Positions 1 to 64,000 of a stretch of DNA of 64,000 bases are shown one piece after another. The position numbers were made by a program, and so were the translations under genes. Source of the stretch: an uncultured Actinomycetes bacterium (GTDB lineage: Bacteria > Actinomycetota > UBA4738 > HRBIN12); contig OY969934.1 of NCBI GenBank assembly GCA_963704725.1, positions 2,112,001-2,176,000 of the forward strand, given 5' to 3'. The notes under the pieces are model-generated. The model worked only from the letters and a program-made list of their open reading frames with translations, made no database searches and was not told the DNA's origin. Position 1 is the stretch's first letter, and the number at the start of each line of letters is the position of its first letter.

Positions 1-168
1 GCCGGCAACGTCAAGGGCCTCGTGAGCGGCTACAGCCGGCTCTCCCTTCCCACCGTCACGGAGGGGACCCGGCTCAGCATCAGCATGCCGGGGAGCCGGG
101 TGGTCCGGCGAGCGACCTTCGACTGCGGCCTGGACGCCTTCAGCGTGATCGTGCTCGAGAAGGGCTGA
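1..168 (+). CDS. 3' end of a probable CheX-like chemotaxis phosphatase (partial)
   Basis: Frame 1 reads AGNVKGLVSGYSRLSLPTVTEG...FDCGLDAFSVIVLEKG* (TGA 166-168). This resembles the CheX C-terminal 'GNxK...LSLPxVxxG' pattern. Not in the ORF track because the start is outside the window. Confidence 0.55.
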   Translation, partial: AGNVKGLVSGYSRLSLPTVTEGTRLSISMPGSRVVRRATFDCGLDAFSVIVLEKG

Positions 169-178
169 GCGCTCGAGC

Positions 179-1060
179 CTAGGTCGGGGACCCGGGCTCG
201 GCGATCTCGGCGAGCGCGGCGGCCGACATCACGTCGAGCGGGGCCGGCTGGCCCGTCCACAGCTCGAACGACAGCGCCGCCTGATGCAGGAGCAGCCCGA
301 GCCCACCGAACGCCGAGCCGCCGGCGGATCGCGCGGCGCTCTGCAGCGGGGTCACCGCGGGGCGATACAGGAGATCGACCGCCAGGACCTCGGGGCCGAG
401 CGGCGGCAGCGGCAGCTCCTCACCGTGGCCGCCGAGCGGCGTGGTGTTCACGATCAGGTCCGGGCGCACCCCTCGCGCGGCCTCGAACTCCACCACCGAG
501 AGCTCGGTGTCGAACCCGTCGAGCGCGGCGCGGAGCATCTGCACCCTCGCGGGATCGCGGAGCGCCACGGTCAGCGACCCCAGCCCAGAGCGGGCCAGGG
601 ACAGCGCGCACGCCCGCGCGGCACCGCCCGCACCGAACAGCAGAGCGATCCGGCCGGCCGGGTCAAAGCCGGCGTCCCGATCGAGGAACCGGTCGAACCC
701 CGGGGCGTCCGTGTTGTGGCCGGTGAGCCCGCCGGCCCCCGCGACGATCGTGTTCACGGCCTCCAGGCGTTCGGCGTCCTCGGTCCGGGCGTGGATCAGC
801 CGGGCCGCGTCCGTCTTGTGCGGCATCGTGACGTTCGCGCCGGCGAAGCCGAGCGCCTGCAGTCCCGACAGGGCCTCCTCCACCTTGCCGGGCGGGACCG
901 GCAACGGCACGTACACCCAGTCGAGCCCGAGCGCCGCGAAGGCCGAGTTGTGGATGGCCGGCGACAGGCTGTGCTCGACCGGCCATCCCATCACCCCGGC
1001 GAGGTTCGTGCTCCCCCGCACGCCCGCGCGAGGGTCGCCCCCTCGCGGGACCTCACTCAC
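179..1060 (-). CDS. aroE: Shikimate dehydrogenase
   Basis: Motifs HSLSP, GANVTMPHK, AVNT, HNTD, GAGGAA, LLHQA; follows mltG as in actinobacteria. Confidence 0.93.
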   Translation of the reverse strand: MSEVPRGGDPRAGVRGSTNLAGVMGWPVEHSLSPAIHNSAFAALGLDWVYVPLPVPPGKVEEALSGLQALGFAGANVTMPHKTDAARLIHARTEDAERLEAVNTIVAGAGGLTGHNTDAPGFDRFLDRDAGFDPAGRIALLFGAGGAARACALSLARSGLGSLTVALRDPARVQMLRAALDGFDTELSVVEFEAARGVRPDLIVNTTPLGGHGEELPLPPLGPEVLAVDLLYRPAVTPLQSAARSAGGSAFGGLGLLLHQAALSFELWTGQPAPLDVMSAAALAEIAEPGSPT

Positions 1061-2129
1061 CGCAGGTGGCCCGGTTCTGCTCGTGCCCGGCGAGCGTCGT
1101 GGCGAACTCGTGGTGTCCGTCCGCCCCGCACAGCACGTAGTAGAGGAAGTCGGTGTCGGCCGGGTTCAGCGCCGCCCGGAGCGAGGCGAGGCCCGGGCTC
1201 GCGATCGGCGTGGGCGGCAGCCCGAGGCGGATCCGGGTGTTGTACGGCGTGTCGGTCTCGAGGTCCGAGGTCGAGAGCTGGCCGTCGGGCGTGGGGTCGG
1301 CGTACAGGAGCGTGGCGTCGATCCCGAGCGGCATCCCGAGGTCCAGCCGGTTGTAGATGACGCCCGCGATGACCGGCCGCTCCCTGTCGAGCTTGGCCTC
1401 CTTCTCGATCATCGAGGCGATCGTGACGATCTCGTAGGGCGTGACCCCGAGCCGCTCGGCGTTGTCCCAGGGAAGCGACTCGGCCTCGGCTCCGAACTGC
1501 TCGAGGAGCTTGTCGATCACGTCGTCGGGCGTCGTCCGGCCCTCGAAGAACTCGTAGGTCTCGGGGAACAGGAACCCCTCCAGGCTGGTGGCATCGGCCG
1601 GGAGGTACGGCGGCAAGGAGGCGGCGCTGTCCTGCACCGCCTTCATGAACCGCTTCGCCGGGATCCCCAGGTCCTCCTCGACCCGATCGGCGATCTGCGT
1701 GAGCCGGTAGCCCTCGGGGATCGTGAGCCGGACGGTCGGGGCGGGCGTCGGGGCCGTCGTCAGTGCCGCGAACGCCTCGTCCGGCGTCATGTTGGTGGTG
1801 AGCTCGAAGTCGCCGGCCCGGAAGTCGCTCTCGAGCCCGCTGCGCCGCAGGAGCCACTTCGACACCAGGCCGCACCGCAGCACGCCCTGCTCGTGGAGGC
1901 GGTCGACGATCGCGGAGCCGCTGTCTCCCTCCTCCACGTGGATGGACGCCGGCTCGCGCGGTCCCGACGCCGACTGGCACCAGTCGTAGTACCGGACCGC
2001 GGCGACGCCCAGGCCACCCAGGATCAGCAGGAGAACCAGGCTGATGCGGAGCCCCCAGTGCCTGTGGCGGCCGGCTCGATGGCGGCCGGAGGAGGGGGCG
2101 TCGGTGCGGGGCGGCGCGGTCTCCTGCAT
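1053..2129 (-). CDS. mltG: Endolytic transglycosylase MltG (YceG family)
   Basis: N-terminal TM helix; TIPEG, LEGFLFPETY, ASMIEKE (catalytic Glu), PYNT, GLPPTPI. Confidence 0.93.
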   Translation of the reverse strand: MQETAPPRTDAPSSGRHRAGRHRHWGLRISLVLLLILGGLGVAAVRYYDWCQSASGPREPASIHVEEGDSGSAIVDRLHEQGVLRCGLVSKWLLRRSGLESDFRAGDFELTTNMTPDEAFAALTTAPTPAPTVRLTIPEGYRLTQIADRVEEDLGIPAKRFMKAVQDSAASLPPYLPADATSLEGFLFPETYEFFEGRTTPDDVIDKLLEQFGAEAESLPWDNAERLGVTPYEIVTIASMIEKEAKLDRERPVIAGVIYNRLDLGMPLGIDATLLYADPTPDGQLSTSDLETDTPYNTRIRLGLPPTPIASPGLASLRAALNPADTDFLYYVLCGADGHHEFATTLAGHEQNRATCGE

Positions 2130-2184
2130 CGGTCAGGGAGCATACCCGTGGGCTCGGAGCCCACGCGGACCGCCGGTCGGCGGG

Positions 2185-2607
2185 CTACCGCGCACGTCCG
2201 TCGAGCCACGACTGGAGGATCACCGTGGCCGCCGAGCGGTCCACGTTCCGGCGACGGTCGCGACCTCCGGCGCCCGCCGCGCGGAGGGCGCGCTCGGCCT
2301 CGACGGTCGACAGGCGCTCGTCGTGCAGCTCGACCGGGACGGCCAGGAACCCGCCGAGGGCCTGGGCGAAGCGTTCGGCGTGATGGGCTCGCTCCCCCGC
2401 CTCGCCCGACAGCAGCAACGGGTGCCCCACCACGACGAGCGTGACGTCGTGCTCCCGGACGAGCTCGGCGATCGCCTTGACGTCGGCGGGGGCGCCGGTC
2501 CGAACCGTGCCGAGCGGGACCGCCAGGCGGCGCTCGTCGTCGGAGATGGCCACGCCGATCCGGGCGTCGCCGAGATCGAGGCCGAGGACGCGGCCCCGCG
2601 GGCTCAT
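2185..2607 (-). CDS. ruvX: Holliday junction resolvase-like / pre-16S rRNA nuclease RuvX (YqgF)
   Basis: MSPRGRVLGLDLGDARIGVAISD...DERLSTVEA...DRSAATVILQ; ATGA overlap with the alaS stop. Confidence 0.92.
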   Translation of the reverse strand: MSPRGRVLGLDLGDARIGVAISDDERRLAVPLGTVRTGAPADVKAIAELVREHDVTLVVVGHPLLLSGEAGERAHHAERFAQALGGFLAVPVELHDERLSTVEAERALRAAGAGGRDRRRNVDRSAATVILQSWLDGRAR

Positions 2608-5225
2608 CGCCGGCGCAGGAGCTCTTCCAGCCGGACGGCCACCGCGTCGAGGGCCTCCCGGTACGCGCCCCCCCTCGGGCCGCCGGAGAACGCGAGCCCG
2701 GGCTGGCCGCCCGCGCCGCCGCCGACGATCTTGGCCGCCTGATCCAACAGCTGCGGCGCCGAGATCCCACGGGCCTGCAGGTTCTTCGACACGGCGGCGA
2801 CGAGGAGGGCCTTGCCGCCCTGGCCCGTCCCCAGCACGACCGCCGCGCCGCCCTCGTTCTCGAGCCGGTTCGCGACGTCGGGCGCGAGCGCTCGCAGCTC
2901 GTCCGCCGTGGCATCGTGGGTGGCGGTGACCAGCCGGGCCCCGTCGACGTCCCGCGCGGCGGCCGTGAGCTCGACGGCGCGCTCGTGCTGCTGTTGCTTG
3001 TCCTTCTTCCCCTGCTCGGACTCGAGGCGTTTCACGCGCTCGACGAGCTGCCGGGCGCGGTCGGCCGCGGCTTTGGGGTCGGTGCCGAGGATCTCGGCGA
3101 CCGCCCGGAGGGTCTCGCGCTCGACGTTGATCTCGCGCAGGGCGTCGGGGCCGACCAGGGCCTCCACCCGGCGCATCCCCGCACCGATCGAGCCCTCGTG
3201 CAGGATCCGCACCACCCCGATGTGGCCGGTGTGGTGCACGTGCGTGCCCCCGCAGAGCTCGATCGAGTAGTCGCCGACCTCGACGACGCGGACGAAGTCG
3301 CCGTACTTCTCGCCGAACAGCGCGACCGCGCCCTGGTTCTTGGCCTCGTCGAACGTGGTCTCGTAGATCGTCACCTGATCGTCGGCGGACGTCTTGGCGT
3401 TCGCGATCTCCTCGGCCTGCTCGAGCGCGTCCCATCCCACGGCCGCGTGATGCGGGAAGTCGAACCGCAGGCGGCCCGGCGCGACGAGCGACCCCGCCTG
3501 CCGGGCGTGCTCGCCGAGCAGGTGCTTCAGCGTCCAGTGCACGACGTGCGTCGCCGTGTGAGCGCGCGCGGTCGCCTCGCGACGGGCCTCGTCGACCTCG
3601 CCGTGGGCCTCCTCGCCGGCGCGGACCTCGCCGGAGTCCACGACGCCCGAGTGCACGAAGACGTCGCCCGGCCCGAGCTGCACGTCCGTGATGCGGATCG
3701 CGCCGCCGGGCGTGCGCACGGTGCCCTGATCGCCGATCTGCCCGCCGGACTCCGCGTAGAAGGGCGTGCGGTCCAGGACGAGGCGGACCTCGTCGCCCTC
3801 CTGCGCCACGTCGGTCCGACCGCCCTCCCCGAGGAGCGCGAGGAGCTTCGCGTCGGCCTGGAGTCGCTCGTACCCGAGGAACTCCGTCCTGCCGAACTCG
3901 GTCGCCACCGCCGCCAGGTCCTCCTCCGTCCGGCCCTTCTTCGCCGCGCGCTGGGCGCGCTCCCGCTGTTCGTGCATGAGCTCGTCGAAGCGGCCCTCGT
4001 CGATCTCCAGCCCGGCGTCCTCGGCCAGCTCTCGCGTGAGCTCCTTGGGGAATCCGTAGGTGTCGTGGAGCTTGAAGACCACGTCGCCCGAGAGCCGCCG
4101 ATCCCCCGGCGCGGTCCCCACCGCCTGCTCGAACAGCGTCATGCCCTGCCGCAGCGTCCCGCCGAACCGCTCCTCCTCGGACGCGGCGACCTGCTCGACG
4201 TAGGCCCGATTCTCGACGAGCTCGGGATAGGCGTCGCCGAACTCCTCCACCGTCCGCGCCACGAGCGCCGGCATGACCTCGCGCTCGATGCCGAGCCTCC
4301 GCGCGTGGCTCACGACGCGCCGGAGCATGCGCCGCAGGAGGTAGCCGCGACCCTCGTTCGAGGGCTGGACGCCGTCCGCGATGAGGAACGTGGTGGCGCG
4401 CCCGTGCTCCGCGACCACCTTGAGCGAGACGTCGGATCGATCGTCCGCCCCGTAGGAGCGACCCGACACCGACTCGACGACCTCGAGCATGGGCCGCATC
4501 AGGTCGGTCTCGAAGTAGTTGTCCTTGTCCTGGAGCACCGTCGCCACGCGCTCGAGGCTCGATCCCGTGTCGATGTTCTTGGCGGGCAGGTCTCGCAGGA
4601 TCGTCCGGGAGTCGTCCACCTGGTCCTGCATGAACACGTGGTTCCAGATCTCGATGTAGCGCTCCTCGTCCACGGCCGGCCCGCCCTCGGGCCCGTACCT
4701 CGCGCCGCGATCGACGTAGATCTCCGAGCACGGGCCGGCCGGACCCGCGGCGTGCGTCCACCAGTAGTTGTCGTCCACGCCGCGCCGAACGATCCGCTCG
4801 CGGGGGACCCCGATGTCGAGCCAGACGTCGATGGCCTCGTCGTCGGTCTCGAACACCGTGACCCACAGCCGGCCGGGGTCGATCCCCCACACCCCGGTCA
4901 CGAGCTCGAAGCCCCAGCCGCACGACTCGCGCTTGAAGTAGTCGCCGAACGAGAAGTTCCCGAGCATCTCGAACATCGACAGGTGGCGGGCGGTGTGACC
5001 GACGAGGTCGATGTCCACGGCCCGGAAGCACTTCTGGACGGTCGTAGCCCGCGCGAACGGCGCGGGGGCGTGACCCAGGAAGTAGGGGATGAACTGGTTC
5101 ATCCCGGCGTTCGTGAGCAGGAGCCCGGATTCCGGCGGCGGGATCAGCGACGACGAGGGCACGACGCGGTGGCCGCGCTCCTCGAAGAAGCGCAGAAACG
5201 ACTCGCGGACGCGGCGGCCCTCCAT
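2604..5225 (-). CDS. alaS: Alanine--tRNA ligase
   Basis: NAGMNQF, FEMLGNFSFGDYFK, GPCSEI, HTATH, ELCGGTHV, C-terminal GGGAGG. Confidence 0.97.
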   Translation of the reverse strand: MEGRRVRESFLRFFEERGHRVVPSSSLIPPPESGLLLTNAGMNQFIPYFLGHAPAPFARATTVQKCFRAVDIDLVGHTARHLSMFEMLGNFSFGDYFKRESCGWGFELVTGVWGIDPGRLWVTVFETDDEAIDVWLDIGVPRERIVRRGVDDNYWWTHAAGPAGPCSEIYVDRGARYGPEGGPAVDEERYIEIWNHVFMQDQVDDSRTILRDLPAKNIDTGSSLERVATVLQDKDNYFETDLMRPMLEVVESVSGRSYGADDRSDVSLKVVAEHGRATTFLIADGVQPSNEGRGYLLRRMLRRVVSHARRLGIEREVMPALVARTVEEFGDAYPELVENRAYVEQVAASEEERFGGTLRQGMTLFEQAVGTAPGDRRLSGDVVFKLHDTYGFPKELTRELAEDAGLEIDEGRFDELMHEQRERAQRAAKKGRTEEDLAAVATEFGRTEFLGYERLQADAKLLALLGEGGRTDVAQEGDEVRLVLDRTPFYAESGGQIGDQGTVRTPGGAIRITDVQLGPGDVFVHSGVVDSGEVRAGEEAHGEVDEARREATARAHTATHVVHWTLKHLLGEHARQAGSLVAPGRLRFDFPHHAAVGWDALEQAEEIANAKTSADDQVTIYETTFDEAKNQGAVALFGEKYGDFVRVVEVGDYSIELCGGTHVHHTGHIGVVRILHEGSIGAGMRRVEALVGPDALREINVERETLRAVAEILGTDPKAAADRARQLVERVKRLESEQGKKDKQQQHERAVELTAAARDVDGARLVTATHDATADELRALAPDVANRLENEGGAAVVLGTGQGGKALLVAAVSKNLQARGISAPQLLDQAAKIVGGGAGGQPGLAFSGGPRGGAYREALDAVAVRLEELLRRR

Positions 5226-5267
5226 AGGAAGGAGAGTCTAGCGGCGACCCGTCGACGGCTCGGCCGG

Positions 5268-5429
5268 TCAGGTGCCCAGGACCGCGAACCCGAGCGAGCG
5301 CGCCGCCTGGGCCAGGCGGAGGTCGAACGTGACGATCGGGAGCGAGCGAGCACCGGCTCGCTCGGCCGCGGCGAGGTGGAGCGCATCCAGCGTTCGCGCA
5401 CCGGCGACCGACCCGAGAGCGGCGGCCTC
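5268..5429 (-). pseudogene. C-terminal remnant of a PIN-domain (VapC-like) toxin
   Basis: Minus frame reads EAAALGSVAGARTLDALHLAAAERAGARSLPIVTFDLRLAQAARSLGFAVLGT*, with the typical PIN C-terminal RTLDALHLA and TFDxRL motifs. No in-frame start codon upstream. Confidence 0.7.
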
Positions 5430-5649
5430 AGAGCTTCCGGAGCTCGTCTTCCTTCTCGCGCATCGCCCGGCGGCCCTCGTCGATCGACTCCGAGACCAGC
5501 TTGGCCAGGTCCATGAGACCGCCTCGGGCCTCCCGGGCGAGGTTGGCGGGGGCCACCCTCTGCGCCTGCCTACGCGCGAACCGGAGCGTCATGACGGCGC
5601 CCGTGGCTCCGGCGCCCAACCCGAGGGCCAGCCAGAAGATCCGCCTCAT
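5428..5649 (-). CDS. Small membrane protein (73 aa), usually found upstream of alaS in actinobacteria
   Basis: MRRIFWLALGLGAGA hydrophobic N-terminus and a C-terminal REKEDELR helix; position next to alaS. Confidence 0.75.
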   Translation of the reverse strand: MRRIFWLALGLGAGATGAVMTLRFARRQAQRVAPANLAREARGGLMDLAKLVSESIDEGRRAMREKEDELRKL

Positions 5650-5659
5650 GGTTCGAGCG

Positions 5660-6040
5660 TCACTTGTCCTTCTTCTTCTTGAACCGGTTCGCCGCCCGGC
5701 TCAGCCCGGCGCCCATCGAGATGATCCTGACGATCGGCCCGGCCGCGGCCTGCTCGACCAGCCCGGCGATCCGGGAGACGCGCTGGACGATCTCCCCCGC
5801 CGAGACGAGCATCCCGTCCACGCGATCGAGCTCCCGGTTGGCGCGCTCGACCGAGCCCTTCACCTCACCCAGCAGCGGCACGGTCTCCTCGCGGATCCCG
5901 TCGATCAGGACCTTGGTGCTCTCCAGCACCCGGAAGGTGTTGATCAGGACGACGCACAGGAACAGGACCAACAGGCCCCAGAAGGCGGAGAGGACGATGA
6001 GGGCGACGTCTCCCCCGTCGAGCGCGGCGATCACGGCCAT
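5660..6040 (-). CDS. DUF948-like membrane/coiled-coil protein
   Basis: ATG 6040 with GAGGAG SD and an upstream TATGAT -10; TM helix followed by a 'VPLLGEV...NRELDRVD' coiled segment. Confidence 0.75.
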   Translation of the reverse strand: MAVIAALDGGDVALIVLSAFWGLLVLFLCVVLINTFRVLESTKVLIDGIREETVPLLGEVKGSVERANRELDRVDGMLVSAGEIVQRVSRIAGLVEQAAAGPIVRIISMGAGLSRAANRFKKKKDK

Positions 6041-6141
6041 CGTTCGGTCTCCTCTGGTCGGAGTTCGGGAAGCGGCATCATATCCGCCTGGGCGGGCGTG
6101 CCCACGGGTCGACCTCGCCCCGGAGCTCGGAGCGGACGGCG

Positions 6142-6969
6142 TCAGCCTCCGGGCACGACCGCGAGCATCTGGAGCTCGGACATCATGTTCGGCAGCCCGT
6201 GGGTCGTCGCCGCAAACGCCGCGCGGTTCCACGCCCGCTTCAGCCCGATCTCGAGTCGCTTCTCGCTCATGCTCGCCCCGCAGTACTCGGTGATCCCGCG
6301 ATGCTGCCAGCTCGGGGCGCCGAAGCCGGATCGGGCGAGCATGGCGGTCGCCGCGCGGGGCGTGAACTGACCACGGTGGTCGTCGCCGGCGAAATCGATC
6401 GGTCGCCGCGCCCACCGTCGGAGCGCCCCGAACGGTGCCTGGAACTGGAAGTTCGGCGTCGTGATCCAGGCCAGCCCACCCGGCTTGAGCACCCTCGAGA
6501 CGTCGGACATGAGCGCCACCGAGTCGTCCACGTGTGCGATGACGCACCAGAGGGTCGCGACGTCGAATGAGGCCGGCTCGAGGGCGCCGATCGAGGTCAG
6601 GGCTCGGTCGACACCCAGCCGGTCGCTCGACGCCCGCGTGGCGACCGGTGACACGTCCAAGGAGAACGCATCCCAGCCGCTCCGAAGAGCCTGCTCACTG
6701 AAGAAGCCTGCGCCGCCACCAACGTCCAGGAGCCGGCGGCCGACGACCATCCCGGCCAGCAGCTCGAGGGCGGAGCCGAAGTACGCCGTCTTGGCCCTGG
6801 ACCAGAATGCCGAAGCGCCCGCGCCGTCCTCCGGCCAGTAGTCGTGCGACGGGCCGGGGTGACGGAGGAACGCGTATCCGCACACCGTGCAACGGTCGAA
6901 CCACGTGCCGGTCACCCGGACGCGCGTCGTTGCAGCAAGGCAGACCCGACAGCGCACGGTGGACCTCAC
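6142..6969 (-). CDS. Class I SAM-dependent methyltransferase with N-terminal Zn-ribbon
   Basis: CRVC...CTVC; LLDVGGGAG; FDVATLWCVIAHV; VLKPGG; ITTPN; GTGA coupling to the upstream glycosyltransferase. Confidence 0.85.
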   Translation of the reverse strand: MRSTVRCRVCLAATTRVRVTGTWFDRCTVCGYAFLRHPGPSHDYWPEDGAGASAFWSRAKTAYFGSALELLAGMVVGRRLLDVGGGAGFFSEQALRSGWDAFSLDVSPVATRASSDRLGVDRALTSIGALEPASFDVATLWCVIAHVDDSVALMSDVSRVLKPGGLAWITTPNFQFQAPFGALRRWARRPIDFAGDDHRGQFTPRAATAMLARSGFGAPSWQHRGITEYCGASMSEKRLEIGLKRAWNRAAFAATTHGLPNMMSELQMLAVVPGG

Positions 6970-8771
6970 GTGAGCCCACGATACGCGGCCAGCACGTCCT
7001 CGGCGAGGGCCTCCGGCGTGAAGGTTCGGGCGACGACCAGCGAGGCCTCGCGCCCCATCTCCGCTCGAAGGACCGGATCCCTTGCCAGCCGTGCGATCGC
7101 CGCCGCCAGCTCCGCTGGTCGGTCCGCCGGAACCAAGATGGCCGGGATACCCGCTTCCGAGAGGTCACGGTTCCCCGGGACGTCGGTCAGCACCAGCGGC
7201 AGCCCGGCCGCCGCCGCCTCGAGCACGGCGAGCGGCAACCCCTCCCACCTCGACGTGTTGACGAAGATGTCCGCCGCGGCGAGCAGCGGTGCCGGATCAT
7301 CCAACCAACCCAGCATCCGAACGTCGCCTTCGCGCACCGCTTGATCGACCGCAAGCCGCAGCGGCCCGTCACCCGCCATCAGCGCGAGCGTGGGTTGATC
7401 CAGAGCCAGAATCGCGGAGACAAATGCCAGGGGGTCCTTCTCGGGCGAGAGCCGGCCGACCCATGCCACCGCGACGCTCCCATGTGGGATCCTCAATCGG
7501 CGCCGGGCTTCGGCGCGGTTCGCACCCACGCGTCGCGAGAAGCCGCTCCGGATGGTGACGACCCGCTCGGGCCGCGCGAGCCGGTGGCGAAGCACCGACT
7601 GGCGATCGGACCCAGACAGGACCAGTACACGGTCCGCGAGCCCGAGGACCAACCGGTTGGCCCAGACGATCGGCGCGATCGGTGAACGCCGCAGGGAATG
7701 CAGGCCGTGAACGGTCACGACCGAACGAGCCCCGCGCATCCTGGCGATGGTTGCGCCGATCGCGGCGGCGCGAACGCCGTGGGCGTGAACGATTCCACCA
7801 GAGCGCGGGACGGCCCGCCACACCGAACGAAGTGATTGGATCAGCAGACATGGCGATCGGAGCGAGACCCGCGGGTCCAGAGCTATCGCCCGCAACCGCC
7901 AGTGTGTGGCGAGGACGCTCCGAAGGAGCTCGACGTGCGACGGGCCGCCACCTCCATCGTCCAGGTAGACGTGAACACACGTGAGACTCGAGGCCGGCGC
8001 TCCACGAGGATGGGCAATCGCGATGGCCAGCCCGAGCACCGCCTTCACCCACTGATAGCCGACCGTGGCTCGCTCGAGGACGTGGAGGTCGCGTCGTCGC
8101 CACAGGCGCGCGAACGCGTCCCGACGTCCTCTCCGCATCCGAACGACGTCCGACGTGAGGGTTCCGGTCCCAACCCGCGTCCGCCGCACCAGCGGTCGAT
8201 CGACGACGAGGATGCGGTCACCTTGAAGGAGCCTGCGCACCCAGAGCTCCAGGTCCTCCGCGGCGCGCACGTCGGTGTCGAACCCGCGGCCGTTCCATCC
8301 TCGCGCCCGCACGAGCGAGTTCGAGGACACGCGATGATCCAGCATGAGCGCCCGCGCATCCCCTCGCGCCAGGATGTGTGCGCCCTTCGTCGGCGACCAG
8401 GCCGGCCTCCCTTCGCTGTCCACGCAGTTCACCATGACCGCGGTCACCGCAGGGTGATCGTCCAGCATCGCCACAAGATCGAAGAGCGCGCCGTCGTCGA
8501 GAGCGTCGTCCGCATCCAGGAACAGGACGAGCTCACCCTGAGCCGCCGCGGCCCCGGCGTTGCGCGCGGCCGAGGGGCCGAGGTTGGGCTGTCGGATCAC
8601 GCGCACTGCGGGCACCGCCGCCAAGACCTCCGCGGTGTCATCCGTTGAGCCGTCGTCCACGACGATGACCTCGAGCGGCGGTGGATCCTGTCGCAGTGCC
8701 GACTCGATCGCCGCCGATACCCATCCGCCCGCGTTGAACGCCGGGATCACTACCGAGACGCCGATCGCCAT
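6966..8771 (-). CDS. Bifunctional glycosyltransferase (GT2-GT4 fusion)
   Basis: N-half: VSVVIPAFN, VDDGSTD, FLDADD, AED. C-half: HAHG, VGRLSPEKD, EGLPLAVLEA. Confidence 0.88.
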   Translation of the reverse strand: MAIGVSVVIPAFNAGGWVSAAIESALRQDPPPLEVIVVDDGSTDDTAEVLAAVPAVRVIRQPNLGPSAARNAGAAAAQGELVLFLDADDALDDGALFDLVAMLDDHPAVTAVMVNCVDSEGRPAWSPTKGAHILARGDARALMLDHRVSSNSLVRARGWNGRGFDTDVRAAEDLELWVRRLLQGDRILVVDRPLVRRTRVGTGTLTSDVVRMRRGRRDAFARLWRRRDLHVLERATVGYQWVKAVLGLAIAIAHPRGAPASSLTCVHVYLDDGGGGPSHVELLRSVLATHWRLRAIALDPRVSLRSPCLLIQSLRSVWRAVPRSGGIVHAHGVRAAAIGATIARMRGARSVVTVHGLHSLRRSPIAPIVWANRLVLGLADRVLVLSGSDRQSVLRHRLARPERVVTIRSGFSRRVGANRAEARRRLRIPHGSVAVAWVGRLSPEKDPLAFVSAILALDQPTLALMAGDGPLRLAVDQAVREGDVRMLGWLDDPAPLLAAADIFVNTSRWEGLPLAVLEAAAAGLPLVLTDVPGNRDLSEAGIPAILVPADRPAELAAAIARLARDPVLRAEMGREASLVVARTFTPEALAEDVLAAYRGLT

Positions 8772-8774
8772 CCT

Positions 8775-9665
8775 TCATCCGCCTCCGGATCGAGCGTGCC
8801 TGCGCGAGGACCGCCGCAGGTGGCGGCGGCCCGCGAGCAGGGTCGAGAACAAACGCGGAGACGAGGAAGCCGCCACGAGCCCGACGCCGCTCGCCAGGCG
8901 ATGGCGGCGCATGGTGTCCCCGCCCGTGAGCACCCCAAGGAATTCGCGGCGTGCGGATCGTCGATCACCGCACAGGAGCTCGTACTTCGCATCGAAGTAG
9001 GGGAATGATCGGCGACCCCAGAAGCGCTCGCGCGAGACGCCGAACCGCACGAAGGTATCGATGACGAACGTCGACGGCGCGACCAGCGCGTCGGCCGACG
9101 CGAGCTGGCGACGCATGACGGACGGCGCAACCAGCGTGTCGAGGAGTGCCCCGGGCAACCGTCCCCGTCGCAGGAGCGACGCGGCGATCCGCGGTCGCCG
9201 CAGGATCCCGTGCCAGGCGCACGCAACGCCCCACGCTCTCCCCGGGAACGGATGCCGGTCCCTCGGACCCACCCACGCGAGGCGGCATTGGAACCACGGG
9301 TCGTGGAGCGACACGACGGTCGGCATCGACCGGAGGTGGGCTGCCTCCACGAGGTCCCCACTCAGGTGGAGGTGATGCTGGACGTGCACCACGTCGGGGG
9401 CCACATCGTCCATCAACCGCTCGAAGCGCCGTCGCACTCCTGGGTCGATGAGTCGATCGGTCGCTCCGTCGATCCACGTGACGACGATTGGTCCGTCCCG
9501 GATGACCTCCGGGCGCGACGGCTGGGCCGCGTCGTGCGGCCTGGCGGCGAACACCCACACCTGGTGACCACGCGCCGCGAGCGCCCGGGCAACAGCCCTG
9601 GTGTGGATCTCCGTGCCCCCGAGCTGATGGGGGGGGTACCCGTGAACGACCTGGAGCACTCGCAC
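8775..9665 (-). pseudogene. GT4 glycosyltransferase N-terminal domain fused to an unrelated tail (probably truncated or chimeric)
   Basis: VHGYPP..GGTE, PDVVHVQH, SLHDPW, APS are present; the nucleotide-sugar-binding domain (GRL..KG, E-x7-E) is absent. Confidence 0.6.
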
Positions 9666-9667
9666 GG

Positions 9668-10789
9668 CTACACCGCTCCGGCGGGTTCGCGAGCGCCCGC
9701 TGCCGCTCGCTCCAGGATCGCCGAGATCTGCTCGTCGAACTCACGGACGTCGAAGCGCTCCGCGTGGGTTCGGATCGTCGTCACGTCGTATGCATCGGGA
9801 TCGAACCGGAACATGGCCGCGGCGAGCGCCTGCGGGCACGGGTCGTCGTAGAGGGCGCCCGTCCGACGGTCGACGACGGCCTCCCGCGCGCCGCCGACAC
9901 CGAACGCGATGACCGGCGTGCCGCAGGCCTGGGCCTCGACCATCGTCATGCCGAAGTCCTCCACGCCCGGCACGACGAGGGCCCGCGCGCCCCGGTACAG
10001 CTCGCGCAGGGTCGCCCGGTCCGGGCTCGACACGAACTCGGTCTCGGGGCCCGCCAGGCGCCGGAGTCGGGCGAGCTCGGGTCCATCACCCGCGACGACC
10101 AGCTTGGCCCCCGCGAGCTGCGCCGCTCGGATGGCGGTCTCCACCCGCTTGTAGGCGACGAGTCGCCCGGCGACGAGGAAGGAATCGCCGCGCGGCGCAT
10201 CGGCGCCCGGGGTCCAGTACGACGTGTCCACAGGGGGGTACACGACCGTGGCTTCCCGGCCGTACGCCGTCCGGATCCGATCGGCCACGTGGCGGGAGTT
10301 CGCGACGAACACGTCCACGCGTCTCGCCCACGCTCGGTCGGCGCGGCGGAGGGCGGCGGCCACGAGCGGCCAGACCGGCCGCGCCGGGCCGGGCACGCGG
10401 CGGATCTCCTCGCGCCACGCCCAGGCGTATCGCATCGGGGTGTGGCAGTAGGTGATGTGCACCGCGCCCTCCGGCACCCGGATCGCGTTGACGCATGCGT
10501 GCGAGCTCGTGACGACGACGTCGAACCCCCGAAGGTCCAGGCGCGACCACGCCCCCGGCATGACCGGGAGGTACCGCTGCCAGTGATGTCGGGCGGACCG
10601 GCGCATCCCCGTGCGGTGCACGTGGACGCGGCGCCCGGGGAAGAGCTCCGCGGCCAGCTCGGGCCGAGCCGTGAACGTGAAGACGTCGCTCGCGTCCGCG
10701 ACCCGGGCCAGACGCGCCGCCACCTGCTCGGATCCGCCGTACGTCGTGACCCACTCGTGACAGAGCGCGACGCTCAGCCCCTCCATCAC
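9668..10789 (-). CDS. GT4 glycosyltransferase (mannosyltransferase-like)
   Basis: HEW..GGSE, YCHTPMRYAW, GRLVAYKR, EDFGMTMVEAQACG. Confidence 0.9.
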   Translation of the reverse strand: MMEGLSVALCHEWVTTYGGSEQVAARLARVADASDVFTFTARPELAAELFPGRRVHVHRTGMRRSARHHWQRYLPVMPGAWSRLDLRGFDVVVTSSHACVNAIRVPEGAVHITYCHTPMRYAWAWREEIRRVPGPARPVWPLVAAALRRADRAWARRVDVFVANSRHVADRIRTAYGREATVVYPPVDTSYWTPGADAPRGDSFLVAGRLVAYKRVETAIRAAQLAGAKLVVAGDGPELARLRRLAGPETEFVSSPDRATLRELYRGARALVVPGVEDFGMTMVEAQACGTPVIAFGVGGAREAVVDRRTGALYDDPCPQALAAAMFRFDPDAYDVTTIRTHAERFDVREFDEQISAILERAAAGAREPAGAV

Positions 10790-10799
10790 GTTCTCCCCT

Positions 10800-12224
10800 T
10801 CAGCCCGCGTTGCGTCCGCGAAGGACCTCGACCACCGTCCGCAGCGTGATCCCGACGTCCAGCATCAGCGACCAGTGCTCGATGTATCGGTTGTCCGCAT
10901 CCACCCTGGGACCCAGCTCGGTGTCCCCCCGCAAACCGGTCACCTGGGCCAGACCCGTGATGCCCGGGCGGATCCGGTGGCGGTGGCGGTAGGCGGCCAC
11001 GCTCTCGTTGAACTCCTCGACGAACGGCGGGCGCTCCGGGCGGGGGCCGACGATGCTCATGTCGCCCACCAGCACGTTCCACAGCTGCGGCAGCTCGTCG
11101 AGGCTCGACGTGCGAAGGATCCGCCCGAGGCGCGTCCGACGGGGATCGGCCTTCACCGCCCACACGGGACCGGTGTCCCGCTCCGCGTCCTCCTCCATCG
11201 TCCGGAACTTCCACATCCGGAACACGCTCCCCGCCCTGCCGACCCGCTCTTGCCGATACAGCACCGGCCGTCCGGACGTGACGAGGATGGCGAGGGCGAC
11301 GAAGAGCATGGGCAGTGCGAGGATCACCAGCAGGAACGCCGAGACGGTCAGGTCGTACACCCGCTTCTCGAACGCATGGATCCCGATCAGCGCCGGCGGC
11401 GACACCTTCACGATCGTGCGGCCGTCGAGCTCGCGCGTCGTGAGGCGGTCGGTGGCCACGGAGCGAACGGGGCTCGCCACGTACACCGGGAACCCGGCCC
11501 CGCCGGCCTGCACCACGAGCTCCCACACGTCCTCGCTGGGGCGGGTGTCGGCCTGCAGCAGGATCCCCGGCACGCTCCTCCACCGGCCGGCCCGGCCGTG
11601 CACGACCGAGTCCAGGTACGGGCCGAGCTCCTCGGCCGTCAAGCGCGCGATCACCTCGAACTCGTCGCTCGCCGGCTCCGGCCCGGTCCCGCCGACGAGC
11701 ACGACGGGCCGCCGCAGCCGGCCGCGCGCCCGGGTCCGCGCGACGAGCCCCCGAGCCAGTCGGCGCTCGACCACCAGGAGCAGGAACGACAGCGCGGCAA
11801 CCAGGACGAACCAGCCGCGGGACACCGCGATCATGTGGAGGAGGAACACCGCCGTGGCCACGATCGCCACGCCCTCGATGACGGAGGTCCGGATCCTGGC
11901 GGTCTCCCCGCGCGGGGATGCGAGCGTGTCTTCGTCGTACAGCCGCTGCGCCGCCATGATCGACACCACGGCGACCCCCCACAACACGGATGCGATCGCG
12001 TGTCCGGGCAGGTCGAGCGGCACGTCGCGCGCGACCTGAAGCACGCCGAGACCGAACCGCAGGGCGAACGCGAGCCCGATCGCGGCGCCGATGGCCGCGA
12101 GGTCGGCGACCAGACGCGCGATGACGAGCGTCGTCTCGCCCCGATCGGACGCGTGCGCCCGATCGACTCCTCTCGATCCCGCCGCCCCGACGGCGGGCGT
12201 GGTGGTCGAGGGCCTCGAAGCCAT
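10800..12224 (-). CDS. Polyprenyl-phosphate sugar phosphotransferase (WcaJ/WbaP-like priming transferase)
   Basis: Four N-terminal TM segments; KFRTM, DPR, SLDELPQLWNV, GDMSIVGPRPE, PGITGLAQV; ATG 12224 has a GGAGG SD (an alternative start is 12260). Confidence 0.92.
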   Translation of the reverse strand: MASRPSTTTPAVGAAGSRGVDRAHASDRGETTLVIARLVADLAAIGAAIGLAFALRFGLGVLQVARDVPLDLPGHAIASVLWGVAVVSIMAAQRLYDEDTLASPRGETARIRTSVIEGVAIVATAVFLLHMIAVSRGWFVLVAALSFLLLVVERRLARGLVARTRARGRLRRPVVLVGGTGPEPASDEFEVIARLTAEELGPYLDSVVHGRAGRWRSVPGILLQADTRPSEDVWELVVQAGGAGFPVYVASPVRSVATDRLTTRELDGRTIVKVSPPALIGIHAFEKRVYDLTVSAFLLVILALPMLFVALAILVTSGRPVLYRQERVGRAGSVFRMWKFRTMEEDAERDTGPVWAVKADPRRTRLGRILRTSSLDELPQLWNVLVGDMSIVGPRPERPPFVEEFNESVAAYRHRHRIRPGITGLAQVTGLRGDTELGPRVDADNRYIEHWSLMLDVGITLRTVVEVLRGRNAG

Positions 12225-12237
12225 CCGCGTCCCTCCG

Positions 12238-14004
12238 CTATCCATCGGTAGCTTCGGCATCGGGCTGGCTCCGCTGGACCCAGACGTCGCGGCCGGGGAG
12301 GATCCCGGTCCTCAGGAACTCCAGGGCGGGAGGCGGCAGGGAGGCCAGGTCGCTCGGGAACGCGTCGACCTGTCGCTGCAGCCAGTCGCGCGCGTACGGC
12401 GGGTCGTTCATCGAGAGGCCGACGTCGACGCCGATCATCCGAACGTCGGGGTTCAGGGGATGGCGCCCCACCGCCGCGTTCACGAGGTCCCGCGCCTCCC
12501 GTCCGGCCTCCGCTTCACCGGCCGCGGCGTCCTGCGCGCGGTAGACGGCCAGCGTCTGGACCGGCCAGATCCTGCCCGGGGCCAGGGCCACCGCGCCCCG
12601 CAGGGACCAGGTCGAGTTGTACGTGCGGCCCCACTGGTGCAGGACGGACGAGGCCAACAGCAGCATCGACACGGCGAGGCCGGCCGAGAGCAGCACACCG
12701 ACAGCCGTTCGCCCGGCTCCGCGGGGGACGCCGGCGTGCCCGGGCGCGGCTCTCCCCGATCCCGCGGCGATCCCCGCGAGCAGGAACAGCAGGGGTGTGA
12801 GCGAGGCGCTCAGCGGCTGCAACAGGTGGAACACGAACAGGGCGCTCGCCGCGCCGGCCGCCCATCCCACGCTCCGGCCGTTCCTCCAGGCCCGCCGGAC
12901 CACGAGCACGAGGAGCGAGGCGAACAGGCCGAACCCGACGAGGCCGGTGGTCACCGCCGAGTCGATCACGATGTCGTGGGCGTCGGCCATGTCCCGGTGC
13001 GCCGACCGGACGTCCTGCGGCGTCGCGCTCGACAGGTAGGCGGTCCACGTGTTGCCCACGCCCCACCCCAGCACGGGTCGCTCGCGCGACGCCCTGAGCA
13101 GGGCGCCGGCGATCGCCACCCGGGCCTGCGCGGAGTCGGTCGTCAGCTCCTGGAACCGGCCCACGCCGGACAGGGGCTGCGCATCCGAGAGCAGCGGCGA
13201 GACCAAGGTCCATCCGGCCACCGTGGCCACCACCACGCCCGAGATCAGCAGGGTCCGGGCCCGGCCGGGCCGGGCGCGAACGAGCGTGACGACGAGCCCC
13301 ACGGCGACCGCCACCAGGCCGGCCCGCTTGCTCGACAGGGAGAGAGCGCTCGCGAGCACGATCATCGCGGCGACGAACGCCGCCCGGTGCCGCGTGCGAA
13401 CCCCGGCCGCGCCGGCCAGGGCGACCGCCATCATGCCCGAGACCAGGACGGCGTACCCGAGCGTCGAGCCACCCAGGTCCAGGTGGACCGCGTGCGCGAG
13501 CACCTCGGGCGCGAACCGAGACAAGATGGCCACGACCGCCACGGGCACGGCCGACACGAACAGCCAGGTCGGCACCCGGTCGACGATCGACCTCGGCAGC
13601 GCGGCCCCGGACACGAGCAGGAAGGCGCAGGGTCCGAGCAGGATCAGGCCGCCGGGCACGTTGTCCTGGCCGGTCAGGCCGAGCCACCGGTCGACGCCGA
13701 AGACCGCCGAGAGGCCGAGCGCGCCGACCCAGCCCCCCGCGAGCAGCGCCACCGTCCGGTCGGACCTGGCCGACCCGGCCCAGATCAGCAGGCACGCGAC
13801 CAGGAGCACCGCGATCTTGACGTCGACGAAAGGGGTCGCGCTCATGGGCAGGAACACCAGCGGCACGGCCACGACGACGAGGCCGACGCCCAGCTCGAGC
13901 AGGCGCGGGCGGCGAGAACCGGCCTCCGGCGGCGGGCCGGACGAGTCGGTTCGGAGCTCCTGCGGCTCGAGGACGGCAGGGCGAGCGTGCCCGGACGAGA
14001 TCAC
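12238..14004 (-). CDS. O-antigen ligase / O-oligosaccharyltransferase-family (Wzy_C) membrane protein
   Basis: Many TM helices; SSKRAG, RP.LGWG, DAHD..ID..TGLVG; soluble helical C-terminal extension. Confidence 0.75.
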   Translation of the reverse strand: MISSGHARPAVLEPQELRTDSSGPPPEAGSRRPRLLELGVGLVVVAVPLVFLPMSATPFVDVKIAVLLVACLLIWAGSARSDRTVALLAGGWVGALGLSAVFGVDRWLGLTGQDNVPGGLILLGPCAFLLVSGAALPRSIVDRVPTWLFVSAVPVAVVAILSRFAPEVLAHAVHLDLGGSTLGYAVLVSGMMAVALAGAAGVRTRHRAAFVAAMIVLASALSLSSKRAGLVAVAVGLVVTLVRARPGRARTLLISGVVVATVAGWTLVSPLLSDAQPLSGVGRFQELTTDSAQARVAIAGALLRASRERPVLGWGVGNTWTAYLSSATPQDVRSAHRDMADAHDIVIDSAVTTGLVGFGLFASLLVLVVRRAWRNGRSVGWAAGAASALFVFHLLQPLSASLTPLLFLLAGIAAGSGRAAPGHAGVPRGAGRTAVGVLLSAGLAVSMLLLASSVLHQWGRTYNSTWSLRGAVALAPGRIWPVQTLAVYRAQDAAAGEAEAGREARDLVNAAVGRHPLNPDVRMIGVDVGLSMNDPPYARDWLQRQVDAFPSDLASLPPPALEFLRTGILPGRDVWVQRSQPDAEATDG

Positions 14005-14049
14005 GTTCCCAACATCGGCCGTTCGGCCGGGGCGATTGAGCCTTTCGAC

Positions 14050-15286
14050 CTACTCGGTGCGTCTCGGTCTCCTCACCCTCGCCGGAGGGCTCGTAGTAGC
14101 GGGCGCCCTGGAAGCGCGTGGGCCGGTACTCCTGCTCCACGCGGTGGCCCGGGAAGTCGTGCGGGTACTTGTAGCCCTCGCCGTACCCGAGCTTGCGGAG
14201 CGCCGGGTGGCCGGGCTCCTTCAGGTGCAGCGGCACCGGGTCGCTCGACGCCGCGTCCTCCTTGGCCCGCCCCAGCGAGGCCACCACGCTGTTGGACTTC
14301 GGCGCCCGAGCCAGGTAGATGGCGGCCTCGGCCAGGTTGAGCTGCGCCTCGGGCAGGCCCACGTACTCGACGGCCTGGGCCGCCGCGACCGCGACGAGCA
14401 GGGCCCTGGGGTCGGCCAGCCCGATGTCCTCGCTGGCGTGGACGACCATCCGCCGCGCGATGTACCGGGCGTCCTCGCCCGCCTCGATCATCCGCGCCAG
14501 CCAGAACAGCGCGGCGTCGGGGTCCGAGCCCCGGATGCTCTTGATGAACGCGGAGATCACGTCGTAGTGCGCGTCGCCTTGCCGGTCGTAGACGATGGCC
14601 TTCTTCTGGACGGCGTCCGCGGCACGCTCGAGCGTGACGGCGTCCTCGCCTGCCGACCGCGCCGCGAGCACCGACGCGTCGAGGCCCGTCAGGGCCACCC
14701 GGGCATCGCCGCCGGCCACCTCCACCAGGTGCTCGAGCGCCTCGTCGGAGACCTCGACGGCGAGCTTGGCGAGCCCCCGATCCTCGTCGGCGAGCGCCCG
14801 CCGCAGCAGCGCCCGGACGGCGTCCGCGTCGAGCGGCTCGAGCCGCAGGAGGATGCATCGCGACAGCAGCGGCGTGACGAGCGAGAAGTACGGGTTCTCG
14901 GTGGTGGCCCCGATCAGCGTGATCGTGCCCTCCTCCACCGCCGGCAGCAGGACGTCCTGCTGCGCCTTGGACCATCGGTGCACCTCGTCCACGAACAGGA
15001 CGGTCCGGAACAGGCCACCCTTGGCCTGCGCCATGACCTTCCGGGCGTCCGCCACGCCGGAGGAGACGGCCGAGAGCTGCGTGAGCTCGGCGCCCACCGA
15101 CTCGGCCAGCAGGTACGCCAACGTCGTCTTGCCCGTCCCGGCAGGTCCCCACAGCACGAGCGAGGGCAAATGGCCGCCGTCGAGGAGGTTGGTGAGCGCC
15201 CGCCCGGGGCCGAGCAGGTGGGTCTGCCCGACGAACTCGTCGAACGCCCGCGGTCGCATCCGGGCCGCGAGGGGGACGTCGGCCAC
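14050..15286 (-). CDS. rarA: Replication-associated recombination protein A (RarA/MgsA); 3' stop is out of frame as assembled
   Basis: PLAARMRP, GPAGTGKT, DEVHR, GATTENP, SAFIKSIRGSD, SEDIG, PKSNS, YKYPH. The expected TAG (14050-14052) is one base out of frame. Confidence 0.88.
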
Positions 15287-15291
15287 GCCGC

Positions 15292-15690
15292 TCACTCCTT
15301 GTAGTGGATCACGCGGTCGGGACGGATCCTCAGGATCTCCCGAACCTGCCCCGGGGTGTACGCGTAGCCGTGCCCGTCGTACCGCCACGAGAGCTCGTCG
15401 ATGTGACGCTCGGCCCGCGCGCCGACCTCGATGTCGACGACCGTCCCGGTGATCGAGATCCAGTCGTAGGCGTCCCCGCCGCCCAGGACCGAGACCGACA
15501 CGCGCGGGTTGGCTCGGAGGTTGCGGTCCTTGACGCGACCCTGCGCCGTGTTCACGAGCACGAGGCCGTCCGCCGCGTCGACCCAGACGACCGTGGCCTG
15601 GGGCGAGCCGTCGGCGTTCATCGTGACGAACGTGGCGAAGTTCTTCCCGGTCAGGAGCTCGACGTCGCGGGCGGTGAGCTCGGCGCTCAC
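15292..15690 (-). CDS. PPOX-class F420-dependent oxidoreductase
   Basis: ATFVTMNADGSPQATVVW, KDRNLRANPRVSV, IDELSWRY; GTGA coupling to aspS. Confidence 0.85.
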   Translation of the reverse strand: MSAELTARDVELLTGKNFATFVTMNADGSPQATVVWVDAADGLVLVNTAQGRVKDRNLRANPRVSVSVLGGGDAYDWISITGTVVDIEVGARAERHIDELSWRYDGHGYAYTPGQVREILRIRPDRVIHYKE

Positions 15691-17474
15691 GCGTCCTCCT
15701 CGGCCGGAGCGATCACGGCGATGCCGAGCTCCATGAGCTGCTCCGCGGAGACCGGCGCGGGGGCCCCGGTGAGCGGGTCCGCGCCGGACTGCGCCTTGGG
15801 GAAGGCGGTCACGTCGCGCAGGGTCTCCTTGCCCGCCATGAGCATGACGAGCCGGTCGATGCCCATGGCGATGCCCCCGTGGGGCGGCACGCCGTACCGG
15901 AACGCCAGCAGGAGATGGCCGAACTTCTCCTGGATCTCCTCTTCCGACAGCCCAAGCACCTCGAACACCCGGTGCTGCACGCTCGGATCGTGGATGCGGA
16001 TGCTGCCGCCGCCCATCTCGAACCCGTTCAGGACGAGATCGTAGGCGCGAGCCTTGGCGGTCCGGGGATCCACGTCGTCGGACAGCGGCGACGTGAAGGG
16101 GTGGTGGTTGGACACCCACTTGCCCTCGTCGTCGGACCACTCGAAGAGCGGGGGCTCCGTGTACCAGCAGAAGGCCCACTCGCCGGCGGGCGCCAGGCCG
16201 GCTCGCTCGGCCACGAGCCGCCGCAGCCCGTCGAGCGCCGAATGCACGCGGCTCGGTTGATCCGCCACGAGCAGGACGACCTCCCCGTCGGCCGAGTCCG
16301 TCTTCTTCACGATCGCGGCGATCTCCTCCGGCGACAGGAACTTGGCGATCGGCCCCTCGCAGCTCGCCCGACCCGAGGTTCCGGAACCACGCCAGCCCGG
16401 CCGCGCCGCGTCCGCGCGCGAACGTCTCCAGGTCCTTGGCGTCCTTGCGCGAGAGGCTCCGCCCCACGGCGCGGAGAACCCCTTGATCGCCCCCCCGGCC
16501 TCGAGGACGCCCCGGAAGGCGTTGAAGGCGGTGCCGGCGAAGTCGCCGCCCAGGTCCGCGATGAGCATGCGGTCGCCGTAGCGGAGGTCGGGCTTGTCCG
16601 TCCCGTACCGGCTCATCATCTCGTCGTACGTCATGCGGGGGAACGGCGTCGGCACCTTCACGCCGTGCACCTCCTCGACGATGCGCGCGTAGATCGGCTC
16701 GATCACGGCGAACAGGTCGTCCTCGTCGACGAACGACATCTCGATGTCGAGCTGCGTGAACTCGAAGCTCCGGTCGGCTCGGGGCTGCTCGTCGCGGAGG
16801 CAGCGGACGATCTGGTAGTAGCGGTCCTGGCCGGCGACCATCAGGAGCTGCTTGAGCTGCTGCGGCGACTGCGGCAGCGCGTAGAACGAACCGGGCTGCA
16901 GGCGCGAGGGCACGAGGAAGTCGCGAGCCCCCTCGGGTGTGCTCCGCGTGAGGAACGGCGTCTCGACCTCGAGGAACCCCCGCGCCTCCATCTCCTGGCG
17001 GATGATCCGGTTGATCTCGTGGCGGAGCCGGAGCATCTTCGTCATCTCGGGACGGCGCAGGTCGAGGTAGCGGTGACGCAGGCGCAGCTCCTCGGAGGCC
17101 TCGATGCGGTCCTCCACCGGGAACGGCGGCGTGTCGGCCGGGCTGAGGACCTCGGCCTGTTGGACGGCGATCTCGATCTCGCCCGTCGGGAGCTCGGGGT
17201 TCACGGTGCCCTCAGGGCGCGCCCGCACTTCGCCGGTCACGCGCACGACGGACTCGGACCTGAAGGCCTGGGCCGCAGCGTGCGCCTCGGGGGCGTCCTC
17301 CGGGTGGAACACGAGCTGCACGAGGCCTTCCCGGTCGCGGAGGTCGACGAAGGTGACCCCTCCGTGGTCGCGCCGGCGCCACACCCACCCGCAGAGCGTC
17401 ACGGGCGTCCCGGCGTCCTCACCGCGCAGCTCCCCGCACGCGTGGGTGCGCATCGCCGTCCGCAGGTCGCTCAT
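15687..17474 (-). CDS. aspS: Aspartate--tRNA ligase (two compensating 1-nt frameshifts at about 16465 and 16355)
   Basis: RTHACGELR, RRDHGG, PEGARDF, PQSPQ, HHPFT, GGGSIRIH, PPHGG, FPK; the GAD-domain text 'SRKDAKDL..GAAGLAW' lies in a shifted frame. Confidence 0.95.
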   Translation of the reverse strand: MSDLRTAMRTHACGELRGEDAGTPVTLCGWVWRRRDHGGVTFVDLRDREGLVQLVFHPEDAPEAHAAAQAFRSESVVRVTGEVRARPEGTVNPELPTGEIEIAVQQAEVLSPADTPPFPVEDRIEASEELRLRHRYLDLRRPEMTKMLRLRHEINRIIRQEMEARGFLEVETPFLTRSTPEGARDFLVPSRLQPGSFYALPQSPQQLKQLLMVAGQDRYYQIVRCLRDEQPRADRSFEFTQLDIEMSFVDEDDLFAVIEPIYARIVEEVHGVKVPTPFPRMTYDEMMSRYGTDKPDLRYGDRMLIADLGGDFAGTAFNAFRGVLEAGGAIKGFSAPWGGASRARTPRTWRRSRADAARPGWRGSGTSGRASCEGPIAKFLSPEEIAAIVKKTDSADGEVVLLVADQPSRVHSALDGLRRLVAERAGLAPAGEWAFCWYTEPPLFEWSDDEGKWVSNHHPFTSPLSDDVDPRTAKARAYDLVLNGFEMGGGSIRIHDPSVQHRVFEVLGLSEEEIQEKFGHLLLAFRYGVPPHGGIAMGIDRLVMLMAGKETLRDVTAFPKAQSGADPLTGAPAPVSAEQLMELGIAVIAPAEEDA

Positions 17475-18746
17475 GGCTCCACCGTCTCGCCGTGGGAGGC
17501 GAGCCAGTTCACCACATCCGCCAGCGGAACCTGCCGCTGATCGCCGCCCGAGAGCGGGCGCATCGTCACGGTGCCCGCCTCGACCTCGTCGGGGCCGAGG
17601 ATGGCCGCGTACGCGGCGCCGGCGCGGTCGGCCATCCGGAGCTGCGCCTTGAGCGGCCGATCCTCGAACGCGATGTCGGCCCCCACGCCGGCGCCCCGGA
17701 GCGCCCGGACGAGCTCCCGCCCGGCCGCGCGGCCCTGCTCGCCGAGCCCCACGACGAACGCCGCGATCGCCGGCTCCTCGGGCTGGTCCAGACCCTCGTC
17801 CTGGAGCGCCAGGAGCACGCGCTCCAGGCCCATGCCGTAGCCGACCCCGGGCACGTGCGGGCCCCCCGAGGACCTCGGCCAGCCCGTCGTACCGGCCGCC
17901 GCCGAACAGCGTCGCCTGCTGCGACGACAGGCCCTCCGCGACGAACTCGAACGCCGTCCGGGTGTAGTAGTCGAGACCCCGGACCAGCGTGGGCGTGTTC
18001 GCCGCCTCGATCCCCTCGTCCCGGAGGCCCTGGAGCACACCTTCGAAGTGCTCCGTGCACGGATCGCACAGCCGGTCCACCATCTTCGGCGCCTGGGCGG
18101 CGACGGCGGCACACGCCTCGTCCTTGCAGTCCAGGACGCGGAGTGGGTTGTCCTCGAACCGGTCCTTGTGCTCGTCGCGGAGCCGGTCACGGTTGGCGCG
18201 GAGGAACGTCACGAGCTCCTCGCGATACGCGGGGCGGCAGACCTCGTCGCCGAGCGAGTTGACCTCGACGCGGAAGCGCGCGAGGCCGAGATCGCGCAGG
18301 AACCGGTCCCCCACCGCGATGACCTCGACGTCGGCCGCGGGGGCGGCCTCGGCGAACACCTCGATGCCGAACTGCCGGTGCTCGCGGTAGCGGCCCGCCT
18401 GCGGCCGGCTGAACCGGTACATGCGCGTGAGGTAGTACGCCTTGAACGGCGTCGGCATCTCGGTCCGCTTGTGGAGGTAGGCCCGCATCACGGGCGCCGT
18501 GCCCTCGGGCCGCAGGGTCAGCGAGCGGTCGCCCCGGTCGAGGAACGTGTACATCTCCTTGGAGACCACGTCGCTCGTCCGCCCGGAGGTGGTCGAGAAC
18601 AGCTCCGTGTCCTCGAACCCCGGCGTCTCGACGTAGCGGTACCCGTAGCGGCGCGCGAGCTCGGCCGCCCGGTCGTAGAGCGCGCGCATGCGGCTCCCCG
18701 CCGGCGGCATCAGGTCGAGCGTCCCTCGGGGCGGCTGGAGCTCCAC
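17471..18746 (-). CDS. hisS: Histidine--tRNA ligase (1-nt frameshift in a G6 run at about 17865)
   Basis: PRGTLD, KEMY, LRPEGTA, RGLDYY, GGGRYD, then GYGMGLER and the anticodon domain in the adjacent frame. Confidence 0.93.
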
Positions 18747-18747
18747 C

Positions 18748-19368
18748 TCAGAGCTCCAGGAGGAAGGGGTTGCGCGAGCGCTCCCGGCCCACCGAGGTCC
18801 GCGGTCCGTGGCCCGGGTACACCTCGAGGGCGTCGGGCAGCTCGAGGAACCGGCGAAGGCTGGCCATCATCGCCGCCTCCGAGGAGCTCGGGAAGTCGTA
18901 CCGGCCGATCGAGCCGGAGAAGACCAGGTCGCCCGACAGGACCCAGCCGTCGGTCCGGAAGCACACGCTGCCCGGAGTGTGCCCCGGGGTGTGGAGCACC
19001 TCGATGCGGAACCCGGCAAAGGTCAGGACGTCCCCGTCGGCCAGGGTTCGGACGTCCTTGACCGGAACCGGCGGGGTGCCACCGAAGGTCGCCCCCCACG
19101 CCTCGGGGTCGGTGAGCGCGAGGAGATCGCCCTCGTGGATGTAGAAGGGGAGGTCGTCGCCGCAGAACTCGGGCGCGCTCCCGATGTGGTCGAAGTGCCC
19201 GTGGGTGGCCAGGACGGCGACGGGGCGCCGGCCCTCGGTCTCGAGCATCCGGTGGACCAGCCCGGGCGCGAACCCCGGGTCCACCACCACGGCCTCGTCG
19301 GTCCCGTCGGCGCCGATCAGCCAGCAGTTGGACTCGAACGAGTTGTCGGAGAACACGTCCAGGTACAT
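18748..19368 (-). CDS. MBL-fold metallo-hydrolase (glyoxalase II-like)
   Basis: THGHFDH, TPGHTPG, SGD, PGHG; conserved position upstream of hisS. Confidence 0.9.
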   Translation of the reverse strand: MYLDVFSDNSFESNCWLIGADGTDEAVVVDPGFAPGLVHRMLETEGRRPVAVLATHGHFDHIGSAPEFCGDDLPFYIHEGDLLALTDPEAWGATFGGTPPVPVKDVRTLADGDVLTFAGFRIEVLHTPGHTPGSVCFRTDGWVLSGDLVFSGSIGRYDFPSSSEAAMMASLRRFLELPDALEVYPGHGPRTSVGRERSRNPFLLEL

Positions 19369-19394
19369 GGGGCGGCCATCGTATCGGGTGAGCG

Positions 19395-19841
19395 TCAGAG
19401 CTCGGCGGCGTCGATCCAGAGCGTGACGGGACCGTCGTTGACCAGCTCGACGGCCATGTGCTCGCGGAACGCGCCGCGGGCGACCCGGGCGCCGAGGCTC
19501 TCCAGGGCCCGGGCGAAGGCCTCGATGCGATCGGCGGCGACCTCGGGCGGGGCGGCGCCGTCCCACGAGGGCCGGCGGCCCCGGCGGACGTCGCCGAAGA
19601 GGGTGAACTGCGGCACCACGAGGATCTCGCCGCCGACGTCGGACACGGACCGGTTCATCTTGCCCTGCTCGTCCTCGAACACCCGGAGATGGAAGACCTT
19701 GGCGGCCAGCCGGTCGTACTCGCCGAACCCGTCGTCCCTCCCCACGCCCACCAGCAGCAACAGGCCCGTTCCGATCGACGCGACCGGTTCGCCGCGCACG
19801 GACACCGATGCGCGCGCCACCCGCTGGAGGAGGACCCGCAC
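19395..19841 (-). CDS. dtd: D-aminoacyl-tRNA deacylase
   Basis: LQRV..ASV, LRVF, QFTL, NDGPVT. Confidence 0.93.
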   Translation of the reverse strand: MRVLLQRVARASVSVRGEPVASIGTGLLLLVGVGRDDGFGEYDRLAAKVFHLRVFEDEQGKMNRSVSDVGGEILVVPQFTLFGDVRRGRRPSWDGAAPPEVAADRIEAFARALESLGARVARGAFREHMAVELVNDGPVTLWIDAAEL

Positions 19842-22089
19842 TATCGAGGGACGACGCGGAACGCGTCGTAGACGTTCTCGACCTTCTTCACCGCGGCCAG
19901 GATGCCGGCCAGGTGCGTGATGTCGGCGAGCTCGAACGTGAACCGGAGCGTCGTGGTCCGGTCCCGTCCCACGGCCGAGGTCGCCGACAGGATGTTCACG
20001 TGGTGGTCCGACAGCGCCGTGGCCACGTCCGAAAGCAGCCGCGTGCGGTCGAGCGCGTCGACCTGGACCGCGACGACGAACGACGTCGGCTTGCCCGTCC
20101 GCCACGTGACGTCGATCAGCCGCTCGGCCTGCGCCGACAGGGCGCGGGCGTTGGGGCAGTCGGTGCGGTGGACGCTGACCCCCTGCCCCCGGGTGACGAA
20201 CCCCATGATCTCGTCGCCCGGCACCGGCGTGCAGCATCGCGCGAGCCGGACCCACACGTCCGCCGAGCCGGGCACGACCACGCCGGAGGTCACGTCCTTC
20301 TCGAGCCGGACCGGCCGGGCCAGGGGGACCTCGGTGACGTCCTCCTCGGTGAGTCCCCTGGACGCTGCGCGTCAGCCGGGCCACCACCGACTGCGGTGAC
20401 ACGTGCCCCTCCCCCATCGCCACGTAGAGCGAGTCCAGGGTGGGGAACTTCATCTCGTCGGCGAGCTGCTTCAGGGCGTCCTCGGTGGCCAGCCGCTTGA
20501 ACGGGACGTTCTGCCGGCGCATGAGGCGCTGGAGCGCGTCGCGGCCCTCCTCGAGGGCGTCCTCCCGCCGCTCCCGGCTGAACCACTGCCGGACCTTGTT
20601 GCGCGCCCGGGGCGTCTTGACGAACCGGAGCCAATCCTGCGACGGCCCCTCGCCCTGCGCCTTCGACGTGAGGATCTCCACCGTGTCGCCCGTCCGCAGC
20701 TCGTAGTCGAGCGGCACCAGCTTGCCGTTCACCTTCGCGCCGATCGTCCGATGGCCGACCTCGGTGTGGATCGAGTAAGCGAAGTCCACGGGCGTGGCGC
20801 CCGCGGGGAGATTCGTCACGTCGCCCTTGGGCGTGAAGCAGAAGACCTGCCCCCCGTAGAGGTCGATCTTCAGGCCCTCCATGAACTCGCGAGGGTCGGC
20901 CATGTCCTTCAGCCACTCGAGCATCTGCCCCAGCCACGCGAGGTCGGCGGCCTCCTTCGCCTTCTTGCCGTCGCGACCTTCCTTGTACCGCCAGTGCGCC
21001 GCGATGCCGAACTCGGCCGTGCGGTGCATCTCGCGGGTCCGCAGCTGGACCTCGATCGCCCGCCCCTGTGGTCCCACCACCGTCGTGTGCAGCGACTGGT
21101 ACATGTTCGACTTGGGCATCGCCACGTAGTCCTTGAAGCGGCCGGGGACCGGCTTCCACAGCGAGTGGACCGCGCCCGAGCGCCCCGTAACAGTCGCGGA
21201 TCGAGTCGACGAGGATGCGGATGCCGGCGAGATCGTAGATCTCGTTGAACTCCTTGCCGCCGATCACCATCTTCTCGTAGATCGAGTACAGGTGCTTGGG
21301 CCGCCCCTCGACGTCGGCCTTCACGCCGGCATCCCGGAGCCGGCGGCGCGCCGACTCGAGCACGCCGTCGACGTACTCCTGGCGGTCGCCGCGGCGCCGC
21401 TCGACCAGGTTGGCGATCTCGCGGTAGGGGCCGGGGTGCAGCGTCTTGAACGACAGGTCCTCGAGCTCCCACTTCACCTGCTGCACGCCGAGGCGGTGCG
21501 CGAGCGGCGCGTAGATCTCGATCGTCTCGGTCGCGATCCGCCGCTGCTTCTCGGGCGGCAGCGGCGCGATCGTCCGCATGTTGTGCAGGCGGTCGGCGAG
21601 CTTGATCAGCAGGACGCGGATGTCGCCCGCCATGGCCACGATCATCTTGCGGACGTTCTCGGCCTGCTCCTGCTCACGGCTGCGGAACGTGATCGACTCG
21701 AGCTTGGTCAGCCCGTCGACGATCCGGGCCACCTCCGATCCGAACAGCTCCTCGAGCTGCTCCAGCGTGACCTCGGTGTCCTCGACCGTGTCGTGCAGGA
21801 GCGCCGCCTGCAGCGTCGTCGTGTCGAGCCCGAGGTCGGCGAGCACGCGGGCCACCGACAGGGGGTGCTGGATGAACGGCTCGCCCGACAGCCGGGTCTG
21901 ACCCGCGTGGTGCTCCTCGGCGAACCGGTAGGCGCGCTCGATCTCCTTCAGGTCCGCCTTGGCGTTGAAGGCCTTGACGGCCCGAAGGAGCCCCTCGATG
22001 CCCTCGCCGGGCGGCTCGGGCTCGCCGGGGCGCAGCCGGGACAGCAGCCCGCCGCGCCGCTCCGTCCGGACCTGTTCCCTGCTGTCCAC
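19841..22089 (-). CDS. relA: Bifunctional (p)ppGpp synthetase/hydrolase (two 1-nt frameshifts at about 21177 and 20357)
   Basis: HD domain (LLHDTVED, KLADRLHN), synthetase (YQSLHT, AAHWRYK), TGS, ZFD (ARCC.P.PGD, HRTDC) and ACT domains spread over three frames. Confidence 0.93.
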
Positions 22090-22151
22090 CTCGCCTCCTC
22101 GGAACGGCCAGTCTACGCCGGTCGGACGCAGCGGCCGCCCGCGAGGGCGGG

Positions 22152-22673
22152 TCAGTAATCGAGCAGCGTGAACAGGTCGTAGCCCTGGAGCTTGTCGCGT
22201 CCGTGCAGGAAGCCGAGCTCGATGAGGCAGGCGATGCCGATGACCTTGCCGCCGATCCGCTCGACGAGCCCGGCCGTCGCCTGGGCCGTCCCCCCCGTGG
22301 CGAGCACGTCGTCGACGACCAGGACCCGCTCACCGGGCCTCACGGCGTCCTTGTGGATCTGGAGTGTGGCCGTCCCGTACTCGAGCGCGTACTCGGCGGA
22401 CTCCGTGTGCCAGGGGAGCTTGTCCTTCTTGCGGACGGGGACGAACCCGGCGCCGAAGTGGTACGCCACCGGCGACGCGAGGATGAACCCGCGGGCCTCG
22501 ATCCCGACGACCTTGTCCACGTTGCCCCGCCCGAAGTGCACGACGATCAGGTCGATCACGCTGGAGAAGGCAAGCTCGTCCGCGAGCAGCGGCGTGATGT
22601 CCTTGAAGACGATGCCCTCCTGGGGGAAATCGGGCACGTCGCGCACGAGGGCTCGGAGCTGCTCGAGGTCCAC
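22152..22673 (-). CDS. apt: Adenine phosphoribosyltransferase
   Basis: PDFP..GI.FKDI, GIEARGF, LEYG, VDDVLATGGT. Confidence 0.96.
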   Translation of the reverse strand: MDLEQLRALVRDVPDFPQEGIVFKDITPLLADELAFSSVIDLIVVHFGRGNVDKVVGIEARGFILASPVAYHFGAGFVPVRKKDKLPWHTESAEYALEYGTATLQIHKDAVRPGERVLVVDDVLATGGTAQATAGLVERIGGKVIGIACLIELGFLHGRDKLQGYDLFTLLDY

Positions 22674-22677
22674 GAGT

Positions 22678-23838
22678 TCACCTCCGCTTGCGCTTGGCCG
22701 GCGGCTTCCGCCGGCTCTTGGGCCGCGGTCGCGAGGGCTGGCCGGGCCGCCGGGCCGCCGGCGCCGGCGCCGGCGCCGGCGCCGAGGAGCCTCGGGCGCC
22801 CACCGCCGCGTGCTCGGCCTCAGGCTCGTCCTCGGTCGCGACGGGCCGCGCGGCCGGCACCGCCCGCAGACGGCGGTCGCTCCGGCCCTCCAGGCGGGCG
22901 CGGTGCTGCTGGTACTTGGGCTCGCGCTCCTTCAGCATGACCAGGATCGGCGTCGCGACGAAGATCGACGAGTAGGCGCCTGTGACCACGCCGATGAGCA
23001 TCGCGAACGCGAAGTCCTTGAGCGTCGCGCCGCCGAACAGCAGCAACGACAGGATCGGAAGCACGACGACGAGCGACGTGTTGACCGAGCGCATCAGCAC
23101 CTGGTTCATCGACAGGTTCGCCACGCCCTCGTACGTGTCCTTCGCCAGCACGGTCGGGTTCTCGACGTTCTCCTCGACCTTGTCGTAGATCACGACCGTG
23201 TCGTAGAGGGAGTACCCGAGGATCGTCAGGACCGCGATGACGGTCGGCGGCGAGACCTCGCGGCCCGTCAGCGCGTACACGCCGACGGTGATCGCGACGT
23301 CGTGGACCATGGCCGCCAGCGCCCCGACCGCCATCTTGAGCTCGAAGCGCATCGTGACGTACAGCGCGATGGCGGCCAGCACGATGACGAGCCCGATCAC
23401 GGCCTGACGGGTGATCTGTCTTCCCCAGGTGGGGCCGACCACCTGCGTGCTGACGTCGTTGGAGCTCACGCCGGCCTGCCGCGCCAGGTCCTCGATGAGC
23501 GTCGTCCGCTCGGTGACCGTCAGGTCCGTGATCGACGTCGTGCGGATCGAGATCCGGTCCCCGCTCACGAGCTGGATCTCGGCGTCCCCCCGGTTGAACG
23601 GCGCCTCGGCGAGGATGCCCCGGACGTCCTCGACGGAGGCGCCCGCCGGGTCCGGGTACTGGATCAGCGACCCGCCGGTGAAGTCGATCGAGAAGTTGAG
23701 CCCGCGGATGAGGAACCCCGCCATGGCGAGCAGGAGGACCGCGCCGGACAGCACGAACCACAGGTTCCGCCGCTGCACGATGGGCAGGCTCGGCGTCCGG
23801 TATCCCCGGTAGACGTGGAGCGCGTGCCTGAGGTTCAC
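22678..23838 (-). CDS. secF: Protein translocase subunit SecF
   Basis: IDFTGG, VGPTWG, HD, GYSLYDTVVIYD, RSVNTS, GAYSS; GTGA coupling to secD. Confidence 0.94.
   Translation of the reverse strand: MNLRHALHVYRGYRTPSLPIVQRRNLWFVLSGAVLLLAMAGFLIRGLNFSIDFTGGSLIQYPDPAGASVEDVRGILAEAPFNRGDAEIQLVSGDRISIRTTSITDLTVTERTTLIEDLARQAGVSSNDVSTQVVGPTWGRQITRQAVIGLVIVLAAIALYVTMRFELKMAVGALAAMVHDVAITVGVYALTGREVSPPTVIAVLTILGYSLYDTVVIYDKVEENVENPTVLAKDTYEGVANLSMNQVLMRSVNTSLVVVLPILSLLLFGGATLKDFAFAMLIGVVTGAYSSIFVATPILVMLKEREPKYQQHRARLEGRSDRRLRAVPAARPVATEDEPEAEHAAVGARGSSAPAPAPAPAARRPGQPSRPRPKSRRKPPAKRKRR
22757..22783. repeat. Short (GCCGGC)n tandem repeat encoding the APAPAPAPA linker in the SecF tail
   Basis: gccggcgccggcgccggcgccggcgcc. 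Confidence 0.7.
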
Positions 23839-25823
23839 TTCGATGCCCCGGCGATCGCCGGCGCCTGCTCGAGCGCGACGCCGCTCGTGACGCCGATCCC
23901 GCGCATCGTGACGAGCCGCTCGTTGCGCGCGAGGAGGAACACGGCGGGCCGCTTGAAGAAGTACACGACGAACAGGTCGAGGAGAACGGACACGCCCAGG
24001 GTCAGGGCGAATCCGCGCACCGAGCTGATCGCCGTGAGGTACAGGACCACAGCCGCCAGCCCGGTGACGATGTCGGCCGCCACGATCGTGCGGAAGGCCC
24101 GCTTGAACGCCGGCGCGACGGCAACCCTCGGCGACTTGCCGCCGTGGACCTCGTCCTTGAACCGCTCGAAGAACACGATGTAGGAGTCCGCCGTGACGCC
24201 GAGCGAGATGACCAGTCCCGCGACGCCGGCGAGCGACAGGCTGTAGCCGAGGCTCCGCCCGGCCAGCGCGACGAGCGCGAACGCCAGCACCGCCCAGATC
24301 GTCATCCCCAGCCAAGCGATGATCGCCAGGATCCGGTAGTAGAAGAGCAGGTACAGGAACAGCAGGACGAGGCCGGCGATCCCGGCTGCGATCCCGGCGT
24401 CGAGCGACTCCTTGCCGAGCGTCGGGCTCACGGTCACGACGTTCTGCGTGGTGAGCTCCACGGGCAGGGCGCCCGCGTTGAGCTGCGTGGCCAGGTCCTT
24501 GGCCCGGTTCTGCGTGAAGCTGCCCTCGATCACGCCGGAGCCGTTCGTGATCGGCGAGTTCACGGTTGGGGCGGAGATCACCTGCCGGTCGACGACGATC
24601 GCGAGCTGTCCGCTCCCGGCGAGCTGGGTGGTGATCTGCCCGAACTTGTCCGACCCCGGGCCCGAGAGCGTGAAGTTGATGACCCATCCCCTTCCGACGG
24701 AGGTCGAGCCGCCGGCGTCGAACGTGGCCTGGGCGCCGTCGATCGCGTCGCCCGTGACCGCCACCGGACCGAGCTTGTACTTCGTCTGCTGGGCGCGGTC
24801 GAAGAAGACGACCTGCTCGTCACGCAGGGCCTGGAAGGAGCACGCGGCGCTCTCGATCTCGGTCTGGGTGGCGCACTGGGCCGGGGTGGTGTCGTAGCCG
24901 GGCGACTCCGGGGTGAGCGTCTCGACGACGGGACGGAACTCGAGCCGGGCCGTCTCTCCGATCACCTGGAGCAGGCGCTCCTGACCCGTGGCCTGCAGCT
25001 TCTCCTGGGCGGCGTCGCGCGTGAGGAAGCACCCGAGCTGCTTGTCGGCCGAGCTGATCACGCAGAACAGGTGATCGGTCTTCGCGACGGCGAGCTCGGC
25101 GAGCTTGTCCTTCGCCTCCTGCTCCGTCGGGTAGCACGCGACGGAGAGGTCGCTCCGGAACGTCGCGGCGCCCTCTCCCTGGACGCAGTACGAGTTGGTG
25201 ACGTCGGCCGAGACGTCGCCGAGGCTCGTGTCGGCTTCGTCGCGCGTCGGGAAGCACGGGTCCTGTGCGAGGCCCGTCCCCGTCAGGCAGAACTGGCCGT
25301 TCTGCTTCTCCACGGTGATCGCGGCGATCGCGTCCGTGGCCTCCTTCTCGGTGCCGAAGCAGGGCGCGGTGTCCGGGCTGTCGGCGAACGGCCCTCCGGC
25401 CAGACAGGCGGACTCCACGACGGTGCCGACCGCCGCGGCGTCCAGCTGCGCCTGCGCGTCGGCCTGGGTCTCGGTGTGCCCGAAGCTCGTCCCGGAGTCG
25501 TCGAGGATGTCGAAGCGTGTCGTCGGGCGGTCCTGGATCGTCCCGCGGGCCAGCCCAGGGATCTGGACCTCGATGTTGTTCCGCGAGACGAACAGGGTCG
25601 GCTCGGCGGTGCCGAACGCGTCGATGCGCGTCCGGATGTTCTCCAGGGCCCGGTCCATCACGTCCTGCGGGGTGCCGTCGGGCGCCGACAGCACGACCGA
25701 GACACCGCCCTGCAGGTCGAGCCCGAGCACCGGCTGGGTCCCGGTGGCGAACAGCGCCACCGAGCCCGCGACGAGCGCGAGCACGAAGATGATCGAGATC
25801 CAGAGGGGGCGGGTCCTCCTCAT
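23835..25823 (-). CDS. secD: Protein translocase subunit SecD with an inserted Cys-rich repeat region
   Basis: LGLDLQGG, ARLEFRPV, GALP, VSPTLG, ADSYIVFFER, VRGFA; ATGA coupling to the upstream HD gene. Confidence 0.93.
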   Translation of the reverse strand: MRRTRPLWISIIFVLALVAGSVALFATGTQPVLGLDLQGGVSVVLSAPDGTPQDVMDRALENIRTRIDAFGTAEPTLFVSRNNIEVQIPGLARGTIQDRPTTRFDILDDSGTSFGHTETQADAQAQLDAAAVGTVVESACLAGGPFADSPDTAPCFGTEKEATDAIAAITVEKQNGQFCLTGTGLAQDPCFPTRDEADTSLGDVSADVTNSYCVQGEGAATFRSDLSVACYPTEQEAKDKLAELAVAKTDHLFCVISSADKQLGCFLTRDAAQEKLQATGQERLLQVIGETARLEFRPVVETLTPESPGYDTTPAQCATQTEIESAACSFQALRDEQVVFFDRAQQTKYKLGPVAVTGDAIDGAQATFDAGGSTSVGRGWVINFTLSGPGSDKFGQITTQLAGSGQLAIVVDRQVISAPTVNSPITNGSGVIEGSFTQNRAKDLATQLNAGALPVELTTQNVVTVSPTLGKESLDAGIAAGIAGLVLLFLYLLFYYRILAIIAWLGMTIWAVLAFALVALAGRSLGYSLSLAGVAGLVISLGVTADSYIVFFERFKDEVHGGKSPRVAVAPAFKRAFRTIVAADIVTGLAAVVLYLTAISSVRGFALTLGVSVLLDLFVVYFFKRPAVFLLARNERLVTMRGIGVTSGVALEQAPAIAGASK

Positions 25824-26560
25824 GCCAGCTCCGCTCCGTTGATCGTGAGCTTGAACCGACAGTCGAGGACCTCGGCGGCCTTCCGGCACATCTGCATGCG
25901 TCCGAGGAAGATCTCGAAGTACTCCATGACCTGGCTGATCTGGGTGTCGATCGTCAGCTCGAGCGTGACGGTCTTGGCCACCGAGTCTACCCGGAGGAAG
26001 GATTGTTCCGCAGCGAAGTTGACCCGGTCGTGGATGTCGAACTCGATCTGCCCCGACTTGCGGACGCGGCTCCGGTGCACGTCGGACTTGTCCGCCAGGA
26101 TCACCGCGGCCGAGACGGGAGAGACGGCCGCCCCGTTCTCCTCCTCGTGGTTGGCCACGGCGGCCACGACGAGCGCCAGGTCGGCCGCGGCCACGCGCTC
26201 GCGCAACGCCTCGTAGACGAGCACGCCGCCGGTCTGCCCGTGGGCCACGCGCGAGATCATGCAGCCGACGTCGTGCAGGTAGCCGGCCACGCAGCCCAGG
26301 TTCGCCGTGTGCTCGTCGAAGCCGGCCCGCTGCAGCACGTTGAACGCGATGCGCGCGGACAGGTTGGCGTGGCGGAACCCGTGCTCGGTGTATCCCAGCC
26401 CCTCCATCACGCGGTCGGCGGCCGAGATGAAGTGCGACAGCTCCTCGTTCGCCTTGACCATGTCGAGCGTGAGGGGTTCGGGTTCGATCGCCGGAGCGGC
26501 GGGCGGTGTGGGTCCCGGCGCGGGGGCCGGCGGCGCGAGGGGTGCCGGCTCGGAGCTCAC
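25820..26560 (-). CDS. HD-domain phosphohydrolase
   Basis: GYTEHGFRHA, GYLHDVG, H, NHEE, ADKSDVHRSRVR, DIHDRVN; Pro-rich N-terminus; coupled to both yajC and secD. Confidence 0.85.
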   Translation of the reverse strand: MSSEPAPLAPPAPAPGPTPPAAPAIEPEPLTLDMVKANEELSHFISAADRVMEGLGYTEHGFRHANLSARIAFNVLQRAGFDEHTANLGCVAGYLHDVGCMISRVAHGQTGGVLVYEALRERVAAADLALVVAAVANHEEENGAAVSPVSAAVILADKSDVHRSRVRKSGQIEFDIHDRVNFAAEQSFLRVDSVAKTVTLELTIDTQISQVMEYFEIFLGRMQMCRKAAEVLDCRFKLTINGAELA

Positions 26561-26919
26561 GACTGGCCTGCGGTCTCCTCGTCGGCCGAGCCGTCCTCGT
26601 CCTCGACGTACTCCTCGTCCTCGACGAAGCGCTGCGAGATCCCCTGACGGAGCATCCTCACCTTGATACCGGGCGCGATCTCCACGCTCACCACGCCCTC
26701 GTCGTCGTCGATCTCGACGAGCGTCCCGAAGATCCCGCCCGACGTCATGACCTCGTCCCCCACCTCGAGCGAGGACAGCAGCGCCTGCTGCGCCCGCTGC
26801 TTGGTCCGCTGCGGACGGATGAGGAGGAAGTAGAAGCCCACGATCATGAGCACCGGCAGGGCGAGCGCGGCCAGCGGGCTGCTTGCGTTGGTCTCGGCGG
26901 CGAGAAGATGGACGAGCAT
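26557..26919 (-). CDS. yajC: Preprotein translocase subunit YajC
   Basis: FYFLLIRPQR, GDEVMTSGGIFG, EIAPG; AGGAGG SD. Confidence 0.93.
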   Translation of the reverse strand: MLVHLLAAETNASSPLAALALPVLMIVGFYFLLIRPQRTKQRAQQALLSSLEVGDEVMTSGGIFGTLVEIDDDEGVVSVEIAPGIKVRMLRQGISQRFVEDEEYVEDEDGSADEETAGQS

Positions 26920-27020
26920 GCTGGAAGGATCCTCCTGAGAGGTGACGAGGCAGCATACAGGCTCGCGGGCGGCCCGCCGCAGTCACGCCAGGGGTTCGCC
27001 GCCCGCCGCGCCGCGGTTCG

Positions 27021-28040
27021 CTACGCCAGCGGCAGGGCGCCCTCGGCCGTGACGCCGAGATGCCGGTAGGCCCGCTCGGTGGCCACCCGTCCCCGCGGCG
27101 TGCGCTGGAGGAACCCCAGCTGGAGCAGGTAAGGCTCGTACACGTCCTCGATCGTGTCGGTCTCCTCCCCCACGGCGGCCGCGATCGTCGACAGCCCCAC
27201 CGGCCCGCCGCCGAACTTGCCCACCAGCGTGCTGAGGATGGCCACGTCGAGCTTGTCGAGCCCCCGCTCGTCGACCTCGAACAGCTCGAGGCCGGCCCGG
27301 GCCACGTCGCCGGTCACGGCGCCGTCGTGGCGGACCTGGGCGAAGTCGCGGACCCGGCGGAGCAGTCGGTTCGCCACTCGAGGCGTGCCCCGGGACCGCA
27401 GCGCGATCTGCGCGGCGCCGTCCTCGTCGACGCCCACGGCCAGGATCCCCGCCGAGCGCACGACGATCCGCTCGAGGTCCTCGACCGAGTAGTAGTCCAG
27501 GCGCGGGGAGAAGCCGAAGCGCTCGCGGAGCGGCAGCGTGATCCTTCCGGGGCGCGTCGTCGCCCCCACGAGGGTGAACCGCGGCAGGTCGAGCCGGATG
27601 CTCCGGGCGCTCGGGCCCTTGCCGAGCACCACGTCGAGCTGGAAGTCCTCGAGCGCCGGGTACAGGACCTCCTCGACGGGGCGGGGCATGCGGTGGATCT
27701 CGTCGACGAACAGGACGTCGCCCTCCTCGAGGTTGGTCAGGATCGCGGCGAGGTCCCCGGGGCGGTCCAGCGCCGGGCCCGACGTCGGCTGGAACCCCAC
27801 GCCGAGCTCGTTCGCGACGATGCCGGCGAGCGTCGTCTTGCCCAGGCCGGGCGGCCCGGAGAACAACAGATGATCGACCGTCTCGCCGCGGGCGCGGGCC
27901 CCGTCGATCAGCAGCGCGAGCTGCTCCTTGATCCGGTCCTGGCCGACGAACTCGTCGATGCGGCGCGGGCGCAGGGCGGCGTCGAACTGCCGCTCGTCCT
28001 CGGGCAGGGCTGGATCGACGACCCGGCGCCCCTCCGTCAC
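27021..28040 (-). CDS. ruvB: Holliday junction branch-migration helicase RuvB
   Basis: [36 protein letters not shown]. Confidence 0.97.
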
Positions 28041-28609
28041 GACGCCCGCCCCACATGCTGGAGGGCCTCGCGCAGGAGATCCTCGACCGCGCGGTCGCCG
28101 TCGATCGTGAGACCGGACATCGCCTCGGAGGCCTCCTGCGTGGACAGGCCGAGCGCGAGGAGCGCCTCCCGCACATCCGAGAGCGGGCCCTCGAGCACGA
28201 CGACGTCCCCGCCGAGCTTGTCCCTCAGGTCGAGCACGACGCGCTGCGCCACCTTCCTGCCCACGCCCGGAACGATGGTCAGGGCCGCGACGTCGCCCGC
28301 TCGCACGGCGCGGCGCAGGGCGTCGGGGGCGAGCACCGACAGGAACGACAGCGCGACCTTGGGCCCGATGCCCGTCACCGTGACCAGGAGGTCGAACAGC
28401 TCTCGTTCGTCCGTGCTCGAGAAGCCGTACAGCGTCATGCCGTCGTCGCGGACGACCATCCGCGTGTGCAGCCGCACGGTCTTGCCGACCGGCGGCAGCT
28501 TCGCCAGCGTCGAGGAGGGCACCTGGACGTCGTACCCCACGCCGCCGACGGCGATCACGACGCGGCCGGCGGCCTTGTCGGCCACCTCGCCCTCGAGGAA
28601 CGCGATCAC
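28037..28609 (-). CDS. ruvA: Holliday junction branch-migration protein RuvA
   Basis: GVGY, LYGF, GIGPK, PGVGRK, EALLALG. Confidence 0.96.
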
Positions 28610-29112
28610 GTCGCCACCCGGGCCGCCCGCCGGAGCCGCGACTGCGTGAGGTGGCAGAGCGCGACGGCCACGGCGTCGGCGGCGTCGGCCTGGGTCGGGA
28701 CGTCTTTGAGCCCGTGCAGCCTCGCGAGCGCGTCGCGCACCTGCCCCTTGTCGGCGTTGCCCTGCCCGGTGATGGCCATCTTCACCTCGAGCGGACCGTA
28801 CTCCTCAACGGGGAGCCCGGCCTCTGCCGCGGCCAAGAGCACCACGCCGGTGGCCCGCGCGACGTGCATCGCGCTTCGCTGATTGGTGTTCCAGGCCACC
28901 CGTTCGACCGCCACGGCTTCGGGGCGGTGGGACGCGATCGCTTCGCGGATCGCCTCGTGCAGCGTTCGCAGCCGGCTCGCCTCGGGCGCGTCCGCCGGGG
29001 TTCGCACGGTGTCGGCGAACACGATCTCCAGCCGCCGCTCGCGCCGGGACACGACCGCGAGCCCGAGCGTGGTCAGCCCGGGATCGACCCCGAGCACGCA
29101 GGAATCGAACAC
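28606..29112 (-). CDS. ruvC: Crossover junction endodeoxyribonuclease RuvC
   Basis: [29 protein letters not shown]. Confidence 0.95.
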
Positions 29113-29124
29113 CTGTTCAGTCTA
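29105..29124 (-). promoter_or_regulatory. LexA (SOS) box overlapping the ruvC start codon, next to a TAGACT -10 element
   Basis: TCGAAC-ACCT-GTTC at 29105-29118 fits the actinobacterial GAAC-N4-GTTC box; TAGACT at 29124-29119 lies 6 nt before the GTG. Confidence 0.75.
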
Positions 29125-29158
29125 GGGAGCCCGGAGCACCCAGGCAAACACCCGGGCC

Positions 29159-29917
29159 CTAACCCGACAGCTCCGCCATCACCGACTCGGGGATGTCGAA
29201 GTTCGCGTACACGCTCTGGGTGTCGTCGAGCTCCTCGAGCGCCTCGAGCAGCGCGAGCACCTGCTTGGCCTGGCCGCCCTCGACGGGGATCGTGTTCTGC
29301 GGGACCATCGTCAGCTCCGCCGAGAGCATGGCGACCCCGGCCGCCGAGATCGTGTCACGCACGGCGCCGAACGCCGTCGGGTCCGTCGTGATCTCCCAGG
29401 TGCTCTCGGCGTCGCTGAGGTCGTCGGCCCCGGCCTCCAGGGCGATCTCGAGCAGCTTGTCCTCGTCGGGCGCCGCGTCCTTCTCGATCTGGATGAGGCC
29501 CTTGCGCTGGAACATCCAGGCGGTGCTCCCGGACTCGCCGAGGTTGCCGTTGTTGCGCGTGAACGCGTGGCGGACCTCCTGCGCGGTCCGGTTGCGGTTG
29601 TCCGTCAGCGTCTCGACGTACAGCGCCACGCCGCCCGGCCCGTACCCCTCGTACGCGACCTCCTCGTACCGCGCGCCGCCCTCGAGCTCGCCGGTCCCCC
29701 GCTTGATGGCCCGGTCGATGTTGTCCACGGGCACCGACGCCGCGCGGGCCTTGTCGATGGCCGAGGCGAGCGTCATGTTCGCCTTCGGGTCGCCGCTCCC
29801 GCCCTCGCGGGCCGAGACCTCCACGAACCGCAGCAGCTTGGCGAACTCGTTGCTGCGCTTGGCGTCGGCGGCGCCCTTCTTGCGCTTGATCGTCGCCCAC
29901 TTGGAATGGCCGGACAT
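29159..29917 (-). CDS. yebC: YebC/PmpR family protein
   Basis: MSGHSKWATIKRKK, YEGYGPGG, TDNRNRT. Confidence 0.95.
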   Translation of the reverse strand: MSGHSKWATIKRKKGAADAKRSNEFAKLLRFVEVSAREGGSGDPKANMTLASAIDKARAASVPVDNIDRAIKRGTGELEGGARYEEVAYEGYGPGGVALYVETLTDNRNRTAQEVRHAFTRNNGNLGESGSTAWMFQRKGLIQIEKDAAPDEDKLLEIALEAGADDLSDAESTWEITTDPTAFGAVRDTISAAGVAMLSAELTMVPQNTIPVEGGQAKQVLALLEALEELDDTQSVYANFDIPESVMAELSG

Positions 29918-29920
29918 CGA

Positions 29921-30477
29921 TCACACCTTCCCGAGGAGGTACTCGTGCAGGCGGGTCTCTCCCGCCAGCTCCGGATGGAAGGATGCCACGAGCAGCCGTC
30001 CCTGCTCCAGGACGACGGGACGTCCCTCGTGCTCGGCGAGGACGCGGACGCCCTGGCCGACGTCCTCGACGACGGGCGCCCGGATGAACACCCCCCGCAC
30101 GGGGTGGTCGACGCCTTCGACGTCGAGGTCGGCCTCGAACGAGTCGACCTGCCGGCCGTACGCGTTGCGGCGGACGGTGATGTCGACGAGGCGAAGGAGC
30201 GGCTCGAGCCCCCGGACGCGCTCGGCCATCACGATCATCCCGGCGCAGGTGCCGAGGATCGGCATGCCGGCGTTCGCGCGCTCGACGATCGGCCCCACGA
30301 GGCCGGTGCTGCGAGCGAGCTTGGAGATCGTGGTCGACTCGCCGCCGGGGATCGCCAGGCAGTCCACGCGCGCGAGATCCTCGGGGGTCCGGACCTCGAT
30401 CGGCGTGGCGCCGGCGTCGGCGAACGCCCTCGCGTGCTCCCGGAAGTCGCCCTGGAGGGCGAGGACGCCGGCCTTCA

Positions 30478-30478
<1 letters not shown>
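29921..30478 (-). CDS. pdxT: Pyridoxal 5'-phosphate synthase glutaminase subunit
   Basis: GVLALQG, PGGEST, GTCAG, RNAYGRQ, FIRAP, FHPE. Confidence 0.95.
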
Positions 30479-31365
<887 letters not shown>

Positions 31366-31473
31366 GGGTCTCCCCTCCTTCGGATCGAACGTCCTGCTCA
31401 CCGAGTGTACCGCCGCCCTCTCGAGCGGCTCACGGTCCAGTTGGACCGAGGCTCGAGCGTACGATGCCCCGAC

Positions 31474-32187
31474 GTGGGAGCGAGCGGACGGCCGGGCGCG
31501 ATCGCGCTCTACGAGCTGAAGACACGGGTCGCGGCCATGCCCGCGCTGGCGCTGCCGTTCGCCCGGGCCCGCGGCCGGGGCGAGGTGATCGATCGCGACA
31601 CCGACGTCGTGATCGAGAGCTTCCCCCGGTGCGCCTCCTCGTTCGCGGTCGCCGCCTTCCGCCTGGCGCAGGAGCCGCGCGCGACGCGGATCGCGAACCA
31701 CACGCACATGCCGGCGCAGGTGCTGCTCGCGGCCCGGCGGGGCGTGCCGGCGCTCGTGCTCACCCGCGAGCCCGAGGCCGCGGTCCTGTCCCACGTCGTC
31801 CACACGCCGAGCCTGTCGATCGCGGCCTCGCTTCGGGGATACGTGCGGTTCCACGAGCCGCTCCTTCGCGCCCGGGGCGACTTCGTGGTCGGGACCTTCG
31901 ACGAGGTCGTGCACGACTTCGGCGCCGTGATCCGCCGTCTCAACGACCGCTTCGCCACGTCGTTCCGGCCGTTCGAGCACACGGCAGCGAACCTGGAGCG
32001 GGTCAGGAGGGAGATCGAGACGGACTACCGGTCGCGGGCGCGCACGCCGGACGAGCTCGAGCGGATCCTCCCCACGCCCACGGCCGGGCGAGAAGCCCTC
32101 AAGGCGCGCCTGCGGGACGAGTATCGGCGCGCGCCGGCAGAGCTCCGGCGGCGCGCCGAGACGCTCTTCGAGCGCCTGCTCCCCTAA
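31474..32187 (+). CDS. Sulfotransferase-like P-loop protein
   Basis: [11 protein letters not shown] (5'-PSB-like) and [12 protein letters not shown] (3'-PB-like); TACGAT lies 8 nt before the GTG. Confidence 0.6.
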
Positions 32188-33269
32188 CGCGAGGTCTCGA
32201 CGACCAGGTCGTCCGGGAACAGCTCGACCCAGGTCCGGCCCGGCGCGAGCGCGATCTCCTCGCCGTCCTTCGTCACGAACGTGGTCACGTCGTGGAGCGA
32301 GTCCCGGACCCACCGGCCGACGATCATCCTGCCGTCGCGGAACACGTAGGCACGACCCGAGCCCGTCAGCTCCAGCTGCGGCGTCAGGCCCCCGTGCGGA
32401 CCGATCACCTCGGGGACCATCTGCACCACGACGTTCGTCGCCGAGATCGGATCCCCGGCCTCGTCCACGTGCGGGACGTCGCCGTGGGAGCGCCGCCACT
32501 CTCCCGCCTTGCGGCTCCACGTCCAGAACACGTCCGAGTAGGTGGAGGAGAACGGCAGATGGATCGAGCTCACCCGCCGCGAGCGCCCGTCGATCTCGTC
32601 GGCGTACGCGAACACGGGGTCGGGAGCCTGCCGCCCGTCCTTCGCCACGCGGTAGAGCGCCCGGGTGTCGGCGTACAGGTTGTGCGGGGCCGCCCGGCTC
32701 TCGTCGCGGGTGAACGCGGAGCCGCCGCGCGTCTCGTCGACGGGGACGAGATCGGCGGCCTCGACCACCCGGACGACGGTGGCCGCGCCGCCCGAGTACG
32801 CGAGCACCGGCACGCCGAACTGAGAGAGCACCTTCGGGTCGGTCGGCCGCACGCTGCGCACCGGGCCGACCCGATCGACGTCGTCGCACTGGAACAGGAC
32901 GATGAAGCGGGTGATGCCGCCCTCCACCGGCTCCTCGTACACGATGTCCGCCGACTGCAGCCCCGCCTGCGGCCGTGCGTCCGGGTAGTTCTCGACCTTC
33001 ACGGCCAGCGCCGGCCGCGGGGGCACGCCGTTCGGCGCCTCCACACCGCTGAGCGGGCACGTGGGCGCCGGCTCCGCCGCGACCGGGTGATCGACGGGCA
33101 GCCCCACCTTGGACATCGCGCTGCGAACGAACGCGGGGGCCTGCTGGGGGAACGCCGCGAAGTAGGCGAGCGTCCCGCCGGCGGCGAGCGTGGCGGTGGC
33201 GGCCGCGACCAGCACCTTGGCGCGACGGGAGACGGGACGCCGACGAGCGGGCGAGTGGGAACCGGGCAT
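32184..33269 (-). CDS. DUF3048 (YerB-like) exported protein
   Basis: [47 protein letters not shown]. Confidence 0.85.
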
Positions 33270-33394
33270 GGGGGGGAACCTCCTGGAGCTGCGGGCATAT
33301 GTGGGGGCGCGCGCGGCCCCACGGGGCCGGGCCCAGCGAGCCTAGCGTCGGCGCGGGACCCGCTCAACGACCACGGCGCGATTCCCGCGCATCG

Positions 33395-34300
33395 TCACAT
33401 CTCCTGCAGGCGACGGATCCGGTCCTGGATCGGCGGGTGAGTGCTGAACAGCCGCTCCATCAACCCCGACTTCTCGCCGGGGAACCGGGAGGGCTGCTCC
33501 AGCCACAGGTGCGCCGTGGCGTTGTTCGCGGAGCGCATGGCGTGCGGCGCGTCGCGGATCTTCTCGAGCGCGGCGACCAGGCCCGGGGGGTACCGCGTGA
33601 GCAGCGCGCCCTGGGCGTCGGCCAGGTACTCGCGCTGACGAGACACCGCGAGCTGGATCAGCTGCCCGAAGATCGGCGCGAGGATCAGCAGGACGAACCC
33701 GATCGCGAACACGACCGCCTCGGCCCCGCCACCGCCGCGGTCGTTGCCACGGCGGCCGCCGAACCCTCCCCACCACAGGGAGCGGAGGAAGAACTCGGAG
33801 ATCAGGACGGTGGCCCCGATCACCGTCGCCACGATGGTCCCGTAGAGGATGTCGCGGTCGACGATGTGGGACATCTCGTGACCGATGACGCCCTCGAGCT
33901 CCACCCGGTTCATCGTGTCGAGCAGTCCCTTGGTCACGGCGATGTGCGAGTGCTCGGGGTCGCGCCCCGTCGCGAACGCGTTCGGGGCCTGCTCCGGGAC
34001 GACCCAGACGCGCGGCTTTGGGATCCCCGAGGCGATCGACAGGCCCTCGACGATGTTGTGCAGGCGCGGCTCCTGCTCGGGCGTCACCTCCTTGGCCCGG
34101 GCCGACGCGAGGACGACCCGATCGCCGTACCGGTACGCCCCGAGCTGGAGCAGCAGGGCCACCCCGACCGCGATGAGCAGCCCCACGGGGCCGGTGCCGA
34201 GCCACAGGCCGATCGCGTACCCCACCGCTCCGAGCAGGACGATGGCCAGGAACATCAACAGGAAGGTCCGGCGTCTGTTCGAGGCGATCTGCTCGTACAC
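33395..34300 (-). CDS. htpX: Zinc metalloprotease HtpX (M48)
   Basis: PNAFATG, HEMSH, SRQREYLAD, LFSTHPP. Confidence 0.92.
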   Translation of the reverse strand: MYEQIASNRRRTFLLMFLAIVLLGAVGYAIGLWLGTGPVGLLIAVGVALLLQLGAYRYGDRVVLASARAKEVTPEQEPRLHNIVEGLSIASGIPKPRVWVVPEQAPNAFATGRDPEHSHIAVTKGLLDTMNRVELEGVIGHEMSHIVDRDILYGTIVATVIGATVLISEFFLRSLWWGGFGGRRGNDRGGGGAEAVVFAIGFVLLILAPIFGQLIQLAVSRQREYLADAQGALLTRYPPGLVAALEKIRDAPHAMRSANNATAHLWLEQPSRFPGEKSGLMERLFSTHPPIQDRIRRLQEM

Positions 34301-34309
34301 GCGGATCCC

Positions 34310-34867
34310 CTAGGAGAAGTCGACCGTGGCCGGGCCGCGGGCGGGGTCGTCGATGTCGAAGAACTCGCGCGGCGTGAAACCGAACGTCTTCGCCAGGACG
34401 TTCGAGGGGAACGAGCCGATCAGTGTGTTCAGCAGCATGACCTGGTCGTTGTAGAACTGCCGCGCGTACGCGATCTTCGACTCCGTCCCGGTGAGCTCCT
34501 CCTGCAGCGCCAGGAAGTTCTGGTTCGCCTTGAGGTCGGGGTAGGCCTCGGCCACGGCGAGCAGCCGGCCCAGGCCGGCGGTGATCTGGTTCTCGGCCTG
34601 CGCCTGGTCGGGCACGGCCGTCGCACCCATGGCCCGGGTGCGGGCCTCGGTCACGTTCTCGAACACCTCGCGCTCGTGCGCCGCGTAGCCCTGGACGGTC
34701 GTCACGAGGTTCGGGATCAGGTCGTACCGCCGGCGGAGCTGGACGTCGATCTGCGACCAGCCGTTGTCGACCCGGGTCCGCAGCGAGACGAGCCGGTTGA
34801 AGACGAGGATCGCCGCGACCAGCGCGATCGCGAGGATCCCCAGGACGACCCAGACCCAGACCGGCAC
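34310..34867 (-). CDS. lemA: LemA family protein
   Basis: WSQIDVQLRRRYDLIPNLV, EAYPDLKA, RQFYN, FPS; GTG lies 7 nt after TAGTAT. Confidence 0.93.
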   Translation of the reverse strand: MPVWVWVVLGILAIALVAAILVFNRLVSLRTRVDNGWSQIDVQLRRRYDLIPNLVTTVQGYAAHEREVFENVTEARTRAMGATAVPDQAQAENQITAGLGRLLAVAEAYPDLKANQNFLALQEELTGTESKIAYARQFYNDQVMLLNTLIGSFPSNVLAKTFGFTPREFFDIDDPARGPATVDFS

Positions 34868-34877
34868 GGCCGCGATA

Positions 34878-35975
34878 CTACGCGGCGACGCGCCGGTAGA
34901 TGGCCTCGATCCGCGGCGCGACCACCTCCCACGAGTATTCCCGAGCCCGCTCGCGACCCGCCCGAACGAGCGACGAGGCCAGCTCCGGATCGCCGAGCAC
35001 CCGGCGCAGGGCCGCCGCCAGCGCGGTGGGGTCCCGCGGCGGCACGAGGAGCCCGTCGACACCGTCGCGCACCACCTCGCGGTATCCGGGGATGTCGCTC
35101 GCCACGACGGGCACGCCGGCCGCCATCGCCTCCACCAGCACGATCCCGAAGCTCTCCTGACCGACGGCCGGGGCCACGAACACGTCCGCGGCGGCGTGAT
35201 AGGCGGGGAGGTCGTCGTTCGGCACCGCCCCGAGCATCACCACGCGCGCTCGGTCCTGCTCCGAGAGCAGGCCGATCGCGTCCCGGTCCCGACCGTCGCC
35301 GGCAACCACGAGATAGACGTCGTCGAGCTCGGAGGCCAGCCGCGCGTACGCCCGGACCGCGACGGGGAACCCCTTCTGCGGGTCCAGGCGATGGGCCCAC
35401 AGGATCCGTCGGCCGTCGGGCAGCCCGCCGGCGACGGAGGCCGGGTGCGCCCAGCGCTCGACGTCGGTGCCATTCGGGACGATCTCCATCTCCGTCCGGA
35501 CGGCCCGCGCCGCGAAGCCCGCGGCCGCCTTCGACACCGCGATCGTCGCGCCGATGCGGCGGGAGACCGTCCGGAGCGCGGGCGCGGCCACCTCCATGAG
35601 CCGGGATCGCTCCGCGAAGGCGTGGAAGGTGGCGACCAGCGGCGCCGACGTGGCGAACGTGGCGAGCATCGAGGTGCTGGGCGACAGCGGCTCGTGGACG
35701 TGCACCACGTCCGGCTCGAACACGTCGATCAGCCCGCGGATCTTGCGGAACGAGCGCCGCGAGAAGCAGATCGGGGCGACCGTGCCGCCGAAGGGCACGT
35801 CCACGGCGTGCCCCACGATCCGCACGGGAGGGGGGGCCGTCAGGGTCGACCGGGCCGGCGCCACCACGAGCACCTCGTGGCCCCGGCCCTCGAGCGCCCG
35901 CGCGAGCTGGCGGATGTGCACCTGGACCCCGCCCGGCACGTCCCAGGCGTAGGGGCAGGACAGGACGACCTTCAC
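34878..35975 (-). CDS. pimA: GT4 phosphatidyl-myo-inositol mannosyltransferase (PimA-like)
   Basis: CPYAWDVPGGVQ, HVHEP..PS, ATFH, ESFGIVLVEAMA; synteny with patA/pgsA. Confidence 0.8.
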   Translation of the reverse strand: MKVVLSCPYAWDVPGGVQVHIRQLARALEGRGHEVLVVAPARSTLTAPPPVRIVGHAVDVPFGGTVAPICFSRRSFRKIRGLIDVFEPDVVHVHEPLSPSTSMLATFATSAPLVATFHAFAERSRLMEVAAPALRTVSRRIGATIAVSKAAAGFAARAVRTEMEIVPNGTDVERWAHPASVAGGLPDGRRILWAHRLDPQKGFPVAVRAYARLASELDDVYLVVAGDGRDRDAIGLLSEQDRARVVMLGAVPNDDLPAYHAAADVFVAPAVGQESFGIVLVEAMAAGVPVVASDIPGYREVVRDGVDGLLVPPRDPTALAAALRRVLGDPELASSLVRAGRERAREYSWEVVAPRIEAIYRRVAA

Positions 35976-36877
35976 GGCTCGGCCGGGGCCCAGCCCGGCT
36001 GGAACAGATGCCAGTCGGGGGGCCTGGCGGCGATGGCGCGCTCGAACTCCGCCGCCATCAACCGCGACAGCGCCGCAACGTCGGCCCTCGTGTCGCCGGT
36101 GCGCTCGCTCTCCAGGGGCGCGCCGATCTGGATCCGCCACCCCTGCGGCAGCGTGTAGACGGGACACACGAGGATCGGCGCCCCGCTCGTCAACGAGAGG
36201 AGGGCCGGACCGGCGGGGATCCGGCGGGTGGCGCCGAACATCTCGACCTCGACGCCCCGCCCCGTGAGATCGCGGTCGGCGACGAGGGCGACGATCCAGT
36301 TCTCGGACAGGAGCTGCTTCAGCTGCTGCCCCACGTGACCGTTCTTCGTGAGCGGGATGATCCGCATCCCAAGCTCCTCCCGATGGCGCAGGAAGAGCTC
36401 GGACAGGCGCGCCGGCCTGAGCTCCTCGGCCACCGAGGCGAGCGGGTAGCCGTTCGCGGCGAGGTAGTGCCCGGCCAGGTCCCAGTTCCCCATGTGCGGG
36501 AGGACGCAGATGCAGCCGCTCCCCTTCTCGAGGGCGGCATCGATGCGATCGACGTCCCGCATGTCGACGCGGGCGTTCACCACCTCGACCGGAAGGGCGC
36601 GCAGCCGGAAGGTGTCGTACCAGTAGCGGGCGTACAGGTCGAACGCCTCGCGCGCCGACAGCCCGACGCGGTCGTCGGCTGGATCGAGGCCGAGCACGCG
36701 GGCCTGGTTGGCCACGACGGTCGCCCGCACGCCGTGGAGTCGTCGATGCGCCAGACCGCCGAACGCCGAGAAGATCCGGCGGCCCAGGCGCTCGGGCAGC
36801 GACATCGCGACCGACTCGAGCGTCCGGTAGGCCCAGTACGCCGCCGTCTCCTTCGCGCTCTCGCCCCGCCGGGTCAC
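35972..36877 (-). CDS. Phosphatidylinositol mannoside acyltransferase (PatA-like)
   Basis: YARYW.DTFRL, PHMGNWD, VAE, VADRD, GPA, P.DWH.FQ. Confidence 0.85.
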   Translation of the reverse strand: MTRRGESAKETAAYWAYRTLESVAMSLPERLGRRIFSAFGGLAHRRLHGVRATVVANQARVLGLDPADDRVGLSAREAFDLYARYWYDTFRLRALPVEVVNARVDMRDVDRIDAALEKGSGCICVLPHMGNWDLAGHYLAANGYPLASVAEELRPARLSELFLRHREELGMRIIPLTKNGHVGQQLKQLLSENWIVALVADRDLTGRGVEVEMFGATRRIPAGPALLSLTSGAPILVCPVYTLPQGWRIQIGAPLESERTGDTRADVAALSRLMAAEFERAIAARPPDWHLFQPGWAPAEP

Positions 36878-37401
36878 AGCCGCTCTTCCTTCGCCACCTG
36901 GCTCGCCCGGACCACCGCGGCCAGGAGCATCAACCCCGCCACGACCCAGATGGCCCATCGCGTCCAGCCGAAGATGAGCGCGAGCGAGACCAGGCCGTAC
37001 CGGAGCACCGGCGTGACCACGCCCTCCTCGATGCCGTAGCCGAGCGAGCCGCCCCGCGCCCGGATGTAGGAGGCTACGTATCCGGCCGCCAGCGCGACGA
37101 GTGCCGCGGCCGCCACGGAGGCGTTCGCCGAGCGCGTCGTCCACGCGAGTGCAGCGAGGATGCAGCCGTCGAACGCTCGGTCGGCGAAGGACAGCACCAC
37201 CCGCGCCCTGCGGTCGTCCGAGCGCAGCAGGACCCCGCCCAGGACCAGGCATGCCCCCGCCACGAGCGCGGCCCAACCGGCCCGCTCCCGCTCCCGCTCG
37301 AGCAGCTGCCACGTCGCGAGGCCGATGCCGGCGGCCGCGAGCAGGCACAGGACGGGCACGGCGGCGCGCTCGCGAACCTGCCCCCGCACGCTCGCGTCCA
37401 T
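36874..37401 (-). CDS. Degenerate CDP-alcohol phosphatidyltransferase (PgsA/PIP-synthase-like)
   Basis: Sits in the pgsA position; keeps ADRAFD and SYIRARGGSLG but lacks the DxxDGxxAR motif. Confidence 0.65.
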   Translation of the reverse strand: MDASVRGQVRERAAVPVLCLLAAAGIGLATWQLLERERERAGWAALVAGACLVLGGVLLRSDDRRARVVLSFADRAFDGCILAALAWTTRSANASVAAAALVALAAGYVASYIRARGGSLGYGIEEGVVTPVLRYGLVSLALIFGWTRWAIWVVAGLMLLAAVVRASQVAKEERL

Positions 37402-37529
37402 ACCGCGGGCGAGCCTACCATCGGCCCCTTTCGGCCCCGCCCGAGGGGTCCGACGCGCCCGGAAGTGGGCTCCGGCCGCCGCGGTAGGATGCCCCGAACG
37501 TCCACTCGAGAACATCCGCTGGGAGACGC

Positions 37530-39620
37530 ATGAAGACCTACGAAGCGAACGAGATCCGAAACGTCCTGTTGGTCGGCCACGGCGGCGCCGGGAAGACGAC
37601 CCTGCTCGAGGCCATGCTGTTCGCCTCCGGCGCGCTGACGCGGATGGGCAAGGTCGAAGACGGCAACACGGCAAGCGACTTCGAGCCCGAGGAGACGAAG
37701 AAGGGCATCAGCGTCTCCCTGGCGATGGCCCCGGTGGAGTGGAACGGGGTCAAGATCAACGTCCTCGACGCCCCGGGCTACGCCGACTTCGTCGGCGACG
37801 TGCGCTCCGCCATCCGGGCGGTCGACGCCGTCCTGCTGGTGGTCTCGGCGGTCGACGGGGTCGAGGTCCAGACCGAGGTGGGCTGGGAGCTCGCCGTCGA
37901 GGCCGGCCTGCCGCGAGCGATCCTCATCAACAAGCTCGATCGCGAGCGGGCGTCGTTCGAGCGCACGCTGGACGAGCTCGTGCGCGCGTTCGGGACCCAG
38001 GTCGCTCCGCTCGAGCTGCCCCTGGGCGAGGAGCACGACTTCGAGGGCGTGGCCGACCTGCTCGGGCGCAAGGCCTACCGCTACGACGGGAGCGCGGCGG
38101 CCATCGAAGGCGAGTGGCCCGACGACCTCTCCGGCAAGGCCGACCCCTATCGGGAGAAGCTGATGGAGGCCGTCGCCGAGTCCGACGACACGCTGATCGA
38201 GAAGTACCTGGAGGAGGGCGAGCTCTCCGAGGACGAGGTCGTCCACGGCGTCAAGAAGGGGTTCGCCGAGGCGCGCATCGCCCCGGTGCTCTGTGCGGCG
38301 GCGGCCAGGCCGATCGGCGTGGACCGCATCCTCCAGTTCATCGCCGACGAGTTTCCCTCCCCCGCCGATCGCGGCCCGGTGGCGGTGACCACCAAGGCCG
38401 GTGAGGAGAAGCAGCGGGCCTGCGATCCCGCTCAGCCCCTCACGGCCTACGTGTTCAAGACCGTCTCCGACCCCTACGTCGGCCACATCACGATGTTCCG
38501 GGTGTTCTCGGGCAAGATGCGTCCGGATTCGACGCTCTACAACGCCACGAAGGCGACGGAGGAGCGCATCGGGCAGCTCTTCGCGCTCCGCGGCAAGGAG
38601 CACGAATCGGTCTCCGAGATCTCGGCCGGCGACATCGGCGCGGTGGCCAAGCTCGGCCACACCACCACGGGCGACACGTTCTCGACCAAGGACGATCCGG
38701 TGACGGTCGCCGCCTCCGAGATGCCCGAGCCGCTGCTCGCCTTCGCCATCACCCCGAAGACCAAGGGCGACGAGGAGAAGCTCTCGACGGCTCTGGCGCG
38801 CCTGCGCGAGGAGGATCCGACGCTGCGGATCGAGCGCTCCGACGAGACGCACGAGACCGTGATGTACGGGATGGGCGAGGCCCACCTCGACGTCCAGATC
38901 GAGCGGATGAAGCGCAAGTTCGGCGTCGAGGTCTCGACCGCGCCGGCCAAGATCGCCTACCGCGAGACGATCCGGGGGCCGGGCAAGGGCCTCGGCCGCC
39001 ACGTGAAGCAGACCGGGGGCCACGGCCAGTACGCGATCTGCAACATCGAGATCGAGCCGCTCCCCCGGGGCGAGGGGTTCGAGTTCGTCGACAAGATCTT
39101 CGGCGGCGCCATCCCCAACCAGTTCATCGCCTCGGTCGAGAAGGGCGTCGTCAAGACGATGCAGACGGGCGTGATGAGCGGGAACCCCATGGTCGACATC
39201 CGCTGCACGCTGGTGGACGGGAAGTTCCACACGGTGGACTCGTCGGACATGGCGTTCCAGCTCGCCGGCTCGCTCGCGCTCAAGGAGGCCTCGTCGGCGG
39301 CGGGCGTCGTCCTGCTCGAGCCGATCGTCGAGCTCGACGTCGTGGTCCCCGAGTCCTACACAGGCGACATCATGGGTGACCTGAACTCCAAGCGGGCCAA
39401 GATCCAGGGCATGGAGTCGGCCGGCGCGGGGAAGCAGCGTGTGAAGGCGCTCGTCCCACAGGCCGAGGTGGCCCGGTACGCCATCGATCTCCGCTCGATG
39501 ACCGGGGGCCGCGGGGCGTTCTCGATGCGCTTCTCGCACTACGAGGAGGTCCCGTCACACCTCGCCGAGAAGATCATCGCCGAGGCCCAGCGCGAGAAGG
39601 AAGAGGCCCAGAAGAAGTAG
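37530..39620 (+). CDS. fusA2: Elongation factor G-like protein (EF-G2)
   Basis: GHGGAGKTT, DAPGYADF (Tyr in place of the EF-G His), NKLD, GMGEAHL, KQTGGHGQY, VDSS, LLEP. Confidence 0.9.
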   Translation: MKTYEANEIRNVLLVGHGGAGKTTLLEAMLFASGALTRMGKVEDGNTASDFEPEETKKGISVSLAMAPVEWNGVKINVLDAPGYADFVGDVRSAIRAVDAVLLVVSAVDGVEVQTEVGWELAVEAGLPRAILINKLDRERASFERTLDELVRAFGTQVAPLELPLGEEHDFEGVADLLGRKAYRYDGSAAAIEGEWPDDLSGKADPYREKLMEAVAESDDTLIEKYLEEGELSEDEVVHGVKKGFAEARIAPVLCAAAARPIGVDRILQFIADEFPSPADRGPVAVTTKAGEEKQRACDPAQPLTAYVFKTVSDPYVGHITMFRVFSGKMRPDSTLYNATKATEERIGQLFALRGKEHESVSEISAGDIGAVAKLGHTTTGDTFSTKDDPVTVAASEMPEPLLAFAITPKTKGDEEKLSTALARLREEDPTLRIERSDETHETVMYGMGEAHLDVQIERMKRKFGVEVSTAPAKIAYRETIRGPGKGLGRHVKQTGGHGQYAICNIEIEPLPRGEGFEFVDKIFGGAIPNQFIASVEKGVVKTMQTGVMSGNPMVDIRCTLVDGKFHTVDSSDMAFQLAGSLALKEASSAAGVVLLEPIVELDVVVPESYTGDIMGDLNSKRAKIQGMESAGAGKQRVKALVPQAEVARYAIDLRSMTGGRGAFSMRFSHYEEVPSHLAEKIIAEAQREKEEAQKK

Positions 39621-39626
39621 CTCGGG

Positions 39627-40448
39627 CTACGCGAACACCTCGCGGAGGAACGCCAGCACGACGTCGTTGAACTCCGCGGGCTTGCGCATGTTCACGACAT
39701 GGTCGACGTCGGGGATCTGCACCAGCCGCGCGTTCGGGATGCGTTCGGCGAGCTCCCGTCCGAGGCGCGGCGTCCACGGCGGGTCGTGGTCCGCGGGGAG
39801 CACGAGCGTCGGCGCCGTCACCTCCTCCAGTCGCTCGATCGCCGGCGGATCGAGGGCCCGCGCCTCGCGCTCGTCCATCGTGAGCGTCTGCAGGTTGTCC
39901 ATCGCGATCTCTCGGATGCGCGAGCCAGCTGGGTCGTCGGTCCCGAGGGTCGCCCAGAACGACGCGAGCGCGAGATCCATCGCCTGCTCGAGCCGCCCGG
40001 CCGAGATCGCGGCCTCGATCGGCGCCCAACGCTCGGCGAACCACGCCTCCTCCTCCGGCGTCCCCTCGTCGGCGCCGCTCACCGCCGACGCCACGAGGAC
40101 GAGGGCGGACACGCGGTCGGGATGTGCGAGCGCGACGTCCAGGGAGGTCCCCCCTCCCATCGAGCCGCCGACGACTGCGGCGCGCTCGACGCCGGCCGCA
40201 TCCATCACGGCGAGGAGGTCGTCGACGTGCGAGTACGGACGCCCGGGCTCGGGCCTGCTCGAGCGGCCGCAGCCCCGGGCGTCGTGGCGCAGCACGCGGT
40301 AGGACCGCGAGAACGGCTCGAACTGGTCGTCCCAGGTTCGCCGGTCCCACAGCCCCGGGTGCACGAACGCGACGGCATCGCCGTCTCCGGCCACGTCGTA
40401 CTCGAGACGGGCGCCGTCGAACTCCACGACATCGGTGCGGGGGGTCAC
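39627..40448 (-). CDS. Alpha/beta-fold hydrolase with nucleophile and His intact
   Basis: HPG, DARGCGRS, GGSMGG nucleophile elbow, VDHVVN His. Confidence 0.88.
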   Translation of the reverse strand: MTPRTDVVEFDGARLEYDVAGDGDAVAFVHPGLWDRRTWDDQFEPFSRSYRVLRHDARGCGRSSRPEPGRPYSHVDDLLAVMDAAGVERAAVVGGSMGGGTSLDVALAHPDRVSALVLVASAVSGADEGTPEEEAWFAERWAPIEAAISAGRLEQAMDLALASFWATLGTDDPAGSRIREIAMDNLQTLTMDEREARALDPPAIERLEEVTAPTLVLPADHDPPWTPRLGRELAERIPNARLVQIPDVDHVVNMRKPAEFNDVVLAFLREVFA

Positions 40449-40458
40449 CCGCCGAGTC

Positions 40459-41250
40459 TCACATGCGGAACGAGAGGAAGTCGAGGAGGACCTGGTTGAA
40501 GCGATCGGGCCTGCGCACGTTCACGAGCTGGTCCGCGTCGGCGATGACGCGCTTGAGCGCGCCGGGGATCGCGGAGGCCATGAGGTCGGCGATGGCGTGC
40601 GTCTCCTTCAGGTCCTCGTCGCCGACGACGATGAGCGTCGCGGCGTCCACCTCGCGCAGGCGCATGACGGCGGGAGGTGGCGGCAGGACCAGCGAGTCGT
40701 CCATCGTGAGCACCTGGACGTTGTCCATCGCGATCTCCCGGACGGCGCCGTTCGTGGACGGATCCCGGGCCGAAAGCGGCGCCCATACGGCGAGCTCCAT
40801 CTCCATCGCGCGGAGCGGATCGCCCTCGCGAACGGCCCGGCCCACCTCGTCGAGCAGGATCTGGAGACCGGGGTCGCTCCATCGGTATCCCGACAGCGCC
40901 GGCGCGACCGCGACGATCGCGTCCGCGAGCTCCGGGTACTCCAGCGCGAAGTCCAGGGCCAGCCTGGCGCCGGTGCCGCACCCCACCACCGCGCATCGGC
41001 CGATCTCCAGGACCTCGAGGAGCCGGCGGAGGTCGTCGAGGTCCGAGTACCGGCTGACCGGCTCGTCGGAGCGGCCGTGGCCGCGGAGGTCGTAGCGGAC
41101 GACGTCGTGGTACCGGGCGAACTCGGCGAACTGGCCGTCCCAGATCCGGGCGTCCCACAGGTCCGGGTGCACGAGCACGACGGGGAAGCCCTCGCCCTCC
41201 CGCTCGTACCACAGGCGCCCGTCGCCCAGCTGCGCGGTGTTCGATCCCAC
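40459..41250 (-). CDS. Alpha/beta-fold hydrolase paralogue lacking catalytic Ser and His
   Basis: YDLRGHGRS is present; the elbow reads GCGTGA and the His position reads ADQLVN. Confidence 0.8.
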   Translation of the reverse strand: MGSNTAQLGDGRLWYEREGEGFPVVLVHPDLWDARIWDGQFAEFARYHDVVRYDLRGHGRSDEPVSRYSDLDDLRRLLEVLEIGRCAVVGCGTGARLALDFALEYPELADAIVAVAPALSGYRWSDPGLQILLDEVGRAVREGDPLRAMEMELAVWAPLSARDPSTNGAVREIAMDNVQVLTMDDSLVLPPPPAVMRLREVDAATLIVVGDEDLKETHAIADLMASAIPGALKRVIADADQLVNVRRPDRFNQVLLDFLSFRM

Positions 41251-41253
41251 GCC

Positions 41254-41745
41254 TCAGGTTTCGTCGAACCGGGGGCGAAGCTTGAGGTACGTCTCCTGGA
41301 GGAGCTCGGGAAGGACCCGGGTCCGTCCGACCACGGGCATGAAGTTCGTGTCACCCCCCCAACGGGGGACGACGTGCCAGTGGAGATGCTCGGGGATGCC
41401 GGCCCCCGCCGCCCGCCCCAGGTTCAGCCCCACGTTGAACCCGTGCGGCTCCGAGGTCTCGCGCAGCGCCCGGAGCGACCGCCGGAGCATCCGGCCGATC
41501 GCGGCGTCCTCCTCCTCGGTGAGCTCCTCGGGGTCGCCGGTGTGGCGGATCGGCAGGATCAGCAGGTGACCGGGGTTGTACGGGTACTTGGCCAAGGTGA
41601 CGAACGCCAGCTCTTCGCGCGCCAGGACCCGGTCGCCGTCGGGGTCGCCCCGCTCGAGCAGCCCGCAGAACGCGCACCCCTCGGCCTCGCGGTCATGGGC
41701 GGCCTCGATGTACTCCATCCGCCACGGCGACCACAGCCGATCCAC
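41254..41745 (-). CDS. HIT-family protein (Ap4A phosphorylase-like); true start possibly 41794
   Basis: LWSPWRMEYI, CAFC, YPYNPGH, G.NLG..AGAG, HLHWHVVPRW.GD.NF. Confidence 0.9.
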   Translation of the reverse strand: MDRLWSPWRMEYIEAAHDREAEGCAFCGLLERGDPDGDRVLAREELAFVTLAKYPYNPGHLLILPIRHTGDPEELTEEEDAAIGRMLRRSLRALRETSEPHGFNVGLNLGRAAGAGIPEHLHWHVVPRWGGDTNFMPVVGRTRVLPELLQETYLKLRPRFDET

Positions 41746-41790
41746 GCTAGCCGCTTCCGCGGGGGGCTTCCGCTCGTCCGTCGTCTCGCT

Positions 41791-43725
41791 TCATGAGCCC
41801 TCCCCGAAACGGGACTGGGTGAGGCGCCGCGACCCGGCCTCCTCGGTGAGCGCGCCCACGAACGCGTCGAACGCCACGCCCTTGGTCTCGGTGCCGTCCC
41901 GATCGCGCACCGTGAGGACGCCCGATTCGACCTCGCGGTCGCCGATGACGAGCACGTAGGGAGCCTTCATGAGCTGGGCGGCCCGGACCTTCTTGCCCAC
42001 GGTCTCGCCCGAGGCGTCCACCTCGGGCCTGAGCCCCGCAGCACGCAGCTTCGCCGCCAGCGCGTTCGCGTGGTCGAGGTGCCGGTCGGCCACCGGAACC
42101 AGCCGGACCTGCTCCGGCGCCAGCCACAGCGGGAACGCGCCGGCGTAGTGCTCGATCAGGACGCCGCTGAAGCGCTCGATCGAGCCGAGGATCGCGCGGT
42201 GGACCATCACCGGCCGGTGCCGCTGGTTGTCCTCGCCCACGTACTCCATCTCGAAGCGCTCGGGCAGCCCGAAATCGCACTGGACCGTGGTGAGCTGCCA
42301 CAGCCGGCCGATCGCGTCGCGGAAGTGGAAGTCGACCTTGGGCCCGTAGAACGACCCCTCGCCCTCGGCCACCTGAAACCCGAGGCCGCTCCGCTCCAAG
42401 GCGTTGCGGAGGGCGCCGGTCGCCCGCTCGGCCATCTCGGGCGTGACGATGGTCTCTCCCGGCAGCGTCGACAACGTGATGAGCGGCTCCGTGAACCCGA
42501 ACGTGCCGAGGATCTCCAGCGTCAGGTCGAACACGGCCAGGATCTCGTCCACGAGCTGGTCCTCGCGGCAGATGATGTGCGAGTCGTCCTGGGTGAACCC
42601 GCGCGCCCGGAGCAGCCCGTGGACGACGCCGAGCCGTTCGTAGCGATAGACGGCGCCGAGCTCGGACAGGCGCATCGGCAGCTCGCGGTACGACCGGATC
42701 CGGGACTTGAACACGAGCACGTGGAACGGGCAGTTCATGGGCTTCACGAAGTACGCCGGGTCGCCCTCGTGCCGCATCTCGGGGAACATGAGCTCGGCGT
42801 ACTTCGCGGTGTGCCCGGACGTGTCCCACAGCTCCCGCCGCGCAAGGTTGGGCGTCGCGACGAGGTCGTAGCCCCGCTCGAGGTGCAGGTTCCGCACGTA
42901 GTCCTCGAGCTGTTTGCGGAAGATCCCGCCGCGCGGGTGCCACACCGCCAGGCCCGGGCCGAGCTCCTCGGGGAACGAGAACAGGTCGAGCTCGCGACCG
43001 AGCCGCCGGTGGTCGCGACGCTCGGCCTCCTCGAGCCGGTGCAGGTGCGCCTCGAGATCGTCCTGCGTCGCCCAGGCGGTGCCGTAGACACGCTGGAGCA
43101 TGGGGCGCCGCTCGTCCCCCCGCCAGTACGCGCCCGCCAGCTTCGTCAGGCGGAAGGCGCCGAGCCGCCCCGTCGACGGCACGTGCGGCCCAAGGCAGAG
43201 GTCGGCCCATCCGTCGTTGCGGTACACGCTCACCGTGTCGCCCGCCCCGACCTCCCCCGCCTCCAGGGACTCGATGATCTCCTTCTTGTACGGCTGATCG
43301 GCGAAGCGTTCGAGCGCCGCCGGGCGCGAGAGCTCCTCGCGCACGAAGGGCTGGTCCGCCGCGACGATCTCGCGCATGCGGTCCTCGATCTTGGCGAGGT
43401 CGGCCTCGGAGATCGGCCCATCCAACTCGAGGTCGTAGTAGAAGCCGTCCTGGACGGCAGGGCCGATCGCGTACCGGGCGCCGGGCCACAGGTCGCAGAC
43501 GGCCTGGGCCATCACGTGGGCGGCGGAGTGCCGCAGCACGTGGAGCCCGTCCGGGTCCGACGGCAGGACCGGCTCCGCGGTGCCGTCTCCGGCCGGCACG
43601 AACGACAGGTCGACCAGCTCGCCGTCCACCCGGGCGGCGATCGCCCCCGGCGGCAGCACGGAGCCGATCGGCTCCCCCTCGGGGAGGTCCGTGGTCCGGC
43701 CGTCGGCGAGCTCGATCCTCGGCAT
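41791..43725 (-). CDS. thrS: Threonine--tRNA ligase
   Basis: RHSAAH, GFYYD, DLC.GPH, RDHR.LG, KPMNCP, FYGPK, HRAILGSIERF. Confidence 0.97.
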   Translation of the reverse strand: MPRIELADGRTTDLPEGEPIGSVLPPGAIAARVDGELVDLSFVPAGDGTAEPVLPSDPDGLHVLRHSAAHVMAQAVCDLWPGARYAIGPAVQDGFYYDLELDGPISEADLAKIEDRMREIVAADQPFVREELSRPAALERFADQPYKKEIIESLEAGEVGAGDTVSVYRNDGWADLCLGPHVPSTGRLGAFRLTKLAGAYWRGDERRPMLQRVYGTAWATQDDLEAHLHRLEEAERRDHRRLGRELDLFSFPEELGPGLAVWHPRGGIFRKQLEDYVRNLHLERGYDLVATPNLARRELWDTSGHTAKYAELMFPEMRHEGDPAYFVKPMNCPFHVLVFKSRIRSYRELPMRLSELGAVYRYERLGVVHGLLRARGFTQDDSHIICREDQLVDEILAVFDLTLEILGTFGFTEPLITLSTLPGETIVTPEMAERATGALRNALERSGLGFQVAEGEGSFYGPKVDFHFRDAIGRLWQLTTVQCDFGLPERFEMEYVGEDNQRHRPVMVHRAILGSIERFSGVLIEHYAGAFPLWLAPEQVRLVPVADRHLDHANALAAKLRAAGLRPEVDASGETVGKKVRAAQLMKAPYVLVIGDREVESGVLTVRDRDGTETKGVAFDAFVGALTEEAGSRRLTQSRFGEGS

Positions 43726-43729
43726 CGGG

Positions 43730-46261
43730 CTACTCGTACGCGATGGCCTCGAGGACGTTGAGCTTCGCGGCCCGCCGGGCCGGCAGGATCGCGAACAGCA
43801 CCCCCAGGAGCGTGGCGAGCAGCACATAGACGACCAGCTGGCCGCCGGGGATGCCGAGCTCGGTGAATCCCTGGGGGGCGAGCGCCTGCTGCAGCGCCCA
43901 CCCGAACAGGATCCCGATCACGACGCCGAACAGTGCGCCCATGACCGAGATGATGACGGCTTCCCACCGAACCATCGAACGGGCCTGTCGCCGGGTCAGC
44001 CCGACCGCCCGCAGGAGTCCGAGCTCGCGGGTGCGTTCGTGGATCGACAGGTACAGCGTGTTCATGACGCCGAACAGCGCGATGAACACCGCGAGGAACA
44101 GCAGGCCCGTGATGAGGTTCAGGACCTGGTTCACGAAGGTCGCGTACTTGTCGCGGAAGGCCGCCTGGTCCTGCACCTCGACGTTGGGGAACGGCGTGAG
44201 GGCGTCGTCGAGCCCGGACTGCATCGTCCCCAGGTCGGCCCCGTCCTGCGCCCTGACCAGCACGAAGATGTCGAGCTGCTGCTCGACGTTCGCGTCGAAC
44301 GTGTCGAGCGACACCGAGTAGTCGCCGATCAGACCGTTCTCCGAGTAGACGGCGGCGATCTCCAGGTCGACGGTGCCCGTGGCCGGGAACCGCATCGAGA
44401 CCGTGTCCCCCACCGACCACCCGTTGTCGTCGGCCCGGTCCTGGAAGACGGCGACCGTGCCGGGCCGTCCGAGGTCCGCGATCGACCCGTCGACGATGCC
44501 GGCCTCCGAGACGGCGGGGAACGTCGTCGGGTCAAGTCCCGTCAGGAACGACGTCCCGCCGTTCACCTTGACCTCCGCCTGGCGAAGCTCCGACACGGCC
44601 TCGACGCCGGGGACGGGGCGGGCCGAGTCCGCGGCCGCCGTGCTGAACCCGCTCAGGGTGGGCGACGTCAGGATGAAGTCCGCCTTCAGGGTGCGCTCCA
44701 GGGTGGTGTCGACGGACGCCTTGGCGGAGGCGCCGAAGACGGCGACGAACACCACGAGCCCGAGGCCGATCATCAGCGCGGACGTGGTCGCGGCGGTCCG
44801 CCGGGGGTTGCGCATCGAGTTCTCGCGTCCCAGCCGTCCCGAGATGCCGGTGGCGCGGATCGGCATGCCCAGCGCGGCGGCGACCGGCCGCGCGATCAGC
44901 GGCGTCAGCATGGCCAGGCCGAGGAACGTGAACGCGACGCCGAGCCCCACGAGCTGCAATGCGTTGTCGGGCGTCCCGAACAACCCGTAGAGCAGGGGCC
45001 CCACGCCGAGCGCAAGAACGACCGCCCCGCTGATCAGCCGGAACCGGAGCGAGCGCCCCGGCCGGTCCTGTGCCTCGCGGAGCGCCTCGATCGGGGCGAC
45101 GCGGGCGGCACGGCGGGCGGGAACGATCGCGGCGATCATCGTGACGATCGTCCCCACGATGATCGACACGATGAACGTGCGCGCCAGGATCACCGTGCCG
45201 GATGCCGGGATGTCGAAACCGGTGGCGGAAAGGAGCCCCTTGAGCAGGATCGCGATGCCGATCCCGGCGAGGACGCCGACCGCCGAGGAGACGACGCCGA
45301 CGATGAGCGCCTCGACGACCACCGAGGTCATCACCTGGCGACGGCTCGCCCCCAGGGCTCGGAACAACGCGAGCTCGCGCGTGCGCTGCGCCACGATGAT
45401 CGTGAAGGTGTTGAAGATGATGAACGCCCCGACGAAGAGCGCGACGAACGCGAACACCAGGAACGCCGTCCGGAGGAACCCGAGCCCCTGGCTGATCTGG
45501 TCGTGCGCCTCCGCGACGACGGTGGCCGCGGGGACGGCCTCGACGCCGTCCGGAAGCACGCCGGCGATGCGATGGACGAGGTCGGCGCTGCCGACGCCCT
45601 CGTCCCCGACCACCGAAACCGAGTCGAGCTGGCCCTCCCGTCCCAGGACGAGCTGCGCGGTGGGCAGGTCGAAGAGCGCCCACGTCGCTCCGAGGAGGCT
45701 GTCGGAGCTACCGTAGCCCGCCAGTCCCACCACCTCGAACTCGCCGGGCTCGCGGGCGAACACGATCTTCACCCGATCGCCCACCTTGATGTCGTGGTTC
45801 GATGCGGTGGCGGCATCGATCACCACCTGGTCGCTGCCCTGCGGGGGCGACCCCGCCCGCAGCGTGAACCCGTTGAGGTCGTTCCACGCCGACGCCGCCG
45901 TGGGGGGGCCGAACGTGCCGATGACCTTGCCGGTCGCCGGGTCGACGATCTGCGCGTACCCCAGGACGTCGCCGACCGCCTCCTTCACGCCGTCCACGCC
46001 CTGGATGTCGGTCAGCACCGACTCGGGCATGGGCTTGCGCTCCTCGATGGCGCTCGTCTGCGCGGTGAACGCGTTGGAGCTGCGCACCAGCACGTCGATG
46101 CTGGACGTCCCGGTGTCGACGAGCTGGTTGAACGCCGCCGTCATCGTGTCGGTGAGCACGTAGGTGCCCGCCATGAAGCTGACGCCGAGCAGGATCGCCA
46201 GGCCGGTCAGGATCAGGCGGATCTTCCTCGCCAGGACGCTGCGGAGCGCGGCGCGGAGCAT
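43730..46261 (-). CDS. ABC transporter permease (FtsX/MacB-like, duplicated)
   Basis: Two FtsX repeats: QRTRELALFRALGAS and ERTRELGLLRAVG; PARRAA. Confidence 0.9.
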   Translation of the reverse strand: MLRAALRSVLARKIRLILTGLAILLGVSFMAGTYVLTDTMTAAFNQLVDTGTSSIDVLVRSSNAFTAQTSAIEERKPMPESVLTDIQGVDGVKEAVGDVLGYAQIVDPATGKVIGTFGPPTAASAWNDLNGFTLRAGSPPQGSDQVVIDAATASNHDIKVGDRVKIVFAREPGEFEVVGLAGYGSSDSLLGATWALFDLPTAQLVLGREGQLDSVSVVGDEGVGSADLVHRIAGVLPDGVEAVPAATVVAEAHDQISQGLGFLRTAFLVFAFVALFVGAFIIFNTFTIIVAQRTRELALFRALGASRRQVMTSVVVEALIVGVVSSAVGVLAGIGIAILLKGLLSATGFDIPASGTVILARTFIVSIIVGTIVTMIAAIVPARRAARVAPIEALREAQDRPGRSLRFRLISGAVVLALGVGPLLYGLFGTPDNALQLVGLGVAFTFLGLAMLTPLIARPVAAALGMPIRATGISGRLGRENSMRNPRRTAATTSALMIGLGLVVFVAVFGASAKASVDTTLERTLKADFILTSPTLSGFSTAAADSARPVPGVEAVSELRQAEVKVNGGTSFLTGLDPTTFPAVSEAGIVDGSIADLGRPGTVAVFQDRADDNGWSVGDTVSMRFPATGTVDLEIAAVYSENGLIGDYSVSLDTFDANVEQQLDIFVLVRAQDGADLGTMQSGLDDALTPFPNVEVQDQAAFRDKYATFVNQVLNLITGLLFLAVFIALFGVMNTLYLSIHERTRELGLLRAVGLTRRQARSMVRWEAVIISVMGALFGVVIGILFGWALQQALAPQGFTELGIPGGQLVVYVLLATLLGVLFAILPARRAAKLNVLEAIAYE

Positions 46262-47023
<762 letters not shown>

Positions 47024-47093
47024 GATCGGAAGCTCCTTCGCGAACGCACCACTACGGGCGCCGCCACCCTATCGAACGCCCCGCCCCCGACCG

Positions 47094-47165
47094 TGGGCGC
47101 GGCAGGTTTTGAACCTGCGACCTCTTGCGTGTGAAGCAAGCGCTCTCCCACTGAGCTACGCGCCC
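47094..47165 (-). tRNA. tRNA-Val (anticodon CAC), CCA not encoded
   Basis: GGGCGCG/CGCGCCC acceptor stem, GCTC/GAGC D-arm, CTTGC-TTCACAC-GCAAG anticodon arm, GCAGG-TTCAAAA-CCTGC T-arm; TGnTACCCT -10 upstream. Confidence 0.96.
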
Positions 47166-47247
47166 GGGATCGCAAGGGTAGCATCCGAGGCCAACGGTTC
47201 CCGAGACGCGGCGTCCGCCGGCCGGCTCGAACCAGGGGGGATAAGGA

Positions 47248-47280
47248 GACGGCGGCGCGTGCCCGCGTCGCGCCGCCGTC
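47248..47280 (-). terminator. Perfect 12-bp hairpin, terminator-like on the minus strand
   Basis: GACGGCGGCGCG/CGCGCCGCCGTC followed by TCCTTAT on the minus strand. Confidence 0.5.
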
Positions 47281-47397
47281 CATTCGGCCGAGCCTTGCAG
47301 CCCGGACGTTCGGCCGAAGTGTGGCACCGGCACCACCCCGGCGCAACCCCTATTTCTCTTCGGCGCATACCCCGCCCGTTGGCTACCATCGGGAGCC

Positions 47398-48591
47398 ATG
47401 CTGCTCGCGGAGCTCGCCACCGGATCCGACTCCAAGGTCCTGCTCGTCGTGCTCGACGGTCTCGGCGGGATGGCCGACCGCGACCACGGCACGGAGCTCG
47501 AGGAGGCCGACACCCCCAACCTGGACCGGCTGGCCGCCGAGGGGGTCACGGGTCTGCTCGAGCCGGTCGGCCCAGGCATCACCCCGGGGTCGGGGCCCGG
47601 ACACCTCGCCCTGTTCGGCTACGACCCGCTCGAGCAGCTCCTGGGCAGAGGCGCGCTGTCCGCCGCCGGACTCGACGTCGAGCTGCGGCCGGGCGACGTC
47701 GCGGCGCGGGGCAACCTGTGCACGATCGGGCCCGACGGCACGGTGGCGGACCGGCGCGCCGGCCGCCCGCCGGACGAGGACGCCCGGCGGGTGGTCGACC
47801 GGCTGGCCTCGGAGGTGCACGTCGACGGCGTCGAGCTGCTGTTCCGCCACGAGCGCGGGCACCGGTTCCTGATCGTCTTCCGCGGCGAGGGGCTGGACCC
47901 GCGGGTGGCCGATACGGACCCGCAGCACACCGGCGTCTCCCCGCTTGCGCCGCGCCCGCTCGATGAGGCCGCCGCCCGGACGGCCGCCGTCGCGGACACG
48001 GTGATCGCCGAGGCCCGTCGAGTGCTGGGGGACGAGCCCGCCGCCAACGGGATCCTGCTCCGTGGGTTCGACGCCCAGCGCGAGCTCCCGGCGTTCACCG
48101 ACCGAACGGGGATGCGCGCCGCCGCGATCGCCGTCTACCCCATGTACCGGGGCATCGCCAGGATCCTCGGCTTCGAGGTGCTCGGTCCGCCGGCCGACCT
48201 GGCGGAGGAGCTCACGCTCCTGGAGAAGCACTGGGGCGACGCCGACTTCTTCTTCCTGCACCACAAGGACGCCGACGCGGCCGGCGAGGACGGCAACCGC
48301 GAGGCCAAGGTCGCCGCGATCGAGCGTCTGGACGCCGTGATCCCGCAGCTCGTCGCGCTCCAGCCCGACGTCATCGCGGTCACGGGGGATCACGCCACCC
48401 CGTCGCAGATGGCGGCCCACTCCTGGCACCCGGTCCCCGTCCTCGTGCGCGGGGCCCTGTGCGGCACCGACGGCGTCGAGCGGTTCGGCGAGCGGTGGTG
48501 TCGCGAGGGCGGGCTCGGCCGGCGGCCTTCGCGCGAGCTGCTTCCGATCCTGATGGCCAACGCCGGACGCCTGGCCAAGTACGGGGCCTGA
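47398..48591 (+). CDS. apgM: 2,3-bisphosphoglycerate-independent phosphoglycerate mutase (ApgM type)
   Basis: LDGLG, T.LE.A.TPNLD, GSGPGHLALFGY, GRG, TGDHATP, HSWHPVP. Confidence 0.88.
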   Translation: MLLAELATGSDSKVLLVVLDGLGGMADRDHGTELEEADTPNLDRLAAEGVTGLLEPVGPGITPGSGPGHLALFGYDPLEQLLGRGALSAAGLDVELRPGDVAARGNLCTIGPDGTVADRRAGRPPDEDARRVVDRLASEVHVDGVELLFRHERGHRFLIVFRGEGLDPRVADTDPQHTGVSPLAPRPLDEAAARTAAVADTVIAEARRVLGDEPAANGILLRGFDAQRELPAFTDRTGMRAAAIAVYPMYRGIARILGFEVLGPPADLAEELTLLEKHWGDADFFFLHHKDADAAGEDGNREAKVAAIERLDAVIPQLVALQPDVIAVTGDHATPSQMAAHSWHPVPVLVRGALCGTDGVERFGERWCREGGLGRRPSRELLPILMANAGRLAKYGA

Positions 48592-48595
48592 GGCG

Positions 48596-48889
48596 CTACC
48601 CGGGCCTGCGGCTCCTTCGCTCCGTCTTGGATCGCAGCCAGGCCCGGGTGACCTGGATGCCGCGGCGCTGGCGCTCGATCTCGATCCGCATCATGGCGCA
48701 GTCGACCTGCCGCTCGTCCGCCGCCCGCCGGATGTACGCCGTCAGGAGCTCCGCTCGCCGCGACCGCAGCGCCGCGGCGTCGACGTGTCCGACGAGGATG
48801 CGGGTCTCCCCCTCGGCGCCGCTCGGCTCGACCGTTGAGGTCCCGACCGTGGACAACCACGTCCCGAGCTCGTACGCCGCGCTACGCAT
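48596..48889 (-). CDS. Hypothetical 97-aa basic helical protein
   Basis: Overlaps the end of the anti-sigma gene by 8 nt and fills the gap to the convergent apgM; no recognisable motif. Confidence 0.45.
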   Translation of the reverse strand: MRSAAYELGTWLSTVGTSTVEPSGAEGETRILVGHVDAAALRSRRAELLTAYIRRAADERQVDCAMMRIEIERQRRGIQVTRAWLRSKTERRSRRPG

Positions 48890-49280
48890 CGGCGAACCTC
48901 AGCAGGAACCACACGACGGAGCCGTCGTCGCCCTCGTCGCCCACGCCCCAGGAGTCGGCCAGCCGATCGAGCAGGAACAGGCCCCACCCGGTCCCCGCCG
49001 AGGACCCGTGAGCGGACCCGGACACGTCGAATCCCCGGCCACGATCGGCGACCTCGATGTAGAGCTCGTGCGGGGCGGTGCGGATCAGCACCGTGATCGT
49101 CTCCTCGTCCGTGAGCCCGGCGTGCCGGATCGCGTTGGTCATCAGCTCCGACAGCAGCAGCCTGGCGTCGTCGAGCGTGGAGCGCGGGACCCGGTCCGAG
49201 AGACCGTCGAGGACCCGGCGACCCATGGCGGGCGCGGAGTGGTGCGGCCGGAAGGAGACCCGAGCCTCTTCCATCGCCAC
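48882..49280 (-). CDS. Anti-sigma factor / Ser-Thr kinase (RsbW-like HATPase_c)
   Basis: SELMTNAIRH (N box), EVADRGRGF (G1), GWGLFLLDRLADSWG, VWF. Confidence 0.88.
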   Translation of the reverse strand: MAMEEARVSFRPHHSAPAMGRRVLDGLSDRVPRSTLDDARLLLSELMTNAIRHAGLTDEETITVLIRTAPHELYIEVADRGRGFDVSGSAHGSSAGTGWGLFLLDRLADSWGVGDEGDDGSVVWFLLRFADA

Positions 49281-49331
49281 GGGCTCCTCGCCTCCCCTCG
49301 ATCCCGGGGGCGACCCCTCTTCACTGTACTC

Positions 49332-49355
49332 CTACCCGTTCCCCCCAGGTGAAAC
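49332..49355 (-). promoter_or_regulatory. SigB/SigF-like promoter upstream of the anti-sigma gene
   Basis: Minus strand GTTTCA-N12-GGGTAG overlapping the CheR stop. Confidence 0.55.
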
Positions 49356-51188
49356 GCCCCCGGCGTCGTCGCTCTCCATGAGCAGGATGACGCCGGCCCG
49401 CGCGCCGTCGTCGTCGAAGCGCGAACACGTGATGCGGCACCGGATCCCGCGACCGCGGCGATTGGTGGCGTCGACGACGAGGGTGTCCCCTTGGGGATCG
49501 CCGGCCAGCACGCGGCGGATCTGCTTGCGCACCGGCTCGAGGGGCAGCCCGACGTCCAGGTTGAGGAACGGCTGCCCGCGGACCTCCTCGTAACGCAGGC
49601 CCCACAGGTCCTCGCTCGCGCGATTCCACATCCGGACGCGGAGGTCCGCGTCGAGCACGACGACGCCGGCTCGGACGCCGCCGAGGATCGAGGCCAGGAA
49701 CCCGTTGAGGCCGGTCACCTCCCGCGACCGGTGGTCGAGCTCGAGGTTCACCGCCCGAAGCTCCTCGTTCGTGGACTGGAGCTCCTCGTTCACGGTCTGG
49801 AGCTCCTCGTTCGTGGACTGGAGCTCTTCGTTCGTCGTCTCCAGCTCCTCGTTGGTGGACTGGAGCTCTTCGTTCGTCGTCTCGAGCTCCTCGTTGGTGG
49901 ACTGGAGCTCCTCCATCGCCGTCTCGAGCTCCTGGTTCGACTCCTCGACATCGCGTTGGAGTTGCCGAGCCTCCGAGACGTCCACGAACGAGACCGCGAT
50001 CCCCTGCTGGCCGCCCGGACCGTCGAGCGAGGCGACCTCGACGTCGAACGTCGACGGCGGCTCGCCCGGAGGCCCGAACCGCACGCCGAGGATCTTCACC
50101 GTCTCGCGGGTGCGGCTCGTCTCCTCGATCGGTCCGCGGAGATCCGCCGGCCGCTCGGAGACGTCGAGATCCTCAAGCGGTCTGCCCAGGTCGTCCTGGC
50201 GAAGCCCGAACAGGAGCGAGGCGCGTCGATTGGCCATGAGGAGGCGGCGCTCGGGGCTCACCAGGATCTGCGCCACGGCCGCCTCCTGGAACGCGATCCG
50301 GGACAGTCGGGGCGTCCCGTCCTGGGGCTCGTCCGGTCCCACCGCCCACGGCGGAGCCGGCTGCGCGTGCTCCCGACTCCCCTCCTTCGCGAACACGCGC
50401 CGCTTCACGTCGACCGGGACGAACGTCGGGATCCGCGTGAACAGCATCTCCGACTTGCCCAGCAGCAGCAGCCCGTCCGGGTTCAGGCTGAACCGGAAGC
50501 GGTCGAGCACGTGGGCCTGCGTCTCCGCGTTCAGATACATGAGCGTGTTCCGGCAGGAGATGAGATCCGTCTTGCTGATCGGGGCGTCCTGCACCAGGTC
50601 GTGCCGGCCGAAGACGAGGGCATGGCGGAGGTCTCGCCGGAACTCGAATCCCTCCCGCGTGCGCTTGAAGAACCGCTCCACGCGCCCGGGCTCGACCGGC
50701 TCGACCGCCTTCGCCGAGTACGCGCCCTGCCGGGCCGCCGCGACCGCCTCGTCGTCGGCGTCCGTCGCGTAGATCTTCACCCGCGCCTGGAAGGCGTCGT
50801 CGCCCATCCGCTCGGCGAAGAGCATCGCGATCGAGTACGCCTCCTCGCCGCTCGCGCATCCGGCGCACCACACGCGGATCGGGGCGTCGTCCGTCGCACG
50901 GGCGATGCGGGGCACGACCTCCTCCGCCAGGTACTCCCAGACCTGCGGGTCGCGGAAGAACGACGTGACGTTGATGAGGATGAAGTTGAAGAGCTCGGTG
51001 AACTCCTCCTGGTGAACCTCGAGGTAGTCGACGTAGCTCGCGAACCCCTGCACGCCGAGGGCGTCCATGCGCCCGAGGACGCGCCGCATCAGGCTGGAGC
51101 GCTTGTAGCCCGTGAAGTCGAAGCCTCGCGAGGTCCGCAGGAACTCGAGCAGGTCCTCGAACGCCTCGTCCCGCTCGGGCTCCGCCAT
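49332..51188 (-). CDS. CheR-type methyltransferase fused to PAS-coiled coil-PAS (non-chemotaxis type)
   Basis: INVTSFFRD, WCAGCASGEEAYS, ATD, CRNTLMY, LGKSE; EELQSTN heptads; C-terminal PAS (WNRASEDLWG); no kinase domain. Confidence 0.9.
   Translation of the reverse strand: MAEPERDEAFEDLLEFLRTSRGFDFTGYKRSSLMRRVLGRMDALGVQGFASYVDYLEVHQEEFTELFNFILINVTSFFRDPQVWEYLAEEVVPRIARATDDAPIRVWCAGCASGEEAYSIAMLFAERMGDDAFQARVKIYATDADDEAVAAARQGAYSAKAVEPVEPGRVERFFKRTREGFEFRRDLRHALVFGRHDLVQDAPISKTDLISCRNTLMYLNAETQAHVLDRFRFSLNPDGLLLLGKSEMLFTRIPTFVPVDVKRRVFAKEGSREHAQPAPPWAVGPDEPQDGTPRLSRIAFQEAAVAQILVSPERRLLMANRRASLLFGLRQDDLGRPLEDLDVSERPADLRGPIEETSRTRETVKILGVRFGPPGEPPSTFDVEVASLDGPGGQQGIAVSFVDVSEARQLQRDVEESNQELETAMEELQSTNEELETTNEELQSTNEELETTNEELQSTNEELQTVNEELQSTNEELRAVNLELDHRSREVTGLNGFLASILGGVRAGVVVLDADLRVRMWNRASEDLWGLRYEEVRGQPFLNLDVGLPLEPVRKQIRRVLAGDPQGDTLVVDATNRRGRGIRCRITCSRFDDDGARAGVILLMESDDAGGVSPGGNG
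49758..49940. repeat. Imperfect 21-bp tandem repeats (about 9 heptads, NEELQST/NEELETT)
   Basis: Repeated gagctc(c/t)tcgtt units at a 21-nt period. Confidence 0.9.
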
Positions 51189-51766
51189 CAGCGCTTCGCC
51201 CCGACACAGAGATCGACGAGCCGGCCGCCGATCCGGTCGAGGGGGAGCACCAGGTCCACGACACCGGTGGCGACCGCCGCCCCGGGCATCCCCGGGAACT
51301 CCGCGTCCTGGTCTTGAGCGATCACCAGTCCCCCCGTCTGCTTGATCGCCGTGACGCCCAGCGAGCCGTCCACGCCCGTCCCGGACAGTACGACGGCGAT
51401 CGCCCGCCCCCGGTACGCGGCGGCCACCGATTCGAAGAGCAGGTCCGCGGACGGGCGGACGAAATGGACGAGCTCGGTCTGCGTGAGCGAGATCGTCCCG
51501 TCGGCGTCCACGAGCAGGTGGTGGTCCGGAGGGGCGACGACCACGCGGGAGGGACGTGCCGGCTCGCCGTCGACCGCCTCCACCACCTCGAGGGCGCACC
51601 GCCGGGCCAGCAGCGGAGCCATCAGGCTCGAGTGGTGCGGATCGAGATGCTGGACGACGAAGATCACCGCGGGGAAGCCGGCAGGGAGCGAGCTCAGCAC
51701 CACGGTGAGGGCATGGAGACCTCCCGCGGAGGCCGCCATGGCGATCGCGCGGTGCTCCTCGTTCAT
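51188..51766 (-). CDS. Stand-alone CheB methylesterase (no receiver domain)
   Basis: ASAGG (Ser), VQH (His), RPSAD.LF.S, LSG.G.DG (Asp), AQD, GMP; 1-nt overlap with cheR. Confidence 0.9.
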   Translation of the reverse strand: MNEEHRAIAMAASAGGLHALTVVLSSLPAGFPAVIFVVQHLDPHHSSLMAPLLARRCALEVVEAVDGEPARPSRVVVAPPDHHLLVDADGTISLTQTELVHFVRPSADLLFESVAAAYRGRAIAVVLSGTGVDGSLGVTAIKQTGGLVIAQDQDAEFPGMPGAAVATGVVDLVLPLDRIGGRLVDLCVGAKR

Positions 51767-51830
51767 CTGCTCACCGGCCCCGGGCCGCCTCGCGAGGTCT
51801 CCTCCGCGCGAGCATCGCCCTGCCGGCAGC

Positions 51831-52325
51831 CTATCGGGACCCCGGGGCGTGCGGCGCCCTCGAGATCAGGGTCCGCAGGACCTGGCGCCGTAGGCGGCGG
51901 ACCTCCGGGAGCCGGCGGCCGACCTGCGCCCGGATCGCGAGACCGGTCTTCGCGAGGCGCCGGGCGACGGCGGAGCGCGCAGCCGATCGGAGCCACGCGC
52001 GTGGTGCCGATCCCGGCTCCGGCCGTTCCTCGACCGACAGGTTCGGAGGCAGCGCGTCGGTCAGCAGGCGCAGCACCCCGGCGACGTTCGGTCTCGCCGA
52101 GACCGCCACCACCCGGCGATCTGGGTCGGCCGCGGCCACGGCGGCGAGCGAGCGCACGCCGGAGGCGTCGATGAACGTCAGCTCACTCAGGTCCAGCACC
52201 AACGGATCGCCGCGCTGGACGGCGCGCGCAGCCAGCTCCGCCAGCAGGTACGAGGTCCCGGCGTCCAGCTCCCCGCGCAGCCGGACGCCGTCGTCACCGG
52301 CGTCCTCGACACGGAGCAGATCCAC
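51831..52325 (-). CDS. STAS-domain anti-sigma antagonist with a basic C-terminal extension
   Basis: LRGELD, LVLDLSELTFIDASG. Confidence 0.8.
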   Translation of the reverse strand: MDLLRVEDAGDDGVRLRGELDAGTSYLLAELAARAVQRGDPLVLDLSELTFIDASGVRSLAAVAAADPDRRVVAVSARPNVAGVLRLLTDALPPNLSVEERPEPGSAPRAWLRSAARSAVARRLAKTGLAIRAQVGRRLPEVRRLRRQVLRTLISRAPHAPGSR

Positions 52326-52367
52326 CGCCGGACCCCCACGGGGCGGCTTTCGGGCGATGGCGCGACG

Positions 52368-53429
52368 CTACGCGCCTTCGCCGGATCCGTCTATCCCCGC
52401 ACGGGCCGACTCGAGCACCTCCATGACCTCGACCGCTTCCGCCAGCGCGACCGGAGGGTCCGTCCCCCCGCGGATCGAACGCGCGACCTCCACGTAGAAC
52501 GCCGGGTAGTCGCCCCGCTCCGTCGGGACCGCCTCGCTCTGCTCGCCCCGGTGGATGCGGCCCCATCGTTCGGACGGTTCCTCGCCGTATCCGGGGTCGC
52601 CGGGCATCCGGCCGGCGCTCATCTGCTCCTCCTGGGGATCGAGCCCCCACTTCACGTAGGCGCCGGCGAGACCGAGGACCCGGTAGCGCGGCCCGAGGGC
52701 CCCGGCGACGGCGCTCATCCACAGGTGGCTGATCTGCCCGCCGGGGTGCCGGAGGGCGACGAACGCGTCGTCGTCCACCTCGGCCTCGGGCCGGCGCCGT
52801 TCGACCTCGCCGTGGACGTGCACCGGCCGGCCGAACAACCGGATCGCCTGGTCCACCAGGTGACTCCCGAGGTCCAGGAGCAGCCCGCCGCCGTCCTCGG
52901 CCGCCCCGAGCTCGCGCCACGCGCCCGCCTCGACCTCGGGTCGCCACCGCTCGAACCGCGACTCGAACCGCGTCACGGTGCCGAGCGCGCCCGTCTCGAC
53001 CAGACGCTTCACGGTGAGGAAGTCCCCGTCCAGGCGGCGATTCTGGAACACCGTGCACACGAGACCCCGGCCCTCGGCGGCAGCGGCCAGCCGCCGGGCC
53101 TCCGCCGCCGTCGGCGCGAGCGGCTTGTCCACGACGACGTGGAGCCCGGCCTCCAGCGCGGCCAGGGCGATCGGCACGTGCGATCGATTGGGCGTGCTGA
53201 CGACGACGAGGTCGTGGTCTTCCGCGGCGGCCCACAGCGCGTCGACATCGGGCACGACACGTGCGCCGGGGTGGCTCGCCCTCGCTCGCGCGGCGCGCTC
53301 GGGGTCCGCCGTGACGATCGAGGCCAGCGTCAGATCGGGCACGGCCTCCACGAGCGGCGCGTGGAACACGGAGCCGCCGAGCCCGTAGCCGACGACCGCC
53401 GTCCGGATCGGTGCCGCCTGGGAGCTCAT
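52368..53429 (-). CDS. Gfo/Idh/MocA oxidoreductase (YdgJ-like)
   Basis: VVGYGLGG..FHAP, TPN..H, VVDKP, FQNRR.DGDF, DLGSHLVDQ, DPQE. Confidence 0.9.
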   Translation of the reverse strand: MSSQAAPIRTAVVGYGLGGSVFHAPLVEAVPDLTLASIVTADPERAARARASHPGARVVPDVDALWAAAEDHDLVVVSTPNRSHVPIALAALEAGLHVVVDKPLAPTAAEARRLAAAAEGRGLVCTVFQNRRLDGDFLTVKRLVETGALGTVTRFESRFERWRPEVEAGAWRELGAAEDGGGLLLDLGSHLVDQAIRLFGRPVHVHGEVERRRPEAEVDDDAFVALRHPGGQISHLWMSAVAGALGPRYRVLGLAGAYVKWGLDPQEEQMSAGRMPGDPGYGEEPSERWGRIHRGEQSEAVPTERGDYPAFYVEVARSIRGGTDPPVALAEAVEVMEVLESARAGIDGSGEGA

Positions 53430-53491
53430 GCGGCCGGCCTCGTCGTGCGGCAAGATGCCGGGACCTGACAGCCGAACGAAGGGAGCGAACG

Positions 53492-54199
53492 ATGACCGAT
53501 CTGAGCGGCAGGGTGGCCTTCGTCACGGGGGCGAGCCGGGGCATCGGCGCGGCGGTGGCCGGCGCGCTGTCCGAGCGCGGCGTCCACCTCGGGCTGGCGT
53601 CTCGCAGCGGCGACGACCTGGGGATCGACGGAGCCGTGGCCGGCCCGTGCGACGTCCGCGACCCGGCGGCCGTCGACGCCCTGGTCGCCCGGACCGTGGA
53701 GCGCTTCGGCGGGCTGGACATCGTCGTGGCCAACGCCGGCGTGGGCGGCTACGGCCCGTTCCTCGAGATGCCCCTCGACCAGATCGAGGAGATCCTCGAC
53801 GTGAACGTGAAGGGCACCTTCCACACGGTCCGCGCCACGCTCCCCCACCTGCTCCGCAGCGACGCCGCCGACCTGGTCACGGTGGCCTCCGAGGCGGGCC
53901 GGCGGGGGCTCCCCTTCGAGGCGACCTACTGCGCCTCGAAGTTCGCCCAGGTGGGGCTGACCCGGGCGCTCGATCACGAGCTGCGACCGCAGGGCGTCCG
54001 CTGCACCAACGTGTGCCCGGGCGGCGTCGCGACCGACTTCGCGATGGGGCGCGGCCGCACGCCCGACATGCCCGAGCTCGCCGGGATGATGGCGGCCGAG
54101 GACGTGGCCGAGGCCGTCGTGTTCGTGCTGACCCGGCCGAGGAACCACCGCATCCTCGAGATGGCGTTCCGCCCGGTGACCGAGGATTCGTGGGGATGA
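53492..54199 (+). CDS. Short-chain dehydrogenase/reductase
   Basis: TGASRGIG, ANAG, YCASK, PGGVATDF. Confidence 0.9.
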   Translation: MTDLSGRVAFVTGASRGIGAAVAGALSERGVHLGLASRSGDDLGIDGAVAGPCDVRDPAAVDALVARTVERFGGLDIVVANAGVGGYGPFLEMPLDQIEEILDVNVKGTFHTVRATLPHLLRSDAADLVTVASEAGRRGLPFEATYCASKFAQVGLTRALDHELRPQGVRCTNVCPGGVATDFAMGRGRTPDMPELAGMMAAEDVAEAVVFVLTRPRNHRILEMAFRPVTEDSWG

Positions 54200-54227
54200 C
54201 CGGCACGCGCGCTCCATCGCCGGGACG

Positions 54228-55715
54228 TCACCCCATGGCGTGGAAGGTCTCGGCGAGCGCCGGGTACAGACCGCGGTAGCGGGCGTACCCCTCCGCGTAG
54301 CCCTCCACGGCGCCCGAGGGCTCCACGGCGTTCCCGACCTCGACGAGGCGCCGGCACGCGTCCTCGACCCCGTCGAACCACCCGACGCCCACGGCGGCGA
54401 GCATCGCGGCGCCCTGGGCCGCGCCCTCCGAGCCCGTGGCGGTGACCACCGTCGTGCCCAGCACATCCGCCAGGATCGACCGCCACAGGGCGCTCTTGCT
54501 GCCGCCCCCCGTCGCCCGGATCTGCGTGAACCCGCCGAGCCCGACGGCCCGCATCAGCTCGAGCGAGTCGCGGAGCCCGAACGCCACGCCCTCGAGCACG
54601 GCGCGGGTGAGGTGCGGCCGTCCGTGGTGCACCGTGAGCCCCACGAACCCGCCTCGGGCGAGCGGGTCCGGGTGGGGGGTTCGCTCGCCCGTGAGATACG
54701 GAAGGAACAGGAGGCCGTCGCTCCCCGCCGGCACGGCCTCGGCCTCCGCCGTGAGCTCGTCGAACGCGGTCCCGGGCGCGACGGCGTCCCGGTACCACCG
54801 CAGGCTGCCCGCGGCCGAGAGCATCACGCCCATCACGTGCCACCGGCCCGGCACAGCGTGGCAGAAGGCGTGCAGCCGCCCCTGCGGCTCGATCAGCGGA
54901 CCGTCCGTCGTGGCGAACACCACGCCGGAGGTTCCGAGCGACAGCGAGACGATCCCTGGCTCGACGGCTCCGACGCCGACGGCCGCCGCGGCCTGGTCGC
55001 CCCCGCCGGCCACGATCGGCGTGCCCGCTCGGAGCCCGGTCGCGGCGGCGGCCTCCGCGGAGACCACCCCGGTGACCGCCGGGCCCTCGTAGGTCGTCGG
55101 CAGCCATGCGCGCTCGATGCCGAGGGCGTCCAGGACCTCCACCGACCAGTCCCGGGCGGCCAGGTCGAACAGGAGCGTGCCGGCCCCGTCCGCGCAGTCG
55201 ACCGCGAGGTCGCCGCTCAGGTGGAAGCGGACGAAGTCCTTCGGCAGCAGGACGTGGGCGATGCGGGCCCACACGTCCGGCTCGTTCCGGCGAACCCACA
55301 GCAGCTTGGGGGCCGTGAAGCCGGTGAGCGCGTCGTTTCCGGTGATGGCGATCAGGCGATCTCGGCCGAGGGTCTCGCGGATCAGGTCGCACTCGGCCTG
55401 GGTGCGCTGGTCGTTCCACAGGATCGCCGGGCGCAAGACCTTCCCCTCGGCGTCGAGCGCGACCAGACCGTGCATCTGTCCCGTGAGGCCGACCGCCTCG
55501 ACGTCGCCCGCGCCGAGGCCGGCCCGCCCGACCGCCTCGCCGACCGCCTCGGTGGTGGCGCGCCACCAGGACTGCGGATCCTGCTCGCTCCACAGCGGGC
55601 GGGGCGTCTCGTACGGGTACTCGGCGGCCGCGGAGGCGCGGACGACGCCGCCCCGATCCAGGAGCAGCGCCTTGGTCGCCGTCGTGGAGACGTCGAGGCC
55701 GAGGACGACGCTCAC
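54228..55715 (-). CDS. xylB: Xylulokinase
   Basis: GLD.ST, TGQMHG, ILWND.R, FTAPK, GGGDQ, SLGTSG, PYL.GERTP. Confidence 0.93.
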   Translation of the reverse strand: MSVVLGLDVSTTATKALLLDRGGVVRASAAAEYPYETPRPLWSEQDPQSWWRATTEAVGEAVGRAGLGAGDVEAVGLTGQMHGLVALDAEGKVLRPAILWNDQRTQAECDLIRETLGRDRLIAITGNDALTGFTAPKLLWVRRNEPDVWARIAHVLLPKDFVRFHLSGDLAVDCADGAGTLLFDLAARDWSVEVLDALGIERAWLPTTYEGPAVTGVVSAEAAAATGLRAGTPIVAGGGDQAAAAVGVGAVEPGIVSLSLGTSGVVFATTDGPLIEPQGRLHAFCHAVPGRWHVMGVMLSAAGSLRWYRDAVAPGTAFDELTAEAEAVPAGSDGLLFLPYLTGERTPHPDPLARGGFVGLTVHHGRPHLTRAVLEGVAFGLRDSLELMRAVGLGGFTQIRATGGGSKSALWRSILADVLGTTVVTATGSEGAAQGAAMLAAVGVGWFDGVEDACRRLVEVGNAVEPSGAVEGYAEGYARYRGLYPALAETFHAMG

Positions 55716-56545
55716 GCCTCGCCGTCCTCCGTTCGGCGGAGCGTCCAACGCTCCCGGTGCGTGACCTCCTCGCCCGGCCCGAGCGTGCGCAGCGGGCCGA
55801 GCGTCTCCAGCTCGCAGAACTCGTCGCAGACGTAGACCTGGACGGCGGCCCCGCAGTCGGCGTAGGCGGCGCCTGGCCACACCTCGGTCCGCTTCTCGAA
55901 CACGTCCCGCCCGAGCTGGAAGCGCACGGCGCCGTCGCCGGGGGCCGCGCCGATCTTCACGGCCGGCCCGGGCCCGGCCCGGAGCCGGACCGCGTCACGC
56001 TCGAACGTCAGCCGCGGGTCGGCCAGATCCGTGTACGGCCACAGGACGAGCGAGCGATCGGCCTGGAGCCCCCGTCCGTTCGCTCCCAGCGGCAGGATCG
56101 CCTCGCCGCCGGGCCGGAGCTGGGTGACCGCCCACGGCGCGATCGTGAGCTCCACGCCCGAGGCGTTGCCGATCGTGTGGTCGACGGTCCATCCCCCGTC
56201 GGCCCGCCGGATCTCGATCGACTTCACCAGCCCCGCGCCGTCCGCGGGGGCCTCGACGCGGACGCCGCCGTCGACCTCGGTCGCCGCGCACGGCCGATCG
56301 TCCGGCTCGTAGGAGATCTCGGGGACCTCCGGAGCCGCCCACAGGCGGTGCCCCCCGATCAGACGGAACCGCGACCCGTCGCCGCGGTCGAGCGCGGCGT
56401 CGGGCAGGACCGCGAAGAGGTTCCCCTGCGATCCGGTCAGCCCGAGGACGCGCGGACCGAGCGACGTCGTCACGAAGACCTCGGCCCCCTCGTCCGCGAG
56501 GCGGACGCAGTCGTGCCCCTCGAACGAGACCGCCTCGAGCGTCAC
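55712..56545 (-). CDS. Uncharacterised protein, probable galactose-mutarotase-like fold
   Basis: [26 protein letters not shown]; coupled to both xylA and xylB. Confidence 0.6.
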
Positions 56546-57705
56546 CGAGCTCCCAGCAGGAGGTCGATCGTGAGCTGGTCGAGGCGCTCGTACGGCTGGC
56601 CGCGGACGCCGAGGACCCGTCGGTCGAGCTCGAGGTCGGACAGCGCCGCCGCCCGCTCGGGGGTGTACGGCCCGAGCGCCGACGCCGCGCTGCCGTCGTC
56701 CGCGTTGATCTGGGCCACGAGCTGCTGGATCTCGGGGTCGGCGTTCCAGCGCTCCGCCTTCTCCTTCAGGATCAGGTACGTGCGCATGCACCCGCGGGCG
56801 AACGCCTTCACGTCCTCGTAGTCCGACGTCCGGTACGCGTGCGCGTCGAAGTGGCGGCTGCCCGCGTAGCCGACGTCCTCCAGAAGCTTCACCAGGAAGA
56901 ACGCGGCCTTCGGGTTGGCCGAGCCGAACCGCAGGTCCTGGTCGTAGCGGCCGGGGATCTGATCGTTCAGGTCGATGTGGAACAGCTTGCCCATCGACCA
57001 CGCCTGCGCGACGTGATGGGTGAAGTTGAGCCCCGCCATGTGCTCGTGCGCGACCTCGGGGTTCACCCCGACCATCTCGGAGTGCTCGAGCGTGGAGATG
57101 AACGCGAGCATCGCGCCCGTCGTGGAGAGGTAGATGTCGCCGCGCGGCTCGTTCGGCTTGGACTCGAGGGCGAACCGCAGGTCGTACCCCTGGTCCTTCA
57201 CGTAGGCGCACAGGAAGTTCATCGCGTCCGTGTACCGCTGCAACGCGACGAGCGGGTCCTTCGACGAGTCGGTCTCGACGCCCTCGCGGCCGCCCCAGAA
57301 CACGTAGGTGGTCGCCCCCAGCTCGACGCCGAGGTCGATGGCCCGCATCGTCTTGCGGATCGCGTACGCCCGCACCCGCGCGTCGTTGGCCGTGAACGCG
57401 CCGTCGCGGAACGCCGGGTCGCGGAACAGGTTCGTCGTCGCCATGGGGACGACGAGGCCCGTCGCGTCGAGCGCCTTGCGGAAGTCGGACACGATCTGAT
57501 CCCGCTCGTGGGCACTCGCGTCGATCGGGACGAGGTCGTTGTCGTGGAAGTTGACCCCCCACGCCCCGACCTCGGCCAGCAGCTCGACGAGCTGCACCGG
57601 CGAGAGCGCCTCTCGCACGGGCTCGCCGAACGGGTCGATGCCGACGTTGCCGACGGTCCACAGCCCGAACGAGAACCGATGCTCTGCCTTCGGTTCGTAC
57701 GTCAT
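56542..57705 (-). CDS. xylA: Xylose isomerase (class I)
   Basis: [42 protein letters not shown]; GGAGG SD. Confidence 0.96.
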
Positions 57706-57770
57706 CGAACCATCACCTCCGATTGCGTGCTCCTCGACGACCCGACACTGGCCTTCGGCACGGCGGCACC

Positions 57771-59144
57771 CTATCCCGTCATCGTCATCACCCGATCCGG
57801 TCGGAGCAGGAACGGCGGCAGCCAGGCTGGGATGTTCGAGAACGGGAGCACGTCGGGATGCAGGTCGATCCCGAGCATGTCGTTCATGAACCGCAGGCGG
57901 GCCTGGATCCGCTCCCACGCCTCGGGGTGGCCGGCGGCGAACGCCCCTCGGAGCGCCTCGTCGGCGAGCGCCACCCCGTCCTCGATGTTCGTCGTGAAGT
58001 ACTCGGTTCCGGTCGCGGGGATGATGTCGACCTGCAGCGCCATGCCGGAGCGCAGCTCGACGGTCGAACCCGGCGCCACCGGGGAGTTCACCCACTCGTC
58101 CAGGTGGATCTGGTGGCCGGGGTTGAGGGAGACCCCGAAGAACGGATCGCCGAGGCGACGGCAGATGATCTCGTGCAGCGCGCCGCCTGTCTGCCCCACG
58201 TGCAGCGCCTCGTACCACGCCGCGACGGCCTCGAAGTAGGGAGCGACGAGTCGCTCGGTGTAGTCGCGGATGCCCGCCGGAAGCTCTTCCGCGTCCGCGA
58301 CGACGAACCCGGCCCGGCAGTTCAACGCGCCCCAGACGCCGAACGCGACGGTGAAGCGATCCCCTCGTTCGATCCGCCGGTCGGTCGGGCTGAGCAACCC
58401 GAGCGACGCTCGCTCGCCGCTCGACAGCATGAGGTGGCACGACAGCGGCGAGCCGTCCCACTCGAGCAGGGCCACGGCCTCGCGCTCGCGCAGGCCGGGC
58501 CGAAGGCCCGTCAGCAGCCGGCGGACGCCGGTGGAGGTCCGGCACGCGGCGGCCTCGAACGCGGCGAGCTGCTCCGGCTCGTTGATCACTCGGAGGCCGT
58601 CGGCGGCGCCGGTGAGCAGATGAGCGGCGTTGTGGACCGAGCCGGCCGGGGTCATCCCGCGGAGCACGTCCACGATGAACGCCGGCACCTCCATCACGTC
58701 GCGGTCGGCGTACTCCTTCCACCCGACGACCCCGACACGGCTTCGACCGCCGATCCCCTCCTCCGCCAGGATCTCGCCGAGCGGCCGGGAGTGGTCACGC
58801 GGCTGACCCGGCAGGCTGAAGTCCTGGAACCGGTGGCGGCGCATCGGGAGCGGCGCGGTGCCGGCCATCCCGTAGCACTCGTTCCCGACCAGCAGCGCGG
58901 GCTCGCCCGAGGGACCGACCACCAGCAGGGCCTCCTCGAATCGCGGGTCGAAGCCCGTGAGGTACGCGAGGTTCGCGCTGTGCTCCCGGTCCGCGTACAC
59001 GAGGAGCCGGTCGTAGCCGTGCTCGTCCATACGGGCCCTGAGTCGCTCGAGCCGATCCCGATAGATGGCGGCGGGGATCCCCGGCGACTCCTCGGGGACG
59101 CCGAACTCCGGGAGCCGGACCTCGGCGAGCCGTGCGGGGGCCAT
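57771..59144 (-). CDS. M24/creatinase-fold protein (aminopeptidase P-like, atypical metal site)
   Basis: Creatinase-N-like segment ([21 protein letters not shown]); pita-bread motifs NPGH.IH, VDIIP, IEDG. Confidence 0.7.
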
Positions 59145-59159
59145 CGTCCCTTCCTCCCG

Positions 59160-60854
59160 TCAGCCCTCGGGCGGAGCCCATAGCTCGGGCGCGGGCGCGC
59201 CGCGCACGATCGTCGCGAACCGGTCGGCGGCGAGGTCGAGCCACGGCCCGGTCTCCCCGTCCGGCCAGAGGACCCGGATCTGGGCCCCGCCCGCGTCGCC
59301 GAGCCCCACGTGGATCCAGCCCAGCTCGCCGCCCGCGTGACCGCCGCCGATCGTCACCTCTCGCTCGATCGTGCGGTCGCCGACCCGGACCTCGATCCAC
59401 GACCCGATGGCGTCCCGGTTGGCGCCGGGCTGCTCGAGCCGGACCGCCGCCCAGTGCCCCATCGCGACCGGCCGCGAGGCGTCGCCCGATCCCACGTTGC
59501 GGAACACGCTCACGTTCTCGCGTCGGTTCACCTGCACGAGGTCCAGCATCCCGTCGAGGTTGAGGTCGACGAGCGCGGCGCCGCGCCCCCGGACGAAGCT
59601 CGCGATCCCCGCCGCCGCGCCGCGCTCGACGAACGTCCCGTCGGAGCGGCCCAGCAGGAGGTCGCTCGGGTCCTTGGCGGCGAAGTCCGGGGTCGCCTCG
59701 ACGTTCCCCTTCGAGATGAACAGGTCGACGAGGCCGTCGTTGTTGACGTCCTGGAACTCGGGATGCCAGGCCGTGGAGGGCAGGACATCTCCCCCGGTGT
59801 AGGGGCGAGGTGCCGTGACCCCCGCTCGGAACGCGATGTCCCGATACGTGGGCCGGGCGGCCCCGTCGGCCAGCGTCTGGAGCTTGTTGTCGCCCTGACT
59901 GGTGAGGAACACCTCCGGCAGGCCGTCGCCGGTGACGTCGTAGCTCGCGATGCCCATCCCCCAGATCACCATGCGCTGCCACCCATCGGCGTGGGTGTAC
60001 GGACGCGGCGGCTCGCCGGGGGCGACGCGCCACAGCTGCTCCTCGCCGTCCAGGTAGTAGTGCCGGTCGTTGGCCATCCGCAGGTCGGCCCGACCGGACC
60101 GGTCCCAGTCGCTGAACAGGATCGACAGCGTGCACCACCCGGGCGTGAGCGCCGTCGGGGGGGCGTAGGTCCCGCCCTCGGCGCTCGGTCGCACGAGCTC
60201 GTTGTCCGCGCAGGTCGTCCGCTGGCGGTCGGCGAGGTCGAGGTAGTTGCCGAAGGCGAGGGTCGGCAATCCGGCCTGGTCCTCCCACGTCGCGCTGAAC
60301 GCCGCCGTCCAGGCATCCCCGCCGTCGACGCCCCAGCGCTCGTTGCCTCGCTCGAACCGGCAGTCCCCGAGACCGCGGAGCAGCACGTTCTCACCGAGCC
60401 GCAGGACGGCGAGGTCGATCACCCCGTCGCCGTCGATGTCGATGGGATAGGCGCCCACGACGTGGGTGAGATCGGTGACGGGATCGGGGACCTGCTCGAA
60501 CCGGAGCTCGCCCCCGACGGGGCTCTCGTTGCGATACAGCGCCGCGGGGTCGCTACCCCCGGCGAAGTAGAGATCGGGCCGTCCGTCGCCGTTGCAGTCG
60601 AACGCCGCGACGCCGCCGCCCACGAAGAACCGGAAGCCGCCGTCGTAGACGTGGTGGATGCCTGCCGCGGCGGCCTCCTCGACGAACCGCGGGGTCGCCA
60701 CCGCCGTCGCGGTCCCCGCCGACAGCACCGCGTTCGCGGCCACGACGAGGGCCAGCGCGACCACCGACCCGCCGGCCACGCCGAGGGCGAGCCAGGCGAT
60801 GGACCCCGGGCGCCACCGATCACCGCCCGCGGCACGATCCTCGACGGTGGTCAC
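59160..60854 (-). CDS. CRTAC1 / ASPIC-UnbV family membrane-anchored FG-GAP beta-propeller protein
   Basis: N-terminal TM helix; six DxD/NxDGxxD-type loops; C-terminal NRDAIG...HVGLG...WPDG; GTGA coupling to the ROK gene. Confidence 0.85.
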   Translation of the reverse strand: MTTVEDRAAGGDRWRPGSIAWLALGVAGGSVVALALVVAANAVLSAGTATAVATPRFVEEAAAAGIHHVYDGGFRFFVGGGVAAFDCNGDGRPDLYFAGGSDPAALYRNESPVGGELRFEQVPDPVTDLTHVVGAYPIDIDGDGVIDLAVLRLGENVLLRGLGDCRFERGNERWGVDGGDAWTAAFSATWEDQAGLPTLAFGNYLDLADRQRTTCADNELVRPSAEGGTYAPPTALTPGWCTLSILFSDWDRSGRADLRMANDRHYYLDGEEQLWRVAPGEPPRPYTHADGWQRMVIWGMGIASYDVTGDGLPEVFLTSQGDNKLQTLADGAARPTYRDIAFRAGVTAPRPYTGGDVLPSTAWHPEFQDVNNDGLVDLFISKGNVEATPDFAAKDPSDLLLGRSDGTFVERGAAAGIASFVRGRGAALVDLNLDGMLDLVQVNRRENVSVFRNVGSGDASRPVAMGHWAAVRLEQPGANRDAIGSWIEVRVGDRTIEREVTIGGGHAGGELGWIHVGLGDAGGAQIRVLWPDGETGPWLDLAADRFATIVRGAPAPELWAPPEG

Positions 60855-62155
60855 CGTCCGCCCCCGCCGGCGGCCCCCATCCCCGGGCTCACCCTCCGAC
60901 CGTCGACGTGGGCGGGATCGACGATCACGTGCGATAGGACGAGCTCGGACGCCCCGATGAGCCCGGCATCGGGGCCGAGACCGCTGCACACGATCGTCGC
61001 CATCTCGCCGGGAGCGTCGAGGGTCCGCCGCCGGGCTCCGTCCAGCACGGAGGGCTCGAGGAACAGGAACAGGCGCTGATAGAGCCCTCCCAGCACGACG
61101 AGATCGGGGTTGAAGAGGTTGATGAGGTTGCCGATGCCGAGTCCGAGCCACCGGCCCACCTCGGCGATCGCTCGCAGGACGGACTCGTCTCCGGCGCCGG
61201 CCCGCTCCGCCACCTCGTCGAGACGCCCGAACCCCTCACGCACCCCGACCCGACGCAGCAGCGCGGCCTCCCCGGCCTCCGTCTCCCAGCAGCCGACCGA
61301 CCCGCATCGACACTCCCGTCCGCCGGGATTGATGAGGACGTGCCCGGCCTCTCCGGCGTACCCGGCCGATCCGAGCAGGGGCTTGCCGTCCACGATCACA
61401 CCGGCGCCGATCCCGACCTCACCCGAGATGTACACGAGGTTGCCCACGGCGGGTCGGACGCGGCGGTGCTCGGCGAGGGCACCGAGATCTGCCTCGTTGG
61501 CGGCGAGGACGGGGACCCCGAGGTCGAGCTCGTCGGCGAGCATCGAGGCGAGCGGGATGTCGCGCCACCCCAGGTTCGGCGCGATGTGCACGAAGCCGTC
61601 GGACCTCCGCGTGACGCCCGCGACCGCGGCGCCGACGCCGACGAGCACGTGGGTCGCCGGGAGCGAGCCCAGGAGGGGGCCCGCCAGCTTGCCGATGTCC
61701 TGCACGGACTCCTCGGGAGAGAAGCGGTGCCGGGGCCTGGCCACTCGGATCCGGTTGTACACGTGACCGCCGAGCCCCACCGTCGCCACCGCGATCGAAT
61801 CCACCTCGACCTCGACGGCCAGGGCCACCGCCCCATCCGGCCTCGTCTGCACCATCGGCGAGGGCCGGCCCGGACCAGAGCCGGGCGACCCCGGACGTTC
61901 CTCGACCAGCCCGAGCGCGCCGAGCTCCCCCAGCAGGTCGGCCACGGTCGAGCGGTTGAGCCCGGTCATCCGGGTGAGCTCGGCGCGCGACAGCGAGCCC
62001 GTCAGGTGGAGCGGCTCGAGCACCGCCCCGAGGTTGTGCCGGCGAACCTCCTCGGCCGCCACGCCCAGTCGAAGGTCGCGGGCCCTGGCCGATTTCGTTG
62101 GAACCTCCGCGGAATCCACCATCGCTCCCACCCGATCGGATCGGCGAAGGGTCAT
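60851..62155 (-). CDS. ROK-family transcriptional repressor (XylR-like); start uncertain
   Basis: N-terminal HTH (SRAEL..TGL.RSTV), NEADLGALAE, GIGAG, GEAGH, CRCG..GCWE. Confidence 0.88.
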   Translation of the reverse strand: MTLRRSDRVGAMVDSAEVPTKSARARDLRLGVAAEEVRRHNLGAVLEPLHLTGSLSRAELTRMTGLNRSTVADLLGELGALGLVEERPGSPGSGPGRPSPMVQTRPDGAVALAVEVEVDSIAVATVGLGGHVYNRIRVARPRHRFSPEESVQDIGKLAGPLLGSLPATHVLVGVGAAVAGVTRRSDGFVHIAPNLGWRDIPLASMLADELDLGVPVLAANEADLGALAEHRRVRPAVGNLVYISGEVGIGAGVIVDGKPLLGSAGYAGEAGHVLINPGGRECRCGSVGCWETEAGEAALLRRVGVREGFGRLDEVAERAGAGDESVLRAIAEVGRWLGLGIGNLINLFNPDLVVLGGLYQRLFLFLEPSVLDGARRRTLDAPGEMATIVCSGLGPDAGLIGASELVLSHVIVDPAHVDGRRVSPGMGAAGGGGR

Positions 62156-62470
62156 CGTGCGGAGTCCCTCCCCCGAGGGGTCAGGGTATCCATTGGCTCC
62201 GGCGCACGCAAGACGCCCATCAAGCGATCGTGCCCCACCGGCGAGCAACTCCCGAGGAATTTGTTGCGCTTTCCTACTTTGCGTTGTCGCACGCGGTGTG
62301 AGATGCTCCGGCCGGTCTCCGAGCCGACCGATCCACCCAGCACGTATACGTCGACGGAGAGCTCGAACAGGCGGGGCCGATGGACCGCGGGGCAACCCAG
62401 GGCCTCGGTAGCCGCGAGGGGAAAGCGGTGATGCGGCCGACGGAGGCCGCCAACCGGAAGGGGGGAGCGA

Positions 62471-63580
62471 ATGGGCAAGCATCGCGTGTGGGCGCTCCTC
62501 GCCGTGTTTGCGTTGATCCTCGTCGCCTGTAGCGACGACAACGGCGGCGGGGGGACGACCGGCGGAGGGACGACCGGCGGAGGGACGACGAGCACCACCG
62601 GCGGCGGTGGCGACCTCGTCGTCGGCGTCTCGTGGAACAACTACAACGAAGAGCGCTGGGCCAAGTGGGACGAGCCGGCCATCAAGGAGGCGCTCGCAGC
62701 CGGCGGCGCGAGCTACATCTCGACCGACGCCGGATCCTCCGCCGAGCAACAGCTCGCGGACGTCGAGAACCTGATCTCGCAGGGCGCCAACGCGCTGATC
62801 ATCCTGGCCCAGGACGGTGAGGCCATCAAGCCGGCCGTCCAGAGCGCGCTCGAGCAGGGCATCCCGGTGGTCGCGTACGACCGCCTCATCGAGGACCCGG
62901 GAGCCCTGTACGTCACGTTCGACAACGTCGAGGTCGGGCGCCTGCAGGCGCAGGCCGTCCTCGAGCAGGTCCCGCAGGGCAACTACGTGTACATCAAGGG
63001 CAACTCCGCGGACGCGAACGCGGACTTCCTCCGCAGTGGCCAGCAGGAGGTTCTGCAGGCCGCGGAGGACGCGGGTGACATCGTGAACGTCGGCGAGACT
63101 TACACCGACAACTGGGACCCCGCACTCGCGCAGACCGAGATGGAGCAGTTCCTGACGGACAACAACAACGACGTGCAGGCGGTCGTCGCCGAGAACGACG
63201 GCATGGCCGGCGGCGTCGTCGCCGCGCTCGAGGCCCAGGGCCTGGCGGGCCAGGTGGCCGTGTCGGGACAGGACGGCGACCTCGCCGCCCTCAACCGGGT
63301 GGCTCTCGGCACCCAGACCGTGGACGTGTGGAAGGACGCCCGCGAGCTCGGAAAGGCCGCCGGAGAGGCCGCGGTGCAGCTCGCGCAGGGCACGGCACTG
63401 GCGGACGTCGCCGGCGTCGTGCAGTTCGACTCCCCAGGCGGGAACTCGATGACGTCGATCCTCCTGACGCCGATCGCGATCACGCCGGACAACCTGAACG
63501 TCGTCGTCGACGCGGGTTGGATCTCCACGGACGAGCTGTGCCAGGGCGTCGAGGCCGGCACGGTGGACGTCTGCAGCTGA
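62471..63580 (+). CDS. xylF: D-xylose ABC transporter substrate-binding lipoprotein
   Basis: Lipobox LVAC; EERW..D, AYDRLI, FDN..VG.LQA, D.NA, NW, ENDGMAGG, SGQDGD, VWKD. Confidence 0.88.
   Translation: MGKHRVWALLAVFALILVACSDDNGGGGTTGGGTTGGGTTSTTGGGGDLVVGVSWNNYNEERWAKWDEPAIKEALAAGGASYISTDAGSSAEQQLADVENLISQGANALIILAQDGEAIKPAVQSALEQGIPVVAYDRLIEDPGALYVTFDNVEVGRLQAQAVLEQVPQGNYVYIKGNSADANADFLRSGQQEVLQAAEDAGDIVNVGETYTDNWDPALAQTEMEQFLTDNNNDVQAVVAENDGMAGGVVAALEAQGLAGQVAVSGQDGDLAALNRVALGTQTVDVWKDARELGKAAGEAAVQLAQGTALADVAGVVQFDSPGGNSMTSILLTPIAITPDNLNVVVDAGWISTDELCQGVEAGTVDVCS
62546..62590 (+). repeat. 3 x 15-bp tandem repeat (GGGTT linker of XylF)
   Basis: GGCGGGGGGACGACC GGCGGAGGGACGACC GGCGGAGGGACGACG. 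Confidence 0.85.
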
Positions 63581-63604
63581 TCGATCGGGCCGGGAACGGC
63601 TCGT

Positions 63605-63651
63605 GACCGGAGGCCCGCGCCTCGCCGAGGGGCGAGGCGCGGGTGCCGGTC
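63605..63651 (+). terminator. Intergenic stem-loop after xylF (mRNA stabiliser or partial terminator)
   Basis: CCCGCGCCTCGCC-GAGG-GGCGAGGCGCGGG, extended by GACCGG/CCGGTC; no U-tract. Confidence 0.65.
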
Positions 63652-63672
63652 GTCGGCGTAGGATGCGAGGTC

Positions 63673-64000
63673 GTGGCTGACACCAGGGTCTCCACAACGG
63701 AGACGGCGCCCGAACCCCCGGCGCCGGAACAGGAAGAGCGCGAGCCGCGGTCATTCCGCTCGCTCCTTCGCTCCGCAGAGATCGACGCCCGGCTCGCCGG
63801 GATGCTGGTGGCGCTCGTCGTCATCTGGGTCCTCTTCCAGATCCTCACCCCCAAGCACAACTTCATCACCCCGAGGAACCTGTGGAACCTGTCGGTGCAG
63901 ACCTCCGTGGTGGCGATCATGGCGACGGGGATGGTCCTGATCATCGTCACCCGGAACATCGATCTGTCGGTCGGGTCGGCGATGGCGGCCGCGGGCATGG
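63673..64000 (+). CDS. xylH: Sugar (xylose) ABC transporter permease, 5' part
   Basis: GTG 63673 opens ...PRNLWNLSVQTSVVAIMATGMVLIIVTRNIDLSVGS, running off the window. Confidence 0.85.
   Translation, partial: MADTRVSTTETAPEPPAPEQEEREPRSFRSLLRSAEIDARLAGMLVALVVIWVLFQILTPKHNFITPRNLWNLSVQTSVVAIMATGMVLIIVTRNIDLSVGSAMAAAGM

Follow-up and report, generated by a model that had tools for sequence, protein, structure and literature searches.

Organization of the locus

The window, i.e., the whole stretch of 64,000 nucleotides that was analyzed, comes from a soil actinobacterium and carries six co-oriented genes on its minus strand, which encode in this order a ROK-family regulator, a CRTAC1-like protein, an M24-like protein, a class-I XylA, a mutarotase-family protein of 277 amino acids and XylB; the unit is divergent from xylF on the plus strand (Table 1). 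This layout had been given in a preliminary description and was confirmed from the sequence, including the GTGA overlaps of start and stop codons at three junctions (ROK/CRTAC1-like, xylA/mutarotase and mutarotase/xylB) and the 15-nt gap, containing GGGAGGAAGGG, between the CRTAC1-like stop codon and the ATG of the M24-like gene. Between the latter and xylA lie 65 nt, in which a terminator scan found no terminator-like site; GGAGG is located 5' of the xylA ATG, and the ATG of the ROK gene has GGGGGAGGG just 5'. In this DNA of 72% GC, GC is distributed over the codon positions of all six frames as in real genes.

Table 1. Features of the xylose locus and its surroundings (positions within the window).
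Feature	Position	Strand	Remarks
Predicted XylR-like transcriptional regulator of the ROK family; opens the unit	62155..60851	-	434 aa
CRTAC1-like Ca-type beta-propeller, predicted exported, N-terminal membrane helix	60854..59160	-	564 aa
M24-like protein (pita-bread fold), cytoplasmic, degenerate metal site	59144..57771	-	457 aa
XylA, class-I (Arthrobacter-type) xylose isomerase	57705..56542	-	387 aa; TIGR02631
Mutarotase-family protein	56545..55712	-	277 aa; NF052227
Xylulokinase XylB	55715..54228	-	495 aa; TIGR01312
ROK/xylF divergent intergenic region	62156..62470	.	sequence
Putative XylF-type D-xylose ABC substrate-binding lipoprotein	62471..63580	+	TIGR02634
SDR oxidoreductase, convergent with xylB	53411..54199	+	adh_short, E 7.5e-49
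GFO/IDH/MocA oxidoreductase adjoining the SDR gene	52368..53453	-	Pfam; NF008607

The order ROK-(VHPO-like)-CRTAC1-like-M24-like-xylA-(mutarotase)-xylB, in which VHPO-like denotes a predicted exported vanadium-haloperoxidase/PAP2-like protein, was found again in six examined loci of relatives. Thus, the arrangement is beyond chance. The locus is a predicted xylose utilization operon of the XylR(ROK) type with a divergent xylF. At one locus of the same genus, the importer genes follow the order xylF-xylH-xylG.

Xylose genes and regulator

XylA (554.8 bits, cut-off 447; residues 3–384 on model positions 1–382) and XylB (576.2 bits, cut-off 380.25) both belong to their equivalog families. XylF aligned to its D-xylose-binding model over the full length with 379.3 bits, slightly below the cut-off of 389.55, and the second-best model, ChvE, reached only 166.7 bits; its N-terminus is of the lipoprotein type, ending LVAC. 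The 277-aa protein matched the TTE1925-family mutarotase model of NCBIfam over residues 1–269 (E 3e-44); with 151.3 bits, it falls short of the equivalog cut-off (550) and is therefore related to the TTE1925 family without being an equivalog. A sequence search revealed no solved relative of this protein, and we found no paper on TTE1925. The gene had been called unexplained before, but it is an ordinary component of xylA-xylB operons: it lies between both genes in loci L004, L005, L011, L013, and L023, and the same arrangement occurs in relatives that lack the CRTAC1-like and M24-like genes, with genomes G005, G022, and G023 showing the plain xylA-mutarotase(-xylB) form. Consequently, the pair is dispensable for xylose catabolism.

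If compared to actinobacterial xylose loci (ROK-type XylR, XylFGH ABC importer, class-I XylA, XylB, mutarotase), the regulator, binding protein, isomerase, kinase and mutarotase are all present here, their scores against curated models reaching or approaching the cut-offs, and divergence from xylF is a shared feature. What sets the locus apart is that two additional genes, or three in some congeners, separate the regulator from xylA; no role in xylose catabolism is known for them. As for transport, the locus encodes only a monosaccharide importer of the XylFGH type. That no glycoside hydrolase is visible at the locus, as noted previously, extends genome-wide for the families tested: the source genome contains neither GH10 nor GH43 and a single GH3 match.

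The ROK protein matched PF00480 with E 6e-46, and it aligns along its entire length (residues 36–397) with the models of the regulators NagC and Mlc, far below their cut-offs. The ROK/xylF intergenic region comprises an AT-richer stretch (about 62257–62290) with a repeated CAAC..CAAA element. Related elements of the GCAACAAA type occur in the xylF-ROK intergenic regions of five further loci (L030, L031, L045, L051, L063) and in none of six regions where another gene than ROK faces xylF. From the sequence, we only infer that this repeat is a candidate operator.

The CRTAC1-like propeller

The 564-aa protein has the CRTAC1/ASPIC-UnbV architecture, i.e., an FG-GAP propeller (FG-GAP_3, E 9e-23, 81 bits, five stretches) followed by a UnbV_ASPIC domain (E 3e-10, 40.2 bits, cut-off 23.4). 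Its structure model (pLDDT 87.3) shows a helix at residues 17–44, and the best fold match was murine CRTAC1 (9etn; E 1e-23, TM 0.68–0.69, 568 columns), with integrin heads and fungal GlcNAc lectins as further fold relatives. Four cysteines are invariant among 39 orthologues. While the FG-GAP calcium-loop propeller and the C-terminal UnbV/ASPIC domain are shared with animal CRTAC1, the bacterial protein is only 18% identical to the murine one, carries an N-terminal helix as membrane anchor and is encoded in a bacterial sugar operon. It stops just past the UnbV_ASPIC domain, and no EGF family was among its Pfam matches, even with E up to 10; animal CRTAC1 has a C-terminal EGF-like domain. Based on the structure model, the protein is predicted to be an exported, membrane-anchored propeller of the calcium type. 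To our knowledge, neither animal CRTAC1 nor its bacterial counterpart has an established function, and the locus gives such bacterial propellers an operon context and a possible regulator.

The M24-like protein

Sequence matches of the M24-like protein to Creatinase_N (E 4e-7) and Peptidase_M24 (E 2e-5) are weak, both barely exceeding the Pfam cut-offs. Its structure model (pLDDT 96.9) has a confident prolidase/creatinase fold, and Foldseek returned prolidases, DoeA, creatinase and DddP at TMq 0.57–0.65, with probability 1.00 to prolidases. The protein thus combines a Creatinase_N domain with the pita-bread catalytic fold. This two-domain fold is common to all M24B enzymes used for comparison, namely prolidase/Xaa-Pro dipeptidase (1wy2, 1pv9, 5cde), creatinase (1kp0), ectoine hydrolase DoeA (6twk) and DMSP lyase DddP (4b28), but the M24-like protein is merely 12–20% identical to them and about 80 residues longer. 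It also differs in the metal site. In HMMER alignments to 1pv9 and 5cnx, read with the ligand numbering of the M24 reference enzymes, the five ligands Asp, Asp, His, Glu, and Glu correspond to A267, R277, H344, D373, and E388; the histidine and two acidic positions are retained, and both aspartates are replaced. By this comparison, the protein probably lacks a two-metal center, as does creatinase. The earlier designation as an M24-fold, amidohydrolase-like enzyme is therefore borne out for the fold and not for a typical amidohydrolase or metallopeptidase. The fold itself is that of C-N hydrolases such as prolidase, creatinase and ectoine hydrolase.

The family comprises about 400 clusters at 50% identity (E < 1e-30). 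R277, H344, D373, and E388 vary little or not at all among 62 members. About 50 polar residues of the family, the latter three included, are invariant or almost so, and many polar positions in both domains are invariant. In the N-terminal domain, the motifs DREH, DPRFEE, and GNE are invariant, which, judged from the alignment, would be unexpected for a passive domain.

One might speculate that xylose induces the propeller as a surface receptor for matrix material of plants or microbes, with the M24-like protein as its non-catalytic cytoplasmic partner. Integrin heads and lectins among the fold relatives and a predicted N-terminal helix that crosses the membrane fit this idea, and pita-bread proteins without metal sites can be non-enzymes (Ebp1, Spt16). 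However, the predicted cytoplasmic tail of the propeller amounts to only about 16 residues, and the conserved polar residues of the M24-like protein, including H344, D373, and E388, seem to resemble an active site, so that we regard this scenario as highly improbable.

Conservation of the gene pair

The best 80 genome loci of M24-like orthologues comprise 46 Chloroflexota, 24 Acidimicrobiia and 10 others. In 77 of them, the CRTAC1-like gene is located directly upstream of the M24-like gene on the same strand. Of the 80 loci, 65 contain a xylF-like gene; where 8 kb or more are available upstream, it is found in 54 of 55. Also present among the 80 are xylG (58), xylH (58), ROK (44), xylB (29) and any xylA (28; 24 of class II, matching NF003998 with 694 bits, and four of class I). 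The preliminary description had proposed a search for co-occurrence of both families with xyl genes across phyla, and had stated that missing linkage to pentose genes in other genomes would refute its reading. The outcome of the search was clearly positive, and for the orthologous clade such linkage is present. Since the 80 loci are orthologous and connected by transfer, they are not independent observations. The placement of the pair varies: it lies between ROK and xylA in the source genome, and directly divergent from xylF in L036, L040, L076, L077, and L085; in many loci of Chloroflexota, xylFGH lies between the pair and xylAB. Thus, its linkage to xylose genes survives rearrangement.

Each of five genomes checked contains exactly one CRTAC1-like orthologue, and among 41 relatives both genes occur in the same seven genomes, with one further weak CRTAC1-like match in G003. 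The orthologue clade, supported at 100 in the M24 tree, has Chloroflexota and Actinomycetota interleaved, with four to five label changes. The pair is a conserved accessory module that moves between phyla. We found no paper describing it. Its occurrence is patchy: the pair was detected in only 9 of 401 genomes sampled from the phylum and in 12 of 301 sampled from Chloroflexota, with the distant paralogues in G148, G214, G294, G559, and G703 counted in. Some copies are apparently broken (M24-like in G018, with two TGA codons and split matches; CRTAC1-like in G009 and G432, with one TGA each), and G203 possesses a ROK-CRTAC1-like-M24-like trio without xylA or xylB in the 10 kb downstream.

In 30 of the best 80 loci, the VHPO-like gene lies directly before the CRTAC1-like gene, and in the same-genus loci L004 and L007 it is found between ROK and the latter. 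The VHPO-like protein carries a hydrophobic anchor at its N-terminus, and its K-x6-RP, SGH, and R-x5-H-x3-D motifs are intact. It has no match anywhere in the source genome, where the ROK stop overlaps the CRTAC1-like start.

Such a distribution could be that of a hitch-hiker: the propeller/M24-like module, with or without the VHPO-like protein, might be unrelated to xylose and serve, e.g., envelope or matrix biology plus a housekeeping peptidase function, accompanying xylFGH because the whole island is swapped as a block. Transfer of the clade across phyla, the patchy occurrence, the broken copies and the G203 trio are all in line with this. Against it, the linkage to xylF is retained in several gene arrangements, with xylA of either class and ROK in either orientation, and in the source genus the module is embedded in the operon itself, flanked by regulator and xylA, with reading frames that overlap or almost touch. 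Distant M24-like relatives are, moreover, again found in arabinose, rhamnose-like and other sugar loci. We therefore consider a mere passenger unlikely. If the pair were irrelevant to xylose, the finding would shrink to an ordinary xylose operon with passenger genes.

Possible function

Xylose catabolism is textbook knowledge, yet a module of two to three genes with no assigned role is embedded in xylose loci and exchanged between phyla. Its hosts are abundant and mostly uncultured lineages of soil and freshwater, such as Limnocylindria-type Chloroflexota and Acidimicrobiia. We tentatively favor, at somewhat less than even chances, that organisms poor in glycoside hydrolases use the module for pentose scavenging. 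The propeller, where it co-occurs with the haloperoxidase/phosphatase-like enzyme, would act on xylose-bearing material at the cell surface, binding or chemically loosening it ahead of the XylF lipoprotein and the XylGH importer. Using a single metal or none, the M24-like protein would hydrolyze a C-N bond of a pentose-amine compound associated with pentose uptake, with a glycated or glycosylated amino acid or peptide as candidate substrate. Free xylose would then be anomerized by the mutarotase and passed on to XylA and XylB. The absence of the VHPO-like partner from the source genome, the dispensability of the pair for xylose catabolism, the broken copies, the patchy occurrence, the G203 trio, the interdependence of the 80 loci and the housekeeping genes beside many distant M24-like relatives count against pentose scavenging.

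The preliminary description had suggested a system for xylose conjugates. Gene linkage agrees with this in part. The capture or cleavage step would be conjectural: XylF is close to the curated D-xylose-binding family and belongs to a monosaccharide importer rather than a conjugate carrier, leaving the cytoplasmic M24-like protein without an obvious route to an imported xylose conjugate. In its most far-reaching form, pentose scavenging would be an undescribed, glycoside-hydrolase-free harvest of pentoses from recalcitrant or glycated organic matter by soil Chloroflexota and Actinomycetota, in which the VHPO/phosphatase-like and CRTAC1-like proteins release or expose pentose by surface chemistry, XylFGH takes it up, and a new class of cytoplasmic, metal-degenerate pita-bread hydrolases cleaves the pentose-nitrogen linkage. 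We hold this extended version to be very doubtful.

Further hints come from distant M24-like relatives, which occur in pentose, other-sugar, amino-acid and peptide loci. Across 50 diverse metagenome loci, neighboring sugar genes included GFO (5), TIM barrel (5), GH or PL (6) and LacI or ROK (5) genes, and amino-acid or peptide genes included AA_permease (6), M81 (5) and asparaginases (4); many neighbors were unrelated housekeeping genes. Single examples are araA-araD with a CUT2 ABC transporter (L184), an FGGY kinase with a TIM barrel (L119), PTS, GH1, and three M81 genes (G148), and a rhamnulose-aldolase/SDR fusion with GFO (G703). A pita-bread family without a two-metal site that is recurrently tied to sugar loci is thus a good candidate for a new enzyme activity.

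These neighborhoods could also point to damage control, in which the M24-like protein clears glycated amino acids or peptides formed in cells that handle reactive pentoses, as a metabolite repair co-expressed with pentose catabolism, and the propeller has a separate surface role. The variety of pentose and deoxy-sugar loci involved (xyl, araA-araD, the aldolase/SDR fusion) would fit, as would relatives beside APC-type permeases, TIM-barrel epimerase-like genes and CUT1 ABC genes, a set that resembles fructoselysine (frl) loci. Import of a conjugate through XylFGH would be unnecessary. However, this would not explain why the gene is coupled so strictly to that of an exported propeller (77 of 80 loci), most xylose-using relatives lack the M24-like family, and the deglycation routes known to us employ kinases, SIS-type deglycases or oxidases, never pita-bread enzymes. 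Such a repair role is distinctly unlikely.

Neighboring oxidoreductase genes

A separate GFO/IDH/MocA gene is present in 48 of the best 80 loci, mostly upstream and in the same direction; its best NCBIfam match is Gfo6 D-xylose 1-dehydrogenase with 134 bits, under the cut-off of 350. This raises an oxidative side route, in which a GFO-family sugar dehydrogenase oxidizes xylose or a xyloside and the M24-like protein hydrolyzes the lactone or keto-sugar derivative so formed. Distant M24-like relatives in L112, L117, L135, and G703 are flanked by GFO genes as well, and in L114 the M24-like gene has an FAA-hydrolase-family gene on one side and an enolase-superfamily gene on the other; the two Weimberg-route dehydratases belong to these families. 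On the other hand, no dehydratase genes were found in the xyl loci, XylA and XylB already form a complete route, and we know of no pita-bread enzyme that acts as a lactonase. The window, too, contains no orthologue of the GFO gene of the 48 loci, only a different one. A side route of this kind is therefore very improbable.

The GFO gene of the window reached 268.8 bits against NF008607 (cut-off 330). Orthologues of the adjoining SDR gene, with 69–84% identity, are found in 18 of the best 80 loci and in relatives, making it a recurrent member of the locus, and both genes are kept side by side in L002, L003, and L005.

Organization of the xylose locus

The window has a GC content of 72% and comes from the genome of an uncultured Actinomycetota lineage, which consists of a single contig of 3.45 Mb. 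Gene models were derived from codon-position GC, start-codon inspection and translation. They give an operon of six co-oriented genes, encoding a ROK regulator, an exported CRTAC1-like propeller protein (CRT), a pita-bread-fold protein (M24-like), XylA, a 277-aa protein and XylB. By direct reading of the sequence, GTGA overlaps are found at the ROK/CRT, xylA/277-aa and 277-aa/xylB junctions, and CRT and M24-like are separated by 15 nt with a strong ribosome-binding site. On the opposite strand, xylF starts 315 nt upstream; its product has a lipoprotein-type N-terminus, and its score with the curated xylF model is 379.3 bits, slightly short of the 389.55 cut-off. Based on the gene calls, the junctions and the cut-off passes of xylA and xylB, the gene arrangement given in the preliminary description proved correct in every checkable detail. 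A terminator scan found no terminator-like site in the 65-nt gap between M24-like and xylA. It gave two such sites, both intragenic and in line with the shuffled expectation; the promoter scan found no promoter-like site.

Features of the window and of compared loci with their coordinates
Feature	Location	Coordinates	Strand	Remark
ROK regulator gene	window	62155..60851	minus	
CRTAC1-like gene (CRT)	window	60854..59160	minus	
M24-like gene	window	59144..57771	minus	
xylA	window	57705..56542	minus	passes curated equivalog cut-off
277-aa gene	window	56545..55712	minus	
xylB	window	55715..54228	minus	passes curated equivalog cut-off
SDR gene	window	53411-54199		convergent with xylB
CheR-PAS, CheB and STAS genes	window	49332-52325	minus	
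CAAC..CAAA element	window	62257-62290 (whole AT-richer stretch)		xylF/ROK intergenic
VHPO-like gene	L004 (G007)	9823-11673		same genus
VHPO-like gene	L007 (G006)	2810-4663		same genus
M24-like, split	L005 (G018)	9279-10652		three matches, two in-frame TGA
CRT, interrupted	L003 (G009)	7480-9133		one TGA
CRT, interrupted	G432:C95	5660-7303		one TGA
277-aa gene orthologue	L011 (G005)	10660-11470		two overlapping matches, different frames
~528-aa gene	L031	12978-14564		
~528-aa gene	L066	12149-13735		
L-arabinose operon	L184	5317-11663		metagenome contig
M24-like locus with M81 genes	L027 (G148)	740-11698		

Downstream of the sugar genes, a CheR-PAS fusion (755-aa ORF), a CheB methylesterase-domain gene and a STAS-domain gene lie together. 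This region looks like a chemosensory-type methylation module; no receptor gene is visible in the scanned stretch.

The pair in close relatives

Among 41 genomes, comprising 40 relatives (G011 included in the tallies) and the window's own, M24-like was found in eight: the window's genome, six of 13 same-genus genomes and one of a sister genus. CRT was found in these genomes too; beyond them there was a single weak, partial match. In six fetched loci, xylF diverges from genes in the order ROK-(VHPO-like)-CRT-M24-xylA-(mut)-xylB, where mut is the 277-aa gene and VHPO-like an exported vanadium-haloperoxidase/PAP2-like gene. The latter (635-aa-type) lies within the xyl operon, between ROK and CRT, in two same-genus relatives (G007 and G006), and is 65% identical to its Chloroflexota representative. 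Its family carries the domains DUF6851, VCPO_2nd and PAP2, the protein has a hydrophobic N-terminal anchor, and its PAP2/haloperoxidase motifs are intact. A search of the window's genome, where the stop of ROK and the start of CRT overlap, found no copy. This difference suggests either loss in the window's lineage or gain in the others. Some copies of the pair look damaged (see table); these may be pseudogenes or reflect sequencing or assembly errors in draft MAGs.

Within the xylF/ROK intergenic region of the window lies a stretch richer in AT, in which a CAAC..CAAA element is repeated. Similar GCAACAAA-type elements are present in the five other xylF-ROK intergenic regions checked, and the element is common to these six regions only: it is missing in all six regions where CRT, VHPO-like or the SDR gene faces xylF. 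As a candidate XylR operator, the element is a lead rather than a result.

Linkage to xylose uptake across phyla

At 50% clustering, the M24-like family comprises 1747 clusters at E ≤1e-3 and 400 at E ≤1e-30. A pattern scan with one genome per species yielded 585 relatives, and the best 80 of these (64-80% identical) were analyzed: by phylum label 46 Chloroflexota, 24 Acidimicrobiia, 4 other Actinomycetota and 6 with other or no label. Since GC3- and length-based ORF calling in the fetched loci is crude and neighbors may be missed or mis-framed, the following counts for the 80 loci were taken from tblastn searches that used the proteins of the window and six more representatives as queries. 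CRT lies directly upstream of M24-like on the same strand in 77/80 loci, a conserved pair. A xylF-like gene was detected in 65/80 loci (54 of the 55 with at least 8 kb upstream of M24-like), xylG and xylH in 58 each, ROK in 44, xylB in 29 and any xylA in 28 (24 class II, 4 class I). The expectation that the pair would keep company with xyl genes across phyla is thus borne out, as linkage to xylose uptake genes in two phyla. Exported VHPO-like proteins are frequent partners (30/80), an SDR gene was found in 18/80 loci and a GFO/IDH/MocA oxidoreductase (GFO) gene in 48/80. An improbable rival reading of the module is a side route with this GFO gene that combines oxidation and hydrolysis.

The placement of the pair varies by lineage: directly opposite xylF, behind an SDR-GFO-VHPO string, or between ROK and xylA. 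What stays constant is that CRT and M24-like adjoin each other and lie near xylFGH. In the M24 tree all 79 orthologues form one clade (support 100), within which Chloroflexota and Actinomycetota are interleaved. Consequently, the module has moved between phyla, and the 80 loci are non-independent observations. Its distribution is patchy, with matches in 9 of 401 genomes sampled from the phylum of the window and in 12 of 301 from Chloroflexota, a few distant paralogues included. That the genes are mere passengers is a rival reading of rather low probability.

The SDR gene that is convergent with xylB in the window has orthologues (69–84% identical) in xyl loci of Chloroflexota and Acidimicrobiia, which head an SDR-GFO-(VHPO)-CRT-M24 string in L033, L054, L057, L061 and other loci. 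Furthermore, a ~528-aa gene lies downstream of M24-like in 25/80 loci, mostly of Acidimicrobiia, and often adjoins a second GFO-family gene. It has no confident Pfam family; one of two representatives gave a weak NQR2/RnfD-like match.

The mutarotase-type gene

The gene between xylA and xylB, which had been counted among the unexplained parts of the operon, finds a simpler explanation. Its 277-aa product has no above-threshold Pfam match, and a sequence search against solved structures gave no match. Over nearly its full length it aligns with NCBIfam NF052227 "TTE1925 family mutarotase" (E 3e-44), with a score well under the equivalog cut-off. Orthologues lie between xylA and xylB in G005 and G023, and G022 has xylA-mut, all three being relatives without CRT or M24-like; two relatives with the pair, G010 and G009, have no orthologue. 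Among the 80 loci, 17 have a classical Aldose_epim gene after M24-like instead. The gene is an unremarkable, optional extra of the xylA-xylB core, of mutarotase type, and lies outside the puzzle.

In the same-genus genome G005, the mut orthologue gives two overlapping matches in different frames and the xylB match covers residues 30-408 only. This may indicate decay of its xyl operon or an assembly error.

Properties of the CRT and M24-like proteins

The CRT model (pLDDT 87.3) comprises a helix (residues 17–44), then a propeller and a beta-sandwich. In the fold comparison, only murine CRTAC1 (9etn; E 1e-23, TM 0.68) is a strong match; integrin heads, a fungal sugar dehydratase and fungal GlcNAc lectins match far more weakly. 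A sensor or adhesin role is a further, improbable reading. Four cysteines and several motifs are invariant among 39 orthologues, which fits export and the presence of a functional site. CRT is the only UnbV_ASPIC protein of the genome.

The M24-like model (pLDDT 96.9) retrieved prolidases, Xaa-Pro dipeptidases, ectoine hydrolase, creatinase and DddP in Foldseek, at 12–20% identity. HMMER alignments to solved prolidases place A267 and R277 at the positions of the two Asp metal ligands and H344, D373 and E388 at the other three, so the metal site is degenerate. Across 62 diverse family members, R277, H344, D373 and E388 vary little or not at all, and the same holds for motifs of the N-terminal domain. 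We conclude that M24-like is an enzyme-like pita-bread protein without a two-metal centre, so that classification as an M24 metallopeptidase would be inappropriate. DddP and a true prolidase were rejected as its identity, since sequence identity is low and the Asp ligands are absent. An ESM Atlas look-up gave only unnamed creatinase/M24-type clusters.

Neighbors of distant relatives

For 50 diverse metagenome loci with distant M24-like relatives, two ORFs per side were annotated; ORF calling was crude, so genes may be missed or mis-framed. Recurrent neighbors were AA_permease and glycoside hydrolases or lyases (6/50 each), M81 (MlrC-like) peptidases, GFO-family proteins, xylose-isomerase-like TIM barrels and CRTAC1-like proteins (5/50 each), asparaginase-family proteins (4/50), and LacI (3/50) and ROK (2/50) regulators. 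Many other neighbors show no connection; sugar catabolism and amino-acid/peptide handling are what recurs. A single case is an FGGY kinase with a TIM barrel in L119. Further cases are a rhamnulose-aldolase/SDR fusion and a GFO gene in G703, and an arginase-family gene in G294, 5 kb from xylB-xylA-ROK.

One metagenome contig (L184) carries an L-arabinose operon in the order araA, araD, a distant M24-like gene, a CUT2 binding protein and a permease, which suggests a family-wide tie of M24-like to pentose catabolism. In G148, DeoR, PTS EIICB and EIIA, GH1 and three M81 genes surround M24-like, possibly a glycopeptide or glyco-amino-acid locus; M81 genes also adjoin distant relatives in L116, L117, L123, L170 and L185.

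A possible function of the module

We rate the locus as a xylose utilization locus with an undescribed, conserved and horizontally mobile accessory module. In full-text searches, the listings and abstract openings contained no account of the module or of the TTE1925 family.

In the reading we favor, the module would serve to scavenge pentoses. Its exported members would work at the cell surface on xylose-bearing material, and M24-like would hydrolyze a C-N bond of a pentose-amine compound in the cytoplasm. To our knowledge, almost all characterized enzymes of this fold cleave C-N bonds, DddP being the exception. It is from this chemistry, together with the mixed sugar and amino-acid/peptide gene context, that C-N hydrolysis of a pentose-amine is proposed, and we hold this reading to be tentative and somewhat less likely than not. 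What speaks most strongly against it is that XylFGH resembles a monosaccharide importer, which would leave a conjugate without a route into the cell. Intracellular glycation repair by M24-like is a less likely rival. As for glycoside hydrolases, the window's genome has one match to GH3 and none to GH10 or GH43.
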